A DNA stretch of 64,000 nucleotides. Origin: Psilocybe cubensis (lineage: Eukaryota). Below are positions 1-64,000 of this stretch, in pieces. The notes beneath the pieces were generated by a model, which was not told where the DNA came from, did not search any database, and saw nothing but the letters and a program-made list of their open reading frames with translations. Both the position numbers and the translations under genes were made by a program. The stretch lies in assembly GCA_017499595.2 (NCBI GenBank), contig CM039009.1:1860001-1924000 (forward strand), given 5' to 3'. How positions within the stretch are numbered: position 1 is the stretch's first letter; each line of letters begins with the position of its first letter.

Positions 1-2555
1 GTGCTACTGCCAATCATTCCGTATGTGGTTTATGACTTTCAGGATTGGATGGCGAACCTCGTATCTCGAACTGGATATGAGCAAATGATGGACGATGCAT
101 GGGAACGGACAAATGTACCATCCGACGGAATCATTGAAGACATTTTTCAAGGAACTGCTATTCGTGAATTCAAAGGTCCTGATAACAAGACACATTTCAG
201 TCTAACCGGAGATGAATCAACTGGGAGGTACCTTTTCTCAATGGGCTTTGACTTTTTCAATCCGCTTCGCAACCTTGCCAATGGAAAGAAGATATCTATT
301 GGAATTATTGCACTCGTCTGCCTGAATCTTCCAATCCATCTTCGATATAAGCCCGAGAACATGTTCTTGGCCGGAATAATTCCAGGACCCAAGGAACCTC
401 GACTTGACGCCATTAATCCATACATTCGGCCAATTGTTGACGTCTTTCTGCTGCTATGGAGAGGCATAAAACTAACGCGTACCGCAAAATATGATATTGG
501 GCGTATTATAGTATGCGCATTGATTGCCATCATCTGTGACCTACCTGCTGCCAGAAAAATAGGCGGATTTGCGGCCTGCACTCACGAATACTTCTGTTCT
601 GTCTGTTGGTGTACCAAAACAGAACATACCTTCAATAATTTTGAAGTGTCGACGTGGAGGAGGAGAACACGCTCTGAATGTCACAATCGCGCTGCTCAAT
701 TTCTCGCTGCCCCGACCTTGAAGCATGCACAGAGTTTGCTTGACAGATCAGGAATACGCTACTCTGAGCTCTGGAGGCTTCCGTATTTTGACCCAACAAA
801 ACATCTTGTTATCGACCCTATGCACAACCTGTTTCTAGGATTACTGAAGGAGCACTTCCAAAATATTCTTGGATATATACCAAAAGGCACAAAGGATAGA
901 AGGAGGCCAGAACTGTGGAATCCGGAAGAGGTTATCTCCGTTAACCTCACCTTTGATCCAGACAACCCGCTGCCAGATCACACAAAAGAACGGGCATCAG
1001 TTCGGAGGTTACTCGCATATCTCAAAGCCCCACTGGGGTTCAGTAAAGATGATGTAATATTGTGTGACGCAGCTGTCAGCCGCTGGAGCACTGTTCATTC
1101 ATCAGCACTAGTATTCATCGGTAGAGGATTGGGCTGCATTCCTCGGTCAGTGATGCCTGATGGGAAGGATACATCAGATCTATCCGGAAAGCGTCGCTTT
1201 ACAAAGAAAAAACTGGCACATATGCTCCTCACATGGGTAAATATTCGCAATGTCATAATTTGAAACTGGTATTGATATAGTAAAATTGTCAGAGGTTACA
1301 GCAGGTAGAAAACTCTGCTCCTGATACGAATAATCAACTGGTTCCTGGGGTAATTTTCACTCAGGACGAAATTGAAGCCATATGGTTGGATATCGAAACA
1401 GTTGTCAAACCATCTTGGGCAACATCGGTTCCGCCAACCATTACTTCGATCGGCCCAAAGCTCAAATCTGACCAATGGCGAAGCATTGGCACCCTTTTTT
1501 TGCCTATTTCTCTCTTGCGTTTATGGGGGAAAGAAGAACAAACCCAAGCGCGGAAGGACCTCCTTCATCTTACCATGTTACTTTGCTCGGCAATCTGTAT
1601 AGTGACGTCTCGAACTATTTCTCTCAAAGGTCAAGCTGACGAGTATAATAATTACATGATACAATATCGGAAAGAGCTCCAGCGGCTCTTTCCAAGATAC
1701 AAATGTCATCCCAACCATCATATGGCTATGCATATAGGAGAGTTTCTTAGTTTGTATGGACCCGTACATGGATGGTGGACATTTCCTTTCGAACGAATGA
1801 TTGGAACTCTACAAGGCATAAACACCAACTACAAGAAAGGTAACAGTATAGATAAAATTAAAGTGCTGGCATTAGAGACTAAAGTCAATTTAATTTTAGG
1901 GCAATTTGAACAGACCATTTCGAAGACTTGGCATCTGTCCTCAAATTTCAAATCATTGTTTGTCAAAAATATTTGCCCCCAGGCCATTCGAGATTGTGTC
2001 AGGATGTTTAACACACTGATCAAGCCTCAGAACAAGAACATGCTTGCAGAGGATACGGACACCGATGACGAAGATATGACATTTGTCGAGCAAACATCTC
2101 ACCGCAAGACGAGCCTTTCTCCTCAACAAATATCGGCCATACAGGCAAACCTTGAAGACCCCTATAAGCGTGTTCCAACATCAGCGTACGTTAAGAATCG
2201 AAGGGTCATTGACGGAATTTCATATTGTACAAACACAGTACACATGGGAAATAGCTGTGTACTCAGGAGGGGCTCCGACATCCCTTACTCGATTATCCAA
2301 ATTCTCGAGTTTGAAAACACCACTATCGGTAAAACATGGCTTTTAGTCCAACGGCACAAAAAGGCACCCGTTGAAGTAGATCCTTATACAAAATATTCTT
2401 ACTTGCGAGCAAAAATATGGGGGCTGGACTTGATGGAAGATATTGAAGCTATACCAATATCTCAGGTGGAAACACATTATTCAAAATGCCAGTTTAATTG
2501 GGCAGGTTCTGAAGTTATTGTAGTGGTTTCACTTTCCCGGGTCCATGTCATATAA
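1..2555 (+). CDS. CACTA/EnSpm-type (Transposase_21/Tnp2-like) transposase, 5' part outside the window; exons 1-1236, 1293-1839, 1900-2555
   Basis: Motifs DFFNP...LNLP..LRYKPENMFLAGIIPGPKEP, CDLPAARK, DPMHNLFLG and HPNHHMAMHI...YGPVHGWWTFPFERMIG are typical of fungal CACTA-type transposases. GT-AG intron 1237-1292 joins the two ORFs in frame (…LTW|RLQQVEN…). Probable in-frame 60-nt intron at 1840-1899. No stops or frameshifts seen. Confidence 0.9.
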
Positions 2556-5500
2556 TCTGATGCCATTTTGTACCTTTTCTTGTTGTCTAATCCATTGCTC
2601 TATTCACACCACAAAAATATACACCTAATTAAGAGATCAAAAAGCTTATGACTAGCAGTTTACTCCGGGTTGAGGGACGTCAGTCGGAGCGACCTTCAAT
2701 CGATCGGAGAACTGATACGTGAGACAACAACGGCAGATAGCTGGTAGAAGCGATGTATAACAAGTACATCACAGTCCTCGCGCACTGCCTCGCCCTTCTT
2801 GGAACGCTAACCACTCGAGTCCCCCATAGAACCCATCGAAAGAATAGAACCACCCACGCATCAAGATACGACAAACATGGAGAAGTTTGGGTCTTCAATG
2901 CGAGTGCGAGGAGGAGGTGCAGGATTGACTGTGGATGCGGAGAGTAATTCCACGTGATGTGTTGATGTTGATGTCAAGGCGAGGTTGCGGTGGTGCAGAA
3001 AGGTTCGGTAGCATGCATGGACTGGGTATGAAAGTGATTTTAAAGCTGCTCGACCATAGAGGAACGAACTGATGCTCGTCAGACCATCGGTTCACGTTTC
3101 TGTGCTGCAGGGAGGATGTCAGCGAGTCCGTATACTGCTTCTTGAACAGCACAATCGCAAAACGGGTGTAGAAACAAAAAAGGGGAATAAACCGGGTGCG
3201 GCCGAACCGCACAATTGACACAAGAGAGCGCAGTTTCCAGAGTTGTTATCGTTTTCCGTGTGCGATGTTGGAAAATATTAATAAGGGCCTGATAGGTGTT
3301 GATGGATGGAGGCACCGTTGAAGAAATCCATTGAACCATACATGCATGTAACACATAGGATGAAAAACATATCAGATCCGAACTTGTTAAAGCGTGTCAT
3401 GCACTCTACCTTCAACAACCTGCTTAACCAGCCGCCTTGAGAAGAGGTGGGGAGGGAAAGCGGACACTCACTGACACTTTTACGGGTACATGTGAAGAAT
3501 CGGCAGGTGCCTTTCAAAGAGGCGTGATAAGCTGTTGTCCCAACTTACCGGATGAAGCAGGCAAATTGCGACATTTGTGAGGGTGTGTCACTTGCGGGAA
3601 CGGTATAGACGACGAGCGGTGGTGGTAGAGTGTATTAAAAGCATAGAAAGGGGGCAGGGATACAGGACGTTGGACACACAATGGTTATTTGAAAAGGGGC
3701 CAATGAACTTTGAAAGACGGGACAGGGGTGGGGAGCGTAAATGCGCCATCTTCACCACGTCTGTGCTGAACTCCTCCATCTCCCTTACCTTACACTCACG
3801 ATGTCGAATGCGGTTGTGTACGGTGTTATCCAACTCCCTCTTCCCTTGCAGCAAATACGCAGAAACCTCGTCACACCGTCTTTCATTCCCCTTCCGTTGT
3901 CGGTTTCTACTTGTGTACCGGATCGTTGGAGGTGTTGTGGTGGCGACAGAGGAAGAAATACCGTTGGGGTGTATGTTCTTGGTACGCAGAGGTAAGAAGC
4001 GGTCGTTCAGGAAGCACATGGGTTGGACAACTAGGAGCTCAGTGGATTTGATGCAAATAAACACATTCGTGTAAAAGGAACTGGAAAGGAGGGAGGGAGA
4101 TTGGTGGCTTAGATGAGGTAAACACGACAATTAGGAAGTTGGGAAAATCCATAGAATTCAAACTCACGAGTGGAGCCTGGACGGAGGGAGAATGTGGGCA
4201 TGTGCGGGGGTAGAATAGTGGGAAGATATCCTCGTCTTTGCGTCGTCTAGGTAAATTTACCGGTTGACATCGTATGCGGAGTGCAAGTTGCTCTCACTTC
4301 TTCCCTTCAAAGTACAGCGCGGTAATTGCATTGCGCCATTTCTCATCATTGTCCGTCGGTACTGCTTCTATCGCTGTGTCTTGTGTTGTCGGAGGTAGTG
4401 GAGGTGAAGTAGGGTGAAGTCAACACCGAAGCACTGAGCAGACGGCGTTGGCGTGTTTGGCGTGTTGTGGATGTGGCAGACCTAATGTTCCGGTATGTGG
4501 CTCTGTGATGACTTTCCTTTGTTCCCAGTTGAATCGGCGGCGGAGGTACTCGTAGAGGGGCAAGGAAGGCAGAGTGTTGTATCAAATTGAGCTGGGAGGG
4601 ATAAGATGATGTGGGCATGGAGGTGGAAAAGGTAGTGGTGGAGGTCAGTGCACCTTGTCGCAATTCATCGTCGGACAAGATGTTGAAAAAAAAAAGAAAA
4701 ACCTTCGCTCGAGTCACGTTGGAGCGGAGTTATTATTGGCAGTGTTGCGAATGAAAGAACGGTCAAGGTAATAGTGATGCCGATGGTGGCGTGTTCGAGG
4801 GAAGATCGACAGCTAATAGCTATGGGCGTTGTTTATTGTGAAAATGATCATGATCATTTCACTTTGCTTTGCATTGCGTTAATTTTGGGATGGTTGGTGC
4901 TGATAAACACTGTGCCAACAAGGATCCCGATGACAGACTCAGAGTAAACAAGTGGCAGATAAGATACGAGCGAAAACGTATGATGTTGATTTTGATGGTA
5001 CCGTGAATACCCATGATCCCAGAGGGTGCGATTTTGAAAATTTCATCAAGGAGGAACTAGTGTAACCGGAAGATAGTAAATGTTTATGTTGCAATCTTGA
5101 ACGGAGTCAGGGCTTACTAGTAGTTGGAGGCCAAATGAACTAAGGACACTGCCATCTTTGGTATCATTCTGAAGCGAGATGGTATATCAGAAGTGGCACT
5201 GAAAAACAAACATCCTAGAATGAGTGGAGGGTCAACACTACCTGCCCATTCGATACCAAAGTTGTCTGCAGTTTCCGGTATAGAACCCACTGCATCCGAT
5301 GACGCAGGCAGTACATCGTCTCCTCTGGACTCGATGTCATAGACTGGACACCTTTTTGTGCGTATTGTCGAGGTTGACCTGGGCGTGTTTCAAGCACGCT
5401 CCGGTGCCTATCAGCAATTCTTCTTCTCCATCATCGTCACTTGATTCATGTTGAAATCGAACTGCTGTGGGAGTCCGAGCCTCATCCCCATCACCACTGG

Positions 5501-6556
5501 AAATGTATTGCGGCCTCGTACTCAGATGGACGCCATTGCCCCCTAAGCAAGGTCACGCCCTCTTGTAAAGTGGTCAGCCAAGTAGTGTGCTGGGCATTTG
5601 TGTTGAAAGTTGAACAATTGTAAAGAGATTGTCAACATTAGTGAAAAAAAGAGGCAAAGACATATTGCCGTATCTTACCCAATACGACCCCACGCTCGAC
5701 CAACACCGGCAATACGATGTGCACACTATATTTATCCTTGCCTGTGACCTCGTCCGTCAGACTACTGCCCACCTCGCGTGCACGGCATTGTACGATAACC
5801 TCCCAGCCCATGAAGCGCAGTAAGTCGGTGGCAATCATTGGGGTTGTTGTAGTTGAGCCTGGATATGGGAGTTCTGTGATGTCGAGGGTACTTGTAACCC
5901 GCAATCTGGACCGCTGGTGCCCTAGCACGCCAGCAGCAGCGCCTCGAGTTTGGCCATGAAAGCCGACGATGCAATAGCGAGGGGGAGGTGTGGTGCACTG
6001 CAACATCAAACAGCGGGGGGCACTGGTGGGTGTTGTCTTAGAAAATATTGAGACTAGATCTGCGAAGACACGTAGATGTGGATTTGGATCCCTCAGCATA
6101 TCTGGTTCGCCAGAACTCGGTAGATAAGAGATATAAACTGCAACATAAAGTCAGATACTGAGTGCCAGAAAATCAACAAACCTGTCACCCACCACTTACT
6201 ACCACATTCGCCGGACGTCCAAATACCACTTAATTAATCTGCAGCATGGTAGTTGTGGTTGGGGGTTAAGGCCGTTAAGGCCTTAAGGAGCGGCAATCAA
6301 ACTCTGGCTAAGGCATGCCGGCGAACCGAACTCCACAACAGAGGGTGGGAAGGGGCAGGGTATGCGGCTCTGACGGCGTCGTTCCACACGGCAATTGTAG
6401 GATAGCAAACATAACACATTATCTAACTCCTTTAAATTCGAATGGTCCTTACTCCAAGACAAATTTCCAGATCTGAGTAGCGACGCAAATCTCAAAAATA
6501 GACAATCACCGAAGTCTAATTATATGGTACTCAAAGTTATATTTAAGGATACAACT

Positions 6557-7533
6557 TTAATCCACTAAGTTATTGAGGGAAATCACGACCTCCACTAATG
6601 CACTGATTGAGTTTGTTTTATTAGAATGGCTGCCTTCGCGTCCACACCTGGGGCAGACGTGTAACCTGGAATATGGCCTAAATTGTTTTTTAAATGCCAT
6701 GATACAATCATGGCAAAATTGATGCCCGCAGCGCGCCAGACTGTATATTAATTGAGGAATAGAAATGAGGATGGATTAAAGATCAAGAGAAGGTAGCATA
6801 CAGGATGGGATTGTTGATGAGCCTCTGGCATAGTTGGCATTGACTATGTGAACGAACATAATCTCTCAGCTAGCAAGAATCAAAAATTGGACACAGTATA
6901 ATAGCGTAGCTTCTCCATACTTGAATCAGAGTCTCTTTGTTGATACCTGGAGACGGTGGTCGATCACCAATGGTAGCCTGTTTCAAATAGTAATATAATT
7001 ATTGATATGGTTGCACATAGACATGATGCGACACATACCTGCGTCAGTGTCTGTTCACTAAAAGTGGTTTCGAGTAATTTTATTGACTCGCCGAGGTCTC
7101 GTAAGCCCTGTTCCATGGCTCAGCATCTTAAAATCACATTCCATGTTGAACATTGAAAGAAAAACGTACGGCTTGAACATTAGATATGGCCTCAACTCTC
7201 TATACAACAAAGGTCAAGGTTTCCCGTGAGGATCCGTAAGTATAGGCCTTAGATATAGGATATATATATTCTTGCCTGAATCACATGGAGTCGGGAATGT
7301 TCAACGTTTTGTAAATCCTTATTGTAGGTTAATTTCAACTGGCTGATTTCCTATGTGCTGTCCGCTTGCGTGAAAAGAAAAAAAAGTAATTATTTCGACA
7401 AACATGTTCAATAAGCGTCATGGAAGCCTGTATTTCCTGCGGTATTCTCTGGTGATTGATCAGTAAAGGTGAGTATAATGATTATCTTCATAGAACTGAC
7501 TTGAATATGGCTTTGATTGTGATTGTGATTCAT
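6557..7533 (-). CDS. Coiled-coil + C3HC4 RING-finger protein (putative E3 ligase), 8 exons, ~186 aa
   Basis: Exons 7533-7501, 7448-7404, 7350-7276 (GC donor), 7199-7170, 7107-7039, 6977-6921, 6869-6802, 6740-6557 splice into one open frame ending …SQCQLCQRLINNPILLARCGHQFCHDCIMAFKKQFRPYSRLHVCPRCG…NNLVD*. Introns are 51-76 nt. TATAAA lies ~80 nt upstream. Confidence 0.85.
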
Positions 7534-8324
7534 GGAAATCTTCCGGAGGTTTCTAAAATGGTACAAACTGGGCGTCGAGAAGAATTGGCGTTTGTTCAAC
7601 ACCTCAGCTTTATAGGTAAAAAACCATAAAACCATAGCCGGATTTTGAGTGGCTTGTTCTCTGAGGGGATGTCAAATTTGTTTATTGGAACATGGATCTA
7701 CTTGGATCGATAACCATAGGAAATCAGGGTCCGTGGAGATGTTTAGATGCACCGATGGCGAATAAATTTGTTGAATGGGACTGTGTAGATGAATGATTGG
7801 ATGCATCAATGGCGAAGATTTTCCGTTTAATGACGATCTGAACGGATGACGTGCGACACGACGCAGTATGCCCTTGATGTCTGGCAGAGGCGTGGTCTAT
7901 GTGACCTTTATCCGACCCAACACGACGCAACATATGGACGTCCGGAGAGCCACAGAGAGCGGTTACTTGTCAAGGTGATTGTCAAGGTGACGGGAGGAAC
8001 GACACATCCCTGCTGGAGGTCACACGCCTCATTCTCTCTCGTTTTTAATCAGCCCTGCTCTGTGCGTTAGAGAATAGCTTTGATCGGTGATCAGAATGAT
8101 CAATGATCATCGTATACGCGCGGTGTCGTAGCAGCCGGCCAAACAACGGGCACGTTAATTCAACTCGTTGTTATCGCGCGCGTAAGTCTCAAACTAAACT
8201 GTGAACAAAAGGTGTCGAAATAGCAAAGATGCTTGTATGTCAGGATGTTTGCGAAGTCTCAATAGATATCATTCAACCAGCGACCATGTAGTACACAAAT
8301 ATGACACTACCGCGGCATAATCTT

Positions 8325-8769
8325 CTAGTTCCTCTTGTGGTTTTCTTTATGTGTGACTTTGCGGTATGCATCGGAAAGGAGCCTGTTTCTGAGTTTATAT
8401 ACCCTAATCTGCGTTGTAAGCGCAAATTTGGTCTATAGTAAGTCCAGCATGATCACAACATCCTTTATTAACTCTTTCTTTGTCAAATTTTCATCAAATA
8501 TACATACTTTATTCTGAAACTCGATGACACTTTCGGCTTGTGAAAGCGCTTTTCTTGTAGCTTGTGCTTCTTGTTGAAGCTGACCAAGTATGGCAAGAAG
8601 TTCTCTGTTATCCTACAAGGCTTGATCAATCACCAGCCTCAAAACTACCCTTAAATATCCAAACCTTTTCTGCGGCTTGGTATATGTGCATCATATCTGC
8701 TAGATGAGCACGCAATAATTCACTTTCAGTGCATGCTCTGGAAGGAGGGAGAGCCAGAGAGGACGTCAT
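8325..8769 (-). CDS. Small 3-exon helical/coiled-coil hypothetical protein (~105 aa)
   Basis: Manual splice: MTSSLALPPSRACTESELLRAHLADMMHIYQAAEK|DNRELLAILGQLQQEAQATRKALSQAESVIEFQNK|TKFALTTQIRVYKLRNRLLSDAYRKVTHKENHKRN*, with two phase-0 GT-AG introns. Confidence 0.6.
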
Positions 8770-10080
8770 TTTGAAGTGAATAGAGAGACGATACAAACGA
8801 GTCATGAGAGTACCCAGAAACTATCAGTTCTATTTAAAGAAATTCACAAATTTAATTTGCTAGGTGATCCACTTCTCGACTGGGGTGTAGAATAAGCAGA
8901 GTGCCAAAATTAGACTTGTGGTTTGGGACATGCATAAAGGTCCCGATGCGAGTGTCGATTATCTCCATACTTAGTTCCAACGCACGAATTGCTGCGCAGT
9001 GCCCTTATAGTATACCGCTAACCATAATGGTCCAGGTGCGGAAGGTATATCCTATGTTCATTCCACCCGGTTACTACCTCTTGCAAATGCGCAACTGCAG
9101 TTGGAATCATTGGGTCACGTACACAATCTAAATTAGTCCAAAACCAGCAAATAACCAGGAACTCGTCATAGTTACGACTCATCATAGCTGCGACGTTGTT
9201 CTCTCCCATAAACTCATCACCCAATTCGGACACCTACTTTCGGAGTGTAGGATTAAAATGGCATTTGGTTGTACAACGTGCAAATCAAGCTTACGAATCT
9301 TGTATAAAGGTTTTGCGAGTTTAAAGCCTCCTCCCCAATTACACCCAACCAAGTACCTTCAACAAACGTAGCGTTCTAAATGCTCAGAGGACTTTTTTTA
9401 AGCCTATCTTCAGCGCCTTCGGATTCCGGAACTGACATTGGGGCATCTGATGCCGTTGGTTCTGACAATCATAGCCCTGAGGAAATACCCCACCTGGAGG
9501 CAAACATCCTTGTAAGATAATATCAATACTCTAAGAAATATTAAACGGTTTAAAAGTTGTGGAACCAGGCGGAACCCAAGACACGTCGAGGCTCACGGAC
9601 AAGACGATCTTCCCCCTTAACTGTAAGTTGAGAATTTTACAGCCAATACTGCTTAATCGACTAATGTTTATCAGCGCTCTCGTTCAAAGCTCCGAATATT
9701 GGGCGACACGGGGGTGGAGCGACCCGAAGAGCCGATAGATAGTGGGACCTCTGGGCGTCCGTTGATAATTGGAAGCCTTCGGAATACAGTACGCTATATC
9801 CTATAAGTATGAGCTGCCAGAAATTTTCACACTGCGGCTCCGGAACGATTTAGGTTTCTGCAGCAGGAAGCCTAGACTCCGAAAACACGGAGACAGATCA
9901 AGACTGCCTGAGGGAGATATGTGAAAAGGCTCTCGTATGTGTTATATCAGCTAAGTATACGCTGAGAGACATGCTTATACAACATAGGGTGGATACCAAG
10001 AATCAGATGTTGTTACCGCAGCACGCATGATCGTGAGTTTAGCCTCATAAACGGAGCATTCACACGTCTCACAATGCATC

Positions 10081-13000
10081 GTGCGACAGCCTGGTAGTTT
10101 CAACTTTGGATCTGATGGAGAGGGCGAGCCGATCGAAACTACTCTAGGAATAATTTCGGTATGTGATGTTAATTCTCCATGGCAGTGGTACAAAAATGAT
10201 AACATTTTCATCAAGAACTCCCGAGAGAAGGGCCAAGAACACGCTGACTCAGAATATCGTGCCACGAACTTACAGGTGAGTTACGAAGTAACTGGGTTTT
10301 GACTTTCTTCAATGAATTCTATCAAATAGCGTGCGGGATCCAAGCGTAAACGGCAGGAAGACTCTGACTTGATGGTAAGTAAAAAATCCTTTGATTGTGC
10401 GGTGTATCAACATATACCCAAGGAAAAGATCAATTGGAATACGGAGTCAGCTCAGGATTCCCATAAACCGGCTGATGTTAACACCAACATTGATATCGGG
10501 GTATGTATGCCCTGTTATTTTTGAGTAACTTGCATAGATCATATTCATTGGTACTTCCACGCACTTAGATTTCACTTGAAGGGCCGCCTTCATTTAAAAG
10601 GTCGCGTGATGATACTAAAAACACAAATGATATGCAAGGTCGGGTAGGTTTAGTTTCATAGACTCCTCTACAACTCAAACATTTCTGACCTTAAAATATC
10701 GCATTAAGGATTCCAGAGGAGCGGAATGTTTAGTCAGTGGTGCATGGCTCTTCTAATAAGGACAACGCTCAGTTTGTTTCCCATAGGAATATGACGATAG
10801 GAATAAAGTTAGAATTATTGCGCCAACGTCATTTGATGATATCCAAGATACCGTGAGTTGAATGGTATAATTCAGGAAATATGCAGTGATTGAATAGTAA
10901 CTTCAGGCACGTAATATAAATCACAGTCTGGCAAAAGAGCTTGAGAATGCATATTCTATCATCAGGTTGTATGAGAGCCGTGAACAGGTATGTTATATCT
11001 CATTAGAAGTATCAAATTGCTAATCACCTATGTCAACAGGATACCCAGGACACCCAGAAAACCAATACAAGTACTTTACGTTCAGAGGATCTTGTAAGCC
11101 TCTGAGAGCAATAGCCATCAATATATTGAACTAATCCAACGAAATAGGCCAATGAAATGAATGGAAACGTCAGTCTCCAGCAGGAACGAGATTCTATACA
11201 AGAAACCTTTGTGGAAATGCTTCGAGTCCATGGTTCTACGACGGAACATACCGAGTTAGAGAAGCCACAGGAAGCACTTGATTCTGAAAAGGCGCAATAC
11301 CAGCTATTTGAGAAACAACTACAGGATGCGAACATTGCGACACAAGAAATGGAGAAGAAATTGCATCAAACTCAGATTGAACTACGGAACATGGCAAATG
11401 AACTCACTGAGGCAAAGGGTGGGCTTATTGATTCTGAGGAACGCTTGATAAAATTGCAGGCAGACTTCGAAAAGTCCGACATGGAAAAGATGAATGCTCT
11501 ATATTCTGCCAACCAGTTGGCTGAATACTACCGGACCCTCTTGATTGAGGAAAAGAATCACTGCAACACTATTTCTGCCAGAAATGAGGAGCAGATAGCC
11601 GAAATTATCAAGCGCGCAGACGAAGAACTCGCGGATAGCTGCTTGCTCGTTGAAGAAACTGCTCAGATATATGAAGCTACATTGGAAGACCGCCATAGGA
11701 GAGAAGTAGCCGAGAAATGTAAGGCCGAAGTCGAGAAAGCGGCGGCTATGGCAAAACAGTCCCAAGATGCTCTTGCATCCAAGGAAGTCGAACTTCGGGA
11801 AGCAAAGCTAGCCATTAGTCAACAGAAACATGAGCTGGACGCTTCCCTTGAAAGCCGGCGACTTCTTGAGGGTGAATGCGAGCGTATCCTACAACAAATG
11901 GATGACATCCAGAAGAATTACAATGGTAAACTAGCAGATCAGAGGGAGCGCGCAGAGGCCCATCGCTTGGAGATCTCGCAACTTGATGAAGTTATTCGTG
12001 ACCTGCAAGCCCAACTAAGACAATCGGGTCGTAACGAGCAGTCCGACAAACGAAGACTAGAGGAAGAACTTCGAGCCACTAAAAGATCTAATGAACAAGA
12101 GCGCCTTAAACTCCTCACTGATCACTCTTCAAAACTCAACGCCCAGTCACGAGAGCATCAAATCGAGGTGGATCGCCTTCGGGAAGAAGAAAGAGCTATG
12201 AAAAACCAGCTTGCGGATGTCAACATCCTCTTGCAGGAGAAAAGTGAATTAGTCATCTCATTAGAACAATCCAAACTCGGCTTGGAGACGGAACTGGATA
12301 ATCAAGCAAGGAAGATGGTATGTTGCAATGATGATGATGAATTGCTGTATTCATGGATAATAAAATATTTTAGGAGGAGTTGGTAACTGCACAAAATACT
12401 GTGCAAAATGAACTGGAACAATTTCGTAGTCAATGTGAGCAGCTTTCCAAGATAGTTGAACAGCAAGCCAAGGATATCGCAGAAGAAGAATCAATGGTAG
12501 TGGTTCGTTATTTCCCGGCAATGCTAGTGTGTCGCATTCTGATCATCTTTTAATTAGACACTCAATCGCGAAGTGGAAAGACTTACAAATGCTCAAAAGA
12601 GCGAGGATATCTATGAAGTAGAGAATAATACCACTATTACATCTGAACACGGTCACCCCAATCGTGTTGACAAGGGAAAGGGTAAAGAACGAGAAAGGAC
12701 ACCTGTCCTAGACCATATGCTTGTATGCTTTGCGTCTCGTCTTTTGTCTTCTCAGAGAGTCTCAGAGATATTTTTCATAGGCTAGCCCAGGCTTTCAGCC
12801 ACCCACGTCCTTATCATCATCGCAAAGCGCCGGTTTAGTAAGGCATATTCTTTACTTTCAGAATTCCGGGCTGATGGATCACCAAACTTTCAATTTATGC
12901 TCAGTCACGCGGCGTCAGGTTTGCTCCATGTCCCCATGTCGCCGCTGGCCCGTCCCGCAAGGGTTCAAGTCGTGAACAATCCCCGCCTCTTCTACCACCC

Positions 13001-14282
13001 GGTTCGCACAGATACTCAAGGACTCCGGAGAGGAACAGTGTTTACCTAGCTTCGAGGCAGTCCACCCCTACTGCAGGACAATCTTTTTCAAACTCGCATA
13101 CATCATTAAGGTCAGACTCTCATATGGTTAGGGACACGAGTCAATCTCTAGCGTCCCCGTTTTTGCAAGAGGACGCCATAACTACAAATTCCGACATCAA
13201 AGCCATGCTTTCTGAACTTGTAATCCAAATTCGTGGAGACACGAGATCAAAGTCAACAAGACCTCGTAATAGTCCCTTTAGAGCCGAGTCTCCAACCCCC
13301 CGTCCGCGGACAGTCCATCGAAATGATTTAACGGTGTGCTAATTCCAAAATTTTTTTTGAGCATCAAACTAAACGTTATACAGAGAGAAGTCCGTTGCTA
13401 CATGAATAAACTTTTGGAAATTAAGCAGGATTCCAGCATCACAACTGCCTATGAAAATGGCCACTTTATTACCGAGGAAGAATACGAAGCTTTTGAAGAA
13501 GGCACAATGGATTTTGAGGATATTTCCATCGACTTCCTTAGACCATATTGGAAAAAGCCGAAATGCTCTTACAATGCACTGTTGGCTGAAGACTTCACTG
13601 AAAAATTTGTCGCTGAAAATCCTGAGTTTGAAGATCACAGGGAGGAAGTTTCGACTCACTTTATTCAACGAATTGGTTCTTTGAAAGCCCATCTCTCTCT
13701 AGCATTGTCGAAAGCAGGGGAATCCGAAGCACAGCGTCAAGAACGCACAGCAAGAAAAAATAAAGCCGTCCGTCAAAATACTCGGCGATATAATGTAAAT
13801 CAATCCTTGTTATGAACCTCTTTTCGAAGCAAACTTACACAATGTAGGGTTACAACCGCCGTGTAGCCGATGTAAAAGCACGTGCCGAAATAGATCCAGC
13901 ATACGCACCAGTACTTGAAACCATCGAATGCCTCGGAGAGTATGGCTACAGCTCTGACGAGACGGATACCAGCGTCCCCAGAGGACAAGGCTACCTTGTA
14001 AGACGAAAATTGTGGCGAAACAAAAAGTTACGACGCGTTATAAAGATGGCAAATGATTGCCGTAGAACAACAAATATCAATGGCAATAGCTTGCCAGGGG
14101 CACAACAAAGACCTCGCCGTTATCATGATAGCTATGGACCAATCAGTGCAGCACCGGCACCTGTTGGAAAGCCCATCAATTATTACGACTCTGATTTCTT
14201 GGACGAGCTCTCAGCAACAGAATTTAGAGTGCTGAGACCCACTAGCCCTCGCCCATTTATCGGAGAGGAAGATGAAGATTAA
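10081..14282 (+). CDS. Large multi-exon coiled-coil protein with a C-terminal domain of the kind seen in second ORFs of basidiomycete DNA transposons; 5' end uncertain, possibly from ~9380
   Basis: A run of micro-exons at 10330-11093, a ~390-aa E/K/Q/L-rich heptad exon at 11148-12317, an S/P-rich middle, and a C-terminus with …LGEYGYSSDETD…RRKLWRN…GKPINYYDSDFL, stop at 14282. The C-terminal assignment is from memory, not a search. Confidence 0.65.
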
Positions 14283-15679
14283 CTCCTTTAGGGTGTGGAG
14301 GATCAAGAATCCACTTCCTATAATTAATATAGTATTATCGACTTCCAAATTTCATGAATTTCTATTACACTCACGAGCATGATGCATTACACAATCCTGA
14401 GTCCTGTGTGTAATATGTTTTCGGATTTATCTCTGACATCTGTATATTTCGACGTTTGCACGATTACAGCGTGAAAACTTGGTGTCGGCCATGAATCCAC
14501 AACTCGTTCTCCAAACTACACCCAACGCCACCAAAGCTATATGCCATCCACGCCACCAATGTCCTCCCCGATGTAGAAACCCATGCACACCGGAGATGAT
14601 CCTGAATCTGGCTCATAAAATACGAAGGTTGCTGCACGCGCATTCTCTTGGTACATTGGCGGGATGTATGAATTTGGAACGGAATGAGAATGCAGATTTA
14701 CCCCACGGAAAAGGGTGTTGGAGAGGTTTACGAGAATGGAAGATATGGGAAGAAGATCCGCATGCAAGAGAATTCAGCGTGGATCCATGCATATGCAACC
14801 GTGAGAGCATCTGCACTACTGACGTGATGGTCGTGCAGGGCAGGAGCCTTAGGCCAGACGCATTGCAGACGCGTTCAACAGCCCTGAAATAAAAGGTTTT
14901 AAAGGAGTTTATTAGCTTGTAGTGGCTATGGATTAGCTTTGTAAATGTTGAGGCTCAATACATCTAATAATATTTCTGTAAAATACAAGCATCGTACACC
15001 CAAGTAACTGTTATATCGTACTCTATACACTAATACCTAACCCTTATAGATGCCACAACATCGGTCAAGCGACCCCCAGACGTTTTTGAGTTGACGATTC
15101 CATAACCTCCGGTTCCTCGCCTCCGCCTCAATACCGCAATGTCGCTCATTCCAACAGCTTTCTCTCGTTTCCATACTTCCTTGGCACTAGCCCAAAGTTT
15201 CTCGGCCCCGCCCAATGTCCAGAAGACAGACGGAAATGAAATTTGTAGTGAAGCATTTCGAAGAGGATACGTACGTGGAGGATGTTTGTATGCCATTTAC
15301 ATTGTTTCCTGCTTTTTTGGGGGGTTTGGGGCGCCGAATACGTTAGGGTTGATGTGTAGAGATGTGTGTATGAGCTTTGGGTGGGTTGGTGGTGTGAAAG
15401 TTGGGAGGTTGAGTCTTTGTCCTTCGTGTCATCCATTGGTCCGTGGCTTGTGTTCAAACGTTCTTGATGGAACAGTGTACGCGACAGGACAGCATTGCTG
15501 CTGCTGGTGCGGAGGCTCGTTGACAATCATCGAATCGAAGTCGCGGTCGCGCATCTGCCTTGGATGTCCGTGTTGCTTTTGCACCTGTGTGTTGTCGCTG
15601 TTGCGAATCCGACTGTGTGTCTTGCTGAGTTTGAATTGAAAGTGACATAGGTGACAGGTTTGCACCACTGGAGTGCCGC

Positions 15680-15734
15680 CGGTCTGCATCACCGGAGATG
15701 CTGCAGCTGAGTGCTACGGTCTGCCTCACCGGAG
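15680..15734 (+). repeat. Subterminal direct repeat cggtctgc(a/c)tcaccggag x2
   Basis: Copies at 15680-15697 and 15717-15734 (17/18 identical), with further ggagtg motifs nearby, just inside the putative right TIR. Confidence 0.8.
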
Positions 15735-15747
15735 TGGCACGGAGTGC

Positions 15748-15796
15748 AGCATTTCAAACTCCGACACCGTCCACTGCATCAATTGGCAATGGTAGT
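15748..15796 (-). repeat. Putative right terminal inverted repeat of the large element
   Basis: 15748-15786 reverse-complements to 17394-17432 with one mismatch. It continues outward as caatggtagt (ACTAC on the minus strand, CACTA-like but lacking the terminal C). Confidence 0.7.
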
Positions 15797-15847
15797 CTCG
15801 CAAGCCAGACCTTCTGAGGTGACCTGATTTTCTAATCTCGGCCCCAG

Positions 15848-16488
15848 ATCTTCGGGAGCGGTCAGCGGAGAATGAAATCGGAGTCAAAATTTATGAGAAA
15901 AAAGATGTACAATGAGCCACATTTCAAGCCTTGGACATCCAGCTCCTGGGCTCCTGCTGGTTACTCATCACGCTACGACCTTGTCGAACAAACAAAGGCG
16001 GCCCAGGCACGCAAGCCGCTCGCGAGTGGTGCCATTGAAGAGAAGCAAATCGAGCACGCCGGACAGCCGAATGGCGTCAATGGACAGGCGGTCCCTGGGT
16101 ATACGGCTGCCCCCGGTGTTGGAGCAGGATTCGGAGGCGACGCGGGTGCGGGAGGTCTCCAAGCTCCTCAAACGATGATGAACATGCCTAACTTGATCTC
16201 CAAGGCACTCAGGGTTACAGACGGGCTTCGAGTCGCGTTCCACCGCCACCCAGCGATAGCTATACACTGCCTCCTGAAAGTGGGTTCGGGTTCGCGACTG
16301 GGGCTGCTGTGAAACCCGGTCCTGGGGGACGTGAGATTACCGTGGACATGGACCCCAGCAGGGGTCTGCAGGGCGGAGTTGGTCTGACCAAGGAAGGCCC
16401 TCCGGGAGGTATCGGAATGTCGGAAGCTGATGGACACGGAAACAAGGGCAACAGGTTGGAAGCGGGAGACTTGGGGAGGGTGCTGTGA
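15848..16488 (+). pseudogene. Orphan 3' exon of an unidentified host gene, with a frameshift
   Basis: Branch point ctaat and cag acceptor at 15845-15847, then IFGSGQRRMKSESKF…. A frameshift near 16190 continues as DLQGTQGYRRASSRVPPPP…GNRLEAGDLGRVL*. No upstream exons are seen before the TIR. Confidence 0.5.
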
Positions 16489-17393
16489 GTTATCATGACC
16501 CTGTTTCCTCTCTGCACTTACATTATTCCACCCATGCTATATATTGGATTATTATAACAGACGACATGATGTCATGATTTCTCCTACATATCATAGTTGT
16601 ATGATAGCTCGGTGTATTATTTTATTATACGGCTTGCGGGATTCAGAGACTGGTCCCTCAAAATTGATGGTTTTGCGTTCCGTTATCTTATGTGTGGACG
16701 TCAGTTTAATTATTCATGGTTTTACCTTAACTCCTACCGCCAGTATGCAGGGGTGACGCGCGTCCATTGTCAGTCGTGTAGTCGTGTATATATCATATAA
16801 GTCTCGTGCTGGGAATTTTTTTTTTCCGAAAAAAAAATAGCAATCGGCGTAGCATTGCCGACCTTCAGGGACAGGGGCTGTTAAGGGCCAGTTATCGACG
16901 CTTCCGAGGTGGTTCATGTCTAAGCTCATGGCCGATGTACTGTGATTGGGTACCATAGGGCTACAATTCTCGATCAACGTGTACAAGCGAACATGCCTCA
17001 CCTTTGGTCTTCACCTTTGGTCTGCATTGCCTTCATACACCCCTGTGCTTCAATGCAAGTCTTTATGTGACGTCGAGGTTGGGGGGAGCTGCACATTGCG
17101 CAGACGTGGTGTTACGCACATCGTAGATTGAAAAAATATGTGAGAGTTCTGGCAGTTAGGTCGAACCCGGACTTGTTGGGTGGAGTACGGGGTTACAACT
17201 GACGATCGTGGTGCGGTGGGAGTCGAGACTTAAAAGCGAAACAGAAACAAGTCGAAAGAAAAAGGGAAAGCGATGGCATGAGCCCTCCGCAGAGCTACTT
17301 ATAACATTGACCGCCATGAACCGAATGCCAACCAGCGTTCGAGATTCGAGGAATAGACTTAACCCCGGATCTGGTTGAAGGGGCGCGTTGGTA

Positions 17394-19245
17394 CCAATTG
17401 ATGCAGTGGGCGGTGTCGGAGTTTGAAATGCTTGTTCTGCTGCTCACGTATCTTCCGACTTCGTCACTTTTAGTGACGATCCGACCCTCGCACTCACAGA
17501 ACTGCAATATTTTCTGACTTTGTTCACACTGTATTCTCTATTCTCAAAATCACTGCATAGTGTCGTGTTCGGGTTACCCGCAACCGATCAACCGGCTCAA
17601 TTATAAATTTCCTTTTACGACTTCAGTCATTGTGTCATCCATAAATATCTTTTGACTGTAAGTATCACATTCATTGTGTTTCGATTTCCTTTTAGGCTGC
17701 CAGATTGTTGTGAGATACAAGCAAAAGTGACAGTGTTGAGCTTTGTAGTAGTATCCATGGTTTCGATTTCCTTTTAGGCTGCCTGATTGTGGTGAAATAC
17801 AAGCAAAACTGAGAGTGTTCAAAGGTTTTAAGGCCTACCATTTTCTCCGGCGACACAAAAGACCTCAAACCGCGTGGACTTTCAACGGCAGAAAACTCGT
17901 CTTTTTTATCTGATTCGCCATATGCCTCCAGTATATGTGTGTCACTGCACGTTTCGGGGTTGTGGAAACGATCCGAATGGGGTCACGCTGTCATGCCGTG
18001 TTTACAAGGACCATCAGGCAAGGGAGGAGAAATACCAGCAAGGCCTGAACTATCTGAAGCTTCAAAGAGAAGCTATAGAGAGACAAGAAGACCGAATAGC
18101 TCTGGAATTAGACAACATATCCCCGAGTGACCCCATTGCTTCCTTTTCATCCTTTACCCGAGAAGCCAAATACAGAGCCGACCATAAAAAACGTCTGATA
18201 GATAATATCAGCCTAGCGCGCAGAGATGTCCAGGCCCTACTCAAAGATATCACAAGCATCGGCAAAGCTCCCATTAATTATCCACCGGCTCATGAGATTG
18301 AGCATTCCCTTCACCAGTGTTCGGAAATTCGGAAGTCTGTAGAGCAACCATCCCGAGTGCTCCATACGGCACAAACCAGCGCTCTCCGTAAAGAGCCATC
18401 CATTATAGCCATGCGAGAGGCACTGCACACAGACATCGATGAACTCGTGTCACTTACGAACGATATTGAAAGGTCGTGGATTGCGGCCTCGGTTGAACGT
18501 CAGGAATACGAACGTTTACGCCAGGGAAAGTCAGACTATAATACTGGTAAGTCTCCCTTCTACATTCATGTAGAGCAGAGTCTTACAGTTCCGCCCTTTA
18601 AGACCGGCATTTTGAACCTATATTTGTAGGGACGTCACCTATCATACAGCTCGCATCGTTGATGGTGGTCGTGTGTAATGTAATACTTGGCTTACCACGA
18701 CGTGGATGCTTCTGGCTTTTCGAAATGTGCGCGTTCATTGTACAGGGAACCGCCGAAAAAGCGTTTGGGAATGGTCGACTGACACCATATTTCATCAATT
18801 TACTCTCACTTTTTCCCCGTGATGTGAGAACCCAAACATTGATGTTTCGACTTGACAGTGAAGCCACAATATACGCAGTCTGTCCAAAATGTCATGCTAC
18901 ATATAAGCCAAGCGGAAAAACCTCTCTGCCAGTTTATAGAGAGAGATGCAACTCAAAACGATACAGCAATCGTTGTGGTGAAATACTTGTACAGCCAAAG
19001 ATCATACAAAACAGGCGTGTCCTACTGCCAATCATTCCGTATGCGGTGTATGACATTCAGGATAACCTTGGCAATGGACAGAAGATGAAGACATTAAATG
19101 GAATTATGGGACCTGTTTGGCGGAATCTCCCATTCCATATTCGATGCATGCCCCAGAACATGCTCTTGACCAGAATAATCCAAGGCCCCAAGGAATGTAA
19201 CGCTGCCCCGACCTGGAAGCAAGCACAGAGTTTACTTGTCAGATT
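17394..19245 (+). mobile_element. Second, internally deleted copy of the CACTA-like element: left TIR plus 5' part of the transposase
   Basis: TIR at 17394-17432. 19019-19063 matches 1-45 (41/45), ~19064-19196 matches ~271-396 and ~19201-19244 matches ~705-748. Confidence 0.85.
17678..17819 (+). repeat. 60-bp direct repeat, period 82
   Basis: gtttcgatttccttttaggctgcc…atacaagcaaaa…agtgtt at 17678-17737 and 17760-17819, 5 mismatches. Confidence 0.9.
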
Positions 19246-19441
19246 TCAGCGAGTCGCATACCGGCCCAGAGAATTCACGATCAAATCAAAAAGAGTAACA
19301 CGAACGAGCACTTGTGCAAGGCCGCCTAGTGGGGAAAAGATTACTGAATGTGGAAATCGTGAGGGCGTTTTGGAATTGACCTTGTCCTGTATCTCTATCG
19401 TTATATCCCCACTCCTTCTATATGTTGTGCTGTACGGTTAG
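17922..19441 (+). CDS. Truncated transposase: N-terminal Cys/His-rich and helical region retained, most of the catalytic core deleted; exons 17922-18546 and 18603-19441
   Basis: Starts MPPVYVCHCTFRGCG…HQ, then a GT-AG intron, then YAVCPKCHATY…C…RCGEIL…VLLPIIPY (the same peptide that starts the window), then fused fragments of the core. Confidence 0.75.
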
Positions 19442-19786
19442 CAAGACAGATTACAAGTTGTCAAAGTAGAATCATACCAAGATTTGTTGTGAAGTAAGAT
19501 TTCATTATGGACCTGAATAAAAAAACCTTCAAGTTTGGTGCAGTCTGGAGACACGGATGTGTAACGTGAACATTATGCAAAGACGTGGTGCGCTAAAAAT
19601 AAAAGACCCTAGGAGACGGTATGGTCTCATCCAAGCACCTTTCCATTTCACTATATTTATATTTACCTTGAACTTGCACGGTTAGCCTCGCGATAAGACT
19701 ATTACACGGTGACGATGCAAACAACTACTTACGTGGACCAACGACACGTGGCGCGCCAACTTCGCCCAGCTATGCGCATCAGCGAC

Positions 19787-20167
19787 TCAAACCCGACTAT
19801 ATGAGCTATGTTTCCGGCACCAGTAGTAATCGCATGATACCAACTCGTTGTAAATCCACCTTGTGCCCGATATGCATAATGGTGCATCTCCCGTTCTGCG
19901 CATCACACAATCCCTCCAATAAGCCTCCCTCTGCGTCAACAAGTCTACCTGGATGACTCGTCCCCACAATGTCGAGGATCCGCAAGCTAGTTGTCTCCAT
20001 TGACGACATACTTGTGAGCATGAGCGTAGAATGTTTAGAGTGAGGAACGTTGAGTTCTGTTTCCCTTCACCTAGCGTGTCTGTGTTCATCGAGAATATGT
20101 ATCCCAGCACGTCAAAATCGAGTCGATATATTGGGGAGTAGCTCGCCTCCTTGTCTCCATCTAGCAT
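19787..20167 (-). pseudogene. F-box-like gene fragment
   Basis: SPIYRLDFDVLGYIFSMN…LRSCSQVCRQWRQLACGSSTLWGRVI is an Agaricomycete F-box-like signature. The ORF ends after ~125 aa with no substrate-binding region. Confidence 0.65.
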
Positions 20168-20243
20168 GTACTTAGATTCAAACATCTGCATCCCGGGGTA
20201 AGTGTAGTGGGGAATCTCTACTGACTTGCATTGAAGCACAGGG

Positions 20244-21073
20244 GCGTCTGCTGCTCTGCGCAAGCGTGTCCGAAGACCTGCCTTGCTGAAGAGGCTGATG
20301 ACCGCAGAAGAGTTGGCCCCTCTTTTCAATGTATGTTGCGTGTTACTTGAATGTCTGTCATCTCATGTTCTGACGATGTTTTCGTAGAACGATGATTATG
20401 TTTGTACAGCTACTCTCTGATGCCCTGTCTTACATCTCAGACAAATGTTATTCTGCGAACAGATTGGATGGTCTGGCTTCACAAATGTTGGATACCCCAA
20501 GACCGTTCCAACTGTACGTGTTTCCATCATCACTACCTGAGACAATTCAAGTGAAATCGTGTCATTTTCCAGGCCAATCGCAAACCATATAGAAGCGAAC
20601 AACCTACAAGACGATCCTGCCACCAAGAAAAAGTTCAACCTTTTCGTAGGATCCAGTGTTGGCCCTAAGTGGAGGACAGATGGGCGAGATTCGATATGTA
20701 CGCTTCATCTCACATTTACTTCACGACTACACGTTTAGGATCGCGCGGCGGTACCCCCATCAGGTCGGAAAAGACATAGCAAAGGGAATCAATGCAGGAA
20801 GGATTGTGTTTGCAGATAAACACTTGTTCAGTGCGTCTTTTCTTTGTACCTCCTTTCTCCGACACCCCACTCACTTCCATTCCCAATGAACCAATAGTGT
20901 TTCCACAAGATCTCACATACGGCTACTACTCCCTCCGCCGCAATCACGGGGACCCATCCAAGCCTCTGGACTGGGCCATCGTCGAAGCGACCGCCATTAC
21001 TGAAGAGGGAGGTATCGTCCCCGGTGCGTCAGTGGGGGTGACACCCTAGATTCTGCAGAGCGCGGAGAAGATT
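20244..21073 (+). pseudogene. ACH1: 5' fragment of an acetyl-CoA hydrolase/CoA-transferase (ACH1-like) gene
   Basis: Six exons spell ASAALRKRVRRPALLKRLMTAEELAPLFN|NDDY|IGWSGFTNVGYPKTVPT|…KFNLFVGSSVGP…[47 protein letters not shown]…[23 protein letters not shown], matching the Ach1 N-terminus. No ATG, frameshifts near 20576 and 20667, in-frame TAG at 21047-21049, and the rest of the gene is absent. Confidence 0.9.
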
Positions 21074-22522
21074 GGTGTCAGAAGAGGTGTAGCTTGACCT
21101 GTCGAGTTCAATTCCAAAATTGTGTCCCCAAGTGAGTAAATATAAAATACATGAGTAATGTATGCTCAAATCAAATCTCAATTTCCTTTTCAAAAGCCAC
21201 GGAAAGCCGCCCGCGTCCTCTCACACTTGTGTACATCGGCGAAACACGAAAAACCGACGCGTAGAACGACGAAGAGGTCCACGGGATTGCGAGAGGCACA
21301 TGGCAAAACCACCTACACAGCGCACCTCCCTGGCTGCCCATCACGCGCTCGTTCAACTTGGATCGCGTGTCCAGTCGGTCTCTGCGGGAGAGGGTCAGGT
21401 TTGGGGGCGGGAGTCGTGCACGACGCGAAGAAATGGTGGTGGTGGTGATGAGCGCGTCAGGCAGACTGTCAAGGTGAGTGGTGTTCACTGTGCATAGTAC
21501 TCACCCTCGTGTCTTCACTAGGCAGTGGGTTAGCTTGCCATGGTCGCTGTGCAATGGGACGTCAGTATTGAACGACACGTCGCAATGGTTCAACTAACCC
21601 TCTCTGCCGTCGTCTCCCTCTCATCGCTGTCTATGGCGCCGGAATAGTGTCAGAGTGGAATGTGGAGTCTACCGAGGTGAGTCGTGGACACCGTACACAG
21701 CACTCACCGTCCGATGTGCATCACCCAGCGCGTCAGCTTGTCGTTAGAGCTGTGCACCCACCGTCAGCACTGAAAGACATGTCAAGTCAGTTCAGCTTAC
21801 CTTGTCACCGCCGTTGTCTTCCTCATTCGCAGTCGCATTCGTGGTGCACACACGTCTGGGGGTTGTTCGGAGAGGTGCCAGCATTCGGCGTACATCCCAC
21901 AGATAAGCACTCACTATTGTACGTGTCTGCGACTCTCCCGTCGCGTCGCGTTGCCCGTTGTCAACGTCTGTGGATCAGTAGAACGGTGTCTGCGATGGGG
22001 CAAGGAGTGAAGGTACATTGTTTGATGCAAAGCTTTTTCCCAAACAAAGCCTAATTATTCCTTCGACATCGCGAAAGGTACGTTTTTTGCCAATGACCCT
22101 CTGGACCAAACAGAGACCTCCCCTTTCGACTAACTCGACCAACCTTCGACCACTGCGCACAAATGGTCAGATTATTTTACAAGAATTATGTACAACTATT
22201 AGTATCCCTCCTAAGCCTCAGCAAGGCTCTGATTTTCAAGGGTAATTTAAATGTAAAATGGGATAACAAACCGTTCTTTGATCTTACCTGTACATCTTTC
22301 CTATTGGTACCCAAACTCTGAATTGAAAAATACACAATTGAGGATTGGGTGGCGTGTTACTTGTAACACCACTCTTCAAGCTTCAAAATCCACGCTTAGT
22401 ATATGTCGGGACTCGATATGACACATGAACGTTGAATTCCACGTTGGAATGCTAAGGGTATGGGCCAAGGTATGGGCATTAAGTAATTATGTTTTATTCT
22501 CGTACATGAATTGGCAACGATA

Positions 22523-23388
22523 CTATCCCATAGTCTGTCCGTCTGTGGTGTTGATAAATTCCATGAGCTCACGCAATACCGTGTTAGCCATTCCTATTTT
22601 CCCTCTTCTACCACAATTTGGACAGAGATATATTCGTCTGAATCCTCTCCATTTCCTTTCATATTGAGATATGCATCTATTGCAGCACCCATGTCCGCAT
22701 TCGAATGAACTAATTGGCAGTTAGTGATTCAGCCGTAAAGTCGAATAGAGAAAATTTACTGACAGTGACGAATGTTTGATGATCGATGAACATAGTGAAC
22801 ATCGTGCGTGACGAATGATCAAAGCTTTTAACTTCCATTACGGATGTCAGTAGTTAATCATTTCCTCTCTGTAAAAGCACAAACCGCGTCGAATTGGTCT
22901 GCGTACTGTTCCGCGTAACCGCTGTTGAAGGACACGTCACCCTGAAAATCACTAACATTAGCAAAATCTTTATGCTCGACGCAACAAGAAACTTCAAACG
23001 CACATTTCCGACTTCAATACCGAAAGCTTCGGTAACTCTGATGACATGTTCGATGCTTGTGACATTCTAGCTAGAGCTATCAGAAAAGGGATAGGCCTTT
23101 GTACAGGTGGCTCCTACGTTCTTGCAATCGACCAACTCCTTTTCTATCTGTTAAATGGGACATGAAACCATGGGTAAGACGATGAAGGTCACATGAATTA
23201 ACCTTTTCGAAAGCCAAGAGTTTTGATTGCAGTTCTTCTTTGTAAATTTCTCGTATGTGTTGGAGTTCTCTCAATCTCGCATCAAGTTTCTAAGTCATGA
23301 ATTACACACTATAACTAATTGACACCGTGCGTATGCTCACCGTTCTAATCATAGTATGGATAGGGAGGTTGCATACCGTTTCCGACAT
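22523..23388 (-). CDS. Second coiled-coil + C3HC4 RING-finger protein, 7 exons, ~179 aa, paralog of 6557-7533
   Basis: Exons 23388-23341, 23289-23203, 23147-23118, 23066-23004, 22941-22885, 22831-22764, 22709-22523 give …RHARCSLCSSIIKHSSLSFECGHGCCNRCISQYERKWRGFRRIYLCPNCGRRG…MG*. The start codon is less certain than the rest. Confidence 0.85.
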
Positions 23389-24924
23389 TGCAGAGTAGTA
23401 AACTGGACCAATTGGGGTTTACAGTGGAGCAATGTATCCCACTCTTTTAAATATTAACCCTCCGTGTTCAGTATGAAATTGATTTGCTTTGCATAGCCTC
23501 CGCCCATCGATCTCCGAACTCTTTCAATTTTCAGCCAGATCTACGCGGAACTATCGTACATCCATTGGGATATATTTATTTTCACATCGCCAGATACCAC
23601 AGACCTACTATCCTACATATAACAATCATTCACTTCGCTCAGTATGAGGAATACTGAATTTTAATGTTCCTAACAATCGGTTAGCGTCAGCATGTTAAAC
23701 TCTTCACAATTCTGATTGGGATACTTCAGCAGCAACCTGTGAATTGATTCGGAGCAAAGGGAGGGTGCGCAACCGCGGCGTTGACAATTAGGGACACTGA
23801 TGGCGATGAGATGTGAGATTGAGGGCTTGTTAGTTTGAAGAATTGGGTGGGTATAGACACACAATGTAGCTACTTTACCAGATATACGGTAACAAACGAA
23901 TGAAGAAATATCCAACCAGACGGGAAATGCGAGACCATCAACTACAAGGCGCATCACAGTCATGGGACACACAAGTAACCGCAGCACTACTCGAACACCC
24001 ACGCCGCAATACTGAACATTGAAAAATCCACTGTTCCACTGTGAAATATGGAAAGTAAAATCATCTCCTCACTTCAAATCATAGATAGCATGGTCTAAAG
24101 CGGATCATAGGACTGCGGATAAGAAGAGTAAAATCCCAGGGGCACTGATTTTATGCAGTGGCAGCGGTGCAGGCTATTACAGTGGCGGAAGTTAAGTAAG
24201 TTGCTTTCCCTGAAATACTGTAGAGTCATTGACGATGAAACAAACCTGATCTCTTCGTGTGGGCGTAATTAACACACAGCCTCGACAAATATCATTCCCA
24301 GAGTGTACATAGTTGTTTGCGGTTCACCCAAAACTGCTATGAACTGAGCACTTGGCAGTCGATTTCACTCATATACCTATTGTTCCTATGTTTGATAAAG
24401 CGTTGGCGAGTCAGTAAGGTACGTTCGTTCCAGATTCAGATAGTAAAGTGTGTGGTCCCCTCATCGGGATCCGAAACAGAGAAACTTGCGGGTGCCACTG
24501 ATTGCAAACCTGAGACTCTCAGATGGTACCTCTATTCATGATCTTTGGACAACGGATCTCTACTTATCTGTAATACTCGACAACACATATCTTTTACTGC
24601 ATTTGAACATGGTGTACGCATTGTGGCGATCACACACATGTGGCTTTGATGGCATCACATTGTACCTTAATCGTCCAATCCTGGAGGTACACAGGGACCT
24701 GCTAAGCATTTCCTTTGTTCCATAATAGCGCACCCGTATCCGGTCACATTTTGGACCTAGAGGCGCACCTATACGCAATTATAAACGCTGAATATCTCCA
24801 TTTGTCGCAGATTACATCTTTTCTATATAGTCGAGCGCCTCGAGAGTGTCCTGTATCGCGTTTCATTGTATTCAATCCTATTCCTTCATCTACTTCTCTT
24901 TGCTAACACCTTTGAATCATCCTA

Positions 24925-26752
24925 ATGTCTACACCAAACACTGACACGTATTTTACGTCCACCCTGCGCATGGTGGATGAGACTCGGAGTCCAATCTACA
25001 CGCCTCCTTCAACTCCGACGCTTGAAATAACATCTAATGTGCGCTCTACGCATCCGCTCAAAACGTTTTAAAACTTACCTTGTCTTCTTGCGACATAGAT
25101 ACGCCCATCTGACGACGTGGCCGTAAGAGTAAGCGAATTATTTCTTTTCCAGAAGCATTGGACGTTGATATTTAATCACAGGATGGGATTCTTGCGCTGA
25201 TGACACATCATGATGTCAGTATCATATACTAGACGTTCTTAACACTTTCCTGATACAATTTCGATACCAGACACCCGAAAGTAAATCGACGGTCAGGATC
25301 ATTCGATCTGCGTCTCAAAAGCTCGAGGGACAGGTTAGTATCTTATCCAGTCTCCGTGGTGACATTGATAGGTTGATCGCTGGCATCAGGAATCAGCTCT
25401 CAGCCCAATCATTGATAAGGTAAGCTTACTTGAAAACATGAACTACAAAACAATATATTAAATTAGAATCAGGAAAGCGAAAGGGCCCCAGTTCCCTGCT
25501 CTGCACAGAATATTCAGCAGCAGCATCGTGTAGCTGGACATACCGCCGTTCCGGGAGACACTGTAATCAGTGCCGCGCAAGTCGGAGATTCTGCGGAGAT
25601 GTATGCGTTGAGATACGCGTATGAAAACCGTCTTCACGCTGTCAGCCTTGACCTCCACCAAACAAGAGGAGAGTTGGAGGATGTGAGGATGATGCTTGCT
25701 TCTTCTATGCTTGATTATGACAAGATGGTCACCGAATACCACGAGGTAACGCAAGCATCAATCCTAGAGCGCCAACAGACCGAGGCCCTACTCGAACAAG
25801 CAAAGGTTGAGCTGACTACAATTAAAGAAGCTTATCGGCAGGGGGTGGAGCATGCATTTGCGGAACACTGGAGGTCCGAAGCGAAGATTCATAGCTTGGC
25901 AGTTGAGGTTGAAGAGGCAAGGAGGTTCATCGCGGAGCAAGCTAAGATCCAACATGGACTTGACATGCGCTTAAAGTCCGAGACTGTCTCTAGAGAGCAG
26001 ACGGACAAGAATATCGACACAATGCGAAGATGCATGGAAGGTAAGCTAAATGTTTGTCACGGTGACGCAACCTTAACTTGTCGTGCTTTAAGATATCCTT
26101 GCTCAAGAAACACAACGGTTCTTAGAAGAACGTGCGACGGCGGCGACGGTCGGAGCCGTGATCGAGGAACTCAGTACCCAGCTTGATCATGGGAATTTTG
26201 GTAAAGCAGAAGAGCATCACTTCGAGGTCAAGGCTCAAGGAACAGAACCACCGCAAGGGGCGGCCGTGCACTCGCAAAATGGCTATCATACGGTGTTCCT
26301 CACACTTCGCAATCTCATTTTCCATCTTCAAGAACTTTGCACGCATATGAGAGGAAAGGGTTTAATCATTGACTTCTTAGGTTCATTGATTTCTACCTTG
26401 AGGACACGAAACGTGGACGGCGCAGGGAACCTGGTACGAGTATACCACCATTTTTTATTCATATCAATGGACTCATATCATAATTCTCAGGCCGATATGA
26501 GTGGTGTACAAACTGCGAGCGTACGATTGTCTGACACGACTCTGTACAACCGCCGTGAGACCCTCTCAAAGGCGCAGCAGGAGAGAAACGATGAACTGGC
26601 CCAACACAGATTGACGATTAAGGTGAAAAACTTTTAAACTTTCCTGACATTTATATCTTTGTCTAATCTTCTTCCGACAGTTGCCGTGCGCCGGGTTAAA
26701 GTCAATAACTAAACCATCCAGCATCTCGGTCAAAGGAGATGAGTTAAAGTGA
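24925..26752 (+). CDS. Multi-exon coiled-coil hypothetical protein (family A, copy 1)
   Basis: Starts MSTPNTDTYFTST…, then micro-exons, a coiled-coil exon (ORF 25599-26040, MMLASSMLDY…RSEAK…REQTD) and later exons to TGA at 26750-26752. Exact splicing is partly uncertain. Confidence 0.6.
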
Positions 26753-27090
26753 GATGTGTATTCTCTCTCTTTCCCAGGTTCAGTGGGCCTTTCTCGTCAT
26801 ATGTTATACTGTATATGTAGTTATTGGTGTGCAACACCTCGTGGTTTGAGAAGTTGTATACACCATTTTTTAAAGAGCAATTTCATGATGTTATACCCCC
26901 TACGCGCTGCAGCCCTATGGTGCCGCACATGGATATGGGCCATGATAGTCACCTGAATAGGGGTAAATGTGCCTAATTAATCGTGCGAGTTAGCCAAATT
27001 CAATGTTTGTTAAAACTGCCACAGCTACGTACTAGTTGAAGCGACAAGCCTCCTTCCTTTGTTCTGAGAGTGGCGATCGTCTCGCTGTCA

Positions 27091-27551
27091 CGGTGGATGT
27101 TTATGGCGTGAGATTTGTACATTTATGAGCGAGCCGCGCAATCATGCTGGCGCAATATTTTTGAGTAATTTGCATTTGTTTACCGCGCATTTGTTGCGAG
27201 GCTCACAATTCGACTCAGAGAGCTTAGCATATCTCCAGCGAGCCATAATATTTATTGAGCGAGCTCTTTAAAAGCCATCTTCAAAGGTGTACTTCCTTCG
27301 TGTCATTCATGCTATTTCACTCTACTGCACATAATTCTGTCTTTTGTCCGAGTTTCTGGAAGATATCCTTGTAGAATTTCTGTACATGGCATTCATTGCC
27401 GTATTGACGACTCACTTGTTTACTACCACTCAGATCATACTATTGATTCTTTGAGGCGAATGGCGAGCCGCGCAACAAATGCGTGGGAAACGACGGCAAG
27501 TATTGCGCATGATTGCGCAATGTACAAGTCTCACCCAGGGGGCATCCACCG
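27091..27551. mobile_element. Degenerate fold-back/MITE-like element
   Basis: 27091-27220 and 27449-27551 are imperfect inverted repeats with shared blocks cggtggatg, gtgaga.ttgtacatt, gcgcaatcatgc and cgcatttgttgcg.ggctc.c.attcg.ctca. The spacer is non-coding. Confidence 0.6.
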
Positions 27552-29281
27552 GAGCTTACCGAGAAAACAAAACAACCCCTCCCTTGAGGTCAAGGGAGTG
27601 GCTGTGTTGCCGGGGCGGCAAACGCTGATGGTCACACTAATGTCACCATTACTGATCTGTGTGGAGACGTCTCAAAAGAGGGGAAGGACCTAGTGTAGAC
27701 ATATCTAACACAGCTTGACATATTCTGGATACTAAACTATGTCGTATTTCTTAAGCATCCTCAACAACCAGTACTAATGTCTTTGGGTCTCACCCCATAG
27801 GATGTTTGGCAACACAGCCACTTCCCACACTCATATCCCATCCTCCTAACGCATTGCATACCCACACCTGCACACAAAGCGAATGGGTACTTGTTTTTCT
27901 CATACTCCAACTGTAATTTTTAGCAAGGTAAACTGGAGACCGGAGACAAGATCATGGTGATAAGGGACATGTGCATATGGGATGTGTGTTATCAAGGTGC
28001 GTCGGTATTGTCACATACGTTGGGCTCGATCGTCCTACCGTCGTGCGCATACACGCTCGCCCTCCTTCAGATTATTTTTATGATGGTATGGACACGACAT
28101 GGGACGGATCTACGGTCAGTAAAACTCACGAGTACATCCGACAGGGTTTGAGAAGGTGGTTGGATGCCTGGGTGGGTTGTGGCGAGCTGTTGTCGTTATG
28201 GAGGTCTGCGCAATCACGATTTCGTACTCAGAGGCTGCCACATAACGCTGGTCATTCTATTGCCGCCTATTTACCTATGCCTATGCATACACTTATATCC
28301 ACACCCTTTGTGACTCCACGCACACCGACGACAGCTCCAACACGCGGGGACGTAGACCATTGCGTGCCTCCCAGCTCAACTCATAAACAGGCTTTTTCCA
28401 CCAAGAATTCCAGCTCTGCACGTCTTTATATCTTCCCCGCGTCGTCGTCGATCCAGCGCTGATATCTTGAACGCACCTCCTCTCCCTCACCCGACGCCCT
28501 CCCGCAACGTTAGTACCAACAATAGCATCAAACGCACACAGTACGTCAGCGAAAATGACACGTGCGCCTATCATTCTTCGTGTGCTTGGGCACCTTTACC
28601 ATACAGTCAGTAGAGAATGAGAAGGACAAAGAGAATACGCGCGCTGGGTCCGTCAATTCATGGGCGTGACGTCGAGCTCGAATACGAGTCCGAGTTTTAC
28701 ACCGGCAGCTCTTCGTGGTGTTTCGGTCTGTTTCAATGATAGCAACAAGTGATAGGCTCTGACTCGGCTCTAGTAAATGATATCAAACCCCCGCTCCTAT
28801 TGCTTCGGTCTCTTTTCGTTCGTTGAAGACGAGGATATCATTGCTAACCCGGACGACGATCAGATTTTCATTTCCACTCCGATCTTAGCGGTCGAGGGGT
28901 CCCGAAATTTAGGTGCAGGATGCGCTGCTTGTAATTTACTTGGACAAGGTTTCTGCGCATGCAGGTTGTACATGAGACATAGCTCGAACCGAGGGCAGTC
29001 GCTGGAAGAGGCCCAGATCGCTTAGGAGGACGAGGAGGATCGGAGGATGATGGAGGAAATCCGTAATATCATTCCAGCCCATATGGAAACCATGCGCCTA
29101 CACCTATTTTGTTGGGTTGTTGTGCGTACGTCCTCAAACTTGATTTTCTTTTCGTACCGGGATTTGTAGTTGGTCTAGGACTGAGTCATTTAATCAAGTT
29201 TTATTTCCTTTGGCATAGGTTTAGATTGTACTGCTACAAGTCTGCGCTGCATAATGTGTATTTGTGTATAGTATATTCTAG

Positions 29282-30633
29282 TTAAGTTTGAGGTGAAACT
29301 GTTACTGTAAGCTTTCCACGATTTTCGAGAGAGGGAAGTACCAATTTTATCGCCGTCTCTATCTCGAGTTGTTGGTCGTAAACACTGAGATACTCCGCAG
29401 AGCCTGGATACCGCGCCAAGAGGTCTATGCCGTCTAAAAGAGGAAACCTATCCATGTTCAAGAGGTTGTCCAGCACTGACCATGCCTCAACCGGGCCAGC
29501 GGAGACGTCCTGTGCGGAGAAGAATATATGGTCCAAAATCAGTGTAAAACGTTGAAGGTTTCCCGGCCACGCTCGAAGAATCGTGTTCACGTGCCGCAGG
29601 TACAACCTGATCGGTAATGGCGCGATTGACTTTCGACCATCCGTGGGTCCGTAGCGCAAAGTTAAGTGGTTGATTTTTTTTAGCTTCGACGAATATATCA
29701 GTGTTGGTGTCAAAAAAAGTTGAAAAATATCTGTAGAACCGATATCATGAACGCGAAGAGCTTGACAGGATACGAAAATAACGTACCATTTGAATCAAAT
29801 ACGATGTACAAACTCTTTATCGACGGGAAATGTTTTACCAAAGAGTTGCATTCCTTGTTAATATCCCGAAATGTCCAAGAAGTCTGATCAATCCGTAGAT
29901 ACATCATCTCGAGGCAAGGTCCTTGAACGTTGATGCTTTCTTGAGATGCTGGATAGAGATTGCAAACAACCGGAATACTGGAGGCTTCAATCATCTGGAG
30001 ACGTGGAAGTGAGAAACTGATGTTCGAAACCACAGTGCTTGCAGATCTGGATAAACCACAGTTAATAACCGTCAAATTTGATATCGACGTATTTTTTAAG
30101 ATGTCCCTGGGGAGATCTCGCACGTTGCAGAACCGAAGCGCTACCAATGTAGGAGATTGAATGGTATGGAGCAAGGATTGCAGAACACGAGAGGGCAAAG
30201 AAGAGAATGCCAGACCGTGAAACTCGAAGGTATGCACCCGAGCTTCTGAATGACGGAGGGAACCCAAAATAAATTCTATGCCTTGAATGCTTTCTTCACA
30301 TAGAGTGGTTGCTGGAATGCCATAGAATGAAGTTGCTGGCGAAAACATTTGGAAACTTTGAATGTGGCTGAGTATGCCGAGTTTCACGTCTGGGAGATCA
30401 ATAAGACTTCGAAGGTGTTTAATTCTTGAGAGAAACATCTCTTCATTGTCCCCCGAAAGGCGAACAGTTCTGAAAAGGTGCTGCTTCGCGCTCCACCTGA
30501 AGCTAGGCGAGACTTTGAGGCATGTGCGCAACGTTTCCGCGCATTCCGGCTTGAGGACGAACTGGTCGCTATAAGCGGCGATGGCGTCAATAATACAAGT
30601 TTGGATCTCGGGAGGGACCTTTTCTTCAGACAT
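29282..30633 (-). CDS. F-box-like/LRR-like protein, 2 exons (intron 29731-29786)
   Basis: N-terminus VPPEIQTCIIDAI…TLRTCLKVSPSFRWSAKQHLFRTVRL is typical of expanded Agaricomycete F-box-like genes, followed by LxxLxL-type repeats. The intron joins the two ORFs in frame. Confidence 0.75.
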
Positions 30634-31180
30634 GGGCGTTTGACTCCATGTAAAGCATTATTTCCACATATAAGTAGTAGGTATGGCTTCTGTACATCTT
30701 GGCCTAACGTCCTGTCGACGATTTCATTATTCAAGAAGTAATTCAAGAAGTAAAAATGTTGTTGAACTGCAGCACTACAATTGCAAGGAACGTCAAATTT
30801 CGGATTATAAGCACTTGACCAGTCAATAGACATACGGTATGCCTGGTATGCCAAATTTGGCGCGCTTAGTTGGAACCGAATCATCAAAACCGTAAAGGTA
30901 CATCTGAGATCTGAGATTTGGTCTAACATCATACAGTTTACGATGTGTCATATGCACATCTCAGCAGGTACGGTGAATCTTGATATGCGTTTTCTACATC
31001 ATGGCATCTGTATTCCGCCCTGTACATATCTAAAGATCTGCGATTCATGAGCTTGCAGGATGTAGGTATAAGTAAAGCGCGCGACTTTGTCTGATAGATG
31101 CTGTCGCCTTCGAGTTCGCCTCTGTGTTTTTTTACTAATTTCATCCACTTTCCGGGTCGTTTCTCGCATACGTTTTTGAA

Positions 31181-31765
31181 ATGCGTCTCTCCACATTTCT
31201 GGCCTTGGTATATGTAACTGTCGGTGCAAACTCCATCGTGCAGAGGGACGGCTATCCCCGTGAGTCCCTATCTCCTCACCTTATTTGTTCATTGCTAACA
31301 CATACAAATATCATATGGGATGCTTCAATTTTGATGCACCAGCATGCTCCATTCCTTGCGTGACCAATGCCGACGTCGGAAAATGTATAACTATGACCGA
31401 TACACATTGTCTTTGTACAGACCCTACTTTCGTGAACAACACGACTCTGTGTATTTACCAGGCCTGTTCCGGTCAGAGCCTTGAAGATGCGCTCGCGTTC
31501 TCGCGCAGTCTGTGCCTCAAAGTCGTACGTGTTACTCTTAATATTTTTTGGTTTTTGCGCTGACTGAGACACTGTCGTCTTGTCTTTGCAGGGCGTTACT
31601 CTTACCTCGTCAGTGACCAACCCAACAAGCACACCCTCTTCATCCATATCGAGCGCAATTTTATCCAGCTCTGCTGCAGCAACTTTTCACAGTGCAACCT
31701 CCAACACCATTATCAGCGCCACCCTCGCTGCTGGCCTCACAGTTCTACTTATCTTAGTTCAATGA
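31181..31765 (+). CDS. Secreted, probably GPI-anchored CFEM-domain protein; exons 31181-31259, 31343-31524, 31592-31765
   Basis: Signal peptide MRLSTFLALVYVTVGA, eight-Cys CFEM pattern PPCSIPC…KC…DTHCLC…LC…AC…LC, S/T-rich stalk and hydrophobic C-terminal tail. Confidence 0.9.
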
Positions 31766-32850
31766 TTCCATGGTTATCAATGACGTCTCGATTTTTTCCT
31801 TCAAGGTTACGTAGCTAGATTGTACGTATGTACACGGGCTTGGGCTCCGAACTCTCTAATATAACTCTATATGGATAAAATGTTGCAATCAAAATCTCAC
31901 AAACAAAGCGATTAGGTTAGCATCATTTTGTTAATCAGCAAAACGTTTGCGAATAGAGGCTAGCTATAAACTACCATCAAACAAAGCACGTTGTGGAGGA
32001 ATGTTGTAAATTAGCGACGCCAAACAACCCCAACTGACTCCACAGATTGTTGGCACCGGCGCGCTGCTTTCACTTTGTTGATGTATTCTTTCAAGGGAGG
32101 GAAGTCGAAGGAAGAAGGAAGTGTGTATATATTTAAATATTGCTTGTTATTTACTGTGCAACTATGTAATATGTTCAGACTCAAATTTCAAGTCAGTCAG
32201 ACATTTCTCAGGATTAAAATGAATATCTAAATATGTCTAGCTCATGGTCAGTCAGCCGTTCTACTGCCAAGAATGATGTTTCCTAATAAGCGACTTATAA
32301 GTGTGTCACAATCACTGATGTTCGATTAAGAAAATGAAGTGCCATGGGGGCGTATCTAGATCCAGGTACCCTCGAATACAACAGTTGAAAATCTTGTTAA
32401 TTAGGGCGAATCGTTAGGTTTATATCACACTCTGAAATGTACCTGGAAAAGCCGATCGACTGCTCGGGGAAGAGGCACAACTAAAGCTGACGACGACTCA
32501 CTCTATCGAAGTAAGTGACCGCAGAAACAAGATTTAATAATTGACCAAACAACCAACCTTGTTCCAAAACCGTCCACGTACCTGTGAAATTGCCACTCGG
32601 CACTGTGACGCGACTTCTAACTTGAAGCCTTTCAAGAGCATACAATGCCTTCCATTCAGAGCATACGCAATTCACGCAAATCAACGGGGTATCACTATGA
32701 ATCGCTTTGACCAGACGCTTTTTCCATCTATGGAAATTCGTCATCTAAATATAAAATCGAGCTAGGCGCCTCCTCACCGAACCTCACCCAACCATACTCG
32801 ATTTTTATTCGCGTGATAGAAAACTCCTGTTATCTGCCTTCTGCCTCAAT

Positions 32851-34207
32851 ATGTCACACAGCGTCAATCGAAATCCTCTTTCGACGTCTTACGGCGCAGA
32901 TTTCTCCCCCTCACAGTCTCCAAAGTTGTTAGGACCGCAGACACGCGTTAAGTCCGTTTTGTGTTAAAATACGTTAAATTCTGACGCGTTAAATACAGTT
33001 ACGTCGTTCTAAGCGCGCAAAGGCGAGTAAATGCTGTTTGTCTGCGCCATTATATCTTTCTGATTTAACCACTATAGAGTTACAGACCCAATAAAAGATT
33101 GGAGGACAGGGACGCGTCTCAGATGCACCGGACCCAGTCTGCGGCCACATATCTTGTTGGTCAATCTGTTGAGAAACAAGTAAGTTTCCCTGGTCCGTGT
33201 ATTCCCAAGATATGTGTTGATATCTGACTCGTTATATTTGTGGCGGCTGTTTGATTGCAGAACGACAGTCGGATGTTACTTGACCACCAAGTGCCCGATA
33301 GTGTACAGTCAGTATCGCATAAGCAGGCGGACCTAATCCCGGAGACAGAGGTAAGAAAATTCTCTGCCTTCCTCTGTGTTCTCACTGTTGACGTGTTTAG
33401 TCCCAGATTAATGAATTAAACCAACTACATGTCAGTTGTCGAGACATGCATAATGGGCCGTGTGCTGGCCTTCAAGACATAAGACGCGACTACGAGAAGC
33501 ATATTAATGCTATTAATCATTACCGTGAAATTGAGAGAAAGGAATTGAACGAGACAAAGATGATGCTCACTTCTTCCATGCTAGACTATGCAACACTGCT
33601 CTCCGAATTCCAACAGGCGCAAGATGCATCAGACTCCCAGAATCAATACTTTCAAACAATTATCCATAAATTGTCGACTGAGCTAGATGCGACAAAGGCT
33701 ACCTATTGGAAAGACGTCCAGTCTATTCTTCTTGATTACCAAAGGTCCGAGGCAAAGCTTCGTATAATGCACGACGAGGCGATTGCAGCGCAGAGGACCC
33801 TTGAAGAGCGGACTAAAACCCTAAATGAGCTGGAAATTCTCTTGGAATATGAGGGAGCAGCTCGTGAGCAGCTCGACGAAGACCTTGCTTATGCACAAAA
33901 TGCTCTGGCCAGTGAGTGTGAGGTTACTGCTCAGACTCCGGCTAACCAAGGCTGTATTTCAGGCGCCCTTGCTCGCGAATTGCGCCAGTCCGAAGCCCAA
34001 CAATCTAGAGAACGATTAGTCGAGGATTTTATTACAAGGCTAATCGCCCAGATTTCCGATGCTACGCACGTTGATCAATGTGACATCTCGTCGCACCAAA
34101 CCCCCGAGGCAATCGATGTTCTAGCAAGGTATCGTACGTTGGCGGCAATTATTGGAGAATTTTCGACGGTTATTGAAACAAACAAGGGATTGACTACGAT
34201 GATGTAG
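32851..34207 (+). CDS. Multi-exon coiled-coil hypothetical protein (family A, copy 2)
   Basis: ORF 33446-34207 aligns without gaps to 25599-26040 (YE…EL…MMLTSSMLDY…EL…RSEAK…REQLD). Similar 5' architecture, with a first exon followed by a 24-nt micro-exon. Confidence 0.65.
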
Positions 34208-34369
34208 ATTAACATCAGCGGCTCTTATAGAAGTTTGTAACGTTGAAGTGTGTATTGGTTGGAAAAAGAGATAGATTATATTGTACCGGTATTGAACGAT
34301 TCCGACATAATTCTAGATTACAATCCAAGATGAAAGGACTTGCATCTCAAAATTGCGAGCACGAAAGCA

Positions 34370-34843
34370 CAGAACAAAAGTGGATACCCAATCGGCTTGC
34401 TGAGAATGTTTCCGCGATTGAGGACAAAGGTGAGCGCATCCATGAAGGTGTGTAATTTTCTAGTGATTCAGGCGGGTCTGATATTTGCCTTTCCAAGCTC
34501 TTTGTATCGAATGTGTAAAAATTGCGCACGCGCAATGCGCTGGAGTGAAGAGATTACTCTGATTCAAGAAGAAATGAGACATACGCCGGCATTCCTGGAA
34601 TGGCAGGCCGACTGGTGGAAAGGCCATGGACAAAAACTGGATCACGTCGATTCCGTTACTATGGAAGGAATGAGTGCTTATTGCCAACGTCAAGCAGCAC
34701 TGAGATCAGGCTTGCGGGACCGTTTTAAAGAGAATTGGAAAGATGTTGAAACGTGGGTCAATTGGGGAAACGAAAAGGCTACATCGGGTGATCTCGATAC
34801 TGATGATTTACAACCTATTGAACCCAGTAGTTTACTAGACTAA
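34370..34843 (+). pseudogene. C-terminal remnant of a Kyakuja-Dileera-Zisupton (KDZ)-type transposase
   Basis: …IHE|ALCIE(fs)CKNCARAMRWSEEITLIQEEMRHTPAFLEWQADWW…EGMSAYCQRQAALR…F…W resembles the conserved helical tail of Agaricomycete CxC/KDZ transposases. There is a 1-nt frameshift and no catalytic region. Confidence 0.75.
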
Positions 34844-36357
34844 TTTGCATCTGGGCGCCCCCAGTCGACAATGTGTATTCATACCTGTAGTGATAATGTA
34901 AATGCGAACAAAGGTGACCCCAGAAGAGTAATAAGAGCAATGTGATTGTCAAAAGGGAAGCATGAGCAGCCCAGTGTATGCCCAGGCATGAGTATTTCTA
35001 GGCTGCCATTGCGAGAAAGGGTGGGGACATTCAAAAAGAAGAGTAGTGACGCACCCAGAACCCAATATGATACCTTTTCCCAATGCTTGCCTATCTATCC
35101 TCCGAGTTGTCACTCCTTGCGATAGGAATGTGGCTGGTGGATGGCGTCGAAAAAGCGGCAACAGAGAGCACTCGATGAGGGGTGAGAGACAGGTGGCGAC
35201 AAGGGTGCTGACGCGTTGGAACGGGTAGTCACGTCACCACAATCACACGTGGGGGTCCCGCCTTGGCCTTGGCACTAATCCCGCCATTGCCCTAGATTGG
35301 AATGAGTGCATGCGCCGTATAGCGGTCGTTGAGCAGTCGGTAATGTACAATGGCGGGATTTGAAAGCTGAGTTTACGCTGCATATGCAGGTGGATGTCCT
35401 TGTTGAACAGCACACCCTTGAACACAAGCGAATCATCGATGTGTCGCCATTGGAATCCGCCCAACTCGCGCGTACTTCTTTTTGTTGTGTCACCCGACGC
35501 GTAATGCCCGCAGGCAAATTTCTCCATTGTTTCACAAGTTTGGTTCCAACGGAGGGGAATCATCTCGACGCCTGAGGAAGTTGAAAGAGTAATTGAAATG
35601 TTTAATGGTGTGGATGGCAGACGGAGAGGTGGAGGATTATGTCGAGATCATTACAATCACAACTGGATGGATATCGGGAATGAGGAGTGAGAACAAATAC
35701 ACTAAAAATTCATTGGCTGTGTCGGAGGGGTTTTTTGTTGAGAAAAAAAGGAAACTCACCGAAGGGGGCGCTCGACAATGATCTCACGCACAATCAATTT
35801 GCTCTCATTCTTCAGGTTTTCCTGGTTTACTATTATGGCATTGTCAGTGGATGGGTAATAAAAGGAGGAACACGCACAAGATGCCGCCCATGAGGTGGAG
35901 TCGAGCATTTCTCTGGGACTCAGGCATTTCCTCACAACGTCGGGTACTAGTGACATCCCAAATTAACACTGGTATTGTATAACACCCATCATGTTTGCAT
36001 CCAGCTGGCTTCCATTGAAGATGAAGAATGTTGACGCACATTGGCTGGAGTGATCTTCGAGATCTGTGCGTCATCTTTCCCAACAAAGTTCATAGCTGTC
36101 TCGACAAGCACCTCGATACTGCTGCATCAAGTTTTTTCCTTCAAGCTTTCGCTCTGAGATGGTGTGCTTCATTAGTGCCAGATAGTCGGCACGGGGGTAA
36201 GGATTATCGCAAGTCGAAGAAGACGGTGTTGGGTGGCCAGTTTTGTATGTTGCCTAGAGAAGAAAGCTGATAGGCCGAATTACATGATTTCTGGACTCTG
36301 GCTGAACAATCCGTCGGAAGTGCAAGGAAGGATCGGTATATACGAAGTAATAAGAGA

Positions 36358-37793
36358 TCATGGGCGTGTTGTAGGTAGGCGGCCTGACTGGGGACGTAAT
36401 CGAGATGGGCATTGAATGGAAAGGTGGCTTTTGTTTAACGTTGTGGAATTCCTGTTAAAATGATCAACAAAGAGGGCGGCTGACGCAGAAGAAGATGCAG
36501 ATATTGGTGATTCAGGTGGCGGAGGCGGTAACGCACGTCTGGGTGCAGGTGTTCTACCGCTGCCGTTGCTGCTACGCGGGCGCAATGCTGCCCCGGATGT
36601 AGACGCAGATGTCAACGAAGAGGGTCCATCAGGTAGAGGTAATAATGGCAAGGGTGAGTTGGAGCGGGCATGTGAATTAGTTTGAATAGTTGACGTAGGT
36701 GTAAATGTAGACGATGAAATTTGAGCTAGAGTCGTAGATTGTGCAGTATTAGCAGTAGTACCAATGTTCGTGTTTGTGTTCGTGTCCGTGTTCGTGTCGC
36801 TAGGTGCGGCGTTGTTAAGAGAACCTCCAGCTTTGCCATCATAGAGATCATTAATATCCCCCTCCTTCTCCCCCTCATCTCCCTGATCGCCGTGCTGCAC
36901 TTGGATTAACGTATCTTCCACTTTTCCACCCAAACAAAAGGCTACCTCCGTCGCCGGGTGTATAGCAGGAGGAGATGACAATAAGACTGGAGTCGGAGAG
37001 GGCGATGGGGATGGCAGCGCTAGTGGTGACGTTGCCGAAAACCCTAAGGGAGTCCTCCCTCCACCCTCACCTGTCCCAACAGGCGAACGACCACCCCCTC
37101 CATATCCCGACCCAGAAGCAGAGCCAGACTCTGAATCATAACCAGTGACCAACTCATCCCCACCAGTGCCCCGGGAGAGCTCAGCGCCAAGCATCGGCTG
37201 GGACATATATGGCTTGTAAGTATAGTTCAGGCCCTCTGCCGTGCGCGAGAACTGCGCATACGGGTCATTCTTGATGTTGCTCCTCCGCCTTTGTTGTTTA
37301 TCGTAGTCTTCAGTATCAGAGATAATGCCGTCGATATTTCCACTCCCGTTGGACGCAGCAGTACCCGTGCTCCGCATGCGCGAGTGCAGATGGGCCTGCG
37401 TGTCGAGCGAGTGCGAGAGGCCGTGCGTGGGCCGCGGTCTGGAGGTGAAATGGGGGTTGGAGGTGGACTTGGTGCTGTCCGCATCATCTTGCGACTGAGA
37501 GTGGAAGTGAATGCGGGGTGTGGAAAGCTTCCTGCGGTTCGGTATCCGAATGATGCCCTTGAGTGACGAGATCGTTTGGGAAAAGGAAAGCTTGTTCGTA
37601 TGTGTGCTGCAGCCACGGGTCTACACAAGCAACATAGCAGTTATAAAGAGTAAGTACAAAGACAAAGTTGAACGCAACGATCGGTGCATGTGCAAATAAC
37701 GGTTGGGAAAAAGTGACTGACCTTGTTCTGAGAGCGTCCGTTATGAGCGCTAGGCACAGGCGACACCACAGGCTGTATCGCTGAGACCTCCAT
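36358..37793 (-). CDS. S/T/P/G-rich low-complexity hypothetical protein; exons 37793-37722 and 37620-36358
   Basis: MEVSAIQPVVSPVPSAHNGRSQNK|TRGCSTHTNKLSF… runs in frame into the 339-aa ORF. No domain recognised, and it may be a truncated gene. Confidence 0.5.
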
Positions 37794-40700
37794 GTACAGG
37801 TTATGTTGAAGGGGGTCGTGGGCTCGTTTGAGCGATTGTTGTTTGTTTCGACGTTCAAGACGAAAGCAGTCAAAAGGCCAAAGCAAGCCGAATGACGCAA
37901 ATGAAACAATCAACTGCTTTCTGAATGCAGGTGCAGCGAAGCCGGGGAGCTCACAATGTAATGTGGGAATCGGGGGAATGGGGGATCAGGAATGTATATG
38001 GCAGTTCAGAATTGGTTTAGAACAAGCACGCCTCGAGGTTGGCGCAGATAGGGCACCCGCGCGGACTTTGTCTCTGTCGAAAATAAACTGATTGGATTAA
38101 AGCAAAATTAGCACTGGAAACCAAACCTGGAGCACTTGAATACAGTACTTGCAGAACGCAATGTGTGAACCAAGGTTCAACTCACCTTGTAGCCCGTGTG
38201 GGGACGCCGACTGTGCCTCCTCCGCTGACTCAACCGCGCAGAATGACAAAGACGTGTGATAATCGGTGGGCGAAAGGTGGGTCGCTGGTTGAGATGAAAG
38301 AAAAGGAGAAAACGAACGCTCGTTACGCGGTCTTTGCGGTGGTGGTCGGTCAGCTTCAAGACATAAGCAGGGTCTTGAAGCAAAAGGACGCACAAAAGTA
38401 CAATTCCGAGCAATTATTGCAGAATCGGCACGGATCCAGGGTGAGAAGCGGGCGTCCTTTCTCTAACATACAAAATACAAAACACAGCCGGTGATGGCCC
38501 CGATCAGAGAGGACTTGTGCCCAACGCGCATTTTCCATTTTGAAACTCAGTCAACGCCGACTTCCCTTTCCTGCCATTTCGCCCGCAACCACTACTTTAA
38601 CAACAACTGCGTTTCATATGTTTTATGTCTTTCTCCTCCAGAAAACACAGTGCTCGCGCATGGATCCTCCCCGCCTTTTGGTGACATCACCCAGATAATG
38701 ACGGGCAGAGTCGTGCATTCATCGGAACACTTCCAAGCCTAGTACAATCAACATACCGCATCTCCAGGGATATGACCAGTGAATGAACAAGTTTCCTGCG
38801 TAAAAGGGCTTCTGGTTCATCCAATCGCCATTGCACAAATTGAATTATAGCTCAATGGACATACCTTGGACCTGCATCAACCCTTTGCCTGCCCCACCTA
38901 TTTCTCTTCCATTCTGCACCTATAACCCAGTAAAATTATATCATAACATCAAAACGAGTTGAAGGGCTATGCGGCTCAACAATCCTTCCATGCCGTCTTG
39001 AGCCTGTTGTCATTTACGACCTCAATACCCACCCGACCAAGGTAAGTAAGAAGCCGTCGTCACAGATCAGTTATCTAGCTATTGATGCCATTGGCCATTT
39101 ACCCCCTTCAATCCCACTCCTCCGCAGCTCAACGGCTGTGTGGCACATAGGCGAATTCGTTCACAAAAAAAGACAAGACCGTAAGGTGAAAACCAAGTAT
39201 ATAATTAATGAAATTCATACAATCGACGAAACCATTGAATATCAAAACAAAACGAGCGTGTAATTTACCACATACGAACGAAAGATGACCAGATCAAAGC
39301 CTAAAGGACTACGGGTAGAAAGAATGAAACACTAGATCGAGAAATACCTAGCGAATGAATACAGTTAATGTTGATGTACGTCCCACCGTCGCCCTCCATC
39401 CGCTCCAGTTTCTACTTCTACCACATCCTGGATAAAACAACCTCCAGAAGCCGGCTGCTTTGTTGTGGTAGCAGGTTCCTGGGAGTCTTAATGTGCTTGT
39501 TCTCTGGTCACTTGGACGTCAAAAAGAACAGCATTCTTTTCCTCAGGCTTCTCGTTTCCATACTTCTTATCCTTATGCCTCCAAGGTTTCAAGTCCGGTT
39601 TTTGGTCGTCAGGCTCCGAGCCGTCGCCTTTCTTGCCGGGGTGACGATATTTTCTACGCTTAGACTCAATGTTCTTCTGACGTGTCATCCGCGGCATAAG
39701 AGACATTCCATCCATAATTCCTACATCGTTGAGCGTACTTTCGAGTGCAGCGTTTCCTTTTGAGTCATCTCTCTGTTCGACGATGGGACGCCATGAGAAT
39801 TTATGACATGGAGGCGAGGCAGAAGACTCGTCGTCATATCCTCCTCCTCCTACTTTGTTGGAGGCCGGTACTTGAAAATAGAATCTACCGTCAGCAACAG
39901 TGTTTATGCTTTTCCCAGTTCATATCATATCTTTTGCACGTTCGGCTGTTCTACCCCGAAGAATATTTGGAGCGCCGAGTGCTTGGATGACTCCAGCACT
40001 CAGTATTTGAAGAATATAGAGCGACAAGGTGAAAAAGGAATGTTTAAACATATTGCTGATCAAGTACGGTGTCAAGGAGTGTAATGATTGAAAGAGCGCT
40101 GGAAGACCTTGGGATACTGGAATAAGGAGAGAGTAGCGTTGACCGCAATTTTATAGTTTTCAAGAGTTGTACCATATCCTCTGGACCCGAAGGACTGTCC
40201 CAAGTTATGGCGTCCACCCCTGTACTAAAGGACTAATAGCCATCATTTATTCTGAAAAGAATAGAAACTACATATCAGATAGCATATGGTTTTACAGATA
40301 AATGGAATTCAACATTAAAGAAAAAACGCTCTATTTCATTGAAACGATGTATTAGAAACAAGTCGCGGTCAAGCATTGCTCGAAAATAATGTGCAGAATT
40401 CCCTCGAGTTCGGCTAATTTAGCTTTAAGACGCTTTACTTGGGCGTTTATCGTTTGAATTTGTATTTATGACGCCTGACGCAATGCTTTGAATTGAAGAA
40501 CCACATTATCAGGTGGACATTTATTGTGCTCGACGTTTTGCAGGCCCATGGTTTCGTCGGGTATCCTATTTGAAAATCAAATAATCCAAGTTTACTACAT
40601 AAGTCACAATTGAAGAAGAAAATCTGAGCTATTTCCTTACGCTTGACTTTGAAATGGTGACCTCGAACACAGTGAAACCGGGCAACAACCCTAAACCTGT

Positions 40701-40980
40701 ATATGATTGGCGACTTCGACCATTTAGCTTTGCCCGAGTCATGTGGGCTTCAAACATCAGGGTAGTTTGTGTAGAGATATTTGCCAATCCAGATTAACAA
40801 TTAAATGACAGTTTATCCAAATTTCATTTTCCGAGTTCTACGACATTCCGTTTGAAACTTTCAAAAGTTACCTGGGACCGCAAGTTTGGGGGTATATTAA
40901 TAGATTTTTTATCCAATAAGTCCGACAGTGTCCCTTACAAATGTTATAAGATGTTTGAATCCAAGACTAGTCCACCCAGC

Positions 40981-42304
40981 TCAATTAACATCCTCATCCT
41001 CATCCACAATCTCGATAGCTACACACCAAAACATCCTTCCCCATGGCTCCTTTCCGTTCCTATCTTCTCCTCCTTCCTCCTTCCGCACCCGCTCACAACA
41101 AACAAACCGAACCGGCTGTCCATCCCAATACTTCATCAAGTCAAAAGACAATCCCCCGGGCAGTTGCAGGAGCTAACGTCGGCGCAAAACTGATAAACCC
41201 ATAACAAAAATCGGTCGTGATCACATCCTCCGGGCCGAAGACCTGCCGGCGGGCTTTTTGCGCAAAGTAGCTGCGCCGCTGCGACGCTGTCTAAAGCGTC
41301 TGCAGTTTCCGCTCACGCTTCATACGGCGTTCTCCTTGCTCGGACGACGAAGAAGAGCCGGTGCTAAGCGTACTCCGCGCACGCTTCGGTTTGACTTTGC
41401 GCATGGCGGATTTGACAGAGAAGCTCGAGCCGCCGGTTGAGGATCCCTTCGAGCTGGATCTGGCGGTCGATAGGGGACTCGGGCTTACCGGTGCAACGTT
41501 GTCGGAGGAGGAGGACGCAGAGCGGAATGATGTTCCTGATGAGCTGGATGCAGAATCTCCCTCATCGAGCTCATCAGAGAGGGCAAGGTACAGCCCAGAG
41601 TTCCTGTCTTGGATGGACTGGTTTGCTGAGAAGGGGGGTAGCATACATGAGGAGGAAGAAGGTGGAATCCTCGTGTGCATGAAATGAGGCATGGTCGATA
41701 TTAGTGGTGAAAGTGCCCATGGCTTGGTGGAAGATGTGAGGTCGTGTTTGAGAGTTGGGTCGATGTAGCTATAGAAATGGAGATCAGTTGAAGTTAAAAA
41801 TATAGAGATGGAGAGAGATGGAGAGAAAAATAAAATGAGCGTACTGCATGAATTTAAGTACCGCGCTTGTTCCCCATGGTAATTTGAGAGGCCTATCGAA
41901 TGTGTTTCCGAATAAAATGTCGTCCGCTGAATAGAGTACGAGGAACCGGCCTTCACACCACCCAACGTAAAATAACACCGAAAGTCAGCACACGGAATCA
42001 CACGAATAACCCTTCCCCTTCTCGCGACTCGAACATCGTGCAAATTCGAAATACCAAAAATAGGCAAACCAAACTCACCTCGGACAACGATACTCCATGT
42101 AACACCGCCGCGATCTTCTCTCTTGAAATATTCAGACTCGTGTACTTTTCCCTGTTCGTCCGTCATGCCCTGAATCTGCGCTACCAATTCACCTTCAAAC
42201 AAATCGGAGCGGATAGGGTGTGAATGTGGAGTGTTGACGAGGTGTGTTATGGGAACCATCGAGGAAGGAGATGTACCTGCAAGGACCCGGAGTCGAGGAG
42301 CCAT
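40981..42304 (-). pseudogene. DUF1769-family gene with disabling mutations
   Basis: MAPRLRVLAG…FEGEL…TWSIVVRG|RFL…ADDILFGNTFDRPLKLPWGT…|YIDPTL…PWALSPLISTM…TTDFCYGF…LPGGLSFDLMKYWDGQPVRFVCC. In-frame TAG at 41291-41293 and a +1 frameshift near 41170. Two introns are retained. Confidence 0.8.
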
Positions 42305-42761
42305 TAGAGTATCAACTATGTGGGGTTAGGTTAAAGGATTGAAGTAGCCGTCGATGCGGAAACGGTGAGCGTGTACAATTTTGTGTGGACGCCCGCGATG
42401 TGTTAATAGTACTGGAATGATATGGCGCTCCTGGCGGGTAGGTGTACCGGGTGTGAAAGGGGACGTAGACGGTGAAATATCCACAGTTATGATCGGTTAT
42501 GTATGTATGTGTACCAGTGCAAATGAGGCTCCCCAGTCTACCACCCCAATTTGTATTGAGGCTGAAGAGCGTTTTGGATATCGTCGTCAACTGGAATCGA
42601 AAGGCCAGTAGCGGCACACAAGAAGACAATCCCAAAGATGGCGACAAAGAACAAAGGTGAGTCAAAGTGCGACAGAAGGGACGGTGTCAGACGGTCGCTG
42701 CAGAATTGCACAGACAAAAAATTCACGAATGAGCGAAACTGCAAGCCGTTGCAGACAAGAT

Positions 42762-42918
42762 AGAATGGTTTCTTCTCCTCGTCGGACATGCTTTTCCATA
42801 CTTTTCCGGCTTGCTTGCTGAGCTCGTGTTGCTGGACCTCCCTGGGTGCGCGCATACAATTGACATACCACGAGAATGCATTGGCGTTTGGGTGCGGTAT
42901 GGGTGGTGATGAGTTCAT
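42762..42918 (-). pseudogene. Degenerate HMG-box fragment
   Basis: PIPHPNANAFSWY…QHELSKQAGKVWKSMSDEEKKPFY matches the HMG-box consensus, but helix 3 is missing or interrupted. Confidence 0.65.
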
Positions 42919-44106
42919 GCACTAAAATATAGAGCGGGTCTGTAGGGTGTAGCTTTGGACGTTTATTTTGAAGCACAAACAAAAAAGAGACTCACTCATA
43001 ACAAATACGGGGGCCTGCGGGATGACAATAAATTGTATCACGCACTATTCTGAAGAAACGTGTCCCTTCAAATCAATCCACATTGTATAGCTGAGAGTGC
43101 CAGTGTTAGCAAAATATCACTGTACAAGAAAAGTTATAAATCCATCTCCTTCCACTGTTTACCGGAAGTCAAAGAATCAAGTTATATGCTATGTACTTAG
43201 TGAAAACGTTACCTTCGACTTCAAGAAAAAGGAAAATAGATACACGTAGACCTTTAAGACAATGATAAGGAGTTGAAATGGATACACTCAGGTTGTGTTA
43301 TGTCGCTACGAAACTCACTGAAAAAGCGACTCACCACTCACTATACCTTGGCATTGATTAATAAGCGGTCACTTCTCAGTGAGTCACTTACTGTTGAGTG
43401 ACTCACTAAGTGACTAATATATAATACATTTTATGAATTTGAAAATATTCTTTTGCACAAAAAATATCGGCAGAATATATGATTGAAAATTCTCCAAAAT
43501 ACTTGACAGAAACATAACGTATATCTAATTTAAAAGTTGTGACAAAAGCGTCACGAATTTATCTAAAAAATACGAATCAATATTCTTTTTATATACTATT
43601 ACATATATTAGTACAAAATATCACCAGTAAAGTCGAAAATTATAGGTTGAAAATACATTTTGTATATGATACTTTTTTTGAGGCAATATATAAAACATAT
43701 TTGGCAACAAAATATCAATTTTTAAACACGAAACATGTTTCTAATTCGTATATTTTCGTCATATACGGATAGCTGCCAGCAGTGTGGACCATTGCGCTAC
43801 CGAGATGAGTAGAGTATTCATTTATGCAAGAGGTGGGAGATTGACAGCATGAAATAATGTTACAATAACAGTACGTATAACAAAAAGAATGAACATCATA
43901 AATTACCAATGCGAGTGTAAGTCGTGTAAGAGCTAGAACGGAAAAGACATCGATGAAAAGTGGGTTGCGATGGGGATAAGAGGCAAAGGATGTATGTACT
44001 ACGTGATATAGCGTGATAGTACAGTAATGGATTAATAGCATAACAATCGTGCATGGATTGGGAAGGGAGAAAATAAAAGAGGGGCAATCTAAAAGCTTCG
44101 AAGCAT

Positions 44107-48750
<4,644 letters not shown>

Positions 48751-50482
48751 TCAAAGTCACGCGATCTGCGCCCCAGGCCTCTCCAGAGTCCATCTCATCT
48801 TATCCGATAACTCCTTCATCCACAGTCCTGTCAACAAATCTTTCTAACACGCCCACTATTGACTTGTGTGAAAGGATCGACCTGGGTCCTGGGTACCAAG
48901 AAATTTCACACATCGCCCGTGCTATGTTACTGACATTTGACAGATCGTCTGGCAGCACAGGCGCTCGTCTTTAAACTTGGTTCCCACCATATAGGATCTC
49001 TATTCCATCGATGAAAAACGATACCTCCCATGGTGCAAAGGCGTGGAAACCCAGAGTTACTCACACGCATGTTTTCCTTGCAAAGAAAAATTTCCCGGTT
49101 AATGTACGTTGCTTTGACGGTCTTTTGAATGAATCCCTCACACCAATTCAGAGCTGCGCCCGAAAATATCGGTACGTATTTATGCAGATCCACCAACGTC
49201 AATTAAACTTCGCCTTCAGCAATATTGAACGCACAGAATGAAATGCACACATTCTTAAGACTTGAAGACGTCAAAAGAGACTTCATTTCGAAGAAAATCT
49301 GCCCTTTCCTTGCACTGTTGGCTCCCAAAGGGGTCATCTCATTTCGTAATCTGGGAAGTATCATACATCGCCGCCACCCCTTTCATTTTCAGCATTTCAA
49401 CGATCAAATCGTCTGGGATTTCTGCTTCACGTTCCAGCGTTACTCTAATTCTTACATACACCCACTCAACCCCCAACTCAATTCACGCCAACTTTTGCAT
49501 TATGCGATGCAACGTCACAAACAATGCAATGAATCCATCATCACGCGCCAGGCAACAGATTTCACCTAATAGTTGATCTGTCAAGGCATTCAATTCCGTG
49601 GCGTATTAGTCGCTTGAACTTTACAAATGACTTGCCTGCTGCCAGTGCTAATGCCAGCTACATACTGTGCTGTGTACTGTACGTCTGTATGCCCCATCTC
49701 GCTCATTGCCCGTGTCACATCTGCTCAAATTACGCATTTTCAGGGAGGCGAGCAAGGGCGCGACGCCTACACATCAATTCTCGATTCAAGTTTCGACATA
49801 CATGCGGACATACCACTATAGCACCTGCCTGTCTCACTGCTACGTTACTTGTGCCTCGGTATGTAACTCCTCCATCTTCCTCCATCTCTTCTATGAATCT
49901 GACAGGTACGCTGTCAATCGAAGTCCTCCTCGGGACGGCTCCGCTCAAATCTCTCCAGACGGCTCGGCCGGCCTCTGTGAGCCAGCTAGCCGGCGTCCCA
50001 ATCTGAACCTGAGCTGAAGCTAAGTTTGGCTAGCACAAGCAGCTCACGAGTTCTCTTATCAAACCAACGACATCGGAGCCGTACGACAATAATCAACACC
50101 ATCAACCCGACACAATTCATCGACACTGTAAGCACCTAATCGTGGTACATCACGCCTGCTAGCCTACAGACCTCAGGGGCTGGCCACCACCATACCTTAT
50201 CTCTGTCGATCCAGATTCCTCACCACCACCATTTTCACTATCATGATCACCGTGATAACCCATCTTCTCCACTGAGGTAAGTAGCTACTGCACAGATCCT
50301 CTTCTCTACTGTGCTTCTCTTTGGAATCTCTAGGAGCTTTGCCTCTCCTTAGATTGATCAATGATGGCGTGAAAACGTTTCGTGCAGAAATATTTGGCTG
50401 AGCCTCTTCGACATCTCTTGATCTTGGTTATGAATTACGGCCACCGAATGAATACTTCCAGGTTTCACAGTGGATTTTTAAA

Positions 50483-50842
50483 CTTTAAACGCCGATGCGG
50501 GGTCATAATGGAGTGAATGCATCATAGGTCCCAACAGGCTCTCTTTTCCTCGTTGTAAAGAGCCATATGGACATATTATGGCCCTTCATGTCGGACTATG
50601 ATTCTGCAACTGTATAGTCGTCCATACACTAAACATCAATTGAGAGAACATTCACAATGTCGCTCAGTCCATCCTTTGAATGCCGATGTGGGGTCAAAAC
50701 CAATGATCCGTGAAGATACTATCTGTGCCAACAGGTTCTCTTTCCTCATGGTGAAAGAGCCGTAAGGACGTATTGTGCCTCTTCTTTGTCGGATCATGAT
50801 CCCACATCCGTCTACTCATCCACACACCAAACATCGGTTGAG
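50483..50842 (+). repeat. Diverged tandem duplication, period ~191 bp
   Basis: 50483-50644 and 50674-50842 share collinear blocks gccgatg.ggggtca, ccaacagg.tctctt, aaagagcc.ta.ggac.tatt, tgtcgga..atgat and cca.acac.aaacatc..ttgag. Confidence 0.8.
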
Positions 50843-53800
50843 TGTGTCCTCCATCTGGCGCTACCGTCACCAATGGTTTACACTGCCCGTCTAGCCTGTG
50901 TGCCCGCCAACCCAACGACTCCCTTCTCGCATCTGCCACTCTGCTACGCACATCGCACAACCGTACCGTAGCACACATCTCCTCCGATGTTGAAGGAAAC
51001 AAAGCCAGAACTTAAAGAATTCGAGTCGGACCGCACCCACCGAAAAAGAAGGTGAGGTAGACTTTCGCAGTTGATGCTCTTCATCACCGACCAAGAGCTG
51101 TCTAAGTATACGCGCACCGTGAGTATAGGCAGACTCTTTGTTATTCGTGAAGCGTCGAACGTGCTATTCCAATTCTCCTCCTATTCCTATTCATAAACCA
51201 AAGACGGCGAGAGCACCCGGTTCGGAATGCTTCGGGAACGGCGTGCGATTTCCCTGCTAGTGTGCCACAATCACATCGAAGCAACTGCAAAACACATCGT
51301 CCAGATATTTCGCCGACCGTAACAGTTTCCACGACATCTGCATTTCCACGACCCATGCAAACCAGAGCCGGCACACCCGCCCGAGGGATTTTCCTGCCTC
51401 GTCGGAATGCCAATGTGTCACTGCACAATAGCCAGGTACTCTCCTACGCTTACTCTGAGTGACATCGGCCCTCGACACTCACGGGTCTCTCATGCTAAGT
51501 AGCGCATATGCCTTCTGCACCCCGGTATTCCACCCGAAATCCGAGAGCGCAACGCGCATCCGCCAAGCCTGAGAACTTGTCAGAACGAATACTCCGTCCA
51601 CGGCACTCACACAACTGGCAATGGCGTTGTGGCAAGTGCACCTGAGAAATTATAATCCCGACACTATTCCGCTCTCATCTGAAGCATTTCACAAACAACT
51701 CAGTAACTGCCCACTCACAGAACGCCACCATGACCGTCCTCCTCGCCGTAACTTACATTACATTGAAGACATTTGTACATCGCATCACATCGCATCATCA
51801 GTTCGCATCACTTTAGAGTCAGAACTGAATTACATAACCAAGGCGTCTGATGCTCTGGAGGATAAATTTGACCGACATCCTATCTATAGGATGTCAATGC
51901 TACACACCCTGCATTTCCGTTTGAGGTGTTTTGAGGTCGCTGACAGTTTGCGGTAAAATATCGTATCATCGGGATGGATTTCTGTGCAAAACTATACTAA
52001 AGCATGAACGCCGGCTTGCCTGTAACGCCAACGCCCAAAGTGGTTTTACATGTCACTCAGAGAAAAATCATGAAAACCATATCATACATACATTGTTCCA
52101 TATATCTATAACTATCATATGGGCAAGGAAATACTGAAGGCCGCTTCTATGGCGGTAAGAAAATTATGTAACAAATTATGCATCTGCATACCCCAATTGT
52201 CAAAGAACCAGATCAAACATACATTGAGGATCTACATTAATTTTGACCCATAAAGTTCCAGCAACCCACCCTTCTCCAGCAAACAAACAAATCAGAAAAT
52301 GACAGTCACAAACTTTAAAACATCCACGGAAATCCCTCATACAAAATCCGAAGTTGAAAATAATGCTATCCTTCTTTTCCGAGACCGAGTTTTCGCAGGA
52401 GCCTCAGATCCGATACGCGATGTCACTGTCCACCAATCCACTGTCCGCTCACTGGCATCCGATGTACACTCCATTTTCGCCAGCATATTCACAAAATGTA
52501 CAATCAGTAAAAAAGAAACGGCTTATACACACCGTTGTTAGGCTTTCAAATCCAAAAATAGATCACTTCGCGTCGGTCGTTTAAAAAGTAGGTCTCCCAA
52601 ACGCAAACAGGAAATTTGATTCGAAAGCGCCGATCAACGAGGGGGAAAAACGATGACGACGTGTAGGTCCACTGTCTATTCTCCGGAAATGGTCTGGTCG
52701 TTGTCTTCGTTGTCGTCGCGGCGTCGAGCAATGTACCTCACCAGCAACCTTCATGGGGCCATCGCGGTCCCGGATCTGCGAACGTTCGTGTTTCTGGTAA
52801 AAATCATGTAGTCGAATACACACAATCACTGATTAATGCCTTTTTGATTTGACCTGTCCATCAAATATACTTTGTATACCCTATCGATGAGCCCTTTCCG
52901 AGGATAATTCACATCCCCGCCCAATAAATCACAAAATCGATAACAAACTGTGGGTGGGCGCAATAAGATAAAGTAAAAAAAAGCAATATATCAGCAACTC
53001 ATCTAATGACCACATCGAGCTCATCAAAGTGCAGCCTAAGGCTGTGACTCGAGTTGAGTCGAATGAATAAATTCCATATTACTGTATTACGCGCCTATGC
53101 TCCTAAAGCCAGGTGACCAAACGGACGATATAACTCGTATGAAGAGTGTGCAAAGCGACAGAGCGGTGCGTCTCCAGAAACGATGTCGACATGTGTCCCG
53201 CGTAGATAAGCAGGGTAAACCCCATGATGATGATGATTAAAACATCGAAAATCCTATGTAGAAATTCACCGGACTCGTAACTTGCCTACCGACTTTCCTT
53301 TCAGACACAGCGCGCTTGAATCAAAACACTCACGAATAGGTGCAAAAGACATACCTATGAAGAGACTGGGACGCGTATACATTTTGAACACGGTATATAC
53401 AAGTAACCATACTTGCCCAGAAAACTTTTCCGAGTGTAATTATTGCTGTGCGTGTCATTGACATTTAAGCAAAGTAACATCGAGCAATACGATGAAGTGC
53501 GCAAGATTTTCCGGAATGCCTGCAAGCAGGGAAACTCATGTGCTTTACCCAGATGGGAATCAATGAGATCTGACATATTGATGCGCCCCAGCGCGCTTGA
53601 AAGGCTTCAAGACAACCCGGAGCTGAAAGACAAAGAAACAGGCCAATTCAGAGGGTAAAAATCACAGACAATATCGCGCAACGTGGGAGACATCGAGGCT
53701 ATCTGTGACCCCGTGAGGGTAGCTTATAGATCGATAAGAAACGAAACCTAGAACTGAGGACTCAGAAAACAAGACTAGAAAATGGCTGGTCGCATTCCAA

Positions 53801-54630
53801 GAGGGAGGACGCGAGGTGGGACATTAGAGAGAATGGAAACAGGAACGAAGAATGGATCTCCTGAAAGCGCGGAGCAGTGGCTGTCCGAGCCAGGCACACG
53901 GACAGACCCTGCGTGACATTGGCCAGACTCGGATAGTCTGTGATATTTAGTCTTCATCATGCCGTATATGGTTATCGATCTGTCTCAATTTATTTTCTTT
54001 GTTACCAGTCCTAATTAGGACATATGTAAATAAATAAACATCCCTGAGCCAATCCCGTCTCTCTCTCTCCTCCGTATCTTATGTAATGTTTCAATCTCCC
54101 TTTGAATCTCACTCTCTGCCATACTGGTCTGGCTCTTGAAAACTAGCAAGAGGCGAGTATCGTCTCTGAACACCTGGAAAGCCAAAGTACCGTGTGTGAT
54201 TTGGAACAAGCCATGTCCAAGCCACGTTTCTGCTTGGTTTCTACTCTTTGTCTCCAATTTGTCTCCCAAACTCGTGTCGGAGGCTGTTCGCGTGTTAAAA
54301 GTGTGCCTTCCCACATCTCTCGCTCTCGATCAATCCTTCGCCATTTATATCCATTTATATTGCCTTCCTGTTCCGTGACCCTGGGTCCTCTCTCCGTAGA
54401 TAAGAGGCTGCAACTTTTTGACTTGTCTCGACCTATTACCCCGAAGCGCCCACTCGATCTGACACTAGGTGGTCCTCACTTTGCAAATCTTTTCGTCATT
54501 ACCAAAACACATGCCTGTTGTCCAAACTCCCTCTCTACCTCTCGGTGAGCTTCCCTTTGTAAATTAAGACACTCCTCAACGGTATTAATACCCTTTGTGC
54601 ACAGCACACAAGTCCTATCCTCCCTACGAC

Positions 54631-55782
54631 ATGAATTATTATTCTGCTTCAAGTTCGCGCATCGCAAAGGCCCCCTATGTCAGGATCCACACTCCGTCTT
54701 TTGATGGGCCATTCCCCGGGCAAGAGTTCCCGTCTTATGATGGCTACGATGGTGCGTTGTCATCTCCACTGTTCACCGCACAGCAAAGTGACGCTTGTTT
54801 GTTACTCCAGATATCCATGCGCCTCTTTCACAGTGGATGAGCACCGGCCAAATGCATCCCGAGTCTGATATTTTTGAATCTGGTTAGTTTATAACGCAAT
54901 GCATATTCAACAATTTTTGTCATTTCTAATGCCTCATTTACCTCCAGCCCAATGTCCTCCAACCTTCAACGCCGCTCAATTTGACGGTGGCTCATATTAC
55001 TCTCAACCAGACGATTCGATGGACAGCAATATTTTTAGCTGGCCTTACGATGGCGCAAGCGGCTACGATGCTTCATTTTCTTCCATACCGGAGCCGAGCA
55101 CGTTCCCAAATGCATTCTCACCATCGGTCTCTGTGGTATCATGTTCTCCTCGCTCAGAAAGTGGGTTTTCGACGCGTTTATTCCCATTCTCCGTTGTTTA
55201 TCATCTGCTCCAGGTTTATCACTTTCACCACAACCCCAATACCACGAATACAACTCCTCGTTCAACTTTGACTTCACCAATGCCATTCCACAGCAATTCC
55301 CTTCATCGTCATCATCGTCATCGTGGTCACAGACTCTCACTGTCGATCATTCTCCCCGCTCATCAATGTCTCACTCACCGGCACCTTCCTGCTCGAGTAT
55401 CGATGCCAATGAACATAAGCCATCTTCAAAATCGCGTGATCCCTCCCCCTCCCAGTCGCAGGCAGAGACCGACGCGCAGAACCAACGCCGTCGCTTCCCA
55501 TGTGTCATCATTGGATGTGAGAGAAGATTTACCAGCCAGTACACCCTAAAGGTGCACATGGAGGCACACAAGCCCAAGCCCCGCTCTTCGTTCCCCTGCA
55601 CTCTCGGCTGCTCTGAGCGTTTCTCGAGACAGCACGATCGCCTTCGTCATGAAGTCGCGAAACACGGCAAGGTCTGCGAGTTCTCTTGTGAAGACTGTGG
55701 CCGTTTCTTCTCCACGAAAAAGACCTTGGGGAACCACAAATGTCCTGTGGCTCAGGGAGGCACTCGGTGGGTCAATAATTGA
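54631..55782 (+). CDS. C2H2 zinc-finger transcription factor (3 fingers); exons 54631-54751, 54811-54882, 54948-55160, 55214-55782
   Basis: FPCVIIGCERRFTSQYTLKVHMEAH, FPCTLGCSERFSRQHDRLRHEVAKH and FSCEDCGRFFSTKKTLGNHKC. Canonical introns keep the frame. Confidence 0.9.
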
Positions 55783-58700
55783 TTCCATTCACTGCCGTTG
55801 TGTCTCGGTTCTTGGTTTACTTTCTTTATTTGATTTTTTTGCATATACCGTCACCCTCTTGGGCTTCGGGTTGGACTTTTTCTTCTTTCTCTCCCCGGAC
55901 TCTTGCATAGGATTCTTTTTTACTCGGGCTGCACGGACAGTATCTATCCCCACACACAGGCTCGCTGTACCATATATCATTCGGACTTCCTTACTTTCTT
56001 CGTATTAGCACACGGACCTGCCTAAAAACTCGCACCCACCCATCGATCAAACAAAATCTGCATTTCCTACCACCATCCACGGGAAACCTAGTTATTACTT
56101 TATTCTCTAATTTTCGTCGTTACTTGGCATAGCTTCGTTCTGTAATTACTTACAACATCCACACAAAATGAAAACAAACTCATAACGTAACAAAAATTGG
56201 ACAAAACGTCTGGGCTTTACCGCATTTACCTGTAACCTGGAGCCTGGATACGAACAATTCTGGATCTGCCCATCCACAAGGAGGTCGGTTCTCCAAGAAC
56301 TTCCAAGAGCAAAACACGAACTATTTTTAGAATTTTGATTGAGCCTAGCCAGCGGCTTGATCCCAAGCCGATTTTCATGATCTTCACGACCGCACTTCGA
56401 GTTCTCAAGCTGACGGTTTAAAAATAACGTTACTCATTTGACACTCATACCCAGAGAAAACGGAATATCGGATAGGTCGGGCCACGGCTAGAGCGGAGCG
56501 AGTGCCCCAGGCTGGCTCAGCGAGGCTTCGCCCACTGAGCATTATCGCGTGGGGATCATGTTCGGGTTCTATGAAGGGTGCGACGAGTAAGGACTGCGTC
56601 GACATCCAGAGGCTTCCCGTTCTCGCGACGTCAATTCACCCTGAGAAGTTCCTTACTGAACGCCTGAATATCTATGTCTAAGCTATCGAAGTGCATCCGT
56701 CAAAGTTCTAACGTTACCGGATCCTCACTTTAGGCTAACTTTAGGCTACAGTGGGGTACGGATGATAGAAGCTGGTGTTATATTCAATTAGAACGACCGG
56801 TCCGAGTATTCTCTTGACTAGAACGCCTTCAGAATGAACTCCAAATTTTCTAGGAAGTGCACAAGTAGTAGGTATCGGACCATCGCCAGGCTCGTCGGCG
56901 GCACACTTGGTCAATGACTAGATCTTAATATACATTGTTGTGATCTACAGTCCCCGTGAAGTTTGTCAACACATGCAACGTAAATCAACTAAACACTCCC
57001 ATAACACTCTATAATGTTCAAAACCTTGACCCCATCCTATGCTCCGAACCTATAACTTCAAGCTACAGCCCTTTACAAAGTTTGTCTCAATATAAGCTCT
57101 CGGATCCGTGTATATGTCAATGATACAGGCCCAGGGATTATTGAATTCCAATTCGTTCTCAATTTACCGTTCATTCAATTTGAATTCACGTTCAAATCAT
57201 GATGCATGATGACTATATTTTTAAACGCTGTCAAACCTGGACTTCAAGACTCAAGTTTGTAGCAAGTTGGACTCGTGATTGATTGATTGAGTAACGCTTA
57301 AGAATAGCGGTGCAGACAGAGGGAAACGGTACATTTGTGGGAGAAGCTGACGGAGGCTGAAAAGCTATGATCCCGACGTGTCTCACCTGTTTCAGTCATT
57401 CTGATACACCATTCTTTGACGACAGAAAGGACAGAAACACAACATATCTACAAAGACCACAGCATAGGTAACACGGCAGCAAAGTTTGTCCAATATTATC
57501 TGACGATAGCCAGAATTTTTTAACTCCGGGTCGAACAGAATCTTCCAGTGGATTGAGGATACGAAGCCCATCAGTAAACAATACCTGAATGCGGCGACTC
57601 TGCGGGAAAACGGGGTAAAAACAGAACTGTCACCACAAAAATATCATATCAGAATGTCTGTAAAAGAAGTGTGGCAGACCTCAACTCAACTGGATATGCT
57701 GTATGGAGATATACAACCTCCTTGTCAAAGTAAATGGATGGACATCCCAAGCAAGTAGTAGTTCAGCCCATACAATAAAGCACCCGTTACAAAAATGAAG
57801 TCTATCTCAAGACCAGCTCTAGTATATCGGACCCAATGCAAGGTCGCAGGAAAGACAGACCTAATGGATTTTATCCAGTAATGGTTTAGCCCGTTTGAGC
57901 GCTTGTGCAATTTCGTCGATCCTCACGATCTGGGCAACAACACAAATCCAATAGTTATGTGGAGAAAGTGCAATATTCTCATACGGTGTTTGAGTCCGTT
58001 TGTTTTCTTGCGTCCACAACTGAGTCACCGTCGCTCATGTCCATGTTCAACATTTCTCCATAACATTCCAACTTTAAGCTCCCGAGGGCCGGAGAAAAGT
58101 GACATTTAATGGTCATCAGTGCATTCCTCTCCTGTTTCTTTCTACAGTGATAAAACTCAAAATTATGCTCAATGTCGACGATGTTGACGTATGGTACTAC
58201 GTGCCGATTCGTGGTTGTGTACAGTGCCATTTTGGACACCGGTACCGCCGGTGTCATCGGATCTGGGAACCACCAAATGCCATAGAAAGTAATTAACTGT
58301 ACCAATGGCGCCAATTTTGGAAACCGCTTGCCGCCGCGCCTGCCGTCTTCTCAATGTTCATGGCGGTCAAAGAAAAACGCCTTCCTGCATTTTGTAGTGA
58401 ACTATTTCCTGTAATTTGGATACTCAGAAGAAAATGTTTCGGACATTCCGGGACGCCTGGAAAGTGTAAGAAATTATTCGAGCGCTGAAGCGGCCAGTTT
58501 TGGCCAGTGTGGAATAATCGGATGTGGATGTAGATAGCACTATATCTTCCGGTATGGCGCGCTCACCCACATGTTAGAAGTCGTCAAAGAGACTAACAAT
58601 AAAAAAATGCTATTTGGAACATCGGAAACTCCGAAGCTTTACTATTGCCTTCCATTTGTCTTCAGTCGATTAAAATTGTACCCGTCGCAAAACATGGTTG

Positions 58701-60446
58701 CAATTAGCGAGTTCTGCTAATGCTCCCAATTTACTTACAGAAAATGGAGCGGTCTACTCCGTATGTCCAATTTCATGACTTTTCCTCATTTAAATCGACT
58801 TTTATTATGGTGTAGTTGCCAACCATTGGATGGGTTGTTTGCACTGGTAAACAGGCGTTACACATTCCCCACAACGCCGAACTGTATTGCCCCACATTTT
58901 AAGGAGTACAGCTGGAGTTTACAAATGGATATAATCTCTGTCGCTACTGACTCGAACGTTTTTTTAGTTAATGATCTCCTCCCTGTGGTCTGTCAACCCT
59001 GTTCGAACAAGTATCAGGTGTATGCTCTGTCAAAGAATTAAATGGGTCATTCGAAGTTTTCTAGAACCACTACTCCGTGTAGAACCATTCATGTCCTTAT
59101 ATCATTCTTCTGCTGCCAATCGCTAAATAGTTTCAAGTTGAGAGACTCGTGATCACTTGTAGTAAGGTAGCTTGTTTGTACCTGGATTCATTACCATTTG
59201 GAAGCTGGAAAATTTGTTGGAATGCAGTATCATTTACACCACCGCATGACTCTCTGTTCTGCCAGACCCTCGATGGTGACAGTTCAAATGAAGTAATGTG
59301 TAGGGACTTACTTTGTGAAGGAATCAAATTCTGTCATATTCAAACGACATCCGACTTCATTTGGATGGCACCTTTTCATTAACAAACTTTCTTTCAGCAT
59401 GTGCACGCTCAAATTAAAATAACAGTCCCAGCCAGCTGGTGCATACTTGAACAGATGGATTTTGTAGCTTTGCAAATCCTGAGTGATCCGTAAGTACGAT
59501 GAGTTAGCTTAGCTCAATACGGCCTTGTATATTTTTAAAAAGCGCTTTGGCGTCATACATACGAAAAAATTAGTGATTACAAGAGCTTCGGACTGCCAAA
59601 AAGCATCCCAATCTAGGTTCCCCGGTCCGTCAGTCCTTTGCGTACAACATTCTGATGGAATGGGGACGAGTTTGACTTACAGAGAGTGCTTCAGATGTGA
59701 GAATGCCTTAACTGTTTAACAGTCTGGAAAATGGTTTTTGATCGCCATTCCCGAGTGCGTATTGGAAGGCATTCAATATGCGCAAGCATCGACAATGCCT
59801 ATTCTTGGTGCCTGGGTTTTTCTCCGTCTAATATCTTGTAACACACATCCAATGAGCTCCCAAACTTGACATAGCCGTTTCCCAGTCACAGGGAGTTTAT
59901 ACTGCAATGGAGGAAGAAAGAAATCTCATCGCCACTACCAATGAAGGATGAGATAGAATATCGATGTCAGTTCAATGATTCTCTCAATTGTTATTGAATT
60001 GAGGTTAAAACATGGTCACTACTCACCGCCTTGAGAGTATCTATGGTGTGTGTATTTATACTTCCGGGGAGACCCTTCTGTAAAACCCCTAGGTACGATA
60101 TAAAAATCCACTCTTGAAATGTTGCATATCCGTTACACTTTGAGGAATTTTCACTAAGCGGCCGTTAGCCTTTAGGGGTCTTTAGGGGCGTCAAATGGTA
60201 CGGCATATCGGCAGCTGACAAATACTTCCGGTCACACACGACACAGTCACAGACTTTCTGATATTCAACGACTTCAAAACTTGAACCAAACCACGACTCA
60301 GCTGCTCCTTCAAGATTTCTGTTCAATTTTCAACAAATTGCAGTATCATTAAACCTCTCTCTGAGTTCAAGTATCACCTCACAAACTGGGAGCCTCGATT
60401 TCAATTGATATCTTGAACTTATTGCGTTCAAAGCATTGGCTGGACG

Positions 60447-62106
60447 ATGGATAGGCCACGCCGTAACACCCGCGCGCCGATTAAGGCGCCACAGCTCATC
60501 GTACCATTACCGGAACCGAAGGCAGAAGAAGAACCATCCGGAAACGACACAAACCCGAGTCCTACTACGCGTCCTGCACGAGTCTACAAGCGCAAGACTG
60601 CACCGGATGGGGAAGAAAGAGCTAAAACTGCAGGGCCACCAATCAACCATGAGAAATTTTTCAAAACACTTATGCAGAGTTCGAAAAGCCAGTTGGTATC
60701 AATGGATATGAACGTAAGTGCATAGAATAGCAATCCACCCATGCCCATGTGTTGAACATCCGCCGGTTTTCTGCATCCATATGTTTCATCGCTTCCCCTT
60801 TCCTCGTTCATTCGGTCCGCTTTGTCGCTTCAAATTCAAGGAATGAAGGTTGCAGGGTAAAATTGAACTGATAAAAAGTTCTCATCCATATTTGGGTTTG
60901 ATATAGGACATCATCAATGCTAATACATGGGAGGTGCTCTCTGAAGACGCCAAGTTGCATTTGAAGTCGTTGCTCCCCCCGACAGCATTCAAAGATTGGC
61001 GGGAGACCCTCGGTGAGGATCACCCAGCGCTGGAGGGCCTATCTATGAAGGTGGAGCGAGCGAAAGAGATGGTTGGAGCCAGATCAGTGGATATGCCAAC
61101 AGAGAATGGGAAGGATCAAGAAAATGCGATGGTCGTCGATGACGATTCTCTCCCACAATCCATGCCGTCCGACTCCAACACATGTTCTGCTCCGAATTCT
61201 ATATCTAATTCGCTCATGCCGACACATCCCCTTTCTTCCTCTGAGATTTCCTTGTCTTTTTTCACCGATTCCCACTTCCATGCCGCTCTTCGAACATTCC
61301 AGGACCATCTATATCTCAATTACTTTTCCGACACACACGCACGAAAAGTTGCAGAGTACACAGACGGAATCATATCAGGTAAACTTGCCGCTCCATGGAA
61401 AGACGAGGTCTGGGAGCGTGACAATCCAGTGTCTACACCATCAGTGGCCGCTGAGCTCGTGCCTGCTGGGTCTGGATCCGCCGCACTTTCTGGTGCATTA
61501 GCCGGGTAAGCTCACTTTCATTGTAAAATTCAATCATAACCTTACTTAGATATTATTCAAAGCGGTGCGAGTCAGGTAAAATTAAATGTTCTAGCTAAAC
61601 GAAAAGTCATTCGCGTAGGTGATGTGATTGCGTACAAACGCACCTTCTCAATGCTAGATATCGTGGTTGAGAAAGATGTCATCGTAAGCCCGTTCCCGCT
61701 TCTCCTTTCATTCTAGTCTTTAGTAATCTCAAAATATTGTCAGGTACAATCCATACACCCCAAGACGCACGCAATAGCAGTGCTCACGTCACGCGGTACT
61801 ACCAAAGAGCTTCCTAAACATGTCCTTTCTTCTTCATCCATGGACATTGACGCTGACGCCTTGTCCTCCGGACCTGCAACCCTTTCGTTAACTATCAATA
61901 GCCCTACGATGCTTGAAACTGCCCTGCTGGATATCGACGCGCGCGTTGATAAAGCCCGTCGCCCGAATGGCAACGCATGGAAGGCATTTAATGTTTACCG
62001 CTATCGCGCAGGGACGGACTACAACCCTTATGACGACAGAGGAGGCCGTGAACTCCATGGTGCACTTTTTTATTTGAGAGCTGAATATTACAGCGAAAAT
62101 TATTAG
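60447..62106 (+). CDS. ASX-homology (ASXH/DEUBAD) domain protein; exons approx. 60447-60713, 60908-61505, 61563-61683, 61744-62106
   Basis: LMQSSKSQLVSMDMN|DIINANTWEVLSEDAKLHLKSLLP…FFTDSHFHAALRTFQDHL…PWKDEVWE fits the ASXH pattern. GT-AG introns link the ORFs. Confidence 0.75.
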
Positions 62107-64000
62107 AGGTTTGACGTTTTACGGCTTTGGTGATGCTATGGCCAAACGATTGTATTATACTATACGTTTTTCTCTTCACATCATCTTTCACGGTTCGCCC
62201 TCGGGAACGACCACTCGAGCAAGTGACGATACTCTCCAAGAACAACTGCATTTCCTGTCTCATATCGAGCGAACCCTGACAACGCCGCTCTTCTCTCCAT
62301 ATTTCTTCCTCGTTCTCCTCGCCCTTTTACTCGGCTAACGAAAATGGGCAAGTGACACACGCCACAGCACCCTTCCCCGCCCTTCCCCGCATCCAAGTGT
62401 CCCGAGACTTTGACAGTAGCTATCGATCGCTGCTAAAATCACAAGTGAAACGACTGCGGTTCAAGCCACGCGTCGCGCGCGTGCGCATTGCGGCCACGCG
62501 ATGCGCTCTTGAATCCGAACCTGTCTGAACATCCGAAGTGAGACATGTCCTCCGCGTTGTAACTAGGCAATGCTCATTGCTAGAGAAGGCAGAGAGTTAC
62601 ATATATGGCACTTACAGATGCACAGGCTACGAGCCAGCCGGCTAGCTTTGTACATAGTGCTAGCCTGGTGCCCCCTGGTGCTAGCACGTACATAATGGGC
62701 CTCCTGTCTCAGTTTCCCTTGTGTGAGAGTACATATCGGTGGCCGGCCGGTGTGGGTGAAGGGCAGGAAAGACGGTGACTCTCACGTTCAGTTATGGCAT
62801 TTTAGACGCCGACGCTCGCTGGCCGCCGCCGCCGCCGCCCTGTGCGCTTAACGTTGCGCTTAAGTCCTATTAGACCGCTTCTTTCATTTTCATGTCAATT
62901 CGTTACTTACATCAAAACAACTCAAAGTGCTTGTCCTTGTATGGCAAAGATTAATTTTCGCACCAGTGTGCTACACCGACGAAAGCACTTAGCACAATAG
63001 GTTCGGTGGTCAGAGTCAAATATGGGTATAGCGTTCACTGTTCGCGGGATGCTCAGGATTTTACAGTCACCGAAAAACCACGATCTTGCCACGTCGAGTT
63101 CGTTACGTTATTGTCTTATCGAGATTACGACTAGGCACGAAATACTGGTTCTAAGAATCTAACAAGTTCTGATTCAAGCGGCTTGGGCATGTTCACATAT
63201 TCCCAAGCAACTCCCAAGACTCAAGACTCAAAAAACTCACTTGATAAAGTGAACTAAAAAAGTAAATAGAAAGTACGTTCGTTTGCTCTAGTACAGCGCC
63301 CAATCTTCTTCAACTAGCTTTACCTTTTTTTCTCTGATGCCTTTGAAAATTGAAGGTCCCATCATGATCAGGATCGGACTCGGATACAGCGCCATCGCCT
63401 TTATTATTATTAATTAAACATACTCGACCCTGAAATTTGATCACTGTTACTTACGGTAACAGTCTGGGAATAAAATGAGAACTTTAAAATTTCTGCACAG
63501 ACGAAACCCTGCACAGTGCAAACCCACTACGAAAACCCTGCATGCTAGATCTTGAGTGTAATCAAGCGATATTCTGATGAAATAGAGTCTCGATTCCCGG
63601 TCGGTATTTTCGTATCGACATTCGCTGGCGGCTACAGAGGATTTTTTGTTTACGTGAGGTATTTTAAGCTTCTTAGGAGGGAGACCAAACTATTATGTAT
63701 GTACTATGGTTTCCTAGGCTCTCTCTCACCAAGGTTACAAGCTAATGAGTGATAACCCCATGCATTGAGACAAATTGTACTTAAGTAAGTAAAGGAAAAA
63801 GGAGAACAACAACAACATCATAAATTTTCCAGGTCCCAGGCCCACATGAAATCACCGATATCCGTACGCGTAACGCGAGATGATATCGTAGTACATACAT
63901 AAGAAGCCGGAAAATCCAAGGAAAAGCTTGAGCGTCGGAATACCATCCGGTCACTGAGAGTCTAGAGACGAGAGTCTCGTCCAAAACAAGTAATAAACGA

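What the first reader, a model, noticed from the sequence alone, without database searches (positions are those of the whole stretch)
6557..7533. Hidden 8-exon RING E3-ligase-like gene inside the transposon
Seen: no ORF in the track shows it, but seven 51-76 nt introns splice into an uninterrupted 186-aa protein. It has an N-terminal coiled-coil and a complete C-x2-C-x12-C-x-H-x2-C-x2-C-x16-C-x2-C RING, split by a phase-2 intron. Established: C3HC4 RINGs are typically E3 ubiquitin ligases. Inference: an element-encoded ligase could degrade host silencing factors or regulate the transposase or partner proteins. I do not know of this as standard CACTA cargo.
Basis: partly seen in the sequence, partly recalled or inferred. 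Interest (0 to 1): 0.8.

Follow-up and report, generated by a model that had tools for sequence, protein, structure and literature searches.

The report
Orphan RING-finger gene near CACTA transposase
A real but unannotated small RING-finger (ubiquitin-ligase-like) gene, with a diverged twin 15 kb away, lies in a transposon-rich, strain-variable stretch of a fungus-like genome; it may be transposon cargo, but this is not shown.

Summary
The RING is real. On the minus strand, 6869-6802 and 6740-6557, joined over a 61-nt GT-AG phase-2 intron, give exactly the stated C3HC4 spacing. The second-half motif occurs 2 times in the window against 0 of 300 simulated windows. Profile and PDB matches are to TRIM/BRE1-type RINGs. 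A diverged paralogue (22523-23388, same strand) has introns at the same two places, so these exons are genuine and constrained.

The six upstream exons are only plausible. The 186-aa model needs one GC donor, 28,382 splice paths of that kind are open, codon usage does not beat decoys, and no transcript data could test the junctions.

The gene lies 4 kb downstream of an apparently intact tnp2/CACTA transposase. The surrounding block is single-copy, was not found in another strain, and may end at a CACTACAAGC terminus at 14924. 'Inside the element' is therefore likely but unproven.

Cargo status is not supported. The two RING genes share no DNA similarity (32% aa), whereas the two transposase copies are 76-91% identical, and no relatives were found anywhere.

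Best reading: a lineage-specific small RING E3-like gene family in a transposon-rich accessory region. Interest is moderate to low.

The parts
6557..6740 (-). RING-1 last exon (184 nt with stop TAA 6559-6557): Cys3-His-Cys4-Cys5...Cys7-Cys8 of the RING plus a 25-residue tail
   Evidence: Pfam zf-C3HC4_4 E 1e-4. PF00097 23.3 bits on 6560-6775. ESM Atlas neighbours are all RING clusters.
6741..6801 (-). Intron 7 of RING-1: 61 nt, GTATGC...ATACAG, phase 2, three codons before Cys3
   Evidence: The phmmer alignment runs through the junction. RING-2 has an intron at the same place and in the same phase.
6802..6869 (-). RING-1 exon 7 (68 nt): starts 10 codons before Cys1 and carries the first C-x2-C
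   Evidence: RING-2 has an exon that starts at the same place (10 codons before Cys1, phase 0).
6870..7533 (-). Putative upstream part of RING-1. Exons: 7533-7501, 7448-7404, 7350-7276, 7199-7170, 7107-7039, 6977-6921. Introns: 7500-7449, 7403-7351, 7275-7200 (GC donor), 7169-7108, 7038-6978, 6920-6870. Unverified.
   Evidence: The model is reproduced. It is not better than decoys by codon usage. The heptad signal across the exon 3/4/5 joints is weak.
22523..23388 (-). RING-2, a diverged paralogue. The hand model has 165 aa and 6 GT-AG introns: 23376-23290, 23202-23148, 23117-23067, 23003-22942, 22884-22832, 22769-22710. The RING exons are 22831-22770 and 22709-22523.
   Evidence: tblastn of the spliced RING-1 model finds it at E 1e-9. 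Model. Pfam PF00097 21.8 bits on 22526-22720. Identity over the last exon is 32%.
1..2555 (+). tnp2/CACTA-type transposase, open at the window's start. It reads through 1-1236 and 1293-2555 if 1237-1292 is a 56-nt GTAAAT...CAG intron (832 codons in the window).
   Evidence: Pfam Transposase_21 E 1.1e-10, 41.5 bits against a cut-off of 28.6; weak DUF4218 match. The intron was read by eye.
14915..14924 (-). Candidate 3' terminus of the CACTA-like element (CACTACAAGC on the minus strand). An alternative CACTACAA lies at 15243-15250.
   Evidence: the motif count is not above chance. Read depth in X9 steps up within bin 14675-15341, and the X11 contig match starts at 14950.
19019..19244 (+). Internally deleted remnant of a related transposase, inside the open frame 18602-19438
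   Evidence: blastn: 1-45 matches 19019-19063 at 91%, 271-396 matches 19064-19195 at 76.5%, and 705-748 matches 19201-19244 at 91%.

Best explanation
The locus holds a genuine, intron-rich gene for a small RING-HC (C3HC4) protein. It is one of at least two old, fast-diverging paralogues on the same strand of this window (RING-1 6557-7533, RING-2 22523-23388). The family has no detectable relatives elsewhere.

RING-1 sits in a strain-variable, single-copy block. The block begins with an apparently intact tnp2/CACTA transposase and probably ends at a CACTA-type terminus near 14.9 kb. RING-1 is therefore most likely physically within, or swallowed by, a large CACTA-like element. It behaves like a resident or captured lineage-specific gene, not like cargo that is copied along with the transposase.

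Inferred mechanism, not shown: the C-terminal RING recruits a ubiquitin-charged E2, and the mostly helical N-terminal part and the conserved flanks of the RING mediate self-association, as in TRIM and BRE1-type ligases. The substrate is unknown.
For: THE RING IS REAL.
- The spacing is exact.
- The half-motif occurs 2 times in the window against 0 of 300 simulated windows.
- Pfam PF00097 is above its cut-off on both contiguous frames: 23.3 and 21.8 bits against 21.
- The best solved relatives are TRIM69 (E 3.2e-4 with the two-sequence profile), TRIM39, RNF125, TRIM5 and BRE1.
- All ten best Atlas clusters that carry a family are RING clusters.

THE EXONS ARE CONSTRAINED.
- RING-2 keeps all six metal ligands of the last exon, among 18 invariant columns of 65, at 32% identity.
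- RING-2 also keeps the first C-x2-C.
- Both genes have a phase-2 intron three codons before Cys3 and a phase-0 intron ten codons before Cys1.

THE SETTING.
- Transposase_21 lies at 1-1263, and one 56-nt intron links its two reading frames.
- Depth of X9 raw DNA reads is 12.4-18.5x over the four transposase bins and 17.5-18.5x over the three RING-1 bins. It is 52-58x over the true repeat at 15.3-17.3 kb.
- X11 contigs, from a strain with the same species label, have no depth on 1-2668 and 4003-14674. X11-X13 hold next to none of the locus's sampled words.

NOT COPIED WITH THE TRANSPOSASE.
- The transposase patches are 76-91% identical in DNA, whereas the two RING genes give no blastn match at word size 7.
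- These two features are the only collinear similarities between block 1-15.7 kb and the rest of the window.
Against: - No transcript evidence exists, so expression and the seven junctions are unverified.
- The N-terminal six exons are not statistically supported, and one intron needs a GC donor.
- The N-terminal parts of the two paralogues are barely alike: local score 36 against shuffles of 26.4 +/- 5.0, reached by 105 of 2000 shuffles.
- The order 'transposase (+) then RING (-) 3.3-5.9 kb downstream' occurs twice. This could instead mean linkage.
- The block's absence from other strains, and its position between a transposase and a CACTA-like terminus, fit cargo as well.
- Residues after the last Cys are Gly-Arg in both paralogues, not the usual basic residue directly after Cys8. 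That position is recalled from other RING ligases and was not tested here.
Confidence: 0.5

Rival explanations
1. The RING gene is a bona fide accessory gene of a large (>15 kb) autonomous CACTA/EnSpm element. It is moved with the element and serves it, for example by ubiquitinating host silencing factors or regulating the transposase.
For: - It lies between a Transposase_21 gene and a candidate CACTACAAGC terminus at 14915-14924.
- The whole 1-14.7 kb block has uniform read depth in X9 and has no depth in X11.
- The transposase frame looks intact.
- A second transposase remnant is also followed by a RING gene on the opposite strand.
- Precedents from passages read: RING fingers fused to transposases in Chapaev and RAG1 of the same broad clade (PMC4411706); fungal EnSpm/Plavaka carrying TET/JBP genes (PMC12730594); 16-20 kb En/Spm elements with 4-5 ORFs in a red alga (PMC6431247).
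Against: - The block is single-copy at 90% likeness or more.
- The two RING genes are far more diverged (32% aa, no DNA match) than the two transposase copies (76-91% DNA).
- There is no similarity between the DNA that follows the two transposase copies.
- The 5' end, the pair of inverted ends and the target-site duplication cannot be seen.
- The motif count is not above chance: 5 matches of the 8-mer against a mean of 2.04, with 5 of 100 shuffles reaching 5.
- The gene is antisense to the transposase.
- No relatives were found in 1.84 billion representatives or in metagenome contigs.
Confidence: 0.2
2. A decaying relic. Only the two RING exons are remains of a once functional or captured gene fragment. 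The 8-exon model is an artefact of choosing among many possible splice paths, and nothing is expressed.
For: - 28,382 open paths exist, and 0 with GT donors only.
- Codon usage of the upstream exons does not beat decoys: 16 of 147 decoys do as well.
- There is no in-frame ATG next to the RING exons.
- The surroundings are rich in transposon debris.
- The locus is absent from other strains.
Against: - Two paralogues at about 30% identity both keep all eight ligands, the Pro before Cys8 and both intron positions. This needs long purifying selection.
- Both loci allow complete ATG-to-stop models with short introns.
- The heptad pattern runs across the predicted exon 3/4/5 joints (12 of 1000 shuffles).
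Confidence: 0.25
3. A chance arrangement of Cys and His codons, with no gene at all.
For: None beyond the ease of splicing an open frame.
Against: 0 of 300 simulated windows hold even one half-motif, while the window holds two, both with x16 spacing. There are also profile matches and a paralogue with conserved intron positions.
Confidence: 0.01

Closest known systems
TRIM-type RING-HC domains (TRIM69, TRIM5, TRIM39; PDB 6yxe, 4tkp, 2ecj)
   Same: C3HC4 spacing and the C-G-H-x-F/C-C core. They are the best sequence matches among solved structures (E 3.2e-4 for TRIM69 with the two-paralogue profile). The TRIM69 match covers profile positions 3-52 of 65. Both are associated with helical, coiled-coil-like sequence.
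   Different: There is no B-box: the 103-residue N-terminal part has 0 Cys. The RING is C-terminal, not N-terminal. The protein has only 165-186 aa and is fungus-like, not animal.
BRE1 / RNF20-type ligases (PDB 8t3t, 4r7e)
   Same: The order coiled coil, then C-terminal RING, then a short tail. It is the best single-sequence PDB hit (E 0.017).
   Different: BRE1 is a several-hundred-residue protein conserved across eukaryotes (recalled). Here the protein is under 190 aa, has no relatives outside the window, and is similar in the RING only.
RING finger of RAG1 and of two Chapaev transposase subgroups (CMC/Transib clade)
   Same: A RING finger encoded by a DNA transposon of the wider clade that includes CACTA/EnSpm (passages of PMC4411706; PMC12730594).
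   Different: There the RING is an N-terminal domain of the transposase itself. Here it is a separate gene on the opposite strand, 4 kb away. No specific sequence likeness to RAG1 was seen: it is not among the 14 PDB hits at E up to 1.
TET/JBP dioxygenase genes carried by fungal EnSpm, Plavaka and KDZ transposons
   Same: Accessory, possibly anti-silencing genes inside fungal DNA transposons, including EnSpm with 5'-CAC..GTG-3' termini and 3-bp duplications (passages of PMC12730594).
   Different: Those genes recur in many copies and families with defined ends. The words 'RING' and 'ubiquitin' occur 0 times in that paper's main text. Its supplementary tables could not be seen.

Membership tests
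RING-HC (C3HC4) zinc finger, Pfam PF00097 | Eight Zn ligands as C-x2-C-x(9-39)-C-x(1-3)-H-x(2-3)-C-x2-C-x(4-48)-C-x2-C | tested here: met
   RING-1 has x12 and x16 loops after splicing of intron 7. RING-2 has x10 and x16.
RING-HC (C3HC4) zinc finger, Pfam PF00097 | Profile score above the curated cut-off | tested here: met
   23.3 bits (6560-6775) and 21.8 bits (22526-22720) against a cut-off of 21, although only profile positions 14-40 of 40 are on the contiguous frame. The spliced full domain could not be sent to the tool.
RING-type E3 ubiquitin ligase (function) | E2-contact residues: a hydrophobic residue inside the first C-x-[ILV]-C, an aromatic residue four residues after Cys6, and Pro after Cys7 | tested here: inconclusive
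   By eye, both paralogues have Leu, Phe/Tyr and Pro at these places. Which positions matter is recalled from other RING-E2 structures, not computed here. Gly, not a basic residue, follows Cys8.
RING-type E3 ubiquitin ligase (function) | Ubiquitin transfer activity with an E2 | not testable with these tools
   This needs an experiment.
TRIM (tripartite motif) family | N-terminal RING followed by B-box(es) and a coiled coil | tested here: not met
   The RING is at the C-terminal end. The 103 residues before exon 7 hold 0 Cys, so there is no B-box.
BRE1 family | A long coiled-coil protein with a C-terminal RING, conserved in eukaryotes | tested here: not met
   The model has only 186 aa. Likeness is limited to the RING (E 0.017). 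No relatives of over 105 residues were found.
CACTA/EnSpm transposon (the surroundings) | Transposase of the tnp2 / Transposase_21 type | tested here: met
   PF02992 E 1.1e-10, 41.5 bits against a cut-off of 28.6, on 1-1263.
CACTA/EnSpm transposon (the surroundings) | Inverted ends starting CACTA and a 3-bp target duplication, enclosing the gene | tested here: inconclusive
   There is one candidate 3' end at 14915-14924 and an alternative at 15243-15250. The 5' end is outside the window, so neither the pair nor the duplication can be checked.
Transposon cargo gene | Recurs with the transposase in independent copies at matching divergence | tested here: not met
   There are no extra copies at 90% or more in X9 reads. 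The transposase remnant is 76-91% identical in DNA, but the neighbouring RING-2 gives no DNA match and is 32% identical in protein.
RAG1/Chapaev-type transposase RING | The RING is a domain of the transposase polypeptide | tested here: not met
   It is a separate gene on the opposite strand, 4 kb from the transposase stop at 2555.

The most novel reading that the evidence does not exclude
An apparently intact, strain-polymorphic fungal CACTA/EnSpm element of more than 15 kb carries a stand-alone coiled-coil RING E3 ligase gene as working cargo. This would be a free-standing counterpart of the RING fused to Chapaev and RAG1 transposases. The element would use it to ubiquitinate host silencing factors or its own transposase. 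The diverged second RING gene next to a deleted transposase would be the remains of an older member of the same lineage.
Probability: 0.2. Interest if true: 0.65.

Novelty: new member of a known kind. Interest (0 to 1): 0.35.

Why it matters
As it stands, the locus adds an unannotated, lineage-restricted RING-finger gene pair to a transposon-rich, strain-variable region. This is useful for annotation. It also shows how short-exon genes escape ORF-based tracks.

If the gene were shown to travel with the CACTA element, it would be a first stand-alone ubiquitin-ligase cargo of a fungal DNA transposon. It would join TET/JBP genes as a candidate counter-silencing device, and would make the old link between RING fingers and CMC/Transib-type transposases (RAG1, Chapaev) testable in a fungus.

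Tried and rejected
- **Whole genome.** None is held for this window. Copy counts and the element's 5' end could not be taken from an assembly.
- **RNA evidence.** No RNA holder is listed for 6400-7700. Two runs guessed to be RNA (X14, X15) gave no contig on 6557-7533. They match the stretch only at 90-95% on repeats, so their strain may lack the locus. This says nothing on expression.
- **Relatives of the RING exon.**
  - Word-indexed search, longer proteins: none, with the single exon and with the two-paralogue alignment.
  - Exhaustive HMMER over 1.84 billion representatives: 8 hits at E up to 0.001. The best is a low-complexity repeat protein; the rest are generic multi-RING or TRIM-like proteins.
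  - Metagenome contigs: none in either scan. 595 and 402 pattern matches were found, and 0 were confirmed.
- **Relatives of the 412-aa open frame 11148-12383.** None, and no Pfam family.
- **Earlier notes of this scan.** Nothing by place, sequence or words.
- **Ends of the element.** There are no long inverted or subterminal repeats in 2.5-16 kb or 17.3-27 kb, no tandem arrays, and no second copy of the 18-mer terminus within 3 mismatches.
- **Codon-usage test.**
  - A plain frame test looked good (+14.9 against -22.7 and -25.1), but it is biased because the frame was chosen to be free of stops.
  - The fair version against 200 natural decoys is not significant.
  - The same optimiser changes 2 of the 5 upstream introns of my RING-2 hand model. 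The shared 30-nt and 57-nt exon lengths of the two models are therefore suggestive only.
- **N-terminal likeness of the two paralogues.** Not significant.
- **Literature.** Three searches listed no paper on a separate RING gene in a fungal CACTA element. A paper on captured genes in fungal Helitrons has 0 occurrences of 'RING', 'ubiquitin' or 'zinc finger'. Supplements are closed and could hold such cases.

Full report
**What is at the coordinates.** The feature is on the minus strand.
- Frame translations show a first C-x2-C in 6869-6802.
- In another frame, C-x-H-x2-C-x2-C-x16-C-x2-C lies in 6740-6557 and ends at TAA 6559-6557.
It has seven introns of 52, 53, 76, 62, 61, 51 and 61 nt, eight exons of 33, 45, 75, 30, 69, 57, 68 and 184 nt, and 186 aa.

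**Is it more than chance?** For the RING, yes.
- The second-half pattern occurs twice in the six frames of the 64-kb window and in 0 of 300 simulated windows.
- Pfam gives zf-C3HC4 and zf-C3HC4_4 for the last exon (E 1e-4 to 4e-4).
- PF00097 scores 23.3 bits, above its cut-off of 21, for the contiguous frame 6560-6775.
- ESM Atlas neighbours are RING clusters, with recognition 2821.
- Eight RING-like proteins were fetched with the last exon alone. When the spliced model is aligned to them, the alignment continues upstream through the junction into the first C-x2-C. This checks intron 7 independently.

For the rest of the gene, no.
- With GT or GC donors and 51-76-nt introns, 28,382 different seven-intron paths are open from the ATG to the stop. 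With looser limits there are 135,885.
- With GT donors only there are none. A GT alternative nine bases upstream would drop three residues.
Of 200 natural decoys, 147 had an open path, with mean 6.21 and sd 2.88, and 16 of them did as well.
- A home-made heptad score gives weak support for helical continuity over the exon 3/4/5 joints (12 of 1000 shuffles).

**A second copy.**
- tblastn of the spliced model against the window finds a paralogue on the same strand at 22834-22553 (E 1e-9).
- Its RING is split at the same spot and phase: phase 2, three codons before Cys3.
- The exon that carries Cys1-Cys2 starts at the same spot, ten codons before Cys1, in phase 0.
- My hand model runs from 23388 to 22523, with 165 aa and six GT-AG introns of 87, 55, 51, 62, 53 and 60 nt.
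- Over the last exon the two are 32% identical, with 18 invariant columns of 65, including all six ligands there.
- Two genes this far apart that keep every ligand and both intron positions have been under selection. The RING exons are real coding sequence, or were until recently.
- The N-terminal parts are not significantly alike (105 of 2000 shuffles).
- The two models share 30-nt and 57-nt exons. However, the optimiser changes two of the five upstream introns of my RING-2 model, so I treat this as suggestive only.

**What kind of RING?**
- The best solved relatives by sequence are BRE1, TRIM69 and TRIM5 with the single exon (E 0.017-0.04).
- With the two-paralogue profile they are TRIM69 (3.2e-4), TRIM39, RNF125, TRIM5, TRIM34 and TRIM31.
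- It is not a TRIM: there is no B-box, 0 Cys in the 103 N-terminal residues, and the RING is at the C-terminal end.
- It is not BRE1, by size.
- No relatives turned up anywhere: word-indexed searches, 1.84 billion representatives (8 weak, generic hits) and two scans of metagenome contigs.
- It is a lineage-restricted family.

**Surroundings.**
- The window opens inside a tnp2/CACTA transposase (PF02992, E 1.1e-10).
- Its two long frames, 1-1263 and 1284-2555, are joined by a canonical 56-nt intron (1237-1292, read by eye). At least 832 codons therefore read through.
- RING-1 lies 4 kb downstream on the other strand.
- The reverse complement of 14915-14924 reads CACTACAAGC. From memory, this resembles the maize En/Spm end. 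The 8-mer also occurs at 15243-15250.
- The number of such motifs is not above chance. What supports the site is its position:
  - Raw DNA reads of strain X9 give 12-24x in 21 of the 22 bins from 1 to 14674 (38x in the bin 4670-5336).
  - Depth steps up within the bin 14675-15341 and reaches 52-58x over a true repeat at 15.3-17.3 kb.
  - An X11 contig begins to match at 14950.
- X11, which has the same species label, has no contig on 1-2668 or 4003-14674. X11-X13 hold next to none of the locus's words.
- X9's depth over the block is about half of what 1632 million letters over a ~45-Mb assembly would give, and about half that of 17.3-19.3 kb. This would fit presence in one of two haplotypes, but that is inference.
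- Taken together, a discrete, strain-variable, single-copy block that begins with a CACTA transposase and includes RING-1 is likely.
- That the block is one transposon cannot be shown, because the 5' end is outside the window.

**Cargo or resident?**
- A remnant of a related transposase lies at 19019-19244. Three patches are 91%, 76.5% and 91% identical in DNA to 1-45, 271-396 and 705-748, with clean internal deletions.
- RING-2 follows it 3.3 kb downstream on the opposite strand. The order transposase(+) then RING(-) therefore occurs twice, which speaks for linkage.
- The two RING genes have no DNA similarity at all, and nothing else downstream of the two transposase copies is alike.
- If transposase and RING had been copied as one unit, they should be about equally diverged. 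They are not.
- There are no further copies at 90% or more in X9.
- I therefore favour a resident or captured, fast-evolving gene family in a transposon-rich accessory region (0.5) over true cargo (0.2) and a dead relic (0.25).

**How it would work (inferred).** The RING would bind a charged E2.
- Both paralogues keep Leu in the first C-x-L-C, an aromatic residue four positions after Cys6 and Pro after Cys7. These contact positions are recalled from other RING-E2 complexes, not tested here.
- The conserved stretches just before Cys1 and after Cys8, and the helical N-terminal part, suggest self-association as in TRIM and BRE1 RING dimers (recalled).
- The substrate is unknown. Nothing here points to silencing factors.

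**Literature.**
- Passages of Kapitonov and Koonin 2015 (PMC4411706) state that a RING follows the Chapa domain in two Chapaev subgroups and in RAG1, and that RING fingers were then known in no other transposable elements.
- Passages of Kojima 2025 (PMC12730594) describe fungal EnSpm and Plavaka elements with TET/JBP cargo. The words 'RING' and 'ubiquitin' do not occur in its main text.
- A passage of Arkhipova and Yushenova 2019 (PMC6431247) cites 16-20-kb En/Spm families with 4-5 ORFs in a red alga.
- Searches listed no report of a separate RING gene in a fungal CACTA element. Supplements were closed.

**Verdict.**
- Observation: partly confirmed. The RING, its split and its last two exons are solid; the six upstream exons are unverified.
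- Interpretation: partly supported. It is RING E3-like and probably lies within a CACTA-like block; a cargo role is not supported.
- Novelty: a new member of a known kind.
- Interest: 0.35.

Noticed in passing
window 15748-17432: A roughly 1.7-kb element bounded by 39-nt inverted repeats (97% identity; 15748-15786 and 17394-17432). It is the only clearly multi-copy DNA in 1-20 kb. Depth is 52-58x in X9 reads against about 17x nearby. It is also matched by contigs of X11 and of two runs guessed to be RNA. Many reads have loose ends at 15792, 15833, 15902 and 17365.
   Followed up: partly
window 17678-19438: A related transposase reduced to three abutting patches (19019-19244) by clean internal deletions, yet still inside a 279-aa open frame (18602-19438). 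It is preceded by a 265-aa open frame (17832-18626) and by a 60-nt direct repeat (17678-17737 and 17760-17819, 92%) that could be a subterminal repeat.
   Followed up: partly
window 25467-26183 and 33401-34204 (+): Two paralogous coiled-coil-like open frames (about 29-31% identity over 144-157 aa; tblastn E 1e-16). One has a weak Golgin_A5 match. No known family.
   Followed up: no
window 11148-12383 (+): An uninterrupted 412-aa, Glu/Gln/Lys-rich open frame between RING-1 and the candidate element end. It has no Pfam family and no relatives of 226-721 residues.
   Followed up: partly
window 12875-14889 (+): Four consecutive open frames (155, 162, 144 and 151 aa) that end just before the candidate terminus at 14915-14924. 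For 13848-14279, the ESM Atlas neighbours are basidiomycete 'hypothetical protein' clusters (score 0.97, but recognition is low at 997).
   Followed up: partly
window 3573-4002 and 4670-5336: Segments inside the block have raised read depth (24x and 38x against about 17x). 43 reads diverge to the left of 3573. Contigs of two runs guessed to be RNA match 4726-5015 at 90-95%. These are pieces of other repeats or genes embedded downstream of the transposase.
   Followed up: no
window 1-14674 versus 17343-19343: X9 read depth over the block is about half that of 17.3-19.3 kb (about 17x against about 30x). It is also about half of the run's expected mean for a ~45-Mb genome. This would fit a block present in only one of two haplotypes or nuclei.
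   Followed up: partly
window 29713-30657 (-), 41291-42325 (-), 55039-55782 (+), 60907-61509 (+): Ordinary-looking host genes lie to the right: a 315-aa frame with no Pfam hit, Duc1 (E 1.2e-18), a C2H2 zinc finger (E 1e-9) and an ASXH domain (E 2e-11). The transposon-rich part is the left half of the window.
   Followed up: no

Follow-up and report, generated by a model that had tools for sequence, protein, structure and literature searches.

The locus at 23388-22523 on the minus strand (gene B) is probably a real agaric gene, related to the gene at 7533-6557 (gene A) by an ancient duplication. It lies in a window that comprises the whole stretch of DNA analysed, 64,000 nucleotides of Psilocybe cubensis contig CM039009.1. 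The predicted protein of about 179-191 residues would consist of a fast-evolving N-terminus of about 105 residues, a C-terminal C3HC4 RING and a tail. The best reading of the product, by analogy with established RING proteins, is a small RING-HC E3 ubiquitin ligase.

The gene B model was built independently of the original prediction, and the same procedure was then applied to 7533-6557. Gene B was read from an ATG at 23388-23386 to a TAG ending at 22523. The seven-exon model contains exons of 48, 87, 30, 63, 57, 68 and 187 nt, which are separated by introns of 51, 55, 51, 62, 53 and 54 nt and encode 179 residues. Exon 1 (23341-23388, 48 nt) begins at a predicted start codon and ends at the donor GTGAGC, followed by the 51-nt intron. 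An alternative first exon of 12 nt (23388-23377) would use the donor GTATGC. Exon 2 (23203-23289, 87 nt) belongs to the model with a 30-nt exon and ends at the weak donor GTTAAT. The candidate 30-nt exon itself (23118-23147), which is uncertain, requires two poor donors, GTTAAT for the intron upstream of it and GTAGGA at its own end. In a competing form exon 2 extends to 153 nt (23289-23137) and ends at the donor GTTGGT. The 63-nt exon (23004-23066) has the donor GTGCGT and precedes the 62-nt intron, which contains a CTAAT branch site. The 57-nt exon (22885-22941) follows, and then the 68-nt exon (22764-22831), which encodes a helix-like segment in front of the RING and the zinc ligands C1 and C2. 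The intron inside the RING (22710-22763, 54 nt) reads GTCAGT...CACTAAC...TTAG. The last exon (22523-22709, 187 nt) encodes C3, H4 and C5 to C8, the motif CPNCGRRG, a tail of 25 residues that includes an aliphatic helix-like segment, and the TAG. A CTRAY branch motif, read by eye at the intron ends, is present in four of the six introns. Depending on the model, the product is thus assembled from six or seven short exons.

Gene A (7533-6557) lies on the same strand, 16 kb from gene B. Its eight exons measure 33, 45, 75 (or 66), 30, 69, 57, 68 and 184 nt, its introns range from 51 to 85 nt, and its product has 183 or 186 residues. Both spliced ORFs are intact, and in the models of 179 residues (gene B) and 186 residues (gene A) the introns measure 51-76 nt. 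Exons 1 to 4 are located at 7533-7501, 7448-7404, 7350-7285 (extended to 7276 if a GC donor is used) and 7199-7170, and exons 5 to 8 at 7107-7039, 6977-6921, 6869-6802 and 6740-6557, all on the minus strand. The 69-nt exon stands where gene B has 63 nt. The third exon ends at a weak donor, GTGATT or GCAAGA, and a stop occurs at most 27 nt beyond it. Gene A is therefore forced to splice near the place homologous to the end of the 87-nt exon in gene B.

Continuity of the reading frame alone was weak evidence that these loci are coding, since under lenient GT..AG rules an open spliced path was also found in 95 of 200 dinucleotide shuffles of the upstream part of gene B and in 64 of 200 for gene A. 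When all donors were required to be GTNNG[TC] and all acceptors YAG, exactly two models of gene B remained, compared with no model at all in 200 dinucleotide shuffles. Both strict models contain the 63-nt exon, and both contain the 153-nt form of exon 2. Gene A gave no model under the strict rule, nor when only a G at donor position +5 was required; it needs either GTGATT or a GC donor. The model used to score codon usage had a small training set, 16 long ORFs from the window, and some of these are transposon ORFs. The N-terminal exons scored 0.062 per codon in gene B and 0.085 in gene A, compared with 0.063 for the long ORFs and -0.063 for short open stretches. A null set of short open stretches, with stops excluded, reached the observed value in 19 of 5000 draws for gene B and in none of 5000 for gene A. 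This likeness to the long ORFs of the window gives some support to the N-terminal exons of both genes being coding.

The contigs of two runs, X1 and X2, which were selected by species label and whose kind was guessed, cover neither RING gene. They match the window only at 15.9-17.3 kb and 19.9-21.1 kb, with 90-95% likeness. As a separate observation, an F-box gene (PF12937, E 1.7e-7) was found as a minus-strand ORF at 19790-20362, within 19790-21072. The contigs match 19866-21072 at 90-95% with GT..AG joints at 20330/20463 and 20697/20739, and those from the F-box region are in addition connected to the opposite strand at 16.9-17.3 kb. These joins suggest either paralogs that are expressed or a different strain in which the region is arranged otherwise.

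The RING domain is the part of the two genes that is most clearly preserved. In the spliced sequences, the ligands of both genes are spaced C-x2-C-x12-C-x-H-x2-C-x2-C-x16-C-x2-C and G-R-x-G comes next, with CPNCGRRG in gene B and CPRCGREG in gene A. The RING-HC consensus spacing is C-x2-C-x(9-39)-C-x(1-3)-H-x(2-3)-C-x2-C-x(4-48)-C-x2-C. The ligand order C-C-C-H-C-C-C-C and the spacing of both spliced genes fall within this consensus, which places them in the C3HC4 class. Ligands C1 and C2 (CSLC in gene B, CQLC in gene A) are encoded by the 68-nt exon and the other six by the last exon, which in both genes reads in a different genomic frame. Thus, the complete RING exists only after splicing. 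The intron that splits the RING, 54 nt in gene B and 61 nt in gene A (6801-6741), interrupts a CTT leucine codon after its second base in both genes. The original prediction had placed a phase-2 intron inside the RING of both genes and had stated that all eight zinc ligands and CPxCGRxG are kept; both statements were confirmed on the spliced sequences. In the alignment of the two 68-nt exons, positions L1, H8, C11, L13, C14 and I18 are invariant. Both proteins carry aliphatic residues in the tail and among the ten residues that precede C1. When only the half of the RING encoded by the last exon was compared with Pfam, PF00097 (zf-C3HC4) scored 21.8 bits for gene B and 21.4 bits for gene A against a cutoff of 21, and PF15227 scored 25.1 and 23.1 bits, respectively, which is below its cutoff of 30. 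The pattern C-x-H-x2-C-x2-C...C-x2-C matched only twice in the six frames of the window, at genes A and B. Neither this six-frame motif search nor an HMM of the exons common to both genes found a third copy in the window.

The original prediction also held that exon sizes of 30, 57 and 68 nt match exactly between the genes. This was upheld for the 57- and 68-nt exons. In both genes the 57-nt exon lies directly upstream of the 68-nt exon (22941-22885 in gene B and 6977-6921 in gene A). The corresponding arrangement, which consists of an AG, a 45-80-nt intron and an open exon of 57 nt with an AG before it, was found by chance at 441 of 127380 window positions (0.0035), and the common structure of 57 and 68 nt is unlikely to be accidental. 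None of the 19 residues of the two 57-nt exons is identical. For the 30-nt exon the match is weak. Each gene allows the reading of an exon of this size (23147-23118 in gene B, 7199-7170 in gene A), with none of 10 residues identical. A chain of an intron, an in-frame exon of 30-120 nt, an intron and a 30-nt exon arose by chance upstream of 112 of the 1081 AG sites that were sampled, and the 153-nt exon competes with it.

An alternative that deserves serious weight, although we consider it less likely than not, is that the 3' half of gene B (the 57-nt, 68-nt and last exons) is real while the 5' half is spliced otherwise, with a single 153-nt exon in place of the 87- and 30-nt exons. This exon would run from 23289 to 23137, end at GTTGGT and be followed by a 70-nt intron. 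The product would then have 191 residues, and the match of 30 nt would be a coincidence. The two strict models agree with this arrangement, and the ORF at 23289-23080 stays open across the supposed 55-nt intron. The frequency with which 30-nt chains arise by chance and the lack of any identical residue between the two 30-nt exons point in the same direction. Against it, gene A splices near the homologous place and likewise does so with a weak donor, GTGATT or GCAAGA. Also, with the 87-nt form of exon 2, a Y-x2-[ED]-L-Q motif is present in both genes and is equally far from the end of the exon in each. The 87-nt exon, anchored at its donor end, shares 4 of 22 residues with gene A, a score reached by 351 of 20000 shuffles, and this anchoring was chosen post hoc. 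The weak donor of gene A and the aligned motif mildly favour the reading with the 30-nt exon.

Outside the RING, the two genes have diverged extensively. The RING block, which begins with the 68-nt exon and extends to CGRxG, aligns without gaps and has 21 of 59 residues identical, a score that none of 20000 shuffles reached. The alignment of the whole proteins has 44 identities among 160 aligned residues (z = 22), and when 2154 ORFs of the window were compared all against all, the last-exon ORFs matched each other with an E of 5e-10. The N-terminal parts (105 and 113 residues) showed no significant similarity (z = 0.43; 621 of 2000 shuffles reach the score), nor did the tails (310 of 2000 shuffles). 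At the DNA level, blastn with a word size of 7 returned only chance matches of 9-18 nt. The statements of the original prediction that most other residues differ and that no DNA similarity is obvious were thus borne out. Within the RING block, pS is 0.80 and saturated, pN is 0.44, and different codons are used for 14 of the 21 identical residues. The dN/dS ratio could not be computed because this pS is above the saturation limit. Residues that are conserved while the synonymous sites are randomised, in two multi-exon ORFs that are both intact, are the trace that long purifying selection would leave. The purifying selection on the RING that had been proposed is supported in this indirect way, through the saturated pS, the pN of 0.44, the eight retained ligands and the intact ORFs.

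In blastp, the two proteins were each other's best match at 58.9 bits, by a modest margin. The next match was a protein of 721 residues (P0001, UniParc UPI000610C244), at 51.6 and 48.5 bits, and animal TRIM-like RINGs scored 43-52 bits against A and B. As these animal RINGs score almost as high, the case for paralogy of A and B is made mainly by gene structure, not by the alignment score. The proposal of an old paralog is supported by the identical codon and phase of the RING intron, the 57- and 68-nt exons, the spacing of the RING, the common architecture (a variable part of about 105-113 residues, then the C-terminal RING and some 25 residues of tail), the shared strand and the mutual best blastp match. 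This evidence supports the reading of A and B as a real paralog pair that arose by an ancient duplication.

Relatives beyond this pair were sought in several collections. A word-index protein search with the last exon of gene B ('longer' and 'near' lengths) or of gene A ('longer' lengths) gave no match; each query, comprising half a RING and the tail, has limited sensitivity. Neither product appears to be in that protein collection, which is in line with the description of gene B as hidden, and gene catalogues appear to have missed both genes. A two-sequence profile of A and B was searched with HMMER against 1.84 billion representative proteins and yielded 12 matches at E <= 1e-3 and none at 1e-10. 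Eight of the 12 were looked up, and the four with a recorded organism are animal proteins. No clear relative was found among the 1.84 billion proteins, the best match being P0001 at an E of 6.1e-7. A metagenome scan gave seven loci, all of them chance zinc-ribbon matches on mostly prokaryote-like ORFs, and thus no relatives. The ESM Atlas returned generic zf-C3HC4 clusters only. P0001 resembles A and B in that it has two tandem modules, each consisting of a helical stretch followed by a RING with the spacing x2, x12, x1, x2, x2, x16, x2. Its residues 520-686 align with residues 7-176 of gene A at 23% identity (51.6 bits). It differs in being four times longer and in having a low-complexity linker, and the similarity is weak. 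P0001 is a possible distant relative and serves as a lead only. In addition, P0001 could represent two tandem members of the family joined in one gene model. The earlier claim of a real family and not a chance reading stands for two members, and beyond these it extends to this one possible distant relative only.

Three other explanations were weighed against the reading of A and B as functional host paralogs. One is that the two are unrelated RING genes which are alike merely as all RING-HC domains are. The identity between the two RINGs (36%) is in fact no higher than that to the best animal TRIM-like matches (35-40% over 45-54 residues), and the absence of significant similarity outside the RING would be expected from such genes. 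This explanation leaves unaccounted for the same intron codon and phase, the identical 68- and 57-nt exon sizes with their chance probability of 0.0035, the agreement of all loop spacings and of the architecture, and the location of the genes on one strand 16 kb apart, and we consider it highly improbable. It is also unlikely that one or both loci are unexpressed relics, that is, recent pseudogenes of a once functional RING family. Both ORFs are intact over seven to eight exons with usable splice sites despite saturated synonymous sites, and eight ligands are kept in both genes. These features argue against decay, whereas decay would agree with the location of both genes in the half of the window that contains transposon relics. 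It would also agree with the results from the 15-billion-protein collection, in which the searches found neither product nor any protein sharing three 5-residue words with the last exon of gene B.

The remaining explanation assigns the two RING genes to CACTA (tnp2) transposons, as passengers or accessory genes, instead of to the host, and it is suggested by their neighbours. A CACTA/tnp2-type transposase is encoded by two long ORFs at 1-2552 on the plus strand (PF02992, E 1.1e-10), which are cut by the window start and lie 4 kb from gene A. A decayed transposase fragment at 18843-19438, homologous to 1-800 in several frames with 52-61% amino acid identity, lies 3 kb from gene B. In 1-30000, neither RING gene was found to be enclosed by terminal inverted repeats or by long repeats, and the left end of the element would fall outside the window. 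Since the search found no enclosing repeats, an origin as transposon passengers is possible yet unsupported. The flanks of A and B have no sequence in common other than the transposase fragment, with no sign of a segmental duplication beyond it, and the loci themselves lack the DNA similarity expected of copies of a recently active element. We therefore regard this origin as very unlikely, and the reading of A and B as an ancient pair of host paralogs is retained.

Several other features of the window were noted. The left half contains the CACTA-type transposase, its decayed fragment, the F-box gene and a CFEM gene. An inverted repeat at 15748-15786 and 17394-17432 (39 nt, 97% complementary, with 1.6 kb between its arms) possibly represents the two termini of a small DNA transposon, and two 60-nt direct repeats lie near it at 17678-17819. 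Two paralogous long ORFs at 25467-26183 and 33401-34204, both on the plus strand, are 30.6% identical over 144 residues (E 1e-16) and have no Pfam match. The CFEM-domain ORF (31264-31560) is located between them. Conserved host genes are found in the right half of the window, at 41294-49000 on the minus strand and at 55039-55779 and 60907-61506 on the plus strand. They include Duc1, an HMG box, a JmjN/JmjC/PHD-like demethylase with many exons, a C2H2 zinc finger and ASXH.

By comparison with established RING-HC domains, the RING of A and B would bind two zinc ions and recruit an E2~ubiquitin conjugate, which would make each protein a putative E3 ubiquitin ligase. The divergent N-terminal part would select the substrate. 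PMC7752041 describes how the segments before and after the core of TRIM RINGs form a four-helix bundle for dimerisation, and how the RING-flanking segments of TRIM32 are required for activity. In A and B, the aliphatic stretches that directly precede C1 and directly follow C8 resemble these dimerising helices. Because of this resemblance, the active form would probably be a RING dimer, either a homodimer or a heterodimer of A and B.

A more far-reaching interpretation would be that A and B represent a largely unannotated, mushroom-specific family of small ligases, with a strongly constrained, TRIM-like, self-associating RING, an N-terminal target-binding part that has diverged beyond recognition, and exon lengths that have become frozen. 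We consider this improbable. If it were true, the pattern would be that of E3 ligases engaged in an arms race, with transposons, mycoviruses or non-self as examples of the opponent, and the two paralogs might act as a heterodimer. The pair adds one more set of two putative ubiquitin ligases, and its importance would rise if the family proved to be large, lineage-specific and fast-evolving. In PMC10282164, the F-box, BTB and RING gene families are described as expanded in mushroom-forming fungi, and the A/B pair fits the RING expansion reported there. As the pair shows, fungal gene catalogues can overlook small genes composed of many short exons. The RING counts of mushrooms, already reported as expanded, may for this reason be underestimates.

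Among known systems, the closest solved structures are those of animal TRIM RINGs. TRIM69 (6yxe) was the best match (E 3.2e-4), in an alignment that runs on into the aliphatic segment of the tail after the RING, and it was followed by TRIM39, RNF125, TRIM5 and TRIM34. The RINGs of TRIM69, TRIM39, TRIM5, TRIM34 and TRIM25 have in common with A and B the CGHxFCxxCI core, a long second loop and CPxC. The aliphatic N-x2-L-x2-L-[VM]-E that follows the RING of the animal proteins is also present in A and B. TRIM proteins gave the best matches to A and B both among solved structures and among the 1.84 billion proteins, with weak E-values (3e-4 and worse). TRIM or RBCC proteins have an N-terminal RING followed by one or more B-boxes and a coiled coil, whereas A and B are fungal proteins in which the RING comes last, with no coiled coil after it. 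No B-box was found in A or B, as the spliced products contain no second cluster of Cys and His and the Pfam search returned no B-box family. The C-terminal position of the RING and the absence of a B-box rule out A and B as TRIM proteins.

In Bre1/RNF20-RNF40 and RNF8, the N-terminal part is helical and charged, and the RING-HC, which acts as a dimer, stands at the C-terminus. These proteins resemble A and B in having a C-terminal RING after a helical region, and they are much larger proteins. None of them was present among the profile-search matches or the closest solved chains. A heptad contrast test did not demonstrate a coiled coil before the RING, with the observed value reached by 417 of 1000 shuffles for gene B and by 40 of 1000 for gene A.

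The broader group of RING-HC ligases (PF00097 and PF15227) agrees with A and B in the C3HC4 order, in the proline after C7 and in the aliphatic residue between C1 and C2. The usual RING-HC pattern has a basic residue directly after C8, whereas A and B have G-R-x-G there, together with a long second loop of 16 residues. A and B further differ in that the RING stands at the C-terminus of a very small protein whose remainder matches no family. A and B are an ordinary kind of gene, and as putative RING ligases they are new representatives of a known type.
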